NCBI GenBank assembly: GCA_050084515.1
Contig: CM114271.1
Coordinates: 2,914,001-2,978,000, forward strand
DNA: 64,000 nt
Origin: Blasia pusilla
Lineage: Eukaryota
Direction of reading: 5' to 3'
The notes beneath the pieces are model-generated. The model searched no databases and was not told where the DNA came from. It worked only from the letters and a program-made list of their open reading frames with translations. Positions 1 to 64,000 of this stretch are shown here, in pieces. Each line of letters begins with the position of its first letter. Positions within the stretch are counted from its first letter, which is position 1. Made by a program: the position numbers and the translations under genes.

Positions 1-2090
1 CCATTCGTACAAATAATCCTTTCCGTGAGGATTGATGTCCCAAAATGTCATCTTTTGCCTGTCTTTCAATCTAATAAGCAACTGATAATATCCAGCTCAA
101 AGATTGAATGAACTTAAGATCTTTGCATGCCCAATAGCATCAAAGATCTCCTCAAGAGTAGGCATAGCATACCTATTGGACTTCATTTGCCAATGGATAG
201 GTCGGTATTCTCCACACATCTGCCTATCCGTCCAGAAGCCGTGCACATCCTTCTAGGCGGGCATGAAAGTAGCAGATGCATACTCTCCATGCAACATCTC
301 CACTAGTCCTACTCCAACCAAGTCCTGGCTCTTACTCTCAATCAGGGCCCTCTCCATATCGGTGTACCTGTAGGATCGTCGAAAGATCGGCGGATTCTTG
401 GACCCTTCAACATACCCAAATCATGCATGCTAAATGAAAAACAACTAGCTCCTATAACTTCTAAGGAACTAGTGTATCCAACGCTGCTCTCCTCTTGTCA
501 ACTTAAGCCCCATATTTGGCTCTCAAGTCTCCATTGTGACTATGGTAAGACTCTCACGTGTGGGTATCGATAGTTGCTATGGTGCAACCCCATCTCGGAC
601 AACAAAACTTGAATACTCACCTACAACCAACTCCAAACTCTCATCTCCTTGACCTCTAGTATGAGGAACCACGCTCTATGCTATGGCTACCATCTCCCGG
701 CATACCTGAAAAAAATCCCAAGAAGTCCAAGGGTATCTCTCTCAATTACCATTGATATGTCGATCTCCTCAGATCTCGCCCCCAACCATTTCTTGAACCA
801 TCTTGGTAGGCATGGGCTCACCAACGCAACAACTATGATCAATTGTGACATCATCAACGTGGCTCAGCTACTCCTAAGCTAATGATCCATGTGAAGAAGT
901 TTAGGTCCATCGCCTAACCCAAGACATAATGTCATCCCAAACCAAGCTAGTACCGACCTTCTTATATGCATAGAAAGGCGGAAAAACTCACAAAAGTGGG
1001 AAAGGCTGCCCGTGGCATGCCAATCCTATTAACCATAGTCAACGACGGTCGATCATCATCCCTCATTTCTTGTGATCGATGACTTGGATCTAGAATAGAA
1101 TCCACCAACAAATGGAAGGGGCTTTCCACTCTTGCATACGCCCTCCGCAACACTTCATGTGGCACCGAGTTGGTCCACCATAGACATCGGAAATATGCTC
1201 ATAAACCTACATTTTCCGCATCCAAAAATATTGTTGGGCCGATCCAGGCTCACATCTTATGTGCACTTATCACCACCCGTAACCTCGAGTTGCCCAAAAT
1301 TGGCACATTCTCCAAAATTTATGTTGGAGAACATGATTGATGTTCTTGCAAGTGTCGCAAGATCCGCATCATCTCCCAAAATAATCCACCTACCACTACC
1401 TTATCCATCACTTGATTGGCCTTGACATGGCCAACCAGCAATGGCCAAATCAATGGTCTCTACCCGCTCCAAGTCTTGCACCCCCATCAACAAAATGTCC
1501 CTCTGTAGGAAACTCTCGTACCATTATACGCCGGATGTAGACAACAAGTCAAGAAAACGGAAGCATAATTGCACCATATGTCGAAGTGAAATTTGTCTTG
1601 TTACGTCATCAAGCTCCACATACAAGTACTGATGCATACACACTCCTGCCTCCAAAACAACAACCAACCAGGTGCCGATCCCTCCAAAGAGATCCAACAC
1701 TCCAATATCCTCCTCTAGGATGCGCCACACTCTCTACCTCCTCGACTTACCAAGTGACAAACCTCTCCCCGGATATCCAACAAAACAATACCCGGAAAAA
1801 CCATGACACGCTCTATCGCGGGTCTGGCGGGCATCTCCACCATCCTAGCAGTTGTAACCTACCATGAATCTGAGGTGGATGGCCCGAGCATAGGCTCCAC
1901 GAGTAGGTCTATCACGTCCTCTGCAACCATCTCTCAACATGACAAAGGAACACCAACTCCACGCTCGCATGGCATAGCGGCCATACAAAAAATCCCCATG
2001 GGCATATCTCCCAACATCAGAAGCAGAAAACCATGGGGCGAGGTATATCGTAGTGGCCGACCCCAACAACGTACTCAACACGGGATCCTT
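1..2090 (-). mobile_element. Degenerate Ty3/Gypsy LTR retrotransposon (copy A) with a DNA methyltransferase domain upstream of RT; runs off the window start
   Basis: Minus strand 395->1 reads PIFRRSYRYTDMERALIE...EYASATFMPA*KDVHGFWTDRQMCGEYRPI...RYAMPTLEEIFDAIGHAKILSSFNL*AGYYQL, the Gypsy RT N-terminus. 1750-2075 aligns by eye with 37820-38175 of copy B. Many premature stops and frameshifts. Confidence 0.9.
870..1730 (-). pseudogene. C5 cytosine DNA methyltransferase domain (DNMT3-like motif wording) inside the Gypsy pol region, disrupted
   Basis: Motif I VLDLFGGIG (~1671-1700), motif IV IDLAIAGWPCQG (GWPCQG 1419-1436), motif VI ILENV (ENV 1304-1312), motif VIII-like LDAENVG..AYFRCLWWTN (~1169-1230), motif X-like VLG*AMD (~905-930), in canonical order. 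Confidence 0.88.
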
Positions 2091-3469
2091 CTGAACATCA
2101 ACAATAGGAGTCTTTGTACTTGCTTCTCCCACGGGCTTATATTCCGCTGAAAAGTAGAATGAGGGGAATTTTTTAATCATTACAATATGATAAATGATTT
2201 GAAAATTATACATTGAAATTTTGAAATATATTTCATATTTTGGGAATGCATATTATAATGGGAAACCCTATATGTACAATAAGAAAAATAGTGGTATAAT
2301 AAGACATAATAACAACATGGTTGAGTTTTGTATCTTGGCTGAAATTAAATGGGTAGAGAAAATGAACTTCAACGACACACGAGAAATTTTCTATTCATTA
2401 CTTATTATTTAGTAGTTTTATTAAATTATATAGTATGTCCGTACTTGTGCATGAAATTTATTTTTTAATTAGCATGCTTAGAAATTATAAGAAAAATATT
2501 TTTAAATTTAAATATAATCTCCATTTTTTTAAATCTTAAAATTATGAACATATTTCAATTTTAAATCATACTAAATTTCCTAAATAATTTCACTTCTCCA
2601 TAAAAGTTTAAATCATTTCCATTAAGTTAAAATATTTCCAAGGGGACTCCCGAGGTTACATTAGTTCGTTAGGTGGGCCCTTAAGCAAATTCCTCCCATT
2701 TCTTCTTTTCCCTTTCCACTCTTCCTACCAAAATAACATCCACAAACTAATTCCACTCCTCACGTAAAAGATATTCCAATCTCCTAAATAATTGCACCCT
2801 TCCCATAATTTTTAGAAAATATCTACTCTTTCTCCATTAAAATTTATTCTCCCTTCCCATCTAATATGTGTCAAGCAATGCAATTATAACTTTTTTCTCT
2901 TTTTCCTATTTCTTATATTAGTAGTTATTATACACACTTATGATCATTTATTATAATACAAATTATAAATTAATTAAAGTATTTTCTTATTTCATTCAGT
3001 TTCAGTCTTTCTATCCATCTAAGAGGACTAAAGATAAAATCGAAGCATGTTGCTATTTTTGCCCTATTTTTTATTTTTTTCGTATTATGCATTGTATTTT
3101 GGTGGGAAAAGTGGAAGGGAAGAATAGGTATTGTTTAGACTTTTATGTCAAAGTGAAATTATGTCGGGGATTTGGAAATTCTATAAATTATAATTTTTTT
3201 AAAATATTATGAACCTTTGAAAAAATTGAAAACTCTATACATCTTATGAAAAAATATTGATCAAATATAAAATCATTTCCGTTTGTACACGTTGACATAC
3301 TAAATAGTAAATAATAAAAGATAATACCTTAGCATGTCCAAACAAGAAACCTTATTAAAAAATATGAGAAAAATTAATTTCTATTTGTAATCTTAAACTA
3401 AAATTATGATTGGGAAATATCCTTTAAAAAATTTCTCAAATTTAAAAACGAATCTAATTGCATAATTCA

Positions 3470-5085
3470 TTCTCACCCTATTTTTGGAAAAGAGGATCTT
3501 TCCATTTCCTTCTTGTTCAAGGATCTCCTCTTGCCCCTTAAATTTGGTACATTTGATTGCCAACGTGTATCTAGATCTCCTATAAAGTTTGAAGCAAAAT
3601 GGAGTTGCCACCAAAAGCTCACGAATGTTTAACTCATCTTTGCTTCAACGTATTTAAACCTTATACTCAAAGAGGATCAATCCATTTTCCATCTTGTGCA
3701 AGGATCTCATTTTTAGCCCAAATTTGGTACACTTTATCCCCAACTCTCTTGCAAAGTTTCAAGCAAAATGGATTTGTGACCCAAAGCTCAAAAATAGTTT
3801 AGTCATTTTTTGACCCACAACATTAAACCTTTTATGAAAAGAGGGTCTTTTCATTTTCCATCTCATCCAAGGATCTTATCTTGCGCTGAAATTTGAGACA
3901 CTTGCTCCTTAAAGTGTATCTAGACCTCCATAAAAGTTTCAATCAAAATGGATTTGTGACCAAAAGATCAAAATTTTTTATGTCACTTTTAGACTCGCGC
4001 CATTAGATTTTCAATGAAAAGAGGGGTCTTTTCATTTTCCAACTTATGCAAGGATCTCATCTTGAGCTGAAATTTGATACACTTACTCGTCAAAATGTGT
4101 CCACACCTCCAAAAAAGTTTCAAGAAAAATGGAGTTGTGATATGACGCTCAAAAATTGTTAACTCATTTTTGATCCACGCTATTAAACCTTTAATGAAAA
4201 TATGATCTTTTCGTTTTCCATCTTTTTGGAAGATCTCATATTGAGATGAAATTTGGCTTGATCTCTATGGTCTAATTAACTATCTTGCAGATTTTCAACT
4301 AAACTGGAGTTTTGACCAAAGGCTCAAAACTTGTTATGTCATTTTTGTACTAAGCCAGTAAACCTTCTATGAAAAAAAGGTCTTTCCATTTTTCATCTTA
4401 TACAAGGATCTCATCTTGAATTGAAATTTGGTACACTTTATCCCATGTTGTATCTACCTGTTTTGAAAAATTTCAAGCAAAATGGTATTGCGACCAAGAA
4501 CTGAAATTGTTTAAGTAAATTTTGGAATCGTGCCATTAAATCTTCTATGAAAAATGGTCATTTCATTTTCCATCTTAATTGTGCAAGGGTCTCATCTTGA
4601 GATAAAATTTCATGCACTTGATCTCTATGGTCTATTTATCTTTCTTGAAAAGTTTCAAGAAAAATGGAAGTGTGATCAAAGGCTCAAAATTTGTTATGTT
4701 ATTTTTACATTCGCGTCATTAAACCTTCTATGAAAAAAAGGGTCTTTGCATTTTCCATTTTCTCCAAGGATCTCATCTTGGGCTGAAATTTGGTACATTT
4801 AATCCTCAAAGTGTATTTAGACCTCTAGCAAAGTTTACAGGACAATCGCTTTGTGAACAAAAGTTGAAAAATGTTTAACTCAATTTTGGACCCGCGGCAG
4901 TAAACCTTCTATAAAAAGAGGATCTTTCCATTTTTCCATTTTTTGTAAGGCTCTAATCGTGAGTTGAAATTTGGTACACTTGATTCCCATGGTCTATGAA
5001 CCTCTCTTGCAAAGTTTTGAGCAAAATGAAGTTGTGACCAAAAGCTCAAAAATTGTTAACTCTCTTTTTTACCCACACCATTAAA
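3470..5085. repeat. Tandem satellite array, about 9 diverged copies of a ~180-bp AT-rich unit
   Basis: The core AAGGATCTCATCTTG...AAATTTGGTACAC recurs near 3519, 3700, 3869, 4050, 4230, 4404, 4585, 4766 and 4947. Confidence 0.9.
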
Positions 5086-6303
5086 CGAGGAGTGGTAAAA
5101 GGAGAGGAGAGAGGAAACTATTGTCAACCCAAAGAGATCATTACATTAAGAGAGTTTCATGTTATTTGAAGCGAGCTTCGTATGGGCTGAAGAGAAAGAG
5201 GAATTTTTTTGAACATATTTTATAATTATCTCCTCTTTTCTTAGTTACTCCCACAAATTTTTCTTCCTCTTCACCATTATAGCAACCCGTCTAAAGCTGA
5301 CATGTTGCATCATACATAAAACATTCATGTATTCGATAACCTCTTAGCATATAATTTAAAAATTATAAAAAAACATTGGAATTACAAAAGTAGAACAAAT
5401 GACTTTTTCCATCCAAGGTGTGAAAGAAATATTATTTAAGTATATTGACAAAAGTTCGAGCTCACAGTGAACAATTTAACATTTCCAAACTACACTTTCA
5501 AACCTAATATTGCATCCTCACAATGGCTTGTTTAGAATACTTCGCACTTCGTTTAGGGACAAAATTGGTTGGTGAATTCCTATTGCTAGCTCCGACTATC
5601 TTAAAGCTACGAGCAAAACATAGTACATGTGCTTAGAAGGAAAATACCCTTTTCCACTTGTCTCTCTCTAGACACAGTCATCATAGGAACATGTGGGAAA
5701 GCAATAGATGTATACATTTCTTCTACAGGAAAGTGCCGCATGCTCTCTTTATTCCATAAGATCCAGCCCTGCATGTGCGTCCACGTTCGGGGTTGCTTCG
5801 AGAGATATTCCACTTTTTGAGATTGCAATCCATCTCTATGACAAGAACGCCATGTTTTTGAATAGCCTCGAGACTAGATTATGGGAAATCCCCGCTATAG
5901 AGGAATTAAAAAATAAGACATTTACAGATTTTGCAGAAGACACGCCAACTCAAACTTGGGAGCTATATGGTATTTTCGAATACCTAGGTGGGGTGATTTC
6001 ATCATCCAGATCAATCACCGAGTTGGTTTCTCGATGATGACGATCGCAATCGATCAGGAGTTTTGGTGTTGGGATTCAAAACCCGAACCAAGTCCAATAG
6101 AGTGGATTTTGGAAGTCCTTATTGGATTTCGATCCAAGACTCATCTAGTTGGATCTCAATTTGGGGGCTCATGCGAAGTCCATTGGACAGTTGGGATGGT
6201 GTTGTATACTAATACCACCCACTATATAAACTTCTCTTTCATTAAATATTAGAGAGACTTTTTGTAGTTATAAGTAAATTAGTTTAGGAAAATTAAATTT
6301 ACA

Positions 6304-7014
6304 TGTTGAAACCTCTTTAGGATGGCTCATTTGTGCGGGCCCAACTTGAGAACAAGAGGTCATAAATAAGACATGGGAGTATAAAAGTAAAGTAGTGGGG
6401 TTGTGTATTAATGAAAGAAAAGCAAAAGTAGTCTTAGTTGGTGGCTAGGGTAGTTGGGGTAGTATGGAGGATATGAAGTGAGTTGATGAGGATATTTTGG
6501 AGGAGATCAGATGTAATCTACTTATGTCAAAATGGGATTGGCTAAGCCTTAAGAGGAAGTCATGTGGCACAAGATAAGATTAGTCTTATTTTGTACTCTT
6601 GTGGATCTCTTGAGAGTATATAAAATGGAGGGACCTTCAAGGGTTCATCATCTTCTACTTCATTTCTTGAGTCTACCTTGTTGCTCTTGAGTGGATGGAA
6701 TTTGTTTGCTTGCTCTTCCAATGAGAGTGGATTACCCTTTTGGAAGAATGACTTTGTTGAGTTCTATTCTTTGAGAGTTTCAAAAGTCTGATATGAGATG
6801 GTTATTTGGGTAGACTTATAGTCTTAGGGGAGTTTTGTCATGCTATGGGTAGTGGATGGTTTTGGCTTGTTATTTTCCCAATGAAAGTAGATTACCCTTC
6901 TTGAGAGAGCAACTCCGCCAAAACCCATTCTTTAGAAGAGTAGAGAATATCCATTAAGTATGGATAAGGGTGGAGCACGAGTCGTACCCGATTTTCCTTT
7001 CCTTAATCTGTATC
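6304..7014 (+). mobile_element. Possible solo or truncated LTR
   Basis: Starts TGTTG, has a TATA-like TATAAAA near 6618 and an internal duplication (CCAATGA..GATTACCCTT at ~6718 and ~6878). No matching TSD found and the right end is uncertain. Confidence 0.3.
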
Positions 7015-7019
7015 ACGTC

Positions 7020-7890
7020 AAAATTCTCTTTGTAGATAGGCATTGGTTTACTCGCTATCTATTTTATCACTTTGGGAAGGCATTCATGAACCAGGTCATG
7101 CAATCTCCAACTCCAATGATTCTTCTTATTATCACGTACAGAAGGACATGGGATTATAATTTGTATATCCTTAAACAACGATCCATAGATGTCTATAGGC
7201 CTTCTCAAGTAGGGTTTAACACTTGTTGTGTTATTTTTCTTATACAAAAGCGTAAATTAGTTTACAAGGACTTACAAGTAGTTTACAATTTTTGGGTTCG
7301 ATGTTATGAAGAAGTGATTGCCTCGGCACTACCATTCGTGATTCTTGTCGTAAGAGAATGGAGAGCGTATATAATAATTCTGTACTAAAAAAAGAGAACT
7401 TCTTAGGGATTTCTCCTTGCATTAACCATGTCTGCCGCAGCAAGAAGGTTCTTGGTTATTTTTGAATAAATCAATGTGGTAACCATGATTTATTCAAAAA
7501 TTGATTTTTAGAGCATTAACAGCTCTGAAAATTCCTATCATTCATAGATCTCAGAGTGTTGAATATATTGACTCAAGCCCTCCCCATAGGTGAGCCTAAT
7601 TACACAAAAATGCAACTACATTGTGTATTCATCCAACAATCGTATATTCATCATCCACACTACATATCTAGTTTAACATTCACTAAGTTCTAGACTACAT
7701 ATGAAGTACTTAAAACAGGTACAAGAAAGTCGAAAAAAAATTTTGCGACTGATTCAATTGGGATCTTAGTATATAAAACAGACCGGGTGGTTCGTTTTAC
7801 TCACTTCCATCCATTCCACCAATCAATGAATTCTTTTATAACTTTTTACTACAAAAATTCCATTTAGATCAAAATCTTAGATTCTTATTG
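7020..7890 (+). mobile_element. Possible degenerate Helitron Rep/linker region
   Basis: Fragmentary translations such as VILVVREWRAYII, LKIPIIHRSQSVEYIDSSPP and VVRFTHFHPFHQSMNSFYNFLLQK resemble the segment between Rep and helicase in RepHel proteins. Same strand as the PIF1 helicase beyond Copia A. Weak. Confidence 0.35.
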
Positions 7891-7898
7891 TGTTATTA

Positions 7899-10800
7899 CT
7901 TATCAGAGCGATAATAGAATATCACTTGAAATTCTTGATGTTTAAAGAGAGAAGAGAAGCAAGAGAAGGCATAATTTCAGTTTGGGAGAAGGAGATTTCA
8001 TTGAGAACTTCAGTTGCCGAAGATTTCATATGGAGTTGTGACGGTGATAAAACTTTGGAGGTATTTTTTAGGGCCTTCTCGGTCGATTAAGCAATCTGGA
8101 TCCGCAACGATGAAAAAAATAGTGAAGGTTGGTTCCAACCATATTGTAGAGCTCGTCAAGAGCTTTCCAGCGCATCCAAAATTTCTTGATTTTGACATGT
8201 TGAGAAAATTCATGGGTCAAGAGCTATGGAAGCTTGTTACAGATGATGAGGCCAATCGAGAAGATGACTCAACATACTTGGATGTTTGGGCTTGGAACAA
8301 ACGCGCAAGGCAAGTAATCAACTATATTTCAATAACGATGTGTTTGTCAATGATAGGTCACATTCAAGATTTTGATATTTCGAAGGAGACCTGGGATGCA
8401 TTGGAAAATTTTTTCTAGACATCTACAAAGGCCATAAAGCTTCAATTGAAACAACAATTGAACGAAGTGAGGAAGGGATCGTAGAGTTTCAATGACTATG
8501 TTGATCGAAGTAAGAAAAGGATCGTGGAGTTTCAATGACTATCTTGATCGAAGTAAGAAAAGGATCGTAGAGTTTCAATGACTATGTTGATCCAAGTGAG
8601 GAAAGGATCGTAGAGTATTAAACAAATTGTTGATTAGTTGAATAGCATTGGAGTGACAGTAGAAGATGATGATTTGATTTGTTCACTCTTCAAGGTCTTC
8701 CAAAGGATTATAATTCCTTTGAGACCTCTATCTCTGTGAGAGAGAAGTATCCAACCTTTCAAGAGTTAGTCCCATTGTTAATTAGTGAGGAGATGCACAT
8801 AGTAGGTCGTAGTAGCTCCTCTAGTATGCAAGAGAGTGCGCTATTTGTAGGTAATGGATCAAATAAAGGCAGAGGTCGTGATAGAAGCTTCTATGGTTGT
8901 GGTGGATATCAAACATTAGGAGGAAGAGGCACTCAATATAACATCACTAAATCAACTACAAATCAATACCAAACACAATCACAAGGTGGTGATAGTGGAA
9001 ACTGTTGGGATCTTTGGATCTTGCAATTACTATAGGATAATGGGTCACTATACAAAGTTTTGCTTCAAGAAGAAGGCATATATGAGTGTGGGAATCTTAC
9101 AACACCAAGGGTAGTATCAAGAATAACAACATTTGCAAACTGAGCACCTCTTGGTCATGACTCATCATATGGGAGCAATGGTCAAGAAAGACTCGGGAGC
9201 AAATTGGTACATCAACTCTGGTGCATCAAATCACATGAGCTCACAAACTAAATGATTAAGTAGTATCGAGCCGGTAAAAGATTCTACAATAGTGCTCATA
9301 AGAGATGACACTTAACATCATATCATGCGGACCAGTAAAGTTCCAATAACATCAGATGATCTTGGTGCTCTTGGAAATGTACTCTATGTTCCTACCATTG
9401 CAAGAAATTGATCTTTGTAGGACAGATAGTAGAACATGGTTTTAAAGTGAAGTTTAATACAAATGGTTATTTTATTGAAATAATTGATGACCAAACTATG
9501 ACAGCCAAAAGAACTAGATCTGATAAAATGTTCAAATTAGTTGTTTCTATGCTAGAGATTCAAACATCAATGTATGATCAAACTAACCTACTAGTCACAG
9601 ATCTAAATGTATGGCATAAGAGAATTGAGCATATAAATCTTCAAAGATTACATAATCTTTCATCATCTAATCTAGTAATAGGACTTCCTAAATTAGCGAG
9701 TCCTATTATGTTAGAGGTATGCCATGCTTGTCAATTTGGAAAACAAGCTAGATTTCCATTTCCAAAGCAAGATAGAAGAGCTTCCAAGATATTGGATTTA
9801 ATTCACAGTGATATGTGGACATCATCACAATATAGCCTTAGTAGGTTCCAAGTACTTTCTTCATTTATTGATGACTTCTCTAGGTATATATAGATAAAAT
9901 TCCTTCCGGAAGACGTCAAAAATTAGACCCCAAGTCTAAAAGATATATCTTCATTGGCTACAATGATGGAACTAAGGGATATAAGTGCTACATTCCATCG
10001 TCTAGGAAGCTTATTATTAGTCACGATATTATCTTTGATGAGCTAAAGTCATGATAGCTCCATATGAGTCTGTTCCACCTCTAGACTCGTCTATTGAGGG
10101 GGAGACTTGTCTATCAACCAACAGATATTTCCTACAAATTCCCTAGATACTAGTGCAAGATTAGGAGAGGTCTTAGATTCGTCAATTAAATCTGTGAGTC
10201 CATGGGCAAAAAGAGTACGTGTTCAGTCTATAAACACTAGTCAGAGCTTGAGTCAGGTGTCAAAGGCATTGATATCCACCTCCAAACAACAACTTCGTAG
10301 ATCAAGTAGAATCACACATCCTGTTCATAGATTCATAAATGAAGGATTCCTTACGATATTTGATGCATATATGATGACTACCCTTCAAGAATAGGAGCCG
10401 AGTTATTTTGAAGAAGCTGCAAGTAAGGTCGAATGGATTGAATTATGGAGGAAGCGCTTGCTACATTAAGACATCAACAGACCTGGGAGTTGATTAATAT
10501 ACCTTCTGATAAGGAAACTATTGGTTGCAAATGAGTTTATAAAATCAAGCGTAATCACGATGGTACAATGAACATATACAAAGCCAGATTGGTAGCTAAG
10601 CGCTATGCACAATAATATGGCATCGATTATGAGGAGACATTCAACCATGTTGCAAAGATGGCAACTACGAGAACAGTCGTTGCAGTTGCAATAAATAAGA
10701 AGTGGAGATTATATCACATGGATGTCAAGAATGCCTTTGGAAATGGAGATCTATATAGGAGTTATATATGACTCAACTACCTCAACATGAGCATCCCAAG

Positions 10801-12246
10801 TTTCCATTTCGCGTATGTAGGTTGAAAAAAGCTCTATACGGGCTCAAACAAGCTCCAAAGCTTGGTATGGCAAGATTATATACGTCCTACAAGAGTTGGG
10901 CTTTAGGGTATGTGATTCACACTCCTTATTATACGTCTTGAGAGGACAAGATCATACAATTATCATTATGTCTTATGTTGACGACCTCTTGATTATTGGG
11001 AGTATTAAGGATATGGTATAATAAGTCAAGCTAAAGTTACAGGAAGAATTTGATATGAAGGACTTGGGAGAACTCAAGTACTTCCTTGGTGTTGAATTTA
11101 TCAAGGTTGGAGAGAGCATATGGTTATTAGAATGAAAATATGCTCTTCATATGCTTTCAGAATATGGTATGACGGCTTGTAAGCCAATCTCTACACCGTT
11201 TGACCAAAGTGTGAAGCTAAGAATGGATGAAGGAGAGTTGCTTGCAGATTCTAATATGTACATGTGCATGGTTGGAAGTTTGATCTATTTGACTATAACT
11301 ATGCCAGATTTGAGCTACGCTGTTGGCCTAGTGAGCCAATTTATGCAAACACCTCGAAAACCTCACCTTGATGTTGTGAGGAGAATTATGCGGAATGTGA
11401 AATTCTCTATTCAATTCAGACTTCAATTTGAATCTTTTTCGATTTTACAATTACAAAGATGCACATATGCTGATTGGGCAGGAAGCGTATCTGATAAGCA
11501 TTCCACATATGGTTTTTCATTTACCTTGGAAAGCGCAGCTATAAGTTAGGCTTCAAAGAAGTAGCCTATAATTGCTTTATCTTCAACAGAGGTTAAGTAC
11601 AGAGGAACAACCGATGCAGCATGTAAGGCGGTGTGGCTTCATGGATTACTTGTTAAGATTGGTGTTAGTAACTTAGGACCAAATGTAATATATGCAGACA
11701 ATATTAGTAGCATCAAGCTTGCTATAACCTTGTGTTTCATGCTCAAAAAAGGCATGTTGAGGTGCACTATCATTTCATCAAAGAGAAAATTCTTGCATGA
11801 CAAATTGATCTTATGTATATAGGTACATATCAGCAAATTGCTGATATCTTTACAAAGGCATTGTTTGGAGATAAGTTTGAGATGTTTAGAAATGATTTAG
11901 GCGTTAGAGATATAGATATGAGCTTGAAGGGGACTTTTGAAGACTGAGTTACAATCAAGCTCATCGGACACCCGAATTGCTATATTTGGTACTCACACGA
12001 AGTAGGGAAGCTTAATCTTGGTTAGTCAGTTAAGCAGGATTATCTTAACTAAGGTTAGTTAATCAATGTTAGTCTAACGCAAGACTATGGCTAGGATTAG
12101 TGTTAGGATTGCTTGTACATACCCTACACAATTAAGAAGTGAACCAACCTCCACTCATTCTCTCATTGCAAATTTTGTTCTCCATGGTGGTATGTGCGTG
12201 TGGGAGTCATTTCTCACCAGTTATGCTTTCTTAACAATCTTCTACA
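7899..12246 (+). mobile_element. Ty1/Copia retrotransposon (copy A): 5' LTR lost, integrase core deleted, 3' LTR 11935-12246
   Basis: Partial PBS TATCAGAGC at ~7900; gag-like LQGLPKDYNSF; protease-like WYINSGASNHM; GAG-pre-integrase VWHKRIEHIN...CHACQFGKQ; IDDFSRY; RT YKARLVAK..., YVDDLL; RNase H YADWAG; purine tract GAAGGGG before the LTR. Confidence 0.93.
8465..8615. repeat. 43-bp tandem repeat (~3.5 copies) within Copia gag
   Basis: GATCGTAGAGTTTCAATGACTATGTTGATCGAAGTAAGAAAAG units start at 8477, 8520, 8563 and 8606 (last one partial). Confidence 0.92.
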
Positions 12247-12469
12247 AGATTTCCCAAAATTTTTGTTCCATTGTACACAAAATTAAAGATAAATTGTCGC
12301 AAATCTGTGGAGTGAAGTTCATACAAGTGAGATTGTGACAAAGATCATGTAAGTTATTGGTCCATATTTATATTTCATATCTCTCCCGATTTTTTTATTG
12401 CTTACAAGTTACGGACTAGTTATGTTTTTTAGAACACACATCTGGAGGCTAAAGAAGAATTGCCTTTTC

Positions 12470-14246
12470 ATATCCTAAATACTGAGAAATCATGACTATT
12501 CCACACTATCAGAGCGTTACAGTGTGGATTGGTAATGCTCATCGGCCTACCTCGTTCTGGTGAGACATTCTTTAGTCACTTCATGTAAAAGTACTGGTCA
12601 CTGAACTCCATTCCTACATTGTTAACGACAATGATTGGTAGCACCATTGTCAAGCTCCATTAGAGAGCAATTACTATCCATTCGATGTTTGCAAGGTTGC
12701 ACAGAAACGGACAAGTCCATCCATGGGAAAGAGATGTCCTCAGACATACCTACCCGCACCCGAGCCCTCCCTAGAGCCCGCCACATGGACCCGAGCTGAC
12801 AGAGCCCGCATCTGTTGCGTGCTCCGCATGGCGGGCTCAAAGAGGGTAGGCATGGACTCATGGCGGGCTAGAGCGGGCACGGTGCAGGCTTGGGGCGGGC
12901 TCTATTGGGCTTAGGCGGGCAAGCGCGGGCTGGGGATGGCAGGTGCGAGATAGGGCGAGCTCTAGGCACGCACAATTTGGTCCTCAAATCTGAGCCCGTG
13001 CCCAACCCGTCCTGAGCCCGCGTAAGCCCATCCCCTGCCCGCCATGTGGGCCACGTAATGGGCGTGGGCTCCGTCAGCCTAGGTCTAGGAGGCGGGCTCC
13101 GATACGGGCCACCGGTACCTAGGTCAGTTCGTCCATAGGACAGATATAAGTCTACCAACATGGACATGTCCTTATGCAATCTTGTACATTTGCTATACCT
13201 ATGAAGGGGAACCTTCTCTCAATGCATACTACGTCTGATCAATATTGTCATCTTAGAGACGCTCAAGCTATAATGATAGACAAATGCTCAATGCTAACAC
13301 CTCGATTGCTATAGATAATTGGGACGAGGATACATCAAGTAAGTCCATCTTCAAAATTAAATCTCTTTTCAAGGAAACTTATTATACTTTTATGTGACAT
13401 GTGTCAATTACCACCAGCGTGTCAGCACGTACAAAATGGTTCCAATGTGTCTTGTTTGTCACATCTCTTCCTCTCAATTTTACAAAACTATGCGCAAGTT
13501 TGAGTTAAGCGCTCTTATGAGGCATAGTGAGGACCATGGATTCCTGACATTCCTCTCACAGTTGAGAGTTAGAATGCCCACACAAGACCACATAAAAACA
13601 ATTATGGGGGATTGTTTTGTTGAGGAGGATGTTGGCATAGACTTTATACAAGAAGATACCCAAATCATATGCTCCCATTGTGTTGATGTCTAGCCCTAAA
13701 ATGTTGTTGCACTTCAAAGATTGTATGATTTAATTAACATCTTCCCTGTGATTTTTTCTACCGAAGACCTTGCTAGTTTACAGCTTAATGAATGGATATC
13801 TGACCCTAGTTTTCACCAGCTTGAATTTGCTGCAATTAGTTGCAAAGTGCTGCTCGATCACTTCCAACATTGATCTAAAAAGCCAACGGTTCATCAGCAA
13901 CAATTATAGATTGTATCTATAAAGGTAATGAGATAGTTACTATCATTGTCATGTTGCACTTAAATAGCAAGCTATTTGGGTTAGTAGAACCAACTTTGCC
14001 ACCCTATGGCATGGTCCAAATAAGAACTACCATAAGCAGACATTCCCGCTTGTTCTAGGGTATGCCTTAATTGGACATAAGAGCCAAGGTCTAACTATGA
14101 CAAGAAAGTGTCTCCTAGTCATAAAGGTTGCTTTTGTGCCGTGTCTTGTGTATGTTATGTTGTCTAGAGTCAAGACTAGGGCACAATTGCGCATCATTGG
14201 TTTGTTAGATCCTACAGATTTCCATGTATTTGGCCAAGAAAAATAA
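12470..14246 (+). pseudogene. PIF1-family SF1B helicase remnant, probably Helitron-derived, interrupted by a MITE
   Basis: Walker A-like LIGLPRSGETFF, TIHSMF|AIP (split by the MITE), IMIDKCSML, CDMCQLPP, FELSALMRHSED..FLTFLSQLR and FPLVLGYALIGHKSQGLT...YVMLSRV. Multiple stops and frameshifts. Confidence 0.8.
12692..13184. mobile_element. GC-rich non-autonomous hAT-type element (MITE)
   Basis: Imperfect TIRs CAAGGTTGCA...TGCAATCTTG; degenerate 8-bp TSD GATGTTTG/TACATTTG; internal GAGCCC/GGGCTC motifs. Removing it restores the helicase frame IHS(M/T)FAIP. Confidence 0.8.
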
Positions 14247-17200
14247 CCACGTCAGTATCTTCAGTACTTGTGACTAATCTTGACTCTTTGTAAATAGTAT
14301 GGCAACTAGTGAAGGGTCATCCAAAGGCCGCAAAAGGAGACACTCTACCTCAAATGCACCCCGCCACACTTGGCTACATCTATATCTCCCTTCCACTAGC
14401 ACAGTCGAGCACCATTTTTCTGAGCGAAAGCAGCCCAGACGATTACTGCCATACAACCACGACTGCGCGCCACCTTGGTCAGATTCTTGAAAAATTCAGA
14501 AAACTACTGAGGTCTGTATAGGAGTTATACCAACAAACTTCTCACATACTGCTCTCTACATAACTCAAAGACACCACTCATCAACCTAGCAATCCACCAC
14601 ATATATGCTCTCATAATTGCCCAATGAACTTACCCTTTCCACGCCCACAAGTAACAGTCCTAACAGTGTCACTATGAAGTAACCAAATTGTACGTGGATT
14701 TTTTCAAAATGATTCCAGATGACATGCTTGAGCTACTCGACGAAGCTCATTTTCCGGTTATTCCACCAACAGACCCTCAACTAAAATATGCAAAGAATTT
14801 AGGCCTTGATCACTCCCATTGGCATGACGATATCTCGAGCCATCGGATGAGCCAATTGATTGATCAGAGGAAGCTATGGGCAGCTTCATTTCGGGAGTTG
14901 AGGAAGTAGCCACCTGCAACAGGTAATTGTTTTTAATAGGGTTATGGTACAATCAGATTGGTCATGCATTCAGTTTTCGTTGCTAGCTACATCTAACTTA
15001 ATCTGATACATGTGTCTGGTACATTTCCCTAAGGTACAGGGATCCATAAGGAAGTCATAATGCACAAAGGAATTGAATTCAATGAAGCCGAGCTAACGTG
15101 CCAACAAGCTGCAGTGCATTATGCACGACTTACACGCGAAATAAAAGCGGATCAGTTCCAAGAACTCAAAGTTATAATGAAGCTTCCTATTGGGATGATA
15201 ATCTCTTTATCCTCTACCAAAGCCACTCATTTGCTTACACGCTTGAGGAACCTTCATGAAAGTGATTCTATACAGGTGTAGAGTTGTTCGGTTGTCGTAT
15301 TCATGAGTATCTTGATTCCAACATAACTTATCTTACCATTGAGTTGCTATATATGACGTTATGAGGAACTGGTACACATGGCATTTTAGTACATGCACTA
15401 GTTTATTTAGGGTCACGAGTTATTTGTTGTCAAATGTGCCAGGCTGCCAGCACTTTGATTTTGTATTGATGTCTGTATAATCTAGCTAGTTGTTCATCTA
15501 TATATTAGTCTACCTATGCAAGTTGTTATTTGCTGTTTAGAATACAACAATGTTAATCTTATATATAGTTCAACACATGGAATCGATAAGCTTTGACGTG
15601 TGTTGGTTTCCAAAAATCTGTTTTATTCAGCTGTTTGACTTCTTCCAGTACCTTTGGTTGTGTGAAAATGTTCCACGACTCATAAGTGTGTGCGCTATTG
15701 TAAAGCAGGTAGTAAAAGCATGTTCAAATTTACATTCGAAGGTGTTTATCTACTGTGACGCAATGGTGTATTGTAATGTGTAGAGAAACAAAGCCCTAGC
15801 CAACTCTAGTAACAACAATTACTGCACACCAGTTGTAGGCGACTCAGTTCGTGATGATCGGCATCACAAAAAACAATGTTTGCAGCATAACAAATTGGGC
15901 ACGACAACCATGCTCAATCAAACATCCTCTAGTGATACTGTTCTAGCATTCTTGTTTGAGGCGGCCCTCAAAAACATTGAGGTTGTGCAGAATCAACTAG
16001 CAAATGCTGAGGCAGGCAACCAAATTTTGAGAGAAGTAATGGAGTATGCTGGCAAGGATGACAACCATCGGGTGGACAGAATCATCCGTGTTCACCAACA
16101 TCTAAAGGACATCTCTGCAAAACTCCATGTAGTCGGCCAACTATGTCTACATCAGTACCTAGATGACTATGTCTATTTCGTATTCAGAGTTGGAGTACTT
16201 GTCTGTTGACTGCCTTTTGTACATCAGTTTGTCAACATTCTCTCATAGAACGTCATTCTCAGGTTATCATTGAAATATTACTCAGGGATTTTGTTGACAA
16301 TCCACTCCCAACATGTGTAATGGATCCTACAGTTTTGTAGTTGTCATACCGGATACACTCAATGTTTCATAAATTTCTAGACTTACCAATGAACGACAAG
16401 AAACTGTTTTTTTCAGTGATCCACAAAGAACGTACTTCTGCTTGTTCGAATTCAAGACTTATGAAGTTTTTATCCGACATTTCTCAGATGCATGTAGTGC
16501 CTCATGTCTTCAGAAAATGGAATAGTTATCGTGTTTCTGAACACTGCAGATTATCCTCTACAATGCCCAACATCAGTAGTGTGTGGTGTCCACAACAAAA
16601 ATGTTCATTGCATTCCGTAGAAAAATGCTGTGGTTTGTGATTTGGTCATTGTACTGCAATACACAAGCATTGGAATCTCCTCAATATTCTCAGTTGGTGG
16701 TTTGATGGGCATGCGTCCTCCAAAATATTTTGTGTCCATGCGTTCTCCTTCATTTTATCAGTTTATCCCGTCGGTTCTGGAATGAAACTTTGTGAATTGC
16801 TTGTATACATAACGGCAGGAAACTTTCCAGATTGCCCAGTGCAAGTATTGATTGCTTCAATACATCTCCCTACACTAATTATTTTCTTTGCAAGAGAACT
16901 GTAATACGAACATAGGACTGGGTATTGCGACCTGAATGATGTATCTCACCCTGACTTTGTGTCTTCTCATTTCAATGCCTCTAACAATGCAAACAATCTT
17001 TGAAATCACACTTCGTTTCTCAGATGTGCGCAGCACAGCATTTCCACAATCACACACGGTCTCCAAGTCTCAAGCCAATTAATCACTTTGCAATATAGTT
17101 TGAATAATAGGCTATTATTCAAACAATATTGTGAAGCTCACACCAAAAACAGTGCCCGTGAAGCAACAATGTCCGTACATCGCCGGACTAACAATATTTA

Positions 17201-17729
17201 ACAGCAGTCGGTTGAATAATAGCGCACGCACATAAGACTGAATGATAGCGCACACCAATATCTGTGATCACCAAGCAACTATGTTAACATGTGCCTACAA
17301 TTACAGTACTTCACACAACTTTTGATGAGCATTCCAACTATACCCGGTAAATTCACATTACTGATCGCATACTAGTGTGCAGTGACCATATTGCTCCGCA
17401 AGCCGACAATTATTCAGGCCTTATAGTAGAGGGCGGCATACTTGTTTCGTCGAATACAAATTGCTACGTAGCGTACGAAAGCGCTTGAATTTACAAAGTT
17501 CCACAACAGTGTTGTGGCCAGAACAGGCGAATGGATTTGCTTCAGTCACTCATGTCAAATTCACGTCAGAATGTATCTCCACAAATAAGGTCTTACACAA
17601 CGGCAAAGCATTCTCCTCCTTACTTGGGACAACTCTTTAAGAATATATGCTCCATCTCACAGCTGTACATGGTACGCGGCTCAAGGACCGAACCAACATC
17701 ACCGCTGGTCCCCTCTGCTAGAACTCGAA

Positions 17730-18534
17730 CTACACGTCCTCAAGCTCGTCAATTGCGTAATTGTTCGTGGAAATTCCAGCATAGTTGACCTTGGAGAACC
17801 GCACGACCACGGGATATCTGACTCCTGGGGTCTGAACGTCGACGTCACAACAGCGTATGAGAAATCAGATTTGACCAAAACAACAGGTCGGGGAGACAAG
17901 GAGCGCTAATATTCCATAGAGGGGGCAAAATACAGAAGGAAAACTTACCTGGTCGACGGCTACAACCTTTCCGTTTTCATTAAACCAGTAGGACTCTCGG
18001 CGCAGAATCTTGACCTGCGACAGAGCGGCAGAAGTACAACAGCAAATAATAGAACGGCATATAAGTAACACAGTGACAATCCACGAATAAACTCACATAG
18101 ATCGTTCGGTTCATTATGGACATAATTAGGACGAGTCTGAAATCGGCCTTCTCTCGTCCAAAGAAGCATGCGCATCTACTCCTCACATCCAGTCGTCGGC
18201 TGTAGGTAAGAGCACCACATATTCACTTCCTATCTCTGACATTTTTTCTCCACTTCCACAACATAATAACATTCGCGAGATGGCTCATGGCGGAGAGAAC
18301 AAAATCACTCACAGTCGCACCACGCTTGGGGCCGATCGGTTCCGGTGCAGCAATTTTCTGCTCGGCCGGTGCGGCGGGCTTGACCGTTTCTGAAGCCCTG
18401 ACCACAAAACTGGGGAAGCGATTGCCAGCCATCGGCCTACATTGGACCCTGCCGAGGCCTACCTTGTTCAAAGACCCCTGAACTGGAGCCGCCGCTGCCA
18501 CCACTCCAACGAAACTCGCAGAAATCGCTGCCAT
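17730..18534 (-). CDS. psaE: Photosystem I reaction centre subunit IV (PsaE), nuclear-encoded precursor, 129 aa; exons 18534-18313, 18014-17949, 17831-17730
   Basis: Transit peptide [10 protein letters not shown]..., then [64 protein letters not shown]. Both introns are GT-AG, phase 0. Confidence 0.97.
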
Positions 18535-19529
18535 CCCGATATGCTTTCTACGACGAAATTTCACTTCCGCATTGCCTGCGTACTGATATTCAACTTCCCA
18601 CTTCAACGCGAACTCCTTCGAGGAAAGGCTATCGGTTTTGAACGTAGTCACGGGGCAACGATCGGCTGTGGCTATGGCGGAAACAAACAAAGTAAGGACA
18701 ACGGGCAGCTGAGGCGGGGATTTCCATTGGAGGGAGCAGTGAATCGGGCAGCGGGCAGTGGGTGTCGAGGAGTGGATATGGCCGATGATGGTTGGTGCGG
18801 GCAGCTCACTGGAGAGCTCAGATTGGTCAGAAGGGTGCTGTCGGGCACCGGGCAGTAGGCGCCTTGTGTATGGAAAGCCATGGAATGGATGCACGTAATT
18901 GGCCCGAGCGGATGTCTCGCCGGAGGGATAGCATGCCATAGCCATTATCATATCCTTTGGCTTCTTATTATTTGGCGAGAGCGATTATATCTTCGCTCCT
19001 CTAATTCGTTGGTGTCCTCATTGTTGGGTAGATTTGACCCTATCTCCTCTCCTTTGACCAAGGATACATTTTAGGGCTAGACTTAGTTGTCCCCTTCAAA
19101 GCATTGAGTGGTCATATTATTGCCCCACAATTTGCTAGACAACGTTCCCAATGGGATCTCCCTCATTCCCATGTTCTTCATATGTACTTTTTCTATTCTT
19201 TGCACACTATAATCAAACTGCAAAGATGTATTTGAGGTCTTAGAAGTTCATCACACTTCAATTTTGGCACTCTTCTAGTTTATGTATGCAAGCTACTCTT
19301 TGCGTGTATGTGTGAGTGTAGGCTATGCGACAGTATGCAACATTATTAGTTACAACCCTTATATATACTCCCAATTTTTACCCCCCTGCAATACGCGGTT
19401 CCGAGCGTAGAGGCAATCGAACGCAAGATACTTTGCAGATTTTTTGACCTTTGGATATGAAGTTTTGAATGGTCGGATGGACGTGGTTGAATAGATTCCA
19501 TGTTAGCGTTAATGCTCTCATTATTCCTG

Positions 19530-19687
19530 TCACCGTGTTACTCCACATCGGAATGAGATTATTGTTTTCACCGTGTTACTCCACATCGAAATCGGATTGG
19601 AAGTGTTCTTCTAAACCTCCGGAGTCCGAATAAACATAAGGCTTTAAATTAAAAAAACTCAAACCTTTAAATTAAAAAACTCAAACC
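19530..19687. repeat. Two pairs of short direct repeats
   Basis: TCACCGTGTTACTCCACATCG at ~19530 and ~19568; CTTTAAATTAAAAAA(A)CTCAAAC tandem pair at ~19642-19686. Confidence 0.75.
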
Positions 19688-20899
19688 GGGGGCGCATACT
19701 GGTTTTTCCTCATCATCTAGCCTTTCCGCGTGTTTTCACTGGAGTTCAATAACTAATTTATCCCTCCTTCTCGGAGGCCACACACTAGTTTTTACAATCC
19801 CATGCTAATGTTTAGAAGCAAATCTTGAGATACTCGAAGTTGAAAATTAATTTTGGACTTCACTACTCAACCTTTGATTTTTTGGAATTACGTGGATATA
19901 TTAATCACGATTGGGTAGCTAATCATAATTAATGATAGTTTTCTTCAACTTTTTCTTCATTGGAGAAAAGAGTAGTGATTGGATGCCAACTTAAGATGGT
20001 CTATTCTTGGTTGAGTACCATTCTCTGGCGCCAATCCTTTCCAAGACACATGAAAAAAAATTACAAACAAAAGAAGTTCAAAGTACTTATCCTTAAGGCA
20101 TGAAAGAATCGCATTTCAAAAAATCTGGAGTGACTAATATGATGCCTATTTGATTCACTCACCCTTAGCTGTTGATGCATCCGCACCATTTTCGTGGGAG
20201 AATATTGTTGGGGTCTTCCTTTTCTTATGCAACACTTCATGAGAAATACATGTGAGTCTTTTGTTTAAGCTATGAAAAGAAACATGACTAAACCTCACTA
20301 CTATGTAGTAAACATTTGCATAAGGCACTATGAGCAAAATCTGCCCATATACTTACCTGTTTCAAGATGCATATACTTGGAACCCTTATGAATCTTAGCG
20401 GGCTCAGTAATTTGTTTTGGAAGTCTTGATTTCGGAGGATCAAGAACACCTAAAAATCTAATATATGTTAGATTCCAACACAAGATGAAAAAACTTGATA
20501 TTGAAAAACCTGCAAGCTTAAATTACTTGATATGTGGCTCTACAAAAAAAATGCTCAAGATTGCACATATCATAAGGAAGTGAACACACCATAGCATGAA
20601 AATTTTAAAGTCTAAGCTATAGATCCATATTTTGTGTACATAATAACATACCTTTGCACCTACGCTTATTTGAGTCCCACTAGCCTCAAGAGTAGGAGCA
20701 TCCAACTCCTTTGAAGCCGTAGATGTTATGCTCTCCTATTTGTATCATAACTTTAGAACAGGAAGGGATGTGTGAAGGTAACAAGAAAGCAATAATGGCA
20801 TAAATTGGCATCTAAATCTATTAGCTTGTATAAAGTGCTAAATTGTTATAAACAAAAGAAAAAGCAGCAAGACCTTTAGCATGGTATGCATGTTCTCTT

Positions 20900-21420
20900 G
20901 AAATCAAAATCATAAGTCTTGTCTCAAGTTAGATAGATGAATGCAAAAGGAAAATTGCAACCCCACAATAACCATGTGCACCACAATGACAAAAAGGATT
21001 GGTCTTCTCCACTTGTTGCCTTGCAGCCCTCATCACCTTGGCTTTTGTTTGAGCGGCATCTGACAACCAGTAATCTACCAACCGCTCCCATTGTGGAGCT
21101 CTTGCTTCGCGATGGAATTCCACAGAACACAAACTCCCTTTTTTTACCAAATAACTCTTCATGACATACCTCTCTATCTTCAACAAGGTTGCAATCTTCT
21201 TCCTCGGCAATCTGGAGATAAACTCGATGCTCCAACATACTCCCAAGACCCCTCCATTTGGTTTTGGACAGTAGCCATACTAAGAGGGCCTTGTCTATCT
21301 ATATCCACACAAGAGATGTCCAAATATCGCATGGTCCATACCTTTAAGTTTGAGAGCCACGTTTAATAACCAGGAGCATTTGTATCAATCCAACCCGTCT
21401 CCAACAACTCACACTTGGGA
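20900..21420 (-). mobile_element. Degenerate CACTA/En-Spm TnpA-like (Ptta/En/Spm transposase family) fragment; element may extend ~20100-23700
   Basis: QWERLVDYWLSDAAQTKAKVMRAARQQV...HCGAHGY matches the W..LV.YW....A.....R......H..G..GY pattern of this family. No CACTA termini identified. Confidence 0.55.
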
Positions 21421-24400
21421 AGTAGATTGCTCAAGGTCATCTCGATGCTTGATCTCTCTCTATCATAAGTCTCGCTTAATGCAACAAGATCCACTTCCAT
21501 GTTTTCCTACATGGATCATAGTCAAGAACAAAAATGCTAGGGTTCATCGAGAACATCAAATTGTAACCAATAATTGAGCCCATTTTAATTTCATTACACC
21601 ATATTTTTTTGTAAGAACCCCTTCCTAACATACATATTGCACTCAATACTAGAATAAACATACGGTTTTGAAAAGTGAAGGGCGTTACCTTGCTTTGCGT
21701 GGTTATCACTCGAAACATGAATTGAATCTCTACTAGGTGGAGTAGTACATGGCTCCTACTGGTTGTAAACTCTATGGATCTCTAAAGAAATAAAAAAGAA
21801 GGGATGTTAAATACTAACATTTGAAAACCTGTAAACTAGGTCTAATCCAATCAAGCAAAATTGAATTCACTCAACATCAAATTTTGGTTGAATTTAAAAC
21901 AACAAAAGTATCTGTACCTAAAATCAGATAGTACTTACATCATAGGGTGGGCGTTTAGAGCATTTCCCCTTGGTATATCCATGGGGACCTTGGCTGGTCT
22001 CTCGTGGATCTTTGTTATGACCAGAATTATGATATGGGTGTGAGGGGCCTTGACTATCATATATGTAGTTTGGATGCAATTGCAAGTCCCCGCTACCTCT
22101 TGGCTGATTCCCCACATTATAACTTTTCAATAGTCCAAATCCAATGTTTCTGGGATCACTTCCATGTACATAGCTTTGGATACCATAAGGATCTGATCCT
22201 TTGCATCCATATCCCAACTTGGTTGTGGAAAGTTCCCAAATATGTGTGGTTGGGATCTTTCCTCCCTTGCCCAATTTGAACTCATCTTATGGGGCAAGCC
22301 AATACCATTCAACCCAATCTCATATGGATGGGGAGTTTCTCTTCTTCGCTACCCATCACTCCATTCACTTCTTGAAGAGGTCTCATCATGGGGTGGATGA
22401 CCTTTATGTCTTGGAGAGGGTACTGATCTACCAAACCAACTATATGCTTGTGAACTCCATTGCTTCTCGTGCCATTTCTCTAGATCCACAAAAGAAGCAT
22501 GTTGCGAACCACTACGCCAAGATGTATTGCGTGCTTGTGGAGACAACATGACTGTTGGACTCTCACACCCTTGGGGTGAGGGTCGTCTAGGTGTGGAGAA
22601 GGGTTTGTAAGCTTTACCTCCCACATGCATTGGGTTTGAAGAATCCAGACTTGATGCATGTGGTGCTTTTGGACCCACTCCATGTTGCATCTAGATGATG
22701 AACACAATTGGGATATCCACAAATTGGATCAATTAGAATACTTGGTATCTTTGGATACCACAGGTGTTGTGTGGTAGCATTTGGAGCAAGGTATAAGAGT
22801 GTTAGATCTCTACGGAGATATCAACACATCGGGTATCTGTAGTGTTGCAATGTTGCGGGGATGACGACACCAATGGTGCTAGATATGTATAGTATATCAG
22901 ATCATGTCAAGTAGATATGTGTGTGCTATCTTGAGTTAGGGGAACCCAATTTCCAACTAGGGGGCGGTTGTGCGGTCTTGGTGTATATGCGTGAGTTCAT
23001 TTCGTTTATGGATGGATCGACCCATGTGTTGGGAAAAATCAAAATTGTGTATTATATAGCGATGTATATGCGCATGACAATTGTTCTTTAGCTCAAACTT
23101 GATATGACCAGAAAAGAAACATGGTTTATCCCTTATTCCACGACTTGACGAGAGAGAGAGCACCATCCTCCACAAGGAGCCCTTGGTTTTCACCCAAAAC
23201 CCAAATGTGGTTAGTGGCTTGCATACTCAAGTTTGCCTCATTAACTCCCAAAATGACTTGGAGAAGCTTCCTCGCAGATTCTAACCATCTTCACTTCCCG
23301 ACATTCAGCTTCAAACCTCCCTCCATGTTTGTTGTATCTTCTACCTAACGCCCGTCTCGACTCCTGCTAGTGGGCATCTTATGATTGTCTTTCCGCCCTT
23401 CGTATTTTTTACTAGTCTCGTGACATCTCGCCTTTCTTGACTTATACCATATATCTTCCTTGCTACTCCCTCTTGACTCCGAACTTTGCTCAAAGATCTT
23501 GCACCTTTCTTGCCTCACCTTCATCTCTATGACCAGTTATGCCCCCTTACTCCTAAGGTTCCTCTCAAGACGCGGGCCTATCTTGACGAGCATGATTCTC
23601 ATAGCAGTTTCTATCACCCTTTCTAGTCTTACAAAGAACTAGTCTACGTTTCGAATTTAGTGGGTCACATCAATGTCTCTCCGCCTTTCTCCCGTTATCA
23701 TAGATCACAAACACGCTTCTAACATGCCCACTGGCGTGGACATATAAACTTAGTTATTTGTGATGCGAAACACACCCGAGAGCTATATCCTTTCAAATAA
23801 AAAAATTTGTAATCTCTTTATTTGAGAAGAGTGGGAATCTGATCTAGATCATATTTGCACATTCCTCCATGTAGATCAGATCTCCCAAATGTAGAATGAG
23901 AAGAGTCTATCAACATCAACCCTCCTCGACTACTAATGACTCTGACATAGTAACCAGCCTGGATCATTCAGTCCTCTCTCACCAATATGCGAGCGCTTGC
24001 AGTGTGGCACCCCGTACTGTTTATGTAGAAATTTCGAAAGTCTAAACCGAAAATTCGGTGGGCAACTACCAGAGAGAAAATATGGCAGCCATTTGTTTGT
24101 CAAGCAGATGAATATGCTTCTCTACGTACTTCAGTCTGCAAGCAGCAGCTTTCCTTACTAAGTTAAATTCCTCGTTCAATTCGCACAAGCTAATTACTCC
24201 CCTGAGTAACGTGCTGCGTCCAAACAACACCTTCAGCTAGCTACAAACTATACAATGTTACGCATGAAGCAATTGATTGGAAGAATCCGCTTCTATGGAA
24301 TGCCGAGGCTTGATCCGTGCAGTTGTCGAAACTGCCATAGATCTTTAGAGCAAAATACGCTGGCCGCTACTGCATCAGAATACCAACCTCTAGCGCGTTG

Positions 24401-25172
24401 TGATCTCCAGTTATCTGCGCGGGAGGCGATCGCGCATAAGACCGATCCAACGTTGTGAACACAAATGCAAGTTTGAATATTAAGCTGCTTTTTGAACGAG
24501 AACGTTCTGACGTCGCGGACGCGTCCTGTGAAAGGGCCGTTAGAAGTGAACGTCCAGTTTTGCAGGTTGCACAATCGGAGCTCTAAAATTCGGTTTTTCT
24601 GCGACTCAGGTTACCTCCTGGGCCTCGTCTACATGATTGTATATGAAGGGAGAGCCACACCTATACTGCGTGATAGTGTGTATGCATCTCATTCCTGCTT
24701 TCGTGATTGAGTATTAGGGAATACGTACGCTTTGCTTGCTGTTTGCCGTGCAATCCGGGGCCGGGGGTTTAGATTGCTGCGCTTGGATACGGTACTGCCT
24801 ACAACAGTTTCGCAGTCTAGTATCCACAATCACATTCGTGGATTGTAGCTATTAGATCGCACATGCCTATCTTGCCAGTTTCGAATTTGAATGAGATTAG
24901 AGGGAAAATATGTAAAAATCTTTGTATTATTTGTGAATTTTGCAGCTTGAAAATTTGCTTTGCTTGAGAGTTACATCTGACAGTGTTCAGGACTACACAA
25001 GAACCTCTTTAGCGAGATCTATTTCAAATTTTTTGAACCCTCGAGGAGTCTGCATGGTTTTCAGAATATATATATATATATATCACTCGAAGCACTCAAT
25101 CCGGGGAATCCCATTCAAGCGGCTGATTGAAGGACCACAACGGAGTGTTACAGTACTAGACTGCCAGAAAAC

Positions 25173-26595
25173 ATGGATCCAGTCTTTTTATCGTTCACAT
25201 TCGGCGGGACGAATCAAGACGCGACGATTTCAGGTGTGAGTAACAAACAGCTTTCGATCAGGATTCCAGGAAATAGTTCATTGGCCTATAGGTTTTAGAA
25301 TTCGATGATCTGTCGCTAACAACCATGTGTCTGCACTGAACTTGGGTTTAATATATAGGAGATGATTCTTTGACAAAGACTCCGTGCAACCGCGTGGACC
25401 GCCAAAATCATGAATTGGCTGGCCCGGATGAAACGGCACTCTCGGCCCCTACTGTAAATGGAGTTGCATCACCGGCAATAACGACCGAGATCGAGGGATT
25501 TGCGGGCCCGGTTAAATTCGAGGTTCGTACGTGTAGAGCGTAATTGATGTCGAATGTTTAGTTAGCTCAAAGGTACGTACATATTCGTCGTGTCACAAGT
25601 TCGGATAGATTCTATGGTTTTAGGATTTAGATAACCGGGATGAGAATGATAGCGCTCACGATATTGAATCACGAAGTCGGCCAGCATCTCATATCATCTG
25701 ATACGAACTTGACACTGTCCGTCTCCAGCAGCCCCCGACAATTCGGTGTCTACCTACCGATCTGGATTTGGAACACAAGCTACAGGATCCCGTTGTTTTT
25801 CCACAGACTCGGACGCACGAGTCATTCTACAACTTGCTCGGGCCGCAGTACAAGCCTTTCCGCGGAGAGGAGGATTTCGTGTTCAAGATTCTCCAACAAT
25901 CCACGCCAATCGAAGTGTTAGCACCAACTTCGTCTAGCCATTCTTCTCCTCATCGGGGAGGCTCCTCATCCGATGATAAACGGAAGCGGGTGGAAGAAGA
26001 GGGGCCCGGATCTCTTCCTCCTCCTCCTCCTCCCGCGAAAAAAACCGTTTGCGAAAACAAGTGTAAGCAGCTCGGGGAGGTTTTGATGCACTATCCAGTC
26101 GAGCTTCACTGCGACTCGCTTAAGCTTCCAAAACTATATAGGGAAAGTAGATTTTTTCATAGCTCCGAACGAGCGAGAAATTTTGAGTTAAGATTCAATG
26201 CGTTGAAAGATCGATTGTGGCCGAAGTCTGATATGACGAGGTCACTTAATTCGCAATCCATTATCGTATCGGCAGAAGAGATGATTGCAACTCTCCGCCA
26301 TTGGCATGCTACCCTAGACTTGGATAACAAATCCAGCACCACAATCGCCATGCACATATACCGGAGGCGAGCTCGCACACTGGAGAGCGATGCTGCGTGG
26401 TACAGAGTGCGCGGCACGCATATGACTTTATTGCTAGCGGTCTCGTTGTGGGTGGCGGTCAAATTGGTTGACAATATTCGAAAAATTCCTAGAGCTTCGG
26501 TGATGGCCAAGACCGCCGGTGTCTCGGCGGGTGCACTGATCGCCAACGAAGTGCCGCTTCTCGATGCACTTCGGTGGAATTTGATGCAGTATTAA
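25173..26595 (+). CDS. Putative two-exon gene (~308 aa) with one divergent C-terminal cyclin-box-like domain; exons 25173-25235 and 25729/25732-26595
   Basis: ATG GAT CCA...TCA GGT|gtgagt phase-0 donor; in-frame acceptor ctccag(cag); uninterrupted ORF ending LLLAVSLWVAVKLVDN...AKTAGVSAGALIANEVPLLDALRWNL, like cyclin-box helices 3-5; (TA)n/TATA-like tract at 25066-25083. Confidence 0.65.
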
Positions 26596-27434
26596 TCAGT
26601 CCAAGAACATTAGCGTGAAAAGTTGCAATCCAATGCAACTCCCCCGGTGTCTCTCGAGTACATACAGAGAAACTACTGTCTGCAGATGATATGGTGGATT
26701 TATGTGTGATTCAGGAACTGTATCCAACTGCATCAAATAGAGTAAGAACACAACTGGAGAAGTTTTTCTGCTCGGATTCATATGTATGAAGAGAGCGCAC
26801 AAGCTTGATTATGCATAGATCTGAGAGAAGATTAGAAATGAATCCATTCCCATCGGCTAATAGCTTTAGCTCACCCATGGGTTACCGGGCTCACGACAGC
26901 ACCGTCGTATCCACAGACGCACTTGTAGAAAACTTCTAGTGAACAGGTGAATCAATGTTGACAATCCCATTGAACACCCCTAGATAGGTGTTATGAATCC
27001 AAATGTAGAATCTGTGGTAGCTACAGAGGAGCAGTGTTCCACATACAGCAATTTATGACACAACCGCATTACTCCATTAGGTGTCATGGAAACGTGGAGA
27101 TTTTTTATATAAGGATCACAAATCAATTTTCATTACATTGCAGGATACTTCTACGAACAGTTGGTCAGAATTCCATCAAAATGATAATTACACTGATTTC
27201 CAGGTACGTCGTGAAAGTATTAACTTCGTAGAGTTCAGATCTTTAAACTTGTCCACAATAAGTCAGTCGCACACTTGGTAAACTGCTTTATGTACAATTG
27301 CAACTCCCCCGGTGTCTCTCGACAAGATTTGACGATCTACAAGCACGATTTATGTAGATTGCACTACAAGCACAATGCGCATGCTGCCTACGATGCAATC
27401 CTTGATTAATCACTTGTGACACACAATCTATTGT

Positions 27435-30400
27435 TTAGGCAGCCGGAGATGAACGAGGGCCGGTTGCACTGTCAGCGCCCAAAGGTGTTGAGGCAGAGAG
27501 TCGCATATGCGCACCTGCATATTATCAACGACAAATTCTTATCATAAATTTTGTTTTGAGTGTTTCGAATTGTAGCTTTGAAAACGCCAAGACTGACTGA
27601 TCTATGCTTCGTTCCACTGGGAAAATATAATTTACCAGTCTCACAGTGGACTTCTAGACTTCGAAAGCACGAAAATGCCAAATACCTTTCTGTAACCATT
27701 CCCTCAATGCCGTATATGCTAATAAAAAATCTTCTCAATTTCGCGGATTTTTCAACAAGATTATTGTCATCAAGAGTGAATGAACGGAGCTTATTCTTAA
27801 TCTGTCGAAACGCATTAAGTACCTGTGGGTGATGAAGTGGGCGTATATTCCTCTCCGTCGTTGACAGGTTTCTTCGCTCCTCCGAAAAATGACGAAACCG
27901 CATCAGTAACTCGACTGACTACTGTCGGAGAGCTTTGCGGATTTGAAGTGGTGATATTTGCTCCAAAATTCGAATCCAATTGTTGGGACACAGGCACGTC
28001 TGACGAAGGCTCGAGCAAACCTGAAGGCGGAGCGTTGGTTGGTACAGAGGTAGTAGTAGTACCAAATCCCAATTTCTGTGTTAAGAGAGTCGGCAGATTT
28101 CCCACAGATTCTGTCACTATCTGTGCAAGATCTTTGTCATGTTCATCGGGGTTAACCCTGGCCACAAAAGCATCTTTAGTTTGATGTACTGAGTCAGCTG
28201 CTTTCTGAGCGACAGGTTTCGGCTCTGATGGAAGAGACTGATCTGGCTCACTTGGCTTGTTGCCAGCCCAGTCGTTCAACCCGGTACTGCCAGTCGTTTG
28301 CGTTACACGTTCGGTGGTGGGTTTCGATTCTCCGAAGATGCTCGAGGAGTCGGGAGAATTTGTGGGAGTAACCGCGGCATAGCCAAGCTTGCTAGCAACA
28401 GTGTCTTTGACACGAACTGCCGTATCCATCAGATTTTCGGTCTGGGATTTCTGGTCCGTCGAAGAAGTCGACCTTGCCGTGTGTGGAGGATTGTCAACGC
28501 GGTCTCCTGCTGCTGTCGATGAGCCCAGCCCTATTGAGCTTGCGATCGAATCTTTCCAACGCATCCCGGATTCTAGCATCTTCTGCGTCGTGGAATTCTG
28601 GTCACTGGTCTCGACCGTAGGTGCTTTTGACGAGTTCAGGGAACGATCATAGTCTATGTCCGTCGTCCCCGATTTACTATCCTCTGCACCGGCCCCGGCG
28701 TTTCTTCCCAAGATAGTATCATAAGCCTTTTGTGCATAGGATTGCCCCTCTGGAACGCCAGCAGTTTCAGCTGCATGGTTTTTCGTACCAACGAAAGCAT
28801 CGTATGCGGTTTGTCCCTGCGGCGTAGTATTGGTGTTAGTCGCAGAGTTTGTCGAATAGTCCACATCTCCAGGAGCCTTCTCAATTGATCCAACGATTGA
28901 ATCTTGAGGTTTATGGGAGTAAGAGTCTCCCGATGGAGTGACAATGCTGTTCTCGGTCTGCCCTGGAGTCTCTGATCCAGGTCCAAGTGAGGGAGCGGCC
29001 TCTGTGATTTTTCCCTTCGTGTAGTTTACATTGTCAGCTACCCATTGAGACCATGTCTTGCCCTGCTCACCGGATTGATTTGCGTCGTAGGTAGAAGAAG
29101 GTTCCGTCCCGCTTGAATGATCTGGGCCCCCAGCGGAACTGTCGTAATCTTTGTACATACCGACCTTCTGTCCAAGACCAGCAGCGGCATCTGTTAAACC
29201 CTCGTATGCCCTCTGATGAACTGGTTTCTGCTCGCTTGAGGCCGAATAATCGAAGCTGGACTGCTGCTCCTTGTTGGAACCTTCACGGAAATCTTCAAGC
29301 TCCGCATCCTTCGGCCCTGTCCAAGAATCAGTAGCCTGCGCAGAACACAAACTCCGTGAGTTTGAATTCCAAGCACGCTTAGTCCGTCCAACCCAGACGA
29401 AACTCATCAAAATCACAGCCTTCCACAATACTATACGCCGTCAGTACCTACATAAACCAAATTCTAATGGAAACGCCATGAGAAACGCGGAATTTATACA
29501 ATTACATACCTCTCGGGTGTCAGGGAGCGGAACTCCGGCATTTTGACCATAAGAAAATCCGCTGCCTGAGTCTTGATTTTTGAGCGGAACTCCGGCATTT
29601 GAACCATAAGAAAATCCTCTGCCTGCGTCTTGATTTTTGAGAGGTCCGCTTTTATTCTCGGATTCATCCAATGAATTGTACTTCTGGTTACTCCCAGTCA
29701 GTGAGTTATGGGGTGTAACAATAGCCCCCTCACGAACAGAATTCCTACTTTCTGACCTTCGGGAATCACTGAACGATCCGTCTGAACTCTCGAAGGGGAT
29801 TTTCGCAGCTCCTTCTTCGAGATTTCCGCTATGGTGAGGTGAGTACGACGAGTCCACTCCAGTTCCAAAAGCTTTAGAGGTCGACAGAAGAGGTGTAATA
29901 CCTGTGAACTGTTCTCCTGCTAGACCACATCCAACGAATCCTCAGATCAAGTTTATGTGGATGGATCACAATCGGATGCTTCCACAATTTACGACTGCCA
30001 CTACGATGAAGATACCTCCTACTCCACCAACTAAAAGAACACTCCGAAAGGGTTCGCATTATGGTTACGAATCCAACGTCTGCACGCCCAAATACGTGGA
30101 GCCTACATTGTTGAGGGTGTACTTACCCCCGACAGCTGGAACATGTTCTCGGCTTTCATCACTCAATTTGGTCACCGAGTCTGTTGACATGGCGGCAGCG
30201 GGATCCCTGTTGAAATAGTTGTACTCGGTAGGTACTGCCTGCTCGACACCTGGTGGTCCGTCGCTCTTGTACTGAGACAAAGGAACAGCAGCCGACGCGG
30301 TTGCGCTGGGCGACTCGGCCGAAGGAGCTTCTCCACCCAATCCCACTTTGGACGACTCTGGGCTGTCGAGCAATCCGAATTTGCGATTCTCATGGGTGAT

Positions 30401-30970
30401 ATCCGGCGAATTTCCTTCAAACCCTGCAGACGAACCATAGTGTTAAGAATTACCCTCTGGACTGTGAGATCAAAACGCAAATTACCGATGTGCATCAAAC
30501 ATGAATCACAAGTACAAGTTCGGAGCTGCGAAGGACTCGAGGACTCACCAGAGCTAGCTGAGTCATGACCCTCTGGAAGTGCGTTGCTTAGCGTAGTATA
30601 TGGCGTCTGCAATTCAACATGGGCAATTTATGACTGAAATCCCTGGAAAAGTGCACTTTCAATGATGGGAATGTAAATCGCTAGCTTAACAATCGTAATT
30701 TAGCTCACATGAGTGAAGGCGTTTTGCAAAGGGCATCGGGCAAACCTCTTGTGAATCTTCGTCATCGTCTGATTCGGAAAAACTGCCGCTGTCATCAGCA
30801 TGCTTTTCTCCAGTTGCAGATTCAGATTGGGATCCGGGTTTCACCTTCCCCTTCAATTTCCTGACCTTGTCCTTCGCCTTGGCCTTGACCTTCCCGAAGA
30901 ATGAGGGCTTCTTCTCGGTGACGTTATCTAAACTAGTATCCATATGTCGATAAGACTCCTCGGTCGTCAT
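27435..30970 (-). CDS. LTI65/LTI78 (RD29)/CAP160-like hydrophilic dehydration/cold-stress protein; exons ~30970-30746, 30606-30516, 30423-30127, 29917-29509, 29335-27823, optional 27514-27435
   Basis: Family motifs KKPSFFGKVKAKAKDKVRKLK, ITPLLSTSKAF, VKDTVASKLGY, PDEHDKDLAQIVTES and VVSRVTDAVSSFFGG. GT-AG introns with consistent phases. Ser/Thr/Gly/Asp-rich. Confidence 0.85.
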
Positions 30971-32317
30971 TCCTGTAGATCTCTCTCCTACAAGGATCCA
31001 CAAATCATGTACATAATGAGCACCAACACCTCTCAAGTCAAGTCCCGAGATTCTTCTTCGACTACAAACCCTCCAAAACCTTGATTCCAGATGGAATGTG
31101 CTCCCGACTTCTCCCAACGTTGTCGATCTCAGGGGGGGTTAACTACTGATGGCCCTTTGTGACGAAGTGATTGAGCGACTCTCCCATCTTTTCCAAACAA
31201 TTTCGAAGTTTCAGAAACATTTGGGCCAACCTCTCAAAAGACCTTGAGCTCGTCTTCCACACTACTTCAGCCCCATCCTCTCTCCTTCTCTCTATCTCGA
31301 GCTCGTTATCATCGGTGGGGGCTTAGAGGTCGATGATCGCTGGCGATGATAGTCCGTACGTCCCGCCTGAGCATTACGCTGTGTACACTGAAACTTGGAT
31401 CTATTGAGCTCTGAAATTTAGGACTTCCACCTAAACCTATCAAGTCCTTGAGTCATAAATTGTATCGGGGAGATGACTACCAATTGCAAACTGCGCACAC
31501 ACCGAAGGGTTTCATAGACCCGCTTTGTACTTCCAGTGCTAGAAAACCGAATTACAAATAGTAAATGAAAAGCTCTCGTTCGTTCGTACATCATCTAACA
31601 AAGCGAAACTTTTCTGCATATGGAGCTGGAGTAAACAGTTTCAGCCACAACAAGTACAACACTAGCAAACCATCTCCATGCATCGTCGCTCGATCACACG
31701 ACGTGACTCGAAATGTGTCCACTTCCTTCCTTCCCCCCATTCCCCCACTGGCAGCACAATTCTCCAGACACAACCTGGCAACTATGAACCAATCAATCTA
31801 GAAGGCACTAGAGTTTCCCACCTGCTGTTAAGCCGACTGCTTGAAGCGTATGCGTTCCTTCGCTCGGGTCGTAAACTTGGCTCATTCCTTCTCGTCGGAG
31901 GCAGTAGGAAGCAAGCAGTCACTTCGATTGAGGCTTCAGTGTGACCTCACGGGGTATTAAATCTCTTGGGGCCCCATACCGGTGAGAGAATTACGGACAG
32001 ACCCAAAGCCAGCTGGATCTCTAAGCGACAGGAAGAATGTCAAGCTCAAGACACCTGTCAACATTTCGGGGATTCAACCGTCCGTTCTCGTGGGCGTGCA
32101 AGCGGCAGCTTCCGCATTGGCGTGTCCCATGCGATGATGGCAGGTCTGAATGAATGAAGGAAGCTATTTTACAACTAAGACGGCCATACAGACGGATTAT
32201 CGGGAAGCACTATACCGGTGAGCGAGAGCAGTGAAGTTGTGAACACTGGACATCTCGTGGCAGGTGGCTTGTCCATCCACCTGTAACGTTTTCGATGGGT
32301 ACAGCATCATGCAAAGT

Positions 32318-32437
32318 GCTTATATACACGTGTTAGATTCCAGCGACGGTGTTATGCACTGTCAGCATCCTCTTCGTATGTCGCACCAGGCCACACTTCC
32401 GGATCGATGACACGTGTTCGAGAACTAGGCACGTGTC
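32318..32437 (-). promoter_or_regulatory. Cluster of three G-box/ABRE elements plus a TATA-like box upstream of the LTI65-like gene
   Basis: ACACGTGT 32326-32333, GACACGTGT 32409-32417, GCACGTGTC 32429-32437; TATATAAG on the minus strand at ~32319-32326. A 5'UTR intron acceptor lies just before the ATG (~30973). Confidence 0.6.
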
Positions 32438-33726
32438 AACCCAGAAGGGTCAGTAAGAATACGGGTCGTTGGGACGCCCACATTCCTTTTCCAAGCCGCG
32501 ATCCGTAGGACCGGAATCCATGGGACGAGTTGCCCCTCGTGTGTGCCAGCTCATGCCGAATTGCCAATCGTTGAGGATCTAAGGGTCAAAATTGAAGGAT
32601 CCTAACTGAACCCAGTGTGCGGCCCCATTAAGAAATTCGTGTAGGAAGAGATTGTGAGTTTAGGTGAATTGGAACACTTGTGGATAGGCCATGAAAGAGG
32701 AAAGAAACCCGTAAATTGCTGTAATCGTAGAGGATCTAATGGTCAGAATTGAAGGAATCGAAACGCAATGCCCAGTTAGCGACCGTGAATTGAAAATTTG
32801 CTCCATGAGCTATTAGCTCCACGTCTTTGACTCGTTCATACGCAGTGCACTTGAAGACGGACTCCTACGATCTAATGAAGGAATGAACCAGTTTTGAGTT
32901 TGGAGAAGACGGAGAGTATCACGGCGTGCACCAATAACGGGGAGAAGAGAGATAAAAGGGGAAGTAACATTGCACGGAGAACAGAGCTGACATTTCTGTT
33001 TATTCTAACGTCGGTGTAGAGGGCACTACAACAGGTCTGGGAATTAATTAACATGGAGTGAGTTAAAATGTTTTTATCAAGGTCACATCTCGCGATTAAA
33101 AAGTCACTTGCCAAGTAGCTTTCATTATGCAGCCTATGCACTCCGGATGGACTCCCCCAAAATGCCACCAAAAGTATATGTGGCAAGAGGAAAGAGACAA
33201 GCTATTATTACGGCCTAGTAGTAGGGGTTGTAACAATGATCCGCTATTTAGGCACACAGGTGGACATTTACCGCTTAAAGAATACTTAATTTAAGTATTG
33301 TGTTTCCATCGTGAATAGCTTGGTCCACTATTCACATTGGTCTACTATGCAAATAAGTGAGTTATGCCAAGTAAAAAATTAACAATGAAAAACCGAGGCA
33401 AGACCAACCATGAAATATGTATGGAATGCATGAAATGGGAAAGTCGAGGCTCGTTGGGAGTTGGAAGAGTCCATATGGGTAGAACTAGTCATAAGGCTTG
33501 TCACCACGAGTGCCATGGGAGTGGGGGGCTAATATCCATGTTTGGGTTCAGGGCCATAAGGCCGATAACCATCAGCTCTCAACCTTAGAACCTAGCTAGG
33601 AGGTTGTATGAGCTCCAAATGGGGAGCCCCAAGAGATCCCCATAAAAACTTACAATTCCTCGTCTCTCTATGAGATGATAAATTGATAGAATCTCTTGGG
33701 TAAGTTGGATTTTCCCCTATAAGTTC

Positions 33727-33728
<2 letters not shown>

Positions 33729-33782
<54 letters not shown>
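33729..33782. repeat. (CT)n microsatellite, continuing after the LINE at ~35639-35651
   Basis: About 26 CT units directly before the LINE and a short CT run directly after its tail. Confidence 0.95.
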
Positions 33783-33784
<2 letters not shown>

Positions 33785-35638
33785 GGTAAGCTCCCTCATT
33801 GCCAAGTTGTACGGGCTACTGCTGGAAAGGAAAATCAGCAACCGGGCTGAAGAAAAGAAGGTGTGAGCCAGAGGACAAGCAGGTTTTCGACACTCACATA
33901 GCACCCTCGATCTCCTTCTCACACTCTGAGTCCTGATTGAAGAAACTTCCAAGTTGAGAATTGATCACAAGTCGGGTAAATTGTTCTGCTGTTTTGTAGA
34001 CTTCAAGAAGGCATCTCACACAGTCCCAAGGGCACTTCTTTGGAAATGACTTGAAGAGTTGGATGTCCCACCACAACAACTTACAAAAATCAAGGTCTTA
34101 TATGCTCAAGCGTTAGCACCAATTGCCACTAAGAGGGGCAAATCTGAAACTTTATCCTCCAACACCGGAGTCAAACAAGGATGCCCCCTCTCACCTATAT
34201 TGCTTGGCCTCTACATTGACGAACTTGAAGAGGTGCTCTCTGGAGTGAATGGAGCTCCACCAGAGCTAGCACACTGCCTCATCCCCCTGTTGTTGTATGT
34301 AGATGATATAGTTCTCATGTCTAGAACAGCACATGGGCTCCAACTTTACCTGAATGCACTATCAAGCTTGTGCAACAGGTAAAGTTGCACAAGCTTGCTG
34401 AAAATGAAGATAAACATCTTTGGATCACAGCTCCCTACAGCATAGCGGTCACACACTTTCACCTTCAGCCAAGGACTGAGAAGGAAGACTATTGAGATTT
34501 TGGGTGAGTACATATACCTGGGGGTGCAACTCAAACCCAACAACCAATGGGAGTCGCAACAAGATCAATGCAAGCTTGAGGGGTCTACACCTGCTGCAAT
34601 CCAATTGCAGAAGAATGGAACTCTGGCATATTCCATAGAAAATCCATCTCTTCAAAGCTCTGGTGATCCCAGCCACACTCTATGCATTTGAGGTATGAGG
34701 CCCCATCCCCAAGGCTTGGCCCCAAGGCCTTTAGGTCCCCCAGAAAATCTCCTTGAGTGAGAGCCCGGGCATTAGGAAAACCACTCCCCACGACATTCTA
34801 CTAGCTAAGTTTGGGGAGGTCCCAAAGGAGATCCATGCGGTTAAGAATCTGATCACATTTCTCCAACACCTTGAGGATATCTGCGAGGACAATCCCAATC
34901 GTCTATCTACCAGGGCCTATGTGGTTTCAAAAATTAGTGCCACCCTTGGAGCTAAAAATGGTACTATGACTGCAAGGAGTGGCTCATGAAATGGGGAGTC
35001 TCCATCGACAACCTGCCTACAGCCACCCACTAGGACCTTGCTGAACAATTACACAGCAATTACATTTCCATCAACCAGGGAAACCAGCGTCTCTAGGAAA
35101 GCAGAGGGAATACATCTCACAAAAATGGTGAAAGAATGAGGGGCTACCACACCCTTATGAACACTTGCAGATCCATGCAGCAAGCCTCTCACATCTCTGC
35201 CCCCATTCCCACTAAGTTATGTCATACATTAGCGAGATTAAGATGTGGCCCTATTGACCTTGAGATTGAGAAAGGAAAATTCTCACTAAATGAAAGGGAG
35301 GACAAATTATGTAGATTTTGCAACGTGGGGCTTATTGATGATGAACATCATTACCTCTTCGACTGCACCTTTCATAATCACATTAGGCTTGACTTCCCGG
35401 ATCTCTTTGATCACCCGGATCCCAAGGTCCCCTCATTCATGGCTAGGCAGAATCAGATTTAGATTGCTAAATTCTTGCAAAGTTGTGTGAAGACTAGGGA
35501 CACTCACCTGGCTTAAAGGACCTCTTAGGCCCTTGCTGGTGCTTGATTTCTCTCCAAAATTTTTGTCTCAAAACTAAGTCCATGGACCTGTGGGATCCCC
35601 GTGGACAATAAATATATTCATTCATTCATTCATTCATT
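33783..35638 (+). mobile_element. 5'-truncated non-LTR retrotransposon (RTE/RTEX-like LINE), disrupted
   Basis: RT motifs GQAGFR, CFVDFKKA, GVKQGCPLSP, LLYVDD, YIYLG; C-terminal LARLRCG..LEIEKG...CRFCNVGLIDDEHHYLFDC zinc knuckle; (CATT)n 3' tail at ~35616-35638. Confidence 0.9.
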
Positions 35639-36051
35639 CTCTCTCTCTCTCCTTTTCATTGGGAATTTCAAGCCAACTAGAGCTTCTATTTTATATGTTT
35701 CAAGTTATAAGCTCATATACTATTTTAGGAATACATTGAGTCACTTGAGCGGGTGGGAAAGGAGAGTGCCCCCGCCTTAAGGGTCTCATGCCTTTATTTC
35801 CTCACCTTATCCTCACAACTCGCAAGTAGGTATGCCCCTTTCTTGTCTAAGGCTAGTTTGAAGGCGTGTGTATGTCTCACATAGCATTAGTCTTGATACT
35901 GGTTTTTCCTTCGTTCCTAGTCTCTTGACTAGCTCATATATGTTTCAATTTTGGTGGGTCAGGCCAAGATCTTTCAATTCTTCCTTAGACATACAATCAT
36001 GACTAGCTTCCTGCATGCCCTTTAGCATGAGCATCATAGATTTAGCTATTT

Positions 36052-36178
36052 GCTTAGCCCACACCGGGTGCCCGCTACAGGTTTGGCGGGCTGCAGGGGT
36101 AGGCTCGGATGCAGGCTACGGGTACCCGAGTGGCATGTCCGTCCCATGGATGGACTTTTCTGTTTCCATGTAACCTTG
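36052..36178. mobile_element. Terminal fragment of the same hAT-type MITE family
   Basis: Ends GGACTTTTCTGTTTCCATGTAACCTTG, matching the MITE ends near 39650 and the reverse complement of 12692. Confidence 0.7.
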
Positions 36179-36539
36179 CCATCACATTCTCCTAAAAAAA
36201 GGACTCTTTATGACAAAACCTCACACAATGTCATAATAGTACATATCGAGTGTCGCCGGTGTTTTTTGTTGCAAGTAAGCATAGTCTACCTTAAGAAACC
36301 TTTGGCTTCTTCGTCGATAGCCTTCTCCCTAAATAGTCACATACTAGAACATGTCACGATGTTGTGTTATAGCCAAGTTCTCGAATGTCATAAACCTGTC
36401 TCTAAAAAATATCTCAATGTGTTAAGAAAATGCTCACACCTACACATGATGGTCATAAAGATTTGACACCTCATCAATAGCAGAATGAATGGTCAGAGGT
36501 AAATCAGGCTATTGTCCATAGAGCAAAAACCAATGTGAA

Positions 36540-37275
36540 AAGCATTCTAATGATGCTTTCCTACTAAACCTATAGTCCATCGCCAACCATGGCGCGCAAC
36601 TATAGGTCCCACTCTCCTAGTCCTAGGTGATGTCTCTACAAGTCATACTTGCATAAACCCCTCTTTGCTATTTGTAAAACTCACTATCCTAAACCATTTG
36701 CCTAACGATGATCTTGCGATATTATATGATGATCACTAAGTGCTAGATAATACAAGGCTTGGAACTCCCTACAAAATTCGGTGCTTTGGTCTATCAACAC
36801 CTCTACCGGTCCTCTATAAACACAAACACACAAGATATCATACCCACTCATGGCATATGAACATCGAGATGATCGTATGCCAAAAGATCTCAAATAAATC
36901 AAGATCACTCAAATAATGCACACAAACTCCATTTTTCTCTCATGTCAAACCAAACCCACCCTCCTAATGACATGCTTGGATTACTCACAAAGAAAAAAGG
37001 ACCATAGTTCCGCCGTCTCATGCCAAGAGGTTTAACAAAGAGAGAATGAGCTCCAAAGCTCTTTGGGTATAGGCCCTTCCTCTCCCGAGCTCTCTCCATG
37101 GTAACCTATGCTTGCACATCACCTCCTTAGCTCTTAACTTGCTATAAGGAGTCCAAAGCCACTTCTCAAAGTGGAATCTCAACTATACTCCTAATAAAAA
37201 AACTTAACAAAAATAGCAAGTTTCTCTACATAGATCCAAATGAGCCAAGACAAAGGAGAAATCTTCTCTCTTAGG
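36540..37275 (-). mobile_element. Third fragment of the Gypsy family: partial LTR (~36815-37275) joined to an integrase fragment (~36540-36815)
   Basis: Minus strand GPVEVLIDQSTEFCREFQAL...EWDL*..PWLAMDYRFSRKASL matches the copy-B integrase. 36815-37275 is the reverse-complement homologue of the solo LTR at 45019-45657. Confidence 0.8.
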
Positions 37276-38785
37276 GCGCCAGAGCAAGTTTGCAATCTAG
37301 GCGATGCCAAAGGTTATGCTCTTGGCGGTCTTGTAGGAGAATGAAGTGTTGGATTTGCCCGTGGGGGAGGTGGATGTGCCTATGGAGGAGATAGGGGTCC
37401 ATCATCTACATGAGTCGATGGAGACTCACGGCGTGCAACTCGGATGGCTACGTAGATAGAGGAGTTACATCAACAAATTACCCTAATGGCATTATGGTTA
37501 GCTAATGTCGGGTTAGTGGCAACGGCCTCATATGGAGCAACCAAAGACATGGAGGATCATGGTTGGATGTATGGGGATGCATAGATGGAGACAGTCGTTG
37601 TCCTTATCCGTGAAGTAGTTACAAAGTTGGATCCAGAGAGAGGAGAAGCAAGAAACAAACCAAACTTTCTGAGTCCTTTAGTTTGTCTCATGCGATGAGG
37701 ACCCCATTGATGGGTCGTGATTAGAGTTCTCGGAGGATGGATATTTTTGGTATGCAAACAGGATGAGCGATGGGAGAAGCGAGCGTGACGACTCCTATTG
37801 CTCATGCTCATTTGGAACCCAGGTCGAGTTCGTTGTTGGGGAAAACTACTGCCATATACTATGCCCCATGGTTTTTAGCTTATGATGTTATGACATTGGG
37901 AGTTACGCCCGTCAAGGTTCTTTGGCTTGCCCCTACGTATGTGAATAGGGAGATGGTGTTATAGCCTTGTGTTCAAAGGTACTTCCAAAAAAGATGGTGG
38001 ATCAGCCCTAGCGCTTATGTTCAGGCTGTCCACTTAGATTCATAGTAGGTTACGGTTGCTAGGATGGCGTACATGCCCCCAAGACTGGGATAGAGTGTGC
38101 CATAGTTTCTCTATGCATTGTCTTTTTGGATAAGTGGGGAGAGATCTTCCATTTGGTGAGTCCAAGAGGTAGAGTGTTTTTTCCTCAACCCTTAATGTTT
38201 GGGAAGGCCGCGTTTAGGGGGTTGGGCCTGATGAGGGCCAACATAGAGCATTCTCCATTCACGATACGAATTTCTTTGAGTGGAGCGATAACAACGTAGT
38301 TTATCACCCAATATGAGGTCATGGTAAGGATTTGACCACAACATCTATCAGATGAGTCTATGGTGCACGCCAAGGCGAGAGTGACCAATATCGAGTTCTA
38401 TGACATCTTGGTTGGTGGATTAGTGTTGTATCCGATGGGATTTACCCTAGATTATTGGGAGGAGTCAATATCCTACACAGTACAATGGCAATCAAGTGAT
38501 GGATGACTTAGCTCATGATCCGTTCAATTCACGAGAGGAGTAATCGAGAGACTGCCAAGAAAGATGGCGACTCTAGCAACGTTTAATAGCACCATCACTT
38601 GGCTTGAGGATTTTATTGAGGGGCATGTCCATGCCAAGGACATAACTATGATCGACATCCCTATGGAGAGGAGTGTTATGGTAGTAGTATCATTCCATGG
38701 AGAAGAGGTGCCTTTGTGGGGTTCGAGTGAGGAGCTTTGACACTTAGTAGATTCTCGAGCATATTAGTACCTTCTTACTTAAGGC

Positions 38786-39938
38786 TTGGGTTGCACATGG
38801 ACAAAGTGTGTGTCCTTGGACATATTCATGTCCACGTACTTACATCTGACCTCCGGATGGACATGTCCATACGGGCTTGGGTACCCATAGTCCGCACTCG
38901 AGCCCACCCCTAAGCCCATCGCGTAGACCCGAGCAAACCAAGCCCGCGCCTGTTTTGTGGCCCTCGCAAAGCTGGTGGCATGCCCACATGCTAGGTCAGG
39001 CTCACGCCCGTGCGACACTTGCACGGAGGGCTAAGGGCCTGCTATTGAACTCGCACAGGCTCACGTGGGCTCAAGAGCGAGCTAGTCAAGCCAAAGTCCA
39101 CCCAACCCATCCTACAAGCCTACCGTGGGCTCCGAGTGGGCCACAAAACGGCTGCAGGCTTGGCGGGCTCAAGGGTGACCTAAGATGCCAGAGGCGGATA
39201 TCCGAGCGGCATATCCATGGACATGTTTGGACTTGTCCGTTTCCGTGCAACTTTTCTCAGGGCCTGCACAAGGCCGCAAGGCTAGCCTTGAGCTTCCCTC
39301 AGGGTTGCATATGGACAAAGTCGGTGTCCGCGGACTTATGTCTACCTAGGACGAACATGTCAGTGGGGGCTTGGGTACTTGCGGCCAGCACCTCAGCCTG
39401 CCCCTGGAGCCCGCCAAGCCCCTAGCAGGCACCCAAGCTGACCGAGCCCGCACCAGTTTTGTGGCCCGCAGCTAGGCCCGCAAGGCGGGCTCAAGAGTGC
39501 GCAATGGGGGCCTAGCTTGCCATGTGCGAGCCTTTCATGGGCATGGCTACGGGCCACAAATCCGGTGGTGGCTTGGCAAGCCTGGGCTCTAATACGGGTC
39601 GTGAGTACACGGGCGGGATGTCCATCACGTTGACGGACTTTTCCGTTTTTGTGCAACCTTTGCTTCCCTAGAGTGGGCCTTGCTGGCCCGCAAGGCCCAC
39701 TCGTGGTAGGCCCATCTTGTGCGGACCTATGCCAATTTTGGTTGATGCAAGCCACGCATGGGCTCGATGCGGGCCTCCACTCGCGGGCTCGGTGAGGGCT
39801 ACAAAATGGGTGGAAAGAATAGGGAATGGATTGTTGGACTAGATGTAGGCTAGCCAAGCCCGAGTTTACATTGCAAGCAGGGTGGGCTTGCATGGTTATA
39901 TCTGTCTTAGGGATGGACTTTGTCCGTATGCAAACTTG
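38786..39938. mobile_element. Nested stack of three hAT-type MITEs (38786-39255; 39300-39661; older host ending at 39938)
   Basis: TIRs (C/T)(A/T)GGGTTGCA...TGCAAC(C/T)TT. Perfect 8-bp TSD GCTTCCCT at 39292-39299 and 39662-39669. Degenerate TSD CTTAAGGC/CTCAGGGC around the first copy. Confidence 0.85.
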
Positions 39939-39939
39939 A

Positions 39940-40210
39940 CATGATAAGCATGCCACAAGCCGCCTTTCCTACTTTTATGAGTTTCCCCACTTCCTATGCA
40001 TATAAAGAGGTTGGTCTTGGCTTGGTCTAGGATGACCCAGCATAGCGATTGATGGAGCCCAACATTGATAAGAGAGAATGAGTGATGGGGTTCCCCATAG
40101 GAATGACGGTAGTATTGTTACTATAGGGGCATCTTGATGTCATGTTTTGGATCAAACAATGGACATGAATTACTTTACATGGATTGTCAGCTTAAGAGTA
40201 GTTGATCAAC
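39940..40210 (+). pseudogene. C-terminal part of the retrotransposon DNMT domain (motifs IX and X) in copy B
   Basis: MPQAAFPTFMSFP (copy A: MPRAAFPTFVSF), then EPNIDKRE*VMGFPIGMT (motif IX-like, 40055-40108) and HVLDQTMD (motif X-like, 40141-40164), followed by the linker into RT. Confidence 0.8.
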
Positions 40211-42954
40211 GTTGGATAATGTTGCAACATGTTACTTTTATTGCACTTATTAGCCCCATGCCTACCGAGATCGTTTAGGCACTGGTTGGGGTGAGATCCA
40301 AGGACATCAACACATCCGAGATGATTAAAAAAGACACCCTTGGACCTCTTGGGATTTTTGCAGGAACACCAAAAGGTGGCAGCCATAGCATCGGGCGTGA
40401 TACATGGTCTTGCACACCAAGAAGCAATAGGAGGTGAGATGTCCGAGTTGGCCACAAGGAAGTAGGCGAGTCTTATTGTTGGAGATAGGGTTGCACCATA
40501 GCAACCAAAACCACTCATGCTAGAGAGTCTTATAGTACTCATAATAGAGACTTGGGAGCGAGATATGGGTTGGTCATAAGTTAATAGGAGGAGATGGATA
40601 CCAGATACATCGATTCTTAAGGAATCATATGAGTTTTTTTGCATTCCATATGCATGATTTGGGTGCACTAACAAGTCCGAAATCTACATTGAGTTGTCTA
40701 GCAACACGACGATCTTCCAACAACCCTACAAGTATAATCATATGGGGAGGACATTCATTCATAGTAGAATCCATGACTTGGTTGAGGCAAGAGTAGTGGA
40801 GATGTTGCATGGAGAGTATGCATCTCCTACAATCATGCTTGCCAATTAAGAAGGATGTGCATAGCAAGTGGACTGATAGGTGGATGTGCGGAGATTACTG
40901 ACATATCGCTCGGCACACAAAGTCCGATAGGTATGTCATGCTCACTCCTAAGGAGATCTTTGATGTTATTAGGCATGCGAAGGTCTTTAGTTCTTTAGAA
41001 TTTTGAGTTGGATACCATCAGTTGCCTATCCAATTGGAGGACAAGCATAAGACGATATTTTGGGGCATTGATCTTCACATGAAGGATTATTGGTACGAGT
41101 GATGCTTCTAGCTATTTGGGTTAAAGAATGCCCTGATAGAGTTTTAGAGGTTCATTGATAGGATCTTGATAGGTTTGGATTTTGCTAGGTATTACATTGA
41201 TGATATGATAGTCTTTAGCACCACGATTGAGGAGCATCAGTGACATCTTGAGGAGGTATTTCAACGATTGCAATTACATACGTTGAAGATGCATCCGCGT
41301 AAGTGCATGTTCTTTTACAACCAGATTGAGTCCTTGGATCATACGATATATCCAATTGGCCTTGGTGTTCAGCTAACAAAGGTAGAGGATATATCACACA
41401 TTCCACGCCTTGTGAAGGTGAGTCACATTTGCACTTTCATGGGATTGGCAAACTTCTATCGATGGTTTGTTAAGGTTTTTAGTTTGATTGCGAAGCCACT
41501 AACCTATTTGACCAAGGTGGATCACGAGTGGCAATGGAGGAATGAGTAGGAGAAAGAAATTTAGCTAGTCAAGGACAAATCAATGTTTGTGCCTATACTC
41601 AAGAGATCTATCAAGGGGCATCCTTTCCAATTGCATACAGAATTGAGTATGTTGGAGCTTGGAGTGGTGTTCACCCAACATGATGATAAAGATAGAGAGT
41701 TTATGGTGCCTTATGCTAGTCACTCAAATAATGTTGTAGAGACAAAGTATAGCTCGTATGAGGGTGAGGGCTTGGCTACAGGGTGGGTTTTCGTGCATTT
41801 CACATGTTACTTATTCGGCAATCCCTTTACCATCATTGCCAATCATCAACCACTTAAGTGGTTGATGACGTCCAAAAAGCTTACAAGGAAGCTTGTTAGG
41901 TGGACTCTATTGTTGCAAGAGTATGATTTCCAAGTGGCATATCGACTTGCGACACTTGCTAGGATGCAAACAGGTTGAGTCATGATCTATGTTCGAGTTA
42001 GTGAGTTGCAATCAGAGCTCGTTGGCATGGAGAGAGTGATGAGGAAATGGTATCTGGATGGTACAAGCTAGCTTATTTGGGTATTTTGGCTATGGAGAGC
42101 CCAAGTATGTGTTGGGACTTTGATGGTGAGGTTTGATGGAGAGTACTTAGATCCACAAACCCTTGAGGAGATAATAGGTGATTAAGATATCCACGAGAAT
42201 GGGATAGTCTTGGAGTATCTTTGTGTGGGCAATGTTGCAAGCACATTGGGTACTAATGAGCGGTATCGAGTCCTACAATGAGCCATACGGTTTGGATGAG
42301 AGGAGATACATATCTTTCAAGTGTGAAAGGATGGTAGACTATGCGCGCGTAGTGCTTCATCTTGTGCAAAAGGCACGATTGGTACAACATGCCCACGAGG
42401 AGTTGGGACACTTTGGAGTAAAGCGGACTTATAATTTGCTCCATATAGAGCATTGGTGGTGAGGCATACAAACTAATGTTTAGCGATTTGTTGCTAGATG
42501 CATGGTGTGTGATCGAGTTTGAGCATCATTCAATGCTCAGACTTCACAATTATATCCACTATCGATCATGGGTCTAGCCTATAGATAGAGTTTGGATTTT
42601 TTAGGATCTTTACCTTTGACCAAGCGCCATAATTGTTATGTGTTGGTCATGATTAAGCACTTCTCAAAGTGCTTAATTTGGTTCCATTTCTTGACAAAGC
42701 GAATGAGGGAGTAGCGTATGCATTCTTAGATCAAATGTTGATTCATTATGGCCCACCACTTGAGGTGTTGACGGACCAAGAAACTAAGTTTTTTGGGGAG
42801 TTTCAGGCCTTACATGACCAAGCACTAATCTACCACCGCATTACTCTGCAAGTTTATTGTGAGGAAGATGGATTAGCAGAGAGGATCGTTGAGATAGTGA
42901 AAAGAGTTTTACGCAAGTATGTCTTGCAAAGAGATTATCCATGAGATTAGGACC

Positions 42955-45900
42955 TATTGAAGACTGAGTTATAATCAAGCTCATCGGACATCCAAACTGC
43001 TACATTTGATATTAACACGAAGTAGGAAAGCTTAATCTTGGTTAGTCACTTAAGCATGATTATCTTAGCTAGGATTAGTTAATCACAGTTAGTCTAACTC
43101 AAGACCATGGTTACGGTTAGAGGTACGGCTGCTTGTACCTTATAGAACGGAGAAGAGGACTATCCTCCACTCATTCTCTGATTGCAAAATTTCATTCTCT
43201 ATGGTGGTGTGTGAGTGTGAGAGTCGTATCCCATTAATTATCTTTCTTTAGCAGTTTTCTACATGGTATCAAAGCAATAAGATAACATCAATTAAAATTC
43301 TTTGTGTTTAAGGAGAGAAGAGAAGCAAAAAAAGGCACCATTTTAGTTTGGGAGAAAGAAATTTGAGTTAGAGCTCACTCGCAGAAGATTTCAAGTGGAG
43401 CTATGACGGTGACAAAACTTTGGAGGCATTTTTTAGGGCTTTCCCCGTCTTTTTAATAATCAGGGTCCACATCGTTCCATAACAAAATGGAGTGCTTGAG
43501 AGGAAGAATCGACATATTATTGAGGCGGCACGTGGTATGTTGAATGAGAAGAATAAATCTAAGGTGTATTGGGCAATGGCTATAGCGGGTGCAGTCTTCT
43601 TAATCAACCCAACTCCAAGAGAGGGAGTTCATGATAAGACTCCATTCAAAGTCTTTATAGGAAATAAACCTGATTTCTCTTTCCTAAATGTATTTAGCCA
43701 TATTTGTTATGCTCAAGTTCCTTCTAAAAGACGTTAGCAATTAGATCCCAAATCTGAAAGATGTATCGTTATTGGCTACGCTGATGGAACTAAGGGATAT
43801 AAGTGCTATATTTCATCCTCTAGGAAGCTTCTTATTAGTATCGATGATGGTTTTGATTATTAGTATCGATAATGGTTTTGATGAGCTAAAGCCATGGTAT
43901 GCTCCATCTGAGTCTATTCCACCTCTAAACTTGTCTATTGAGGGTGAGAATATGACTATAAACCAATAGACATTGCCTACAAATTCCCCAAGTACTAGTG
44001 CAGGATTAGGAGAGGTCCTAGATTCTTCAATTAAATCTGTCAGTCCATGGTCAGGAATAGACGTATTCAGCCTATTGACACTAGTCAGATTTTGAGTCAG
44101 ATATCAAAGATATCCACCTCAAAATAACAACTTCGTATATCAAGTAGAGTCACACATCCTATTCATAGATTGATAAATGAAAGATTCTTTGTAACACATC
44201 ATGAATATGTGAGGATTACCCTTCAAGAACAAGACTGAGTTGTTTTGAAGAAGTTGCAAGCAAGGTTGAATAGATTGAAGTTATGGAGGAAGAGCTTGTT
44301 GCATTACGACACCAATAGACCTAAGAGTTTATTGATATATCTTCCAATAAGGAAGCTATTCGTTGCAAATGGATTTACAAAGTCAAGTGCAATCAAGATG
44401 ATATAGTGAATAAATATAAAACCAAATTGATAGCCAAGGGTTATGCACAACAATATGGCATCCATTATGAGGAGACATTTAGCCTTATTGCAAAGATGTC
44501 GACTATGGGAACAGTGGTTGTCGTTGCAATAAGTAAGAAGTGGAAATTATATCACATGGATATCAAGAATGCCTTCTTGAATGGATATCTATATAAGAAA
44601 GTAAACATTATTCAACCACTTGGATATGAGCATCAAGAGTTTCCATTCCATATTTCCAAGTTAAAAAAAGCTCTATACGGCCTTAAGCAAGCTCCAAGAG
44701 CTTGGTATGGCAAGATTACATACGTTCTACAAGAGTTGTGCTTTCGGATATGTGATTTTGACTTCTCGCTATATATCTTGAGAGGACAAGATCATAAGAT
44801 TATCATTGTGTTGTATGTTGATGACCTCTTGATTACTCAGAGTACTCAAGATATGGCACAACAAATCAAGTTAAAGTTACAAGCAGAATTTGATATGAAG
44901 GACTTGGAAGAACTTAAGTATTTTCTTGGTATTAAGTTTATCAAGGTGGGAGAGAGCATGTGATTATTGCATCGACAAATGCAATAATCACATGCTCTTC
45001 ATATGCTTTCAAAATATATGTCACGTCCTTTAGGATAGATCGGTGAGATCTAGTATAGCCTCTTCAAGAGTAGTGGAGGACAGGCCTAGGAGATCGAGGA
45101 TGACCTGCTGAGGGAAACCTGAGAGAGTAGGTTTTCCCTTCGTTTTGGCTCATTTGGAGCCAAATTGAAGAACTTACTATTTTAGGTAAGTACCATTTTG
45201 AGTATATGATCAATTTCCTATTTTTGGTAAGTGGCCCTTTACCTCCTACATCAGATCAAGAGCCAAAGAGGTGACTTGGGAGAATAGGTTACCATGGAGA
45301 GAGCTTGGGAGAGGGGAGGGGTATATATCCCAAGGAGAGAGAGCTTGAGAGCTCATTCTCTCTTTGTTGAACATGTTGGCATGAGGCAGCAGAGCTATGG
45401 TCCCTTGCCTTGTGAGTGTAACCCAAGCCTCTCATTAGGAGAGTGGTTTTGGTTTGACATGAGAGAGAGTGCACACTTTTAAGAACTATGGTGTGAGATT
45501 GTGTAGAGAGAGATTGGATCTTACTTTACATTGGAGATATTTTGGTACTTCGTGTCTCGTCGTTTGGATGCCATGAGTTAGCATGGGATCGTGCATGTTT
45601 GTGTGTGTGTTCGGTGATGGCAATGTATATTGTGTAGCGATCTGTATGCGCACGACATATGGTATAACGGCTTGTAAACCAATATCTAAACCGTTGAATC
45701 AGAGTATGAAGATAAGAGTGGATGAAGGAGACTTGCTTGAATATTCCAATATGTACAGGCGCATGGTTGGAAGTCTGATGTATCTCACTATAACTAGATT
45801 ACACTTGAGCTATGTACTTGGCCTAGTGAGCTAATTTATGCAAGCACCTCAAAAACCTCACCTTGATGTTGTGAGGAGAATTATGTGGTATGTGAAATTC

Positions 45901-46735
45901 TCTGTTCAATTTGGGATTCAATTTTGAATCTTCTTCGAGTTTACAATTATGGGGATTCACATATGCTGATTGGGTTGGGAATGTGTCTAATAGACACTCC
46001 ACATCTGATTATTCATTTACCTTGGGAAGCGTTGCTATAAGTTGGACTTCAAGGAAGCAACTTATAGTTGTTTTATCTTCAATAGATATTGAGTACAGAA
46101 GAGCAACCAATATAGCATGTGAGGCGGTGTAGATTCATCAAATACTTACTGAGATTTGCGTTCGTAATTTAGAATCTAATGTAATATATGCAAACAATAT
46201 TAGTAGCATCAAGTTTGCTATTAACCTTGTGTTTCATGCTTGAACAAAGCATGTTAAGATGCACTATCATTTTATCAAAGAGAAAGGGCTCCCAAGAGAG
46301 ATTGATTTTGTGTATATAGGTACATATCAGCAAATTGTTGATATCTTTACAAAGGCATTGTCCAGAGAAAAGTTTGAGATGTTTAGAAACGTTTTAGATG
46401 TTAGAGATATCGATATAAACTTGAGGGGAAGTATTGAAGACTGAGTTAGAGTCAGACATCCGAACTACAAAATTTGATACTCGCACGAAGTGAGAAAGCT
46501 TAATCTTCGTTAGTCACGTAAGCATGATTATCTTAACTAGGGTTAATTAATCACAATTAATCTAACTCGAGACTATGGTTAGGATTAGGGTTAGGATTAC
46601 TTATATATATTTTATATAATTTAGAAGCGAATTAGCCTCCACTCATTCTCTCACTACAAAATTTCTTTCTTCATAGTGATGTGTGAATGTAAGAGTTATA
46701 ACCCATCCGTTACGCTTTTTTAGGAGTTTTCTACA
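42955..46735 (+). mobile_element. Ty1/Copia retrotransposon (copy B, same family as copy A); LTRs 42955-43263 and 46432-46735; gag to mid-integrase deleted
   Basis: Paired LTRs TATTGAAGAC...CTACA; PBS TGGTATCAAAGC; PPT GAGGGGAAG; integrase QNGVLERKNRHIIEAAR; RT YKTKLIAKGY, LYGLKQAPRAWY, YVDDLL; degenerate TSD GGACC/AGTCC. Inserted into the Gypsy B integrase. Confidence 0.95.
45019..45657 (+). mobile_element. Solo LTR (~640 bp) inserted in the RT region of Copia B
   Basis: Termini TGTCACG...CACGACA. Comparison with the empty site in Copia A (CTTTCAGAATATGGTATGAC) implies a 4-bp duplication TATA/TATG. Homologous to 36815-37275. Confidence 0.88.
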
Positions 46736-49700
46736 AGTCCTACGATTGCCATGGTTGGCAACGCAATATAAATTTAACAAGCAAGCATCCTTAGCGTCTT
46801 TCTCCTCTTACTTGTTGCTTTATGATCAAAAGCCTCATTTATCTACGACCATTCATCGTAATGATGGTAAGGTGTTAAATCTCGAGGACCCTCGTATATG
46901 GATATGAGCATGTTCTTAGCGGGCTGAGTTATTTCGAAGAGTTATGCCCATGACGTTCGAAAACTTGCGATTACGTAATATTGGGATACGTTGAGATATA
47001 TGACTATTTAAGGAGATGATTATGGATCGATATCTCATGTACTCTCCAGTTGGTGCATCATGTGATCACATCCAACGACATAAGTGCCGTCTATTGTAAG
47101 TAGACATAGTTTGTTCTCTTATTGAAGGTACGTGATGATATATGATTTGGAAGGACTATGTGCGTAATTATCCGTCATATCATCTTCCTAACACTGATGG
47201 TATAATTCATCTAAGCTTAGTAGTAAGTTTTACAAGCGTCTATTATAGTTGGTGGGGATTTGCTCACGATCTAACCACTATATTTATGTGTGATCAATGT
47301 TCGAGAGGATAACACATGACGCGTTCGACGCCACCTCTCATTAAGTTTTTTCAAAGATAATGGATGTACCTTTAATATATATGTATGTATATACATACAT
47401 ATTCGGCCATATTTTATATTTAAGCTAGGGTATATACATTCAGGAATTAAGCAACACATTGTAGTACAAGCAAACGACTTGGTGAAATTGGTTGAGCTTT
47501 AGAAAAGAGGATTCCTAAGAAGACCATACATGCTTGGGGAGACTCGACATGATTAGTGCTTGGCAAATTCTTGATTACCTAAAGAACACTCAATTGGTTA
47601 TGTCTCTAAGTCTTAACCTTAGTCTTTCTATTGCAAAGCTAAAGGTAGAAAGTGCTTAGGGGCAAAGCTAGGAAAAGTAGAGACCTAACTCTACAATGAC
47701 ATACCATAGATGATAAGATCATCACCAAACATGGAAATTTTGGCCTACCTTTCAATTTGCAAAGATTTCAGTTTCATACATCAAGTTGAATATAGTCATC
47801 AACTAGTGATATACTTCAAATATTATTTGTTTCATATGGCTACATGTACTTTTAGGAAGAACTAGTTCTTGCCCGCGGTCCTGTGCATACACCCCCTCCC
47901 GTGCATATACTCGCTCAATGCTATAGGGACGCATGTCATGTTTTGCATGTGTCACCATGTCACAAACACTCCGCAAATTATAGTATACATTGGAGTTAGT
48001 CCACATGAATCAAACTCTAAGATATCTTCATTTAAACTATTAATATTAGAAATCCTAGAGAGTAAAGATCTATGTACCCTTAGATTTTTTCTGTGGTAGA
48101 GCAATATTCATGTCCACTTTCTCTTTGGAATGTTATTCTTTGCTGAGTTTGCTAGTGATAATTGTTGCACAACAAGGGTATGTATACACTACTAGACCAT
48201 AAAAAACGCTTTGAAAGATTACATATTACCCTCAAGTAATATGGGTGAGAAAGTAAACTGAACTAATACAGGAGGGACCATGGGATAAACATCTCTTCGT
48301 CTCTTAGTGGATGATAATGGGCTGAGTATCCACTGGTAATGTAGAGTAGTGAGTTGTGAAGCTCAACCGATGCGGAAATATCTGTAAGTAGAACTTAATA
48401 TGTTAAGGGTCAACCATAAGCAATCATCCAAGTGTGCTCACAACTGCAATCAGACCTCACAGGAGTTTCCCTTTCTCTTCAGAAGAATGACATCACCTAT
48501 AAGAGAATATCTTGGAACTTATGTTACCTTCCTTGTCCTTCAACTTTTCGTGGACCATAAGGAGCTAAGGTCCCCCATCAACAAGGACCAATAACCTCCC
48601 ATCAGCTGCTTATTTCGAGATCATGGAAAATCACTTCTTGAAACTCTCCTTAAACTTGATTTTGAAGTACAATTGCTGAATGCAAAATGGCATTTCTTAG
48701 TGTCGGGTGTCCAGAGACCTGAGTACAAGTTGAGTCAAAGACATGGAGAGTCATCACATTCGCAATTCTTTAAGAGACGGAGGCTTCCACTACCAAAATG
48801 CTACATTGTACTCTTTAATAGAACATCTCATATAAATAATTGAATAATCTTTAGATTTAAATCAAACTGTTAGCTTCAAGAATTTGATTTATTTCAAGTA
48901 TTTGTTGTCCTCGCGCTAGTCGTTATGGATCTACTACTATATAAATGAAACATATGAACAAAGTACACTTGCGTTTGACATATTCTCGTCTGAAGGTCCT
49001 TTCATTTGGCATCCGATAATCTTTGCGTGGACCTTTGGGTCATTTTGTTGGAAGAAAATGTTGAACTTCCCTTTTTTCTTACCAAAACTCTAATGGATTT
49101 TGATGAAAAATAAGAAAATGTATAAAAGAAAACTCCGACAGATGGCATACCACTAAGACCTACAATCCACTTTCTCCAAGGTTCGATGTCCTTCCGAGTG
49201 GCATACTACCATACATGGATTTCTTCAAATACGCAGACATAATCCACAAGTTAACTTCAAATGTAAAGACTAGGCTACAGTTATCCAGATCGACTAAAGC
49301 CCAAGGAAAAGGTGCAACATGTGTCAAGTTCCAATCATATTTCAGTAGATTCCCTATAACTAGGTACAGTCATCCCAACTACTAGAACAGTCAAAATTGT
49401 TGAAGATGAATTGAAAGAAAATTCCTAAGTAGGTAGCAAGCCTTGTAGTACATGATAAAGTCATCAAGAAAAGCATCTGAGAGTGCAGGAGTATCATTTG
49501 CACCAAACCCGTATTTCTTTTCTTTGATAAGTCCCTTGATCGACTGATGGCAGAGATGTCTTAACACCTACCTCCATGAACTTGAAGTACATTAACATTA
49601 CTCCCTTCGGGATCTAGTAATCCTCTCGCAACTATAGCCTTCACATCTTGGAGGTATCATTAGTCTTGGTTCCAGAACTCTCTGATCAAACTAAGAACTG

Positions 49701-49742
49701 CAGATTTAAACCTCATCAAAAGTTATGAAAAACCTTGTGATC

Positions 49743-49974
49743 AATACACTACCTCCAGTTAATTACTGCAGAGGTCTGTCATGCGCACCTAAGCAAATTC
49801 CCTCTTGCAGTGAAGAAATATATGATGTCTAGAAAGAAAAAAGTTCACACTAGAGTTGAATACACTACCTCCAGTTAATTACTGCATAGGTCTGTCATGC
49901 GCCAGTAAACAAATTCACTCTTGCAGTGAAGAAACATGTAATGTCTAGAGAGAAAAAAGTTCACACGAGTTGAA
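49743..49974. repeat. 116-bp tandem duplication
   Basis: AATACACTACCTCCAGTTAATTACTGCA...AAAAGTTCACAC..GAGTTGAA begins at 49743 and again at 49859. Confidence 0.92.
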
Positions 49975-51588
49975 TCATTTCTAAATCCAAGAAACCCTAA
50001 ATCATAACCCATACACTGGGTGCCTACAAGGAAACTTACATCAAAGCGCAAGGATGAAGGTGAAGGAGATCATGGATCTATTGATATTGATACACCAGAA
50101 AGTCAACAGACAAAATCAATCTTTTTGACAAAAGCGGTCTTGAAAGTCCACAGTTGGTGCAAACATTTGGTAGTATGACGTTCAATGACAAACCCAGTGA
50201 CTGCATAAAAAGCAGTGTGGGGGTCAAGAGAAAAGAATGCGTGCAAAGTTTTGTACAGGGTTCAACTTACCACTAGTAAAATTACCGCCGCAGTTCAACC
50301 TTTTCAGCATGTGATGCTACCAAGGAAATCTGACAAATTTTAGTCCACATGATTAAATTTTCAACCGAGACTGCCTTGCTCCAAGGGCTGCCACAGATAA
50401 AGTTACCAGACTAAAACTCCAATTTGTATTTGTACTACCTCATAACTCAAACATTCTTGCACAAGAGCATCACACCTCTTCCGTATCTATTCACTGTTAG
50501 AAACTGCTTATGATCTCTGATGAGGGAGACTCTTACATGAAGAAACTCCAAGAAAATGACAGTTTAGTTTCAGACCAGGGATTTGAGCCGCCTGTAGTAG
50601 GTGAGAAGACATTACAAGTTCTTTCCTCAACTTTAAAGCAATAACAAAGCCGCAAAAGGAAATATCTAAAAGTACGTAGTACTTGTCCTGCATGTAAGAT
50701 GACCACAATCACTCAACACAACACGCCATACCTCTGGTTTGAGAGTACAATGGTGATCCCCTTTTTGATACTGGTAAAATATGTGAAATTGAAATGATGA
50801 GCTTATTACTTATTGACCCATCCAGGGCACACTCAGTCACATCTCCTGCACGGCAAAAAGAAAATCAGAAACTAGTCCTGATAAAGGATCTATGGCACAG
50901 GATATTTTCTTCCATATACTGAATGCAGTCAATGTATGACCAGATTGAGACCTATTATGAATGCCCTTGGTCGCTGCCATTAACAGACCTTCTGCACGGG
51001 AAACATCATAACAAGAGTACATCCCAAAATCATCATTGTCAGGGCTTGAAAAAAATCACATGATGAGAAACAACCAGGTGTAGGTAAATTGTGCAGCAAA
51101 TTATTGATGATCTCAAATAGAATGTTTGGGATTACTCTAGCACCTGACAATTGGGTCGACAAACCCATTTCAAGAGGGTTTCTGTTTCTGCTGCCTACGT
51201 ACCATGTTGAAAAGGGGCTAAAACACACTTGTACAAATGACTGAACGGCGAATTTTGGATTTTGTTACAAAGGACAGTGTAGCCATGCATAAGTGGTACA
51301 CCACCTCAGAGTCTTACTCTCCAAGCACTGCAACACTGGCTGCAGCTTTCAACAGCGATGCCTAACAGAATTGTGTAAGGCTGTCCCAAAAGAATCCATG
51401 TAAATACGGTACAAATCCCTACACTATTAACATAAGGCCATGACATTATTCGACTTCCATCTAATCTGAACTAAGCCAGTAGAGCTTTCGTTTGATCATA
51501 AGCACCTTGCAGCCTTACAACAGAATTCAGATAAACTCTACGAATTAGAAGCAAGAGTCATTTCAGTACTATGAGTCAGTGCAGGCCT

Positions 51589-54500
51589 TCACATCATCAA
51601 CCCAAGATCCGCTAGATCATCCATTGGGACCTCCAAACCCATCAAACACTCTCCTTGGTGCATACTGGCATCTTCCTCAAAGTCTTGTAACCATGATCCC
51701 AAGTCTGGACCTTGTCCACCCAGATCATTCACGCCCAAGTCTTCTATCCCTGGAATAGGAATGTTCGACAGATCAACAACTTCATCAGCATCAGGCACAG
51801 CGTTTTGACTGGCAAGGGGAGGAGCAATAGCTGGAACCTCCTCCTTAGACTTCACAAGGCCAGTAAATTGGTGCACGGAAGATTGCCCAGAAGGCCGATC
51901 CTTGGTTGATTCAGCAGTAGGCTTTGCTAAGAGGCCATTTACTGGCTTCAATAATGGACCTGTCTTTTGCCTAGGCTTAGTTTTTGTTTTCCTCTCAGCC
52001 TTCACATTGCCCACTCCTTGTCGAGCTCCCTTTGCACTATCACTTCGTACTTGACTCTCCTTGCCATGTCCTTTCCCATCTCGTTCCCGCTCACTCCTCT
52101 TCCCTTTTGTTCCACCCATAGCATTTGCTCCAAGAGCATTGACGTCCCGCATTCCAGAAACCCCAACAACATCCTCCAGCAGGACCTCTCTTTCTTTGGC
52201 TCGCAACGGCCATACATCTTCTTTGACTCTATTGCGTTCTGCAGATACTGGCAGAGATTGTTGCCGAACTTCTAGAATGTCCTTCTCAGACTTGATCTCA
52301 GTCCATCGAACAACAGATCGCCCTCCAGGGCCTTCACTTGAGACAGAGGCTGCCAAAACAATAGTAAGGATTAGAACAACCCTTCAGACTCAACCATAAA
52401 GATCAACATACATTTGAGTTGAAAAGCTCACTTTGTTAGTGACAATCCTCTTATCATCAAAATCATTCCATCGAAAGGGGGTTCTCCTCTAGGTGCAATA
52501 AGCAATGACCACTAGACTTCAGCTTTTCACATAAAAATCTTGCAGTAAAGAGATGGCACACCTGATGCTTTTGGAGGTTGGAGAACAGCACTAACTGCTG
52601 CTGCGGGTTCACCATTTATTGATGCAGCTGCAACAGCTCCTTCAGGGGGCCCAGCAGCAACTGTGTTGCTCTCAGTCTCTTTAGGAGCTACACAGAAAAG
52701 CAAATCCTTAAGTGTGGCATCAAAGCAACCATGCCCTCCTTCATAGGCACGTACCCTTGCCAAGACCCTCTTGGCAAATGCCAACCCTGCTGCCTTTGCT
52801 CCTTTAGCTGCTGCACTCTTCCCTCCAGAACTGTTTCGAGAGCCCTGGATAGCATGGAAGAATTATATCTTGAGTTAGTGTTATGCGCTTCAAAGAATTT
52901 GGTGTAACAATGAACACCTGGAAACATCCTTGTTTCATAGCAGCTTTTAGATCTGTCACAGGTAAAGATAATTAGAGAATGAATGAATTGAGTTCTTGTC
53001 CACGGGAGAAAAAAAGATTGTAGAGAACAGAAGTAAACCATTCGCCGTGCACAGGCAATCTCCACAAGCTTATCCACAGCAAACCGTTCACGATCTCTGT
53101 TACAAGTTATCCAACAAATAAGTCAGAATTCTCATCACCTGATGGCACACAACACGAGTGCAATTCAATTCAATCTATTACATCGCCACGTTTCTGGTAC
53201 TGACTTTCTGGGTCTCTCATGCTGTTAGCCAGCGTTTGGGTTTACAAAATTCCAAAAGAACAGATAATGCCCTACCTGTCTTCTACTTCCTTCTTTATCA
53301 GCACTGTCTTCTCCAAATTGTTTACTCGCCCCTTATTTGCGCATACCTGTACAAGCCGTGTCCAAAACTACCTCAGAGACTGGCTTCTCTTCACACAAAT
53401 ATCGCTAACAGCAGAACAAGTAGCACGATTTTGATCAAGGCTGACTGTAAAACCACAGTGATTTCAGGTTGCTTCTGCTCGTTGGAAAAGTCAAACCCCC
53501 ACCTGATCTATAAGTTCACGCTGCACCTTACGGAGCTCCTCACTGATTTCATCATCCTCTCTCTGAGCAAGATCTGGCTGCTTTGAGAGTTGGAACAAAT
53601 AAACAAACAAACAAACAAACAAACATGGTTGAGACATTGTTATGCCTAGAAGGTGAAGTTCCAAATATCTGAAATATAGGTAAGGAGGGGGACACTGCAA
53701 CAATTTGCATTCCATACCTCTCTGAATATTGAGAGGGAGAATATCCGAAACATAGCTGTGACAATAATCCCCATTAAGTTTCAATGCATAGAAGATGAAC
53801 AGGATGAGGAAAAGGTTGGGTCTGCATACCACTTGCTCAGGAAGCAACCCAACACTTTGTAGCTCCAGTAGGATTCGGTCATCCACACTCATGCGCTGAT
53901 ACTGAAGCTCCCATGCTGTCATATTTGCGACCGAACCAAAGGATCTAATCCCCCGTGGATCCTCCTTACCTGTACTTCCACTGCCTGATAAAACTTCTTC
54001 CCCTATTCCAATCTCGGATTTCACTACAGAGCACAAAGTATCTGCCTCCACATTGGCAAGAATATCATCCCCTTCACCACCAAGATCCTCACGAGATTGA
54101 CTCACTCCTACACGACTATGTCCATTGGGAAGTAGAAATGCCTCGTTCACATACGTGTCTCTCCCACCTACAGTCCATCTTTCGATGTCCTGTCTCCCAA
54201 TCTCTCCATCTGAGTCGCCATCCAGTCGATCACTTTCGCTCATACTACCAGGCCGAGGAGAATGATCTCTCACATACTCCGATGAGTCATCTTGACAATT
54301 CTCATCCCCATTCCTTCCTTCATCAAGATCTCCTTCATTTATAAGAGCAGCCAGTAATCTTTGAGAAAGAGGTAAAAATTTTTCAAACCATCCCCCGCTC
54401 ACCCCTCTTCTCCCTCCTTTTCCAACCTCATGCTTGTCCTTAAGATTGTGAAAAAGCTTTGTCACAAACCCATCATTCTCAATGCTGCCATTTGCCAGAC

Positions 54501-57500
54501 ACATTGACTTCCCACCACCACCATCCACACTTGGAGAGACTGGTGGAGTACTAGTTCGGGGCACCTCCATCTAACATAGCATAAACAGCCAAACAAGAAC
54601 ATGCTCAGACTCAGACTCCAAATTGGGAAATAACTATTCTATACAACTTAATGATAGCATAAACTCTAAACCTATGACCAGGTAGGCACACAGCTTCAAC
54701 CTCAATATCACAGCCAAATAGATCAGAGCAGATAGTCAACTTCCTAAAACAGAACACCTAGCTTTACTTTTTCCAACACTCATACTGGCATAGAAATTCA
54801 CGATCCACAGATGTATAGCATGAATAGGTCCTCTACCTTTCCAAACTGATCCCCACAAGCTGGAATTTGCAACACAGGATCTCCCTCCTCAAGATCTTTA
54901 GCCTGAAGTATGCCAAGATCATTGACAGAACGTCCAATACGAAATGAGATCATTATTTTTCTGACACCTGTCTGGCATTTAGATCAGCCATACCAAGTAG
55001 TAGTCCATAGTCAAGGATCTAGATCATTAACCTTCAAGGATATAAAGAAAAGAGTCTGGACCTGTTGTTGTAGGAAACTCATATCAGCCGATGTTAAAAA
55101 AGCAAAGTATGGCTCCATTTGCTTCCAAAAAGCATTTGAACAAGCCGCTCCTGTCAAGAACATTTAGCCTCAAAATCCATGAGAACATATAGTACGCAGG
55201 TGTAGCATACCAACCAATTAATTTACTACACAATTAGCATCGTTCAGAATTTACTGGAAGTTTCAGACCTTTTTCACCAACATATCACAACTCGCACGAA
55301 CATAAGGCACAAAATACAAGCCTACCTTGGGATTGTCTCCCCCAAATTGGTCACCACTATTATAACCTTATGAGAATGACAACTAAGACTACACCAGAAA
55401 TGAGTCCAATAAAAGAAGAGCAGGGAATAGATGAAGTCTTACCACTTGCATTGACTGCCTTCCTTATCGCATTGACTAGCTCCTCTCGGTCATCATCAGA
55501 CTCTCCTGCAAAGCAACAAGCAGGAGAGTCTGATTCCGATTCCAACAAGCAGGACATATCACCATCGCTTGATCAAGACTTCTGTACTAGAACTAGGAAT
55601 TTGCGGCAGAGTAAGGAATATTCTCAACTTACACCACAACCACATTGCTATGTAAGATCGTAAATCTATGTAAAAACTGAAATTTGATTCCACCGTTGCA
55701 CAGGAATTCTTCAAAATGATCAGATAAAACAATACTCTGGCAAGTTTCTTATCTAGACTCCAGTCTGACAAAGCTAGTAATTAAGTTGCAAAAGTAGAAA
55801 AAAACCAAAGGTGGCCCCTTGTCTAGACCTGAGATTTCGAGGGTGCCATTTCCAACTGGCCGCCGTGGTCTGGTCATGGGTTTGCGATCAATTGTGTCCT
55901 TCGTTGGAGGACGACCAGGCCTACATGACAAACCAAAAATTTTATCAGCAGCTACAAGGCCTACACCAACCAATCATCTTCTATTGCATAGTCTCATCAT
56001 CATTAAGTATGAAGTACTAACCTAGTTAGGAGATGAATGGTCTTAGCAGAGAATGACCTTGTCAGTAAATACTGTGCTCATGAACTTCAAGGGATAGTGT
56101 AAAATGGATTCCACTGTCTACAAGACCCAGGGAGAGAGGATCCAAACGAGTAGAATATAACTACCAATTTTGAAGTGTGCTATCTGAGAAAACCTCTATC
56201 AAACCCAGAATATTGAGAGGAGGTCCACTTGCAGATCATAGTCCAGTACAGAAAGACGGCCGAAGAGTGTTTTAGGTTGGGTGAAAGAAAGATCAAGCAG
56301 AAATGATATAAACCCTACCAGGCAAAGGTCCTAACTTGACAAGCTACACCGAGAAAGATAAGAGATTATCAACTATTCACAATAACTTGCCCACAACTTC
56401 ATCAGTTAAAGTAATATGAAAAGATAATGTTTTAGTTCAATTCTCAGCTTACTCTATGATCATCATAAAAGTCTCCATACTCATCTTAAGTCTCTTTGGA
56501 AGAGATCCTACATCAATCTGAACCCAGAAGGCCAACCCAAGGTAGGAAGGAAAGCTGTAGTACAACTTTTCAAAAAGACTAATAGCATCCTAAAAACTCC
56601 TCAAAGGCACCTAATCTGCTTGGAGTGACTTGAACAAGAAGTCAATAGCACTACTTTGCACCACTTATTCAAGTAAACCAAATGCAATATATTCCTCGCT
56701 TGTTTGTCTTGCGAGAGTCGTTATCACTGGATTCCAGACCCACAAAACTAATTGGCAGGCATTGACACGAGAAGCATATGGCAATTTGTCTTCCACCTAA
56801 CGACACTCTCCTGTCTCCTCCACTAGAAATTGAAAAATACAGTTGAAAGAGTTTGCCAACACCAATCCCTCAAGCTGCGCCCTGTGTGATATCTTTCATA
56901 TTGAACTTGACAATTTTTTCCAACATCACTTTCTTTGTATTTACAGACCCCTCTGGGGTCTTATCCTCAATTCCAACTTTCACATCTAAAACAGAAAGTC
57001 ATCATCCCTGAATCTCACACTTTGGCCTTAAGAAACTTTCCTCCTCTTCTCATACAAGAAGAAATGTTTTCATTGAGTAACTTCTTCAAGTGATTAGACA
57101 TTTCTGGCAGGACTTTGCTTCCAGGATGACCACAGAAACAAACAAGAGCCGGAAAAATATGTGTGACATACCTCTCATGCTTTTCAGGACCAACTCGAAC
57201 ACTTCTTAGCTGCTTGGCATTGGCAGAAACTTCCACCTTTTCCAACACTGGGTTCACTACACTCGTTCTTGGTGCAACAGCACCTCTACCACTCCGTCCT
57301 TGTCTGCGAACACCATCTCCACCCTCCTCTTTGGTCACAACTCGTGTTTTCTTTGCCGGTGCTACCAGACTTCCCATCTTTTGACTTGACGGAGCCGTGG
57401 GTTTTTGTTCCCAGTCCCCTTGCTTCTTGGATTTGTCTTTCACCTTCTCCCCCTCATCTTCTGATTCATCACTTTCAGAGAGGCCCACAGAAGTTGTAAC

Positions 57501-60500
57501 CCGGTCACCACCTTTGGGCTTATTTTGGGCTGGTTGAGAATGTGCATTTGGAGCTGATACTCTCCTTGCAACACCTGATCCAGAAGACATCCCCGGATTC
57601 GACCTTGCACCAACATTGGTTCCCACGCCATCACGATTCAAGGGACCTTCACTGATCACACTTGACTCCTCACGAGCTACAGCAGCTCCTGGCATTAGAT
57701 TCACACGGCGAGCCACACGTATCATTTTCTGAGGCCTCTGCCCCACCCACTGTGCTGGAGGTGATGACGAACGTGAGGGTGCCGGTCTCTTGCGATTGGT
57801 AGGACCAGAGGGCACCTGAGCTTGCACCTTAGCTTGAGGGGCATGCCGTTCACGACTCTCTGCAAATGATGAGGTGCGAGCTAGATGTGAGGATGGACCT
57901 CCAGCACTAGAGCTTGATCTTGGTGCTCGGGCAGCCTTCGCTTTGGTTATCCCTGTAGGATTTGCTGGATGACTTTCTTCTCGTGGAGTAGGCCTGCATT
58001 GATTTACATATCCATGAGCCTATTCCTCTGACAGAGCAAAAGTGAAGAGACTTATATGTGCTGTTACACAGATTTCTAAACCAGCATATAATCACATCAA
58101 CTGAACTTGTCCTTTAAGTGGCTCTAGTTAAGTCACAATAATCAAACTTCATAATGCATTGAGAAATGATATGGAGGCATATCTCCTAGAACCTACTTGG
58201 CTCCATTTTTTGAAACAGAACGTTCTCTGTCTAGACCAGAAACTCTCTCCCCTCTGTCTCCAGCTGATGGAGCACCATCAGTTTCACTTTTGTTCGCTCC
58301 ACGCGAGGGCACACCATTTAGTTGTGCTGAGCTCTCGGTCTTATGCACAGATGTGATCCCATGGACTGGTCCGGACCTACAGCAACCACACACACATAAG
58401 GCCCCAACTGTTATCCAAAAGATAAAATGGTAACTCACTCCTAGAATTCTGCCAGTTCTGTGCTCATAACAAGAGATCCATGAATCAGTGTGAACCTTCC
58501 AACTATACTGATATTGTTACTACCATTACATCTAAATTACATACATCGACAAATTTGGACCTCTCCATGCATATCCAAAGCTAACCCTTACGTGTCACTT
58601 TGAAAGGTGATAAACAGTTAAGGTTTGACTAGAAAATAAGAGCTGAACCCAAAAAACACGAAAAAATTCTACAATGAAACTAGCACGATATTTTGAAACA
58701 GAGCATTGTAATTGACCCATCCTACACTGAATCCAGTCAGATAAGTTAAACAAGAGAAATCAGGGTTCACCACTAAACCCGTCCTCACTTGTTGATAATA
58801 TTCAGTGACTAAAGCACACTCAGATTCTCTACCACCTTACATGTCAGAGGACAGCTTGCCAACCGGCATGATGTTGCAAGAAAATCTCAGAAGAGCCCAA
58901 CATCTGTACTCTTTCCAAGGCAACATTGATAGTCCTACTGAACTACCCCATTGTGTTAAGCTTGGGGGGAAGCCCTGCTAAGCATGTAACTAAACATGAT
59001 GAGATAGGCAGCTATAGATTACAATTTGAGTGAGAATAACAAACATTTCTTACACTAAATGGACCTTACAAAGAACAAGTGCAAGAGGAAATATGTAGAC
59101 ACGACAGTCTCAACTGGTCCAAACTCCATCTAATTTGAAACGAGAACCAAAATAAAAAAAAATCTCTAGAGAATCATGAAAACATGTTTGCATCCATACA
59201 TCTAGTAACATCTATTGGCATACCTGAACCCATGGCCCTCACTTGGCCTTGACCGATTGTCTGCACTCATCCGATGTTGCTGACCACTCCATTTATGCTC
59301 ACGGTCACCTTCTGAAGTCCCATTTGCCATAGCTGCAATAGATGCGTCTGGTTTTGTTCCTGAACGCCTTCCCTTCATTTTAGTCTTCTCCCATCCTTCA
59401 CTTGGTGGCAAAGCTGCCCTCTCCTTCTCCTCTGCAGGTGATGCAAGGGAGCTGCTAGGTCTAGAGACATCTCTTTCTCTGTCTGTCAAGACGGATGGCC
59501 TCTGCAAGTTCACGCTTGTTGGACGACCATCCGGCTGAGAAAAAAAGGTCCAAACCAACCAATGTTACTCAGTGCCAGTAAGAACACTTTATTGCGATCA
59601 CCAGAAAAACAAAGAATCTAAGATGCAAGTTTGACTTCCTAAAAGAGACCACAAAGTGGTAGACAAGACGGAGAAGAAATGAAAAGGAAATATGTTCGGA
59701 CCCACAAACACATACATTGCTGCTACTTCTGACACACACAAAGACCATCATTTTGATTTATATACAACTACAAAGAGGGCAATTATAGCTTCTCGTATAA
59801 GAACCAGAATACCAGGCATGCCAAGCACTGATGTAGGAAAGAGAGTCCAATGATTGCAAATCAGCAATCACAAGTCATTATTGAAATAACTTTCTGGAGA
59901 AGCACTACTGACAGGGAAAACTTCCCAAATTGGACACGAGTGAGCAGTCAAGTACTCTTGCCTAACAACAGAATGACATGCAGAGAAGGAAAGTGTACAA
60001 GTCTTGTTGAAGAAATTTGATAGAACAAACATTCCTTCTCAGTTTCAAGGTGTCACACGCCTCAAGATATGTAAATTCTGCACATATGTACGATTCTCTC
60101 CAGGCATACGTGGTGTAAACAAAACATATATCTAACTAGTTTCCTACAAAGTATGCTAAAAGAGGTCACTACCAAAAAATACAAATTGAATGTTGAAAAG
60201 GATTTCTTCTTTGCACAGCTTACCAAGTCAAGGTCTCACCAGCACTTCAACCAAGTCAGCAAACCTACTTTGAGGTAATGTGACAGAGTGCTAGCAGTGC
60301 GAGAAGGCTAGAAAACTCTAATGACCAACAGAAATTTTGCCTGTCATAAGTCAAACAAATGCTGCCTAGAGAGCCAAACAATTCCTGCCTTACACTTGTC
60401 TTGCATGTGTTCTACATGTATGACACAGAGACTGAAGGAAATCACTCACCAACAACAGAATTGTTGTCTGATCTACCGAACCCTAATCCTTAGCCCTACT

Positions 60501-61654
60501 GAATTAAGGAAAAACTGAGAGATTTGAACACAACATACTGCACTCCCAACACTGACTGATGAAGGTTGACACAAAAGGCAAGGAGTGAAGAATCCAAACA
60601 GCTGATCACAATGTATCCGACGATCAAGCATCATAAGGAGTTGGCAAAAGCTTCAGTGTTTATGTAGACATACCCGATTATCAGCCATCGAAGTCCGAAC
60701 CCTTTTATTTGGAACCACTCGTTTGTTTTTATCTGCTGACTTTTGCACCCCCGTATCAGAACCACTAACATGGGAAGAAGGAACATTTGGGTTGCCTTTC
60801 ATAGTATGTACAGAAGCCATGGATCGCTCTCCAACCCCTAATGAGGACAGGGAACGTTCAGCTGAGGCTGGAAGTGATGAACCCGGGTCCGGCCTAGACC
60901 GTTTCCGGGACTGGAGGGAATTCCGAAACTTATCCAGCTTGTTAATTGCTTCAGTCAAGAGTCGGGATCGGTCCCTGGTGGACACAAATATTTACTTAAC
61001 GTCAGAAGACCATGACAAGTACCAAATGTAGAAGCCTTGAATCACAAACTTCTCACAGCAACAAGGCAATAGAATGTCATCTACTAAAACAAACTTTCAA
61101 AAACTTAAAATCCAAGGCTCAGCCTACACTTTTAAAGAGACAAGTGTCCTCGTACATTTTCCAACAAGACTATGACCTGAATAAATTTTAGATTTTAGAG
61201 TAATTCACAGCAAAACTTGCCTTGCTCCTTTGCCCTGTTCCACAAGGCTGGCCCTCACTCGCTTCAGCTCCTCAGTTCCTAACGTCTCAAGAGCCTTTGA
61301 CTGCAAATTTCCAAGAGTTAAATCCTCGGAGGCAGCAGACCCCAGGGCAGCATTAATCGCCCTCTTCAGTTCCTGATGCCGGCCACCTTTGTGGTCTCCA
61401 ACTGGCAGCGCGTCCAACAGCAACACCTGAGATAATGGTGGAAGCTCAATCCCACTTCCAGTTCCGGATCCTGAAGAACTTACAGCTCCCCCACCACCTC
61501 CTGCCCCTAGGACCAACACTCGTCCATCATGGCCATCGCGGTTGTTACCAGACCTATCTAAATTGGAGTTATTGGAGTAGTTGCTGCGCTGTGACCCGTA
61601 GGGCACACCATCAGGGCTGCTAGAACTGGTATCCAACTTCGGGTTACTTGCCAT
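51589..61654 (-). CDS. Plant SAGA histone-acetyltransferase complex subunit, SCS1/SCS2 (ADA3-like) family; 15 coding exons: 61654-61221, 60974-60674, 59534-59224, 58376-58197, 57993-57172, 55920-55829, 55505-55443, 55150-55062, 54902-54837, 54570-53830, 53577-53503, 53346-53276, 53096-53039, 52844-52562, 52349-51589
   Basis: Family motifs EELKRVRASL, PNKRVRTSMAD, EGWEKTKMKGRRS, QWVGQRPQKMIRVARRVNL, GDGVRRQGRSGRG, ESDDDREEL, CSNAFWKQMEPYF, LSQRLLAALI, YQRMSVDDRILLELQSVGL, KAERKTKTKPRQKT, GPDLGSWL and GLEVPMDDLADL. Splice sites were read by eye; the first coding intron is GC-AG. Confidence 0.88.
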
Positions 61655-62329
61655 GCCTTTCGGCTAGGCACCTCCTTGGTGCCCACAACCCGTCTAGCTC
61701 ATGCCTTGCAACCTGCAACCCTTGTATTAACATCAAGAAAAATCATACCAATTTCACCTCCTGTTCCGGACCATCTGCTCTGCTGAAGTTCCATACACCA
61801 CATTCCTTGCAACCATTTTCAAAGTCTTTGAAGAATTGCTCCTATTAACATCACTCTCACTGCTCTCTACCACTTCAACTCTCCTGCCTCCTCCTGCCTG
61901 TTGCAATACCTACTCCGCTGTTGTAACACAAGTCCCTCGAGGAGGAACCACCTGCTAAAATTCGCTCCGGAACAGATGTCGTGGATGCCGAGAATAATCA
62001 CCATCAACCCACCAATTCAAATTTCTCCCAACCTGCCTTCGTTCTCCGCTATCCCCTATCAATCGAACCCTGTCCTTCCCACTGTGCTTCCACTCCCGTC
62101 ACTCTACATCCTCTTCCACACTTCACTCCTCCGCACTTCCGCGACTCCTCCACCCGATCCCCCACAATTACCCCTAATCACACGAACGACTCCCTCAAAT
62201 TTCTTCCCCCAACTACTACGAAATCCCTGTGTCTCACCTCAGAGCAAATTCCCCAAAGATTCCTCGCGATCGATTGCCCTCATTCGCCTCACGAAAAGGC
62301 TCGTCCGTCGGACAGAGAACCGCACCACC

Positions 62330-62830
62330 ATCACCCCACCCCTTCCGTCCCCACCACCAGCACCTCCACCTCCACCTCCACCTTCGTCAACTCACCCAGC
62401 TTCCCTTCATTCCCTCCTTCCCTTTCCCCATTTCCCTTCTCACTTCCTCAAGCTTTTCTCCTCCTCGCCCTCCTCTCCCACTTCACCTCAATCAATCACT
62501 CCTCCCTCCCCTACCTTCCTTCCTTCCTCCTCCTCCTCCTCCTCCTCACTCACTGGACGTCTGTCTGTCTGTCTGTCTCCCTCCCTCCGCCTTTGTCGTC
62601 GCCCGGTCCTCCCCCCTCGTCGTCGTCGTCGTCGTCGTCGATGTTCCGTGCTCTTCTGCCCTCCTGCTCCTCCTCTTCGTCCTCTCCCTCTCCTTCTCTC
62701 TCTCTCTCTCTGTCTGCTCCACCTCCTGCTGTGCTCGTCTGTCTGTGTGTGTCGGGTCGCCCAAACGATGGAGGGAGAAGACGACGGGACGGGACGGAGA
62801 GTTGGAGGACGGACGGACGGACCGCTAGCT
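62330..62830 (-). repeat. Microsatellite-rich purine tract in the probable 5' leader/promoter of the SCS/ADA3-like gene
   Basis: Plus-strand runs of (CCT)n, (CGT)n, (CT)n, (TCTG)n and (GGAC)n; candidate 5'UTR intron donor GAG|gtgaga near 62237. Confidence 0.7.
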
Positions 62831-64000
62831 ACCGCTGTCGTGGACGCGAGCTGACGGGCTATAACGGGTGGACACCACCGCTTGCTTCCGGTCGGCGTCC
62901 CGTCCACCTGCCCTAATCTGTCCTCCTTCGCCGTCTGCGGGAGCTTATCGTTGGGGTTATTGGGGTTAATGGTGGAGCAGCGTGCTGGAGGATGCATCCC
63001 GAATGGACTTACGAAGGCTTTGGAATCTTTGTATCTAAGTCGTCGGATCCCGGACTGGAAGGATGCGATTCAGTCAGAGGGGCTGTTGTTGCGCTACCAC
63101 ATCTAGAGACGCCGTTCGCGTTCCCATTGGGGGTACGCCTACGAAGGTGCTTACATCGTGAGTCTTTTATTAGCATTTCCCCAAGATGATGACGACATAA
63201 GGTGCATTTCGATTCGCATTTATTCCACTTCAAGATTTGATTCAAATTTTGCAAAACCGTCCCTTCATGCACCTTAGGGTATCCCCTAAGATGGATTATG
63301 GATCCCCATTAGTTACTTTAGACGTGAGAGGGTTCCATAGGGAGCCTCCCTATGGGCCTCAAACGCTACAATATTGGGTCTTACAATGGTCCATGTGTAT
63401 GGGTCTAGCCCGGGGATCCACTAGTTTTGTTAGGATTTGACACGAGCATAGAAGTGAAACTCAAGGCCATACCCATTCGTGGAAGAATAAAAGGGGAGAC
63501 ACCCTACAATCTAACTTCATCACCATTAGAAACAAGATCAATTCCAATTAAAGAAATATCATTAGCAAGAGGACCTTTAGTAGTGGTGTCTTCCACAACC
63601 TTAGCCCACCACATCAGCCCATTAGCTTGGGCATACTGCAAAACAATGGAGACGCATTGTCTATAATATAAGAGTGTAGTGGCTTATCAGATGACTATAA
63701 CATTTCCCAACTCCTAGCAAGCTTTCCTTCACTTTTACTAGGGAGCTCTACCAAAAATCTCATATGGGGTAGATTCACCTCGTGAGGGCGGAAATTTTTT
63801 TAAATCATAGTTCTATTCACTACTTACTTTGGTAAGGCATTGCACCATCCCAAGAAAATTTTGAGTGGTACAATAGTAGTAGGATGTGCAACAAGTTGTA
63901 GCCCGATGATGATAGAACAAAAGGTGCTATATTCATAGAACCATTCTCTTATGCCAAAATTTGTATTGAGTTTTACCTCTAATAGTTTGCATTGTATTCT

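Follow-up and report, generated by a model that had tools for sequence, protein, structure and literature searches.

Decayed Gypsy-type retrotransposon copies in Blasia pusilla point to an abundant, transcribed family with a DNMT3-type cytosine methyltransferase in its polyprotein

Cytosine methylation is the main route by which plants silence their transposons, so a transposon equipped with a de novo methyltransferase of its own is a paradox. The question of what such retrotransposon-borne enzymes (DNMTs) do dates back to a 2018 report based on an alga and on dinoflagellates, which are hard to manipulate. A stretch of 64,000 nucleotides from the Blasia pusilla assembly (contig CM114271.1; hereafter the window) brings the question to a land plant: does a retrotransposon fragment at its very beginning carry a C5 cytosine methyltransferase, as an original prediction made from the sequence proposed, is that domain a regular part of the element, and what might it do? 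Our results indicate that positions 1-2131 of the minus strand are very probably the remains of one copy of a Gypsy-type element, shortened by truncation and internal deletion and eroded by mutation. The family of this element carries a DNMT3-type C5 methyltransferase between protease (PR) and reverse transcriptase (RT), is abundant and transcribed, and very probably belongs to a streptophyte clade.

All five motif strings on which the prediction rested were recovered on the minus strand, in the order given. The C5 methyltransferase remnant is collinear and intron-free (1733..857), lies upstream of a Gypsy-type RT, and presents motifs I, IV, VI, VIII, IX and X in linear order; DLFGGIG and IAGWPCQG share one frame (1733..1425), and ILENVP, FRCLWWTN and VLG*AMDLN occupy a second (1384..857). 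The predicted co-orientation with the RT was borne out by tblastn, both being on the minus strand, and the proposed spacing of about 500 bp is a fair estimate, as motif X and the RT core are roughly 400-600 bp apart. The parts of this copy (copy 1) are as follows.

1734..2131, minus strand: pre-protease part of the polyprotein, 5'-truncated (tblastn, residues 545-628 of Marchantia protein P0170 on 1993-1733)
1425..1733, minus strand: N-terminal piece of the DNMT, bearing motifs I (DLFGGIG) and IV (AGWPCQG); 1 in-frame stop
1385..1424, minus strand: frameshift zone, 40 nt against 18 codons in relatives, between the tblastn segments of P0155 and P0170
965..1384, minus strand: central piece of the DNMT in the second frame, with LFWEM, ILENVP (motif VI), motif VIII in degraded form and the beginning of motif IX; 3 in-frame stops
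857..964, minus strand: DNMT C-terminal remnant with the motif X remnant VLG*AMDLN; 4 stops
1..540, minus strand: linker and RT N-terminal part (tblastn), ending at the window edge

P0155, an intact relative, can be aligned with 1730-1425 and 1384-977, and the N-terminal DNMT piece matches a Marchantia PR-DNMT-RT-RNaseH protein (E 6.9e-16). When a 166-residue read-through was compared by phmmer with 1.84 billion representatives, 176 matches reached E<=1e-3, 22 of them E<=1e-10 and 3 E<=1e-30. Chance motifs as the source of the quoted strings were rejected on the combined tblastn E of 4.6e-58 for P0155 and the best phmmer E of 6.7e-38; judged by these alignments, the resemblance of the remnant to methyltransferases is far beyond chance. 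The direct profile search proposed with the prediction, by contrast, failed on the window's own pieces: the best PF00145 hit, on a 40-aa piece, had E 0.11 and 12.4 bits where the cut-off is 22, and PF00145 was absent from the three stop-read-through frames in the Pfam search. On the decayed copy 1 the test thus fails; it works only via relatives, which pass PF00145 at 29-54 bits. An Rfam search of the whole 64,000-nt window gave 0 matches.

The extent of that decay can be read from the alignments and from genomic reads carrying the same species label. At the 5' end, where the pre-protease part is 69% identical at the nucleotide level to 37771-38177 of a second copy (blastn), read depth falls at about 2144, going from 367 to 5.6, while 845 reads diverge past 2131. 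The protease is deleted, residues 629-872 of P0170 being without a counterpart (tblastn), and 735 reads diverge from copy 1 past 1730. Motif VIII retains WWTN, with its histidine and both arginines substituted. A deletion of about 100 nt at 927-931 takes out the stretch preceding motif X: residues 993-1202 of P0170 (210 aa) fit onto 528 nt, 3 nt stand against 106 nt in the second copy (blastn), and 1088 reads diverge at 931. The RT, whose tblastn matches start near base 411-540, leaves the window at base 1 (P0218 960-1100 on 540-136, 56% identity; P0001 516-610 on 285-1, 58%; P0199 523-654 on 411-1); Pfam gave no significant match on this fragment. With 8 stops, one frameshift, no protease, the deletion of about 100 nt, the motif VIII arginines lost and the 5' end truncated, copy 1 has neither an intact open reading frame nor an intact catalytic apparatus, despite retaining PCQ and ENV. 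It is a dead relic from which no protein can come; itself without function, its worth is that of a pointer to the family.

The second decayed copy (copy 2; 37771-46970, plus strand) retains the protease and the DNMT C-terminus; its deletions complement those of copy 1.

37771..38752, plus strand: upstream part and protease region (blastn to copy 1; tblastn, P0170 599-833 on 38078-38752)
38753..39934, plus strand: unrelated GC-rich sequence of 1.18 kb (58% GC) in place of DNMT motifs I-VIII
39935..40311, plus strand: DNMT C-terminal part from motif IX to X, with stops (tblastn, P0170 1110-1235 and P0005 114-232)
40602..42944, plus strand: RT, RNase H and integrase, arranged as in Gypsy elements (Pfam; tblastn, P0213 1323-2080)
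42984..46735, plus strand: nested Copia-type element splitting the integrase (RVT_2, 188.5 bits on 44325-44963)
46740..46970, plus strand: C-terminal continuation of the integrase past the nested insertion (tblastn, P0213 2082-2157)

Pfam found no match on the protease stretch of copy 2, and the GC-rich stretch showed no tblastn match to family proteins and two long open reading frames without a Pfam family. The C-terminal DNMT part includes the stretch missing from copy 1. Downstream, Pfam recovered RVT_1 (53.6 bits), RT_RNaseH (88.9 bits) and Integrase_H2C2 (25.1 bits, cut-off 25.5), and a repeat search delimited the Copia-type element by direct repeats at 42984-43263 and 46452-46735. Within the window, terminal repeats were found neither for copy 2 nor for copy 1, which is 5'-truncated and breaks off at the window edge.

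The full plan, gag-PR-DNMT-RT-RNaseH-INT, comes from relatives. P0213 is an uninterrupted polyprotein of 2318 aa with zf-CCHC, an aspartic protease, DNA_methylase (54 bits), RVT_1, RT_RNaseH, Integrase_H2C2 and rve; a related locus (L002; 2163 codons, only two stops) shows the same order, and the DNMT is placed likewise in Marchantia P0001 and P0174. The complete Gypsy pol set (RVT_1, RT_RNaseH, Integrase_H2C2 and rve) is carried by P0213, P0199 and L002. The proposal that the methyltransferase sits inside a Gypsy-type pol thus holds, with the PR-DNMT-RT-RNaseH-INT order continuous in relatives and present in pieces in both window copies. Related loci are flanked by repeats of the form A...B or A...B-A-B and not by a simple LTR pair: among 10 related metagenome loci covering the gag-to-INT span and at least 1.5 kb of downstream sequence, B-A-B is found in 3 (L026, L067 and L079) and B only in 7, and two further loci stop inside the second A. 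An A-B-A-B repeat layout is typical of Ngaro and PAT elements.

Genomic read depth reaches 509-1410 on the DNMT part (939-1742) and 0.6-28 on the flank (12 bins, 2145-3752). The family is therefore abundant in the genome, at several hundred-fold depth and roughly 10^3 copy-equivalents, a depth that is not an exact copy number because most mapped reads fit only partly (24712/27787). It is also transcribed, and the stranded reads are oriented as sense transcripts should be: in three RNA runs, depth on the DNMT part was 11-41 with the first mate on the plus strand versus 0-4 for the other strand. None of the RNA reads was at least 99% alike to copy 1 (0/938, 0/857 and 0/1013), so the transcripts come from other copies. 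In the sequencing-run index, no RNA run was listed, and four Logan DNA runs held only 0.06-0.25 of the words.

These data also bear on whether the domain belongs to the element at all. No intact open reading frame joins DNMT to RT in copy 1, as would be expected if the stretch were a host DNMT3 pseudogene with an unrelated RT next to it, or had been captured just once, by a single copy. Yet the two domains share a single open reading frame in relatives, the DNMT C-terminus stands at the same place in copy 2, introns are absent, and read depth over the DNMT is the same as over adjoining parts of the element, exceeding the flank several hundred-fold. Both versions, contradicted by relatives, copy 2 and read depth, were rejected as scarcely conceivable. 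The original prediction of a lineage that persisted and amplified agrees with the second window copy, with the read depth and with the occurrence of relatives in liverworts, a moss and streptophyte algae.

Those relatives come from Marchantia (12 protein clusters), Calypogeia, Sphagnum, Closterium and Mesostigma. In Marchantia polymorpha the 12 clusters are annotated 'hypothetical protein', some have complete motifs, and the annotated copies are near-identical. Calypogeia supplied the best sequence match and is not a row in the DNMT tree, which took in element-borne domains only and in which a single branch (SH-aLRT 99%) splits the two architectures, with the DNMT either between PR and RT or between RNase H and integrase. 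By this phylogeny, the family is placed in a streptophyte clade with the Marchantia, Sphagnum, Closterium and Mesostigma elements. No Klebsormidium proteins were among the homologue-search matches or cluster members, one search being swamped by Closterium. We tentatively suggest, at somewhat less than even odds, an old, streptophyte-wide lineage of DNMT3-bearing Gypsy elements rather than a Klebsormidium peculiarity, extending from Mesostigma via Closterium to liverworts and mosses, having entered land plants and being still alive there, and with a green-algal sister lineage.

The class of the enzyme was assigned on relatives rather than on the decayed copy 1, by sequence and fold, and the predicted non-permuted C5 methyltransferase of DNMT3 type is what both approaches returned. 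In a phmmer search of P0155 against PDB sequences, DNMT3A came first (1.6e-7), followed by DNMT3C and DNMT3B, with bacterial M.HaeIII and M.HhaI at 1e-3 and DRM at 0.028. An AF2 model of a Marchantia DNMT domain (pLDDT 95.3, pTM 0.93) retrieved from the PDB with Foldseek, among the matches listed (ranks 1-50), DNMT3A, DNMT3B and DNMT3C exclusively, with E down to 8e-19 and TM scores of 0.79-0.83 on isolated catalytic-domain chains and 0.41-0.55 on longer chains; the closest folds among these listed matches are DNA-bound DNMT3A/3B structures. The family domain is thus DNMT3-like by sequence and predicted fold. Its catalytic residues are nearly invariant over 124 sequences: the catalytic Cys is kept in 27/27 sequences of clade A and 92/92 of clade B, the motif VI Glu in 31/31 and 92/93, and the two motif VIII arginines in 29/31 and 31/31 (clade A) and in 91/92 and 91/93 (clade B). 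Closterium members have WECQ and EHV in place of WPCQ and ENV. Residue conservation of this kind suggests that the family's DNMT is likely an active enzyme. Among 62 related metagenome copies, dN/dS was 0.61 for the protease, 0.40 for the RT, 0.32 for RNase H, 0.36 for INT and 0.62 for the DNMT, the last being the median of 1766 pairs, with stop-free DNMT segments in only 3/62, and pushed towards 1 because most of the copies are decayed. Constraint on the DNMT is hence weaker than on RT, RNase H and INT among these mostly decayed copies.

What such an enzyme might do for the element can be envisioned in several ways. The working mode that we favour, with some reserve and short of even confidence, takes up an idea that de Mendoza et al. 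2018 put forward (PMC5890265): the DNMT would be translated within Gag-Pol and packaged with the RT, and would then use SAM to methylate de novo the element's own new cDNA or a fresh insertion, whereby the new copy would gain a host-like methylation state. Alternatively, it could act mainly in trans or at the target, methylating host chromatin near the insertion, or host DNA at large, rather than its own cDNA. A fold and catalytic residues matching those of de novo DNMT3 enzymes, the transcription and abundance of the family, and the effects on insertion-site chromatin and host methylome raised in the same paper (PMC5890265) are in line with this option, which we consider unlikely given that in elements of the PR-DNMT-RT type the DNMT is not flanked by PWWP, ADD or any other reader domain known to Pfam.

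Two further readings were weighed. In practice, the domain might methylate RNA instead of DNA, or might serve another step of retrotransposition by binding nucleic acids without catalysis, as suggested by the altered motifs IV and VI of the Closterium members, by the moderate constraint on the DNMT in the 62 mostly decayed copies, and by SymbioLINE-Dnmt, which produced no DNA methylation in yeast and for which RNA methylation was suggested (PMC5890265). Near-invariance at the catalytic Cys, at the Glu of ENV and at the arginines of motif VIII, and DNA-bound DNMT3A/3B as the nearest folds among the Foldseek matches listed, render this quite improbable. Self-limitation, in which the element methylates itself, is silenced and so transposes at a lower rate that spares the host, was likewise proposed in 2018 (PMC5890265). 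Copy 1 has decayed by C-to-T and G-to-A changes, as a methylated and silenced copy would be expected to (of the 547 places listed, 255 have A or T in the window against G or C in the reads, and 85 the reverse), and its CpG observed/expected ratio is 0.62. However, the whole window is equally CpG-depleted (0.59), so this decay is not family-specific, and the family nonetheless stands at several hundred-fold depth and is transcribed; we regard self-limitation as very unlikely. Methylation of the element's own cDNA or fresh insertions by a packaged enzyme stays our tentative preference. Should bryophytes indeed harbour this family in abundance and transcribe it, the role of retrotransposon DNMTs could be put to the test in plants for which methylomes, transformation and gene editing are available; if the streptophyte-wide lineage is real, de novo methyltransferases encoded by transposons would take a working part in the epigenomes of land plants.

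Within the openly accessible literature searched in full text, de Mendoza et al. 2018 is the only report of C5-methyltransferase-bearing retrotransposons in streptophytes, and the accessible text of that report and of two later citing texts does not mention liverworts, mosses or other land plants for such elements. Among known elements, KnitGypsy-Dnmt3 of Klebsormidium nitens (PMC5890265) comes closest; it is compared here by its published description. As described, it shares with our family an intron-less, non-permuted DNMT3-type domain with conserved catalytic residues in the Pol of a streptophyte Gypsy-type element, and its repeats are arranged as in DIRS elements, A-coding-B-A-B (Fig. 4c legend, PMC5890265), a layout also found in 3/10 full-length loci of close relatives. 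It differs in its host, a charophyte alga rather than a land plant of bryophyte grade, in its few copies (PMC5890265) as opposed to a several hundred-fold read depth, and in a reported Ka/Ks below 0.2 (PMC5890265) versus 0.62 among related, mostly decayed copies. The K. nitens case was read as an acquisition in the Klebsormidium lineage (PMC5890265); the distribution found here argues against lineage-specific capture and for a long-lived green-plant element lineage.

SymbioDIRS-Dnmt3 and SymbioLINE-Dnmt of Symbiodinium are likewise described as retrotransposons with a C5 methyltransferase in or beside Pol, and the former, DNMT3-like, performed de novo CG methylation in yeast (PMC5890265); they have DIRS (tyrosine recombinase) and LINE backbones instead of PR-RT-RNaseH-DDE integrase, in an unrelated host lineage. 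Adenine-methyltransferase DIRS, Ngaro, PAT and DAM-LTR elements (bioRxiv 10.64898/2026.05.21.726589) are also retrotransposons with a DNA methyltransferase, in which split direct repeats occur, but their enzyme is a prokaryotic-type N6-adenine methyltransferase, and the elements are reported in that preprint as absent from Streptophyta. With host DNMT3 (animal DNMT3A/3B/3C and moss DNMT3), the family domain shares the catalytic fold and the motif wording, the motif VIII AHRxRxxWxN aligning with DNMT3A; it differs in being embedded in a polyprotein without PWWP or ADD companions and in length (340 residues in the family model versus about 285 in DNMT3 catalytic chains). Plant DRM is circularly permuted, the family domain is not, and DRM was matched at only E 0.028. 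Gypsy elements of green algae (Scenedesmus, Haematococcus and many metagenome proteins), for which the literature searched held no published name, encode the same DNMT family (E down to 1e-133 against the family profile), placed between RNase H and integrase and often accompanied by a C-terminal PHD finger. Going by the homologues identified, a DNMT3-bearing arrangement previously described only from an alga and dinoflagellates is here traced into liverwort- and moss-like genomes.

Copy 1, the decayed element at the window's edge (1-2131, minus strand), had been predicted to be a Ty3/Gypsy retrotransposon carrying its own C5 DNA methyltransferase (DNMT). Three-frame minus-strand translation of 1-2400 recovered every string quoted in that original prediction at its place: the frame 1733..1425 (minus strand) reads ...DIGVLDLFGGIGT...DLAIAGWPC and a second frame, 1384..857 (minus strand), reads LFWEMMRILRHLQ...ILENVP...FRCLWWTN...AFPTFVSF...VLG*AMDLN, with RT-like sequence (...YRPI...YAMPT...) downstream of the DNMT, also on the minus strand, leaving the window at base 1. 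A direct PF00145 test failed on copy 1: the best E value for this Pfam family was 0.11, over a 40-residue piece, and the stop-read-through frames gave no match to it. At the sequence level, its identity as a DNMT remnant is settled by homology searches. The N-terminal read-through matched a protein of Marchantia polymorpha (949 aa; E 6.9e-16) that combines PR and DNA_methylase with RVT_1 and RNase H; the C-terminal read-through, searched against 1.84 billion representatives, gave 176 matches at E<=1e-3 (best E 6.7e-38, from the liverwort Calypogeia fissa); and the intact relative P0155 aligned to 1730-1425 and 1384-977 (E 4.6e-58). Mapped onto the Marchantia gag-PR-DNMT protein P0170, copy 1 comprises the following parts.

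Parts of copy 1, with P0170 as reference
1993-1733, minus strand: residues 545-628, retained
No counterpart, minus strand: residues 629-872 (protease and linker), missing
1730-1425, minus strand: residues 873-974 (DNMT start), where copy 1 resumes
40-nt stretch, minus strand: frameshift, where 18 codons are expected
1384-857, minus strand: residues 993-1202, with ~34 codons absent near 927-931

The three DNMT segments contain one, three and four stops, and neither the histidine nor the two arginines of motif VIII remain; copy 1 is functionless. Upstream, both homology and read depth stop at ~2131-2144, and copy 1 is therefore 5'-truncated.

A second decayed copy of the family, copy 2, lies on the plus strand with a nucleotide identity of ~70% to copy 1.

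Parts of copy 2 and the unrelated sequences within it
37771-38752, plus strand: upstream part and protease region
38753-39934, plus strand: GC-rich stretch (58% GC, 1.18 kb), unrelated to the family, in place of DNMT motifs I-VIII
39935-40311, plus strand: DNMT C-terminus, including the segment deleted from copy 1
40602-42944, plus strand: RT, RNase H and integrase (Pfam)
42984-46735: Copia-type element nested in the integrase, with ~280-nt direct repeats
46740-46970, plus strand: integrase tail after the Copia insertion (tblastn)

The two copies are complementary and together give the order PR-DNMT-RT-RNaseH-INT. The GC-rich stretch at 38753-39934 has long open reading frames on both strands and matches no Pfam family, and the nested Copia element retains an open RT frame at 44325-44963 (RVT_2, 188.5 bits). 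Nearby, 34050-35462 (plus strand) and 36494-36818 (minus strand) hold putative LINE-type RT frames, judged by eye from translation, together with part of the integrase of a third element, a relative of the DNMT family (tblastn).

The predicted membership of copy 1 in the C5-methyltransferase, DNMT3-like and Gypsy classes rests on copy 2 and on relatives of the family. The metagenome protein P0213, an uninterrupted 2318 aa, runs from zf-CCHC and aspartyl protease through DNA_methylase (54 bits) to RVT_1, RT_RNaseH, Integrase_H2C2 and finally rve, and the metagenome locus L002 follows the same plan within 2163 codons with only two stops. The DNMT query matched 220 of the 222 collected proteins. 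Marchantia polymorpha contributes 12 protein clusters, each annotated 'hypothetical protein', and further named relatives come from Calypogeia fissa, Sphagnum fallax, four Closterium strains and Mesostigma viride. In a second DNMT-Gypsy architecture, RT-RNaseH-DNMT-INT (P0049, P0060, P0041, P0193 and ~75 others), the DNMT follows RNase H and precedes integrase, and a PHD finger is often present at the C-terminus. This type occurs in Scenedesmus and Haematococcus as well as in many unnamed metagenome proteins; we found no published name for it in the literature.

A DNMT tree was built from 125 domains, each 230 residues or longer, by a short IQ-TREE search with SH-aLRT as the only support measure and without outgroup or host DNMT sequences; one branch with 99% support splits it in two. 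The smaller group (35 rows) comprises the window's copy, the full set of 17 PR-DNMT-RT proteins and 17 fragments whose context is unknown, and the larger (90 rows) comprises the full set of 75 RNaseH-DNMT-INT proteins plus 15 fragments. The window's copy belongs to a 13-row group (96%) whose other members are ten Marchantia rows, the Sphagnum row and P0155. These nearest relatives suggest that the host of the window's copy is a land plant. The Sphagnum fallax protein P0218 and Marchantia P0170 share ~65% identity across an alignment of 956 residues that takes in gag (625 identities and 305 gap columns in 1261 columns), a likeness that is high for moss and liverwort elements and could reflect horizontal transfer, assembly contamination or strong constraint.

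The resemblance to DNMT3-type enzymes suggested by the original prediction is supported for the family. Against all PDB sequences, P0155 matched DNMT3A best (1.6e-7), followed by DNMT3C and DNMT3B; bacterial M.HaeIII and M.HhaI scored ~1e-3, and DRM from tobacco 0.028. The Marchantia domain was modelled with AlphaFold2 (32-row alignment; pLDDT 95.3, pTM 0.93), and the model retrieved only DNMT3A, 3B or 3C from the PDB among the Foldseek matches listed (ranks 1-50), with a best E of 8e-19 and TM ~0.8 on isolated catalytic-domain chains. Across 124 family domains, in the PR-DNMT-RT and RNaseH-DNMT-INT clades respectively, the catalytic cysteine is invariant (27/27 and 92/92), and the ENV glutamate (31/31 and 92/93) and motif VIII arginines (29-31/31 and 91/92-93) are retained. 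Closterium members (P0232, P0247 and P0071) differ from the bryophyte ones, with WECQ in place of WPCQ and EHV in place of ENV, and in the algal RNaseH-DNMT-INT clade a Glu precedes the catalytic Cys in 44/92 sequences.

The family is abundant and transcribed in this organism. Reads under the same species label as the window were mapped to 1-4000 at 80% likeness (a genomic run sampled at ~1% and three RNA runs sampled at 6-12%). Genomic depth, summed over both orientations, was 367-3107 across 1-2144 and 509-1410 over the DNMT (939-1742, six bins), compared with 0.6-28 in the flank (twelve bins, 2145-3752; one later bin, 102). Only 28 of 27787 mapped genomic reads were at least 99% alike, suggesting a single-copy depth near 1 and therefore a family on the order of 10^3 copy-equivalents, a rough figure because 24712 reads fit only partly. 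DNMT depth equals that of the adjoining non-RT parts, so the domain is present in most copies. RNA depth over the DNMT was 11-41 for reads placing the first mate on the plus strand, compared with 0-4 in the opposite orientation; in usual stranded libraries this denotes minus-strand RNA, the element's sense. No read of the three RNA runs was 99% alike to the window's copy, and the transcripts therefore come from other copies. At the breakpoints 931, 1185, 1730 and 2131, hundreds of DNA and tens of RNA reads continue into unlike sequence, which by eye encodes the family stretches missing from copy 1. The window has A/T where reads have G/C at 255 of 547 listed places, and the reverse at 85; a methylated, silenced copy would be expected to decay in this way, but CpG is depleted to the same degree over the whole window (0.59 versus 0.62 in copy 1).

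A scan of metagenome contigs yielded 121 relatives, and 80 of these were retained; being ~73% nucleotide-identical to the window's RT, they belong to a different host. The gag-to-integrase span is complete in 21 loci, and repeats of ~340 nt (A, upstream) and ~113 nt (B, downstream) flank the coding region. Among the ten of these loci whose downstream sequence reaches 1.5 kb or more, three (L026, L067 and L079) have B-A-B and seven B alone, and two further loci stop within the second A; the seven full-length loci with only A...B look as if two B copies had recombined. Loci L026, L067 and L079 (also L005, L017 and L050) encode a DDE integrase, yet have split direct repeats rather than plain LTRs. 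Median pairwise dN/dS, inflated throughout by the decay of most copies, was 0.62 for DNMT and 0.61 for protease, with medians of 0.43 in gag, 0.40 in RT, 0.32 in RNase H and 0.36 in integrase, so that constraint on the DNMT about equals that on the protease.

Within its Gag-Pol, the family carries a DNMT3-fold domain whose catalytic residues are conserved. This domain may be an active SAM-dependent de novo cytosine methyltransferase, produced together with the RT, whose most economical target would be the element's own cDNA or fresh insertion, as the Discussion of PMC5890265 proposes for the Pol-embedded SymbioDIRS-Dnmt3 of Symbiodinium. We put forward this combined reading tentatively, at somewhat less than even chances. 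It competes with action on host chromatin, with an RNA or non-catalytic role, and with self-limitation of the element.

Full-text searches of the main texts of openly available papers gave no description of DNMT-bearing Gypsy elements in liverworts, mosses or other land plants; a 2026 preprint mentions 'streptophytes (Gypsy-DNMT3)' (bioRxiv 10.64898/2026.05.21.726589). By its published description, the closest known element is KnitGypsy-Dnmt3 of the charophyte Klebsormidium nitens, presented there as an acquisition in the K. nitens lineage with few copies (PMC5890265). According to the Fig. 4c legend of that paper, its layout is A-coding-B-A-B, likewise that of L026, L067 and L079.

Follow-up and report, generated by a model that had tools for sequence, protein, structure and literature searches.

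Probable Gypsy-Dnmt3 relics in Blasia pusilla, with a methyltransferase between protease and reverse transcriptase and upstream of a conserved stop codon

Degraded copies in the window

The analysed stretch of 64,000 nucleotides (the window) very probably holds dead, nested Ty3/gypsy remains of the Gypsy-Dnmt3 kind, in which a Dnmt3-type C5 cytosine methyltransferase (DNMT) is placed between protease (PR) and reverse transcriptase (RT), here with a conserved TAG codon that would be passed by readthrough. Four fragments of the gypsy/DNMT kind were found (A, B, C and D; C belongs to the same or a sister family). None of these copies is functional, and all are inert relics.

Copy A (1–2131, minus strand; blastn, tblastn) is 5′-truncated and leaves the window start inside the RT. 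It begins with a pre-protease lead-in (1730–1993, minus; tblastn E 1e-07), equivalent to residues 645–729 of the polyprotein of the metagenome locus L001, which runs directly into the DNMT lead-in, residues 666–911 of the relative P0003 including the protease being deleted (tblastn). The DNMT domain itself (857–1727, minus; tblastn with relatives, E 4e-67) is composed of motifs I–IV at 1727–1425 and motifs IV–VIII plus X at 1447–857 (tblastn). Motifs I (VLDLFGGIGT), IV (GWPCQGQS) and VI (ILENVPIL) as well as the MPRAAFPTF segment and motif X are present; motif VIII is degraded, motifs VIII and X have stops within them or close by, and about 30 residues have been lost around motif IX. The DNMT-to-RT linker and the N-terminal part of the RT follow (1–741, minus; 49% identity to L001 polyprotein residues 1346–1594, tblastn) and include, between DNMT and RT, a conserved in-frame TAG followed by CAA CTA (571–579, minus) in a UAG-CAR-YYA context. 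Copy A contains 17 stop codons, the conserved TAG counted, per 579 aligned codons and at least three frame changes.

Copy B (about 37417–42954 and 46740–47363, plus; blastn, tblastn) is likewise 5′-truncated; zinc knuckle and LTR are absent from its 5′ end, which consists of a weak remnant of the gag C-terminus/spacer (37417–37940, plus; L001 polyprotein residues 463–652, collinear HSPs with E 7e-05 in a 1.2-kb search). A common 5′ truncation point of A and B was considered and rejected, as a relaxed search extends B upstream to about 37417. The protease remnant (38081–38698, plus; tblastn with relatives, E 5e-31) has a 9-residue gap at the position of the relatives' DSGA active site. Just 3′ of the DNMT lead-in LWGSSEE (38714–38734, plus) coding breaks, and motifs I–VIII are missing (tblastn). 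In their place stands a GC-rich MITE-like insertion (38786–39938) with terminal inverted repeats (38791–38807 and 39917–39933) and two internal units of about 510 bp each; the motifs were lost to a deletion plus this insertion. The C-terminal part of the DNMT (39935–40212, plus; tblastn E 9e-16) comprises the MPQAAFPTF segment and motif IX, EPNIDKRE*VMGFP (39935–40114), and motif X, LDQTMDMN (40141–40212). The conserved TAG, then CAA CCA (40499–40507, plus), lies in the reading frame of the coding sequence around it and is followed by RT, RNase H (RH) and integrase (IN) (40508–42944, plus; Pfam, tblastn), divided into RT-RH at 40508–42341 and an integrase part at 42346–42944 with the zinc-binding domain and the first part of the core. 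The Pfam matches (RVT_1, E 7e-15; RT_RNaseH, E 4e-23; Integrase_H2C2, E 3e-11) stand in Ty3/gypsy Pol order, and the copy is collinear with L001 (tblastn). Its integrase is split by a nested Ty1/copia element (42955–46735, plus; RVT_2), which is not part of the gypsy element and has its own LTRs (42955–43263 and 46432–46735, 77% identical) and a primer binding site (PBS), TGGTATCAAAGC. Beyond it the C-terminal part of the integrase resumes (46740–47363, plus; matching P0033 2092–2167, P0176 815–1032 and P0183 808–1017). A first-pass annotation of this DNA had set copy B at 37276–47260; a copy does lie there, but this range includes the copia element, and the integrase runs to about 47363. As a whole, copy B shows 23 stops per 1025 aligned codons and at least five frame changes.

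Fragment C (36160–36905, minus; blastn, tblastn) is an isolated integrase fragment of an element that may once have had a DNMT. It had previously been described as a third integrase/LTR fragment at 36540–37275; the integrase assignment holds, but the true site is the one given here and a gypsy LTR was not found. The stretch 36936–37275 is a separate small repeat with a second instance inside the copia element at 45118–45466 (blastn). Fragment D (22670–22846, plus) encodes the DNMT lead-in and motif I in about 60 residues (…LDTTGVVW*HLEQGIRVLDLYGDINT…) and is matched by 24 HSPs from relatives (best E 1.3e-06, 4.5-kb search). It adds a fourth remnant to the three formerly counted in the 64 kb, namely A, B and the integrase piece, from which a possibly high-copy family had been proposed. 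Flanking direct repeats or LTRs, a PBS and a target-site duplication were not found within the window for copies A, B and C; this absence says little, because every copy is truncated. Apart from the elements, Pfam searches with seven further ORFs of the window gave a borderline Ada3 match and nothing else.

Judged by their sequences, A and B are degraded members of one Ty3/gypsy family with complementary deletions. Three blocks align by blastn: B 37771–38177 with A 2131–1729 (69% over 414 nt), B 39948–40036 with A 1020–931 (80% over 90 nt, the MP.AAFPTF.SF segment) and B 40142–41101 with A 927–2 (70% over 966 nt, DNMT-to-RT linker plus RT). The first-pass annotation had recognised the complementary lesions, that is a copy A without protease and motif IX that keeps motifs I–VIII and X, and a copy B with protease remnant, LWGSSEE, motifs IX–X, RT, RNase H and integrase, together with the shared segment and linker; blastn, Pfam and tblastn with P0003 and L001 bear all of this out. 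Rough Nei-Gojobori estimates of dN/dS, with synonymous sites near saturation in most comparisons, are 0.24 for the DNMT of A and B (53 codons mapped through L001; dS about 1.5, saturated), 0.55 for the RT of A and B (121 codons) and 0.18 for the RT of A and L001 (123 codons).

Relatives and domain order

The DNA_methylase family is not significant by Pfam in the window's own read-through frames (best E 0.24, for a 67-residue piece), and the DNMT call therefore rests on homology to intact relatives, in which all DNMT motifs are kept. In L001, gag zf-CCHC, DSGA protease, DNMT (PF00145), RVT_1, RT_RNaseH, Integrase_H2C2 and rve follow each other in a single frame; PF00145 reaches E 6.8e-12 and 45.9 bits (cut-off 22), and is above cut-off also in P0003, a 1332-aa Gag-PR-DNMT ORF, and in P0033 (2188 aa), which has the order protease-DNMT-RT in one ORF. 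The same order occurs in Marchantia and Sphagnum proteins, and the Klebsormidium nitens protein KFL_009030040 (P0230), recovered with P0003 as query (E 5e-53), has DNMT, then RT, then integrase and is 30–47% identical to the window's DNMT, RT and integrase pieces. Window copies map collinearly on P0003 and L001 (tblastn), and they show similar identity, 45–66%, to the Marchantia, Sphagnum, Calypogeia and metagenome relatives. The 47 listed matches include 15 from Marchantia polymorpha and one each from Sphagnum fallax, K. nitens and Cymbomonas. Relatives were not found in a scan of viral contigs; a search of sequencing runs listed a single DNA run, with a word share of 0.05, and none of RNA.

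In a phmmer search against the PDB, the best solved structures are DNMT3A/B/C (E 5e-11), with DRM2 at just 0.12 and bacterial M.HaeIII at just 3.6e-4. The motif order in the alignment to DNMT3A is unrearranged, I–VIII then IX–X. The enzyme is accordingly of the Dnmt3 class. Since annotated proteins of M. polymorpha, S. fallax and K. nitens are among the relatives, we assign the window copies to the Gypsy-Dnmt3 elements (de Mendoza et al. 2018). Combining A and B, and checked against near-intact relatives at the sequence level, the element order is gag-protease-DNMT-RT-RNaseH-integrase. The earlier notion of the methyltransferase as a fixed module stands insofar as its place between protease and RT is fixed in L001, P0033 and the Marchantia, Sphagnum and K. 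nitens proteins.

It could be argued that pieces of a host Dnmt3 gene came to lie beside retrotransposon debris by chance, or that A and B are the halves of a segmental duplication, as the window is pieced together from nested insertions and both copies are 5′-truncated. However, the order protease-DNMT-linker-RT and its junctions are shared by A, B, L001, P0033 and the Marchantia, Sphagnum and K. nitens proteins, and at the DNA level A is about 30% diverged from B, with unlike flanks and distinct lesions, which makes either explanation extremely improbable. Signs of a host gene, such as introns or PWWP/ADD-type partner domains, were not seen at A or B.

The stop codon between DNMT and RT

A, B and L001 each have a TAG codon between DNMT and RT that keeps the frame of the coding sequence on both sides. 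It is part of a block with the consensus GTT GCN NCA TAG CAA CYA (GTT GCA CCA TAG CAA CTA in A, GTT GCA CCA TAG CAA CCA in B and GTT GCG GCA TAG CAA CCA in L001), which is the best-conserved part of the linker in these three sequences and is kept although they are otherwise about 50% diverged in protein. The in-frame TAG therefore implies that the DNMT ends the gag-protease ORF. The two ORFs of L001 (3195–4511 and 4512–6809) share one frame, and homology restarts at the codon next to the stop.

The first-pass annotation had placed the DNMT in one continuous pol ORF and had named conserved stops between the two as evidence to the contrary; a stop of exactly this description is found in A, B and L001, so that the continuous ORF fails in the window's lineage. 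One might still regard the stops between DNMT and RT in A and B as mere decay of such an ORF, given that both copies are full of stops (17 in 579 and 23 in 1025 aligned codons) and that P0033, P0041, P0220 and K. nitens P0230 encode DNMT and RT in one uninterrupted ORF. The latter proteins show that the stop is not universal. Decay is nevertheless very hard to reconcile with the recurrence, in A, in B and in L001 (otherwise open), of one TAG in a shared flank of 15–18 nt, and with the ORF1 proteins of relatives, which stop at this site: all four listed proteins of the P0003 cluster end at the TAG position, and of 20 listed relatives six (Marchantia or JGI proteins) stop at the corresponding position. 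Four gene models run on into the RT, and each of them leaves out a different stretch around the stop. For Marchantia and Sphagnum the evidence consists solely of protein ends and gene models.

The sequence UAG-CAR-YYA is described as the tobamovirus-type (type I) leaky-stop motif (Firth & Brierley 2012, PMC3542737). All three DNA sequences fit this short motif, and their UAG-CAA-CYA context favours programmed readthrough over an unrelated downstream gene. In the window's lineage, RT, RNase H and integrase would probably need readthrough of the TAG. A true terminator, with RT-RH-IN produced by reinitiation, from a spliced or subgenomic RNA or by trans complementation, would suit the gene callers' output of two proteins, an ORF1 of about 1330 aa and an RT-RH-IN(-PHD) of about 1040 aa without PF00145. 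This alternative appears unlikely, because the downstream ORF lies in the same frame with homology from the codon right after the stop, because A, B and L001 all match CAR-YYA in the six bases 3′ of the stop, and because gypsy elements usually produce Pol as a Gag fusion.

Expression model and known systems

The intact relatives and the window copies show that ORF1 encodes Gag with its zinc knuckle, the aspartic protease and the DNMT and is closed by the TAG conserved in A, B and L001, with RT, RNase H and integrase next in the same frame. Because the stop context is of the tobamovirus type, Gag-PR-DNMT would be the main product of most ribosomes, and a minority would read through to Gag-PR-DNMT-RT-RH-IN. 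The DNMT would thereby be made in step with Gag, enter particles within the Gag precursor and be freed by the protease; it would then be positioned for methylation of new cDNA or neighbouring DNA, in line with the proposal of de Mendoza et al. For a bryophyte-centred lineage, here the window copies and the L001/P0003 cluster, with Marchantia and Sphagnum joined through protein ends or gene models only, we lean towards a joint reading in which the Gag-protease ORF has the DNMT as its C-terminal domain, directly before a conserved leaky UAG of the tobamovirus type, the enzyme is produced at Gag stoichiometry and bulk-loaded into particles, RT-RH-IN arises via readthrough only, and DNMT-bearing gypsy elements form a large, old and modular clade.

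Retrotransposons bearing the enzyme that usually silences them are a rare and puzzling case. The first description of a Gypsy LTR retrotransposon with a Dnmt3-type DNMT is KnitGypsy-Dnmt3 of K. nitens (de Mendoza et al. 2018, PMC5890265). Like the window copies, it has an unrearranged Dnmt3-type DNMT within the coding region of a Gypsy LTR element (about 44% identity between the K. nitens and the P0003-type DNMT); unlike in the window's lineage with its TAG, in the K. nitens gene model the DNMT passes into the RT without interruption. The words readthrough, frameshift and protease are absent from the main text of that paper, although the ORF layout may be given in its figures or supplements. 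Its text reports that methylation by the K. nitens retrotransposon DNMT was not detectable in yeast, an inconclusive result, whereas SymbioDIRS-Dnmt3 of Symbiodinium, with Dnmt3 inside Pol, performed de novo CG methylation in yeast. SymbioDIRS-Dnmt3 and SymbioLINE-Dnmt share with the window a retrotransposon-borne DNMT, but they belong to the tyrosine recombinase or LINE class and acquired it independently. EpiLTRs of Cymbomonas and Euglena, as described in a preprint (bioRxiv 10.64898/2026.05.21.726589), are also gypsy-type elements with a DNMT; theirs, unlike the window's, is DNMT4-like and located at the 3′ end of pol. As far as these sources describe it, the gypsy form is assigned to K. 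nitens only; one 2026 preprint attributes it to "streptophytes", and a 2025 paper mentions DNMT3s embedded in retrotransposons "in streptophytes".

A literature search for readthrough in DNMT-bearing retrotransposons returned nothing relevant. Compared with tobamovirus-type readthrough, the window shares the in-frame UAG, the CAA, the YYA codon and the replicative enzymes downstream in the same frame, and differs in that its stop comes after Gag-PR-DNMT, where the known one comes after Gag or a replicase core. The gag-UAG-pol of gammaretroviruses is a comparable stop-codon readthrough arrangement. DNMT-carrying gypsy elements being already known, what the window and its relatives add is the position of the DNMT immediately 5′ of a conserved and probably leaky stop, a lineage-specific expression design with the DNMT on the Gag side. 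The Gypsy-Dnmt3 family has left copies in another plant-type genome, and many annotated but unrecognised ones in Marchantia, where dosage and timing of an element-borne DNMT are now open to experiment.

Across the wider family the DNMT module occupies two different slots. The window's order is found in 14 of 88 classifiable relatives, and 74 have RT-RH-DNMT-IN-PHD, which, unlike the window, places the DNMT 3′ of RNase H and a PHD finger after the integrase. In these proteins the DNMT belongs to the same family (E as low as 1e-66 against P0005, with all motifs aligned), which comprises at least 240 clusters (50% identity, E ≤ 1e-30). Two slots and this number of clusters would, if the joint reading is true, make DNMT-bearing gypsy elements a large, old and modular clade and not just an oddity of Klebsormidium.

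Decay of the two gypsy copies

The two degraded Ty3/gypsy copies, A (minus strand, 1–2131) and B (plus strand, ~37417–42954 and 46740–47363), are related in three blocks with 69–80% DNA identity; an alignment of the reverse complement of A with B had been proposed in the first-pass annotation. In a blastn self-comparison of the window, A 2131–1729 corresponds to B 37771–38177, A 1020–931 to B 39948–40036 and A 927–2 to B 40142–41101, A always on the minus and B, from ~37771 onwards, on the plus strand. The complementary lesions described in that annotation were borne out nearly point for point by tblastn of the database protein P0003 and of L001, a metagenome locus with a near-intact relative, against the window. 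A passes from the pre-protease lead-in directly into the DNMT lead-in, the protease being gone, and its DNMT consists of motifs I, IV and VI, a damaged motif VIII, the MPRAAFPTF segment and motif X, with ~30 residues around motif IX missing. In B, the DNMT motifs I–VIII are lost and the protease survives as a remnant whose active-site stretch falls in a 9-residue gap; still present are the lead-in LWGSSEE, motifs IX and X of the DNMT, and RT, RNase H and integrase. A weak remnant of the gag C-terminus takes B upstream to ~37417, and the B integrase restarts at 46740 and ends at ~47363. A fourth scrap at 22670–22846 (plus strand) comprises the DNMT lead-in and motif I. Stops occupy 17 of 579 aligned codons in A and 23 of 1025 in B, accompanied by at least three and at least five frame changes, respectively; both copies are dead.

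The proposed dN/dS comparison of the DNMT among copies could be made only in rough form, because synonymous sites are saturated, and gave 0.24 over the 53 codons shared by A and B, alongside equally rough values of 0.18–0.55 for RT. All values are below 1, which is compatible with much of the A–B divergence having arisen in active lineages. No gypsy-family LTR was found within the window, and dating by LTR divergence is therefore impossible here.

A DNMT3-type methyltransferase and its relatives

In the read-through frames of B, the Pfam domains RVT_1, RT_RNaseH and Integrase_H2C2 were recognized and, further along, Ty1/copia RVT_2 and an SH3_retrovirus domain. DNA_methylase was absent from the Pfam matches of the A and B read-through frames (best E 0.24), and the methyltransferase claim was therefore tested via relatives. 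The motif I–IV piece of A retrieved one cluster, P0001 (55% identity, E 1e-28), which includes the 1332-aa P0003 and P0006 with a CCHC zinc knuckle and a DSGA aspartic-protease motif, both of which match PF00145 DNA_methylase above the Pfam cut-off. L001 displays the layout zf-CCHC, DNA_methylase, RVT_1, RNase H, Integrase_H2C2 and rve in one frame; owing to a private in-frame stop at 3192–3194 in its gag-PR-DNMT ORF, where P0003 has Q, L001 is also not fully intact.

Concerning the type of METHYLTRANSFERASE, the best solved relatives of the intact DNMT (P0005), in which motifs I–VIII and IX–X follow in normal order, are DNMT3A, 3B and 3C (E 5e-11), with far weaker scores for bacterial enzymes and plant DRM2. 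Among the 47 matches listed for the DNMT region of P0003, 15 are Marchantia polymorpha 'hypothetical proteins' and one each derives from Sphagnum fallax, Klebsormidium nitens (KFL_009030040) and Cymbomonas. The K. nitens protein has the order DNMT, RT, IN, which matches that of the window family, and its Gypsy-Dnmt3 kind is reported in the available text of de Mendoza et al. 2018 (PMC5890265) and mentioned for streptophytes in the accessible passages of later papers. The window elements thus belong to the Gypsy-Dnmt3 kind, which is already known.

A full HMMER scan with P0005 yielded 3895 representatives at E ≤ 1e-3, of which 240 reach E ≤ 1e-30. Architectures were tallied for the best 150 matches, of which 62 contain the DNMT alone. 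The order found in the window, DNMT after PR and/or before RT, occurs in 14 of these 150 (14 of the 88 classifiable), and a second, commoner order, DNMT after RT/RNase H and/or before integrase, in 74 (74 of 88), usually with a PHD finger after the integrase (e.g. P0024, P0028, P0031, P0034 and P0037). The DNMT domains of both orders align across all motifs; among relatives of the second order motif IV often reads EC in place of PC, and several of their DNMTs lie below Pfam detection. The Gypsy-Dnmt3 family is much larger than the published text, as far as it is available, conveys.

The stop codon between DNMT and RT

L001 contains three long ORFs in one frame, the two breaks being the private stop and a TAG at 4509–4511, the point at which P0003 and its cluster mates end. 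A and B likewise carry a TAG at the homologous codon, within the block of the linker that shows the highest nucleotide conservation (A, GTT GCA CCA TAG CAA CTA; B, GTT GCA CCA TAG CAA CCA; L001, GTT GCG GCA TAG CAA CCA), and same-frame coding homology is found on both sides of the TAG in all three. The DNMT had been interpreted as a fixed module inside the Pol polyprotein. Its fixed place between protease and RT is supported, but in the lineage of A, B and L001 the conserved TAG speaks against one continuous pol ORF; the original observation is confirmed and its interpretation partly supported.

Among the 20 relatives listed, the C-terminus of six, all from Marchantia or JGI, falls at the point equivalent to the TAG. 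Another four, P0192, P0196 and P0198 from Marchantia polymorpha and P0219 from Sphagnum fallax, run into RT, each omitting a different stretch around the stop. Since gene predictors step over stops in this manner, these DNMT-RT fusions are probably prediction artefacts that hide a two-ORF layout. The other ten are partial, end elsewhere after the DNMT, jump elsewhere or are continuous. A DNMT leading into RT without a stop is found in P0220 and the K. nitens protein (P0230), both among those ten, and also in P0033 and P0041; in this respect P0230 differs from A, B and L001.

The sequence TAG CAA CYA of A, B and L001 fits UAG CAR YYA, which the available text of Firth & Brierley 2012 (PMC3542737) gives as the context of type I leaky stops in plant viruses, tobamoviruses among them. 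Most likely, ORF1 corresponds to Gag-PR-DNMT, and RT-RH-IN would be reached by readthrough, a step suggested by the stop context. If so, the DNMT would lie upstream of the recoding site, together with the abundantly made Gag. The conserved, leaky-looking stop is a new detail, modest but real.

As a working model, translation would produce Gag-PR-DNMT and, by occasional readthrough, the full polyprotein; the protease might then release the DNMT within particles, where its putative activity may be directed onto cDNA or nearby DNA. Of this scenario, the ORF layout and the conservation are shown. The activity of gypsy-type DNMTs is unproven, given that the domain from K. nitens showed none in yeast, a result termed inconclusive by its authors in the available text (PMC5890265).

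Insertions and surrounding sequence

The range 37276–47260, previously taken as one copy, includes a Ty1/copia element at 42955–46735, nested in the B integrase. Its LTRs are 77% alike, a tRNA-Met-type PBS (TGGTATCAAAGC) directly follows the 5′ LTR, a polypurine tract precedes the 3′ LTR, and the 5-bp flanks match imperfectly (GGACC/AGTCC). A second Ty1/copia element at ~7901–12248 is ~80% alike to it. Within B, the place of the lost DNMT motifs I–VIII is occupied by an insert at 38786–39938 which looks like a MITE. It is GC-rich (58%) and bounded by terminal inverted repeats of 17 nt; its interior comprises two ~510 bp units, and the terminal motif recurs several times inside.

The presumed third integrase/LTR fragment at 36540–37275 is an integrase fragment (fragment C, 36160–36905, minus strand). 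The stretch 36936–37275 (minus strand) is a different small repeat, 75% alike to a copy at 45118–45466 (plus strand). The former copy borders on fragment C as well as on B at its 5′ end, and the latter interrupts the copia RT as a ~640 bp insertion relative to the other copia element.

The CpG observed/expected ratio is 0.93 in the gene-bearing region 25700–31200, 0.39 in 51500–58100 and 0.48–0.63 in gypsy, copia and MITE-like sequences, a pattern which fits methylation-driven CpG loss. A long host exon at 53494–54570 (minus strand) gives a borderline Pfam match to Ada3, histone acetyltransferase subunit 3 (E 4.6e-05, 23.9 bits versus a cut-off of 24.5); the other long ORFs at 18–31 kb and 51–63 kb are host-exon-like and without Pfam match. 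A tandem array at 3481–5086, with a period of ~180 bp and units ~72% alike, lies in the AT-rich stretch beside the truncated 5′ end of A, and a tandem duplication of ~117 bp, 90% identical, is located at 49743–49975.
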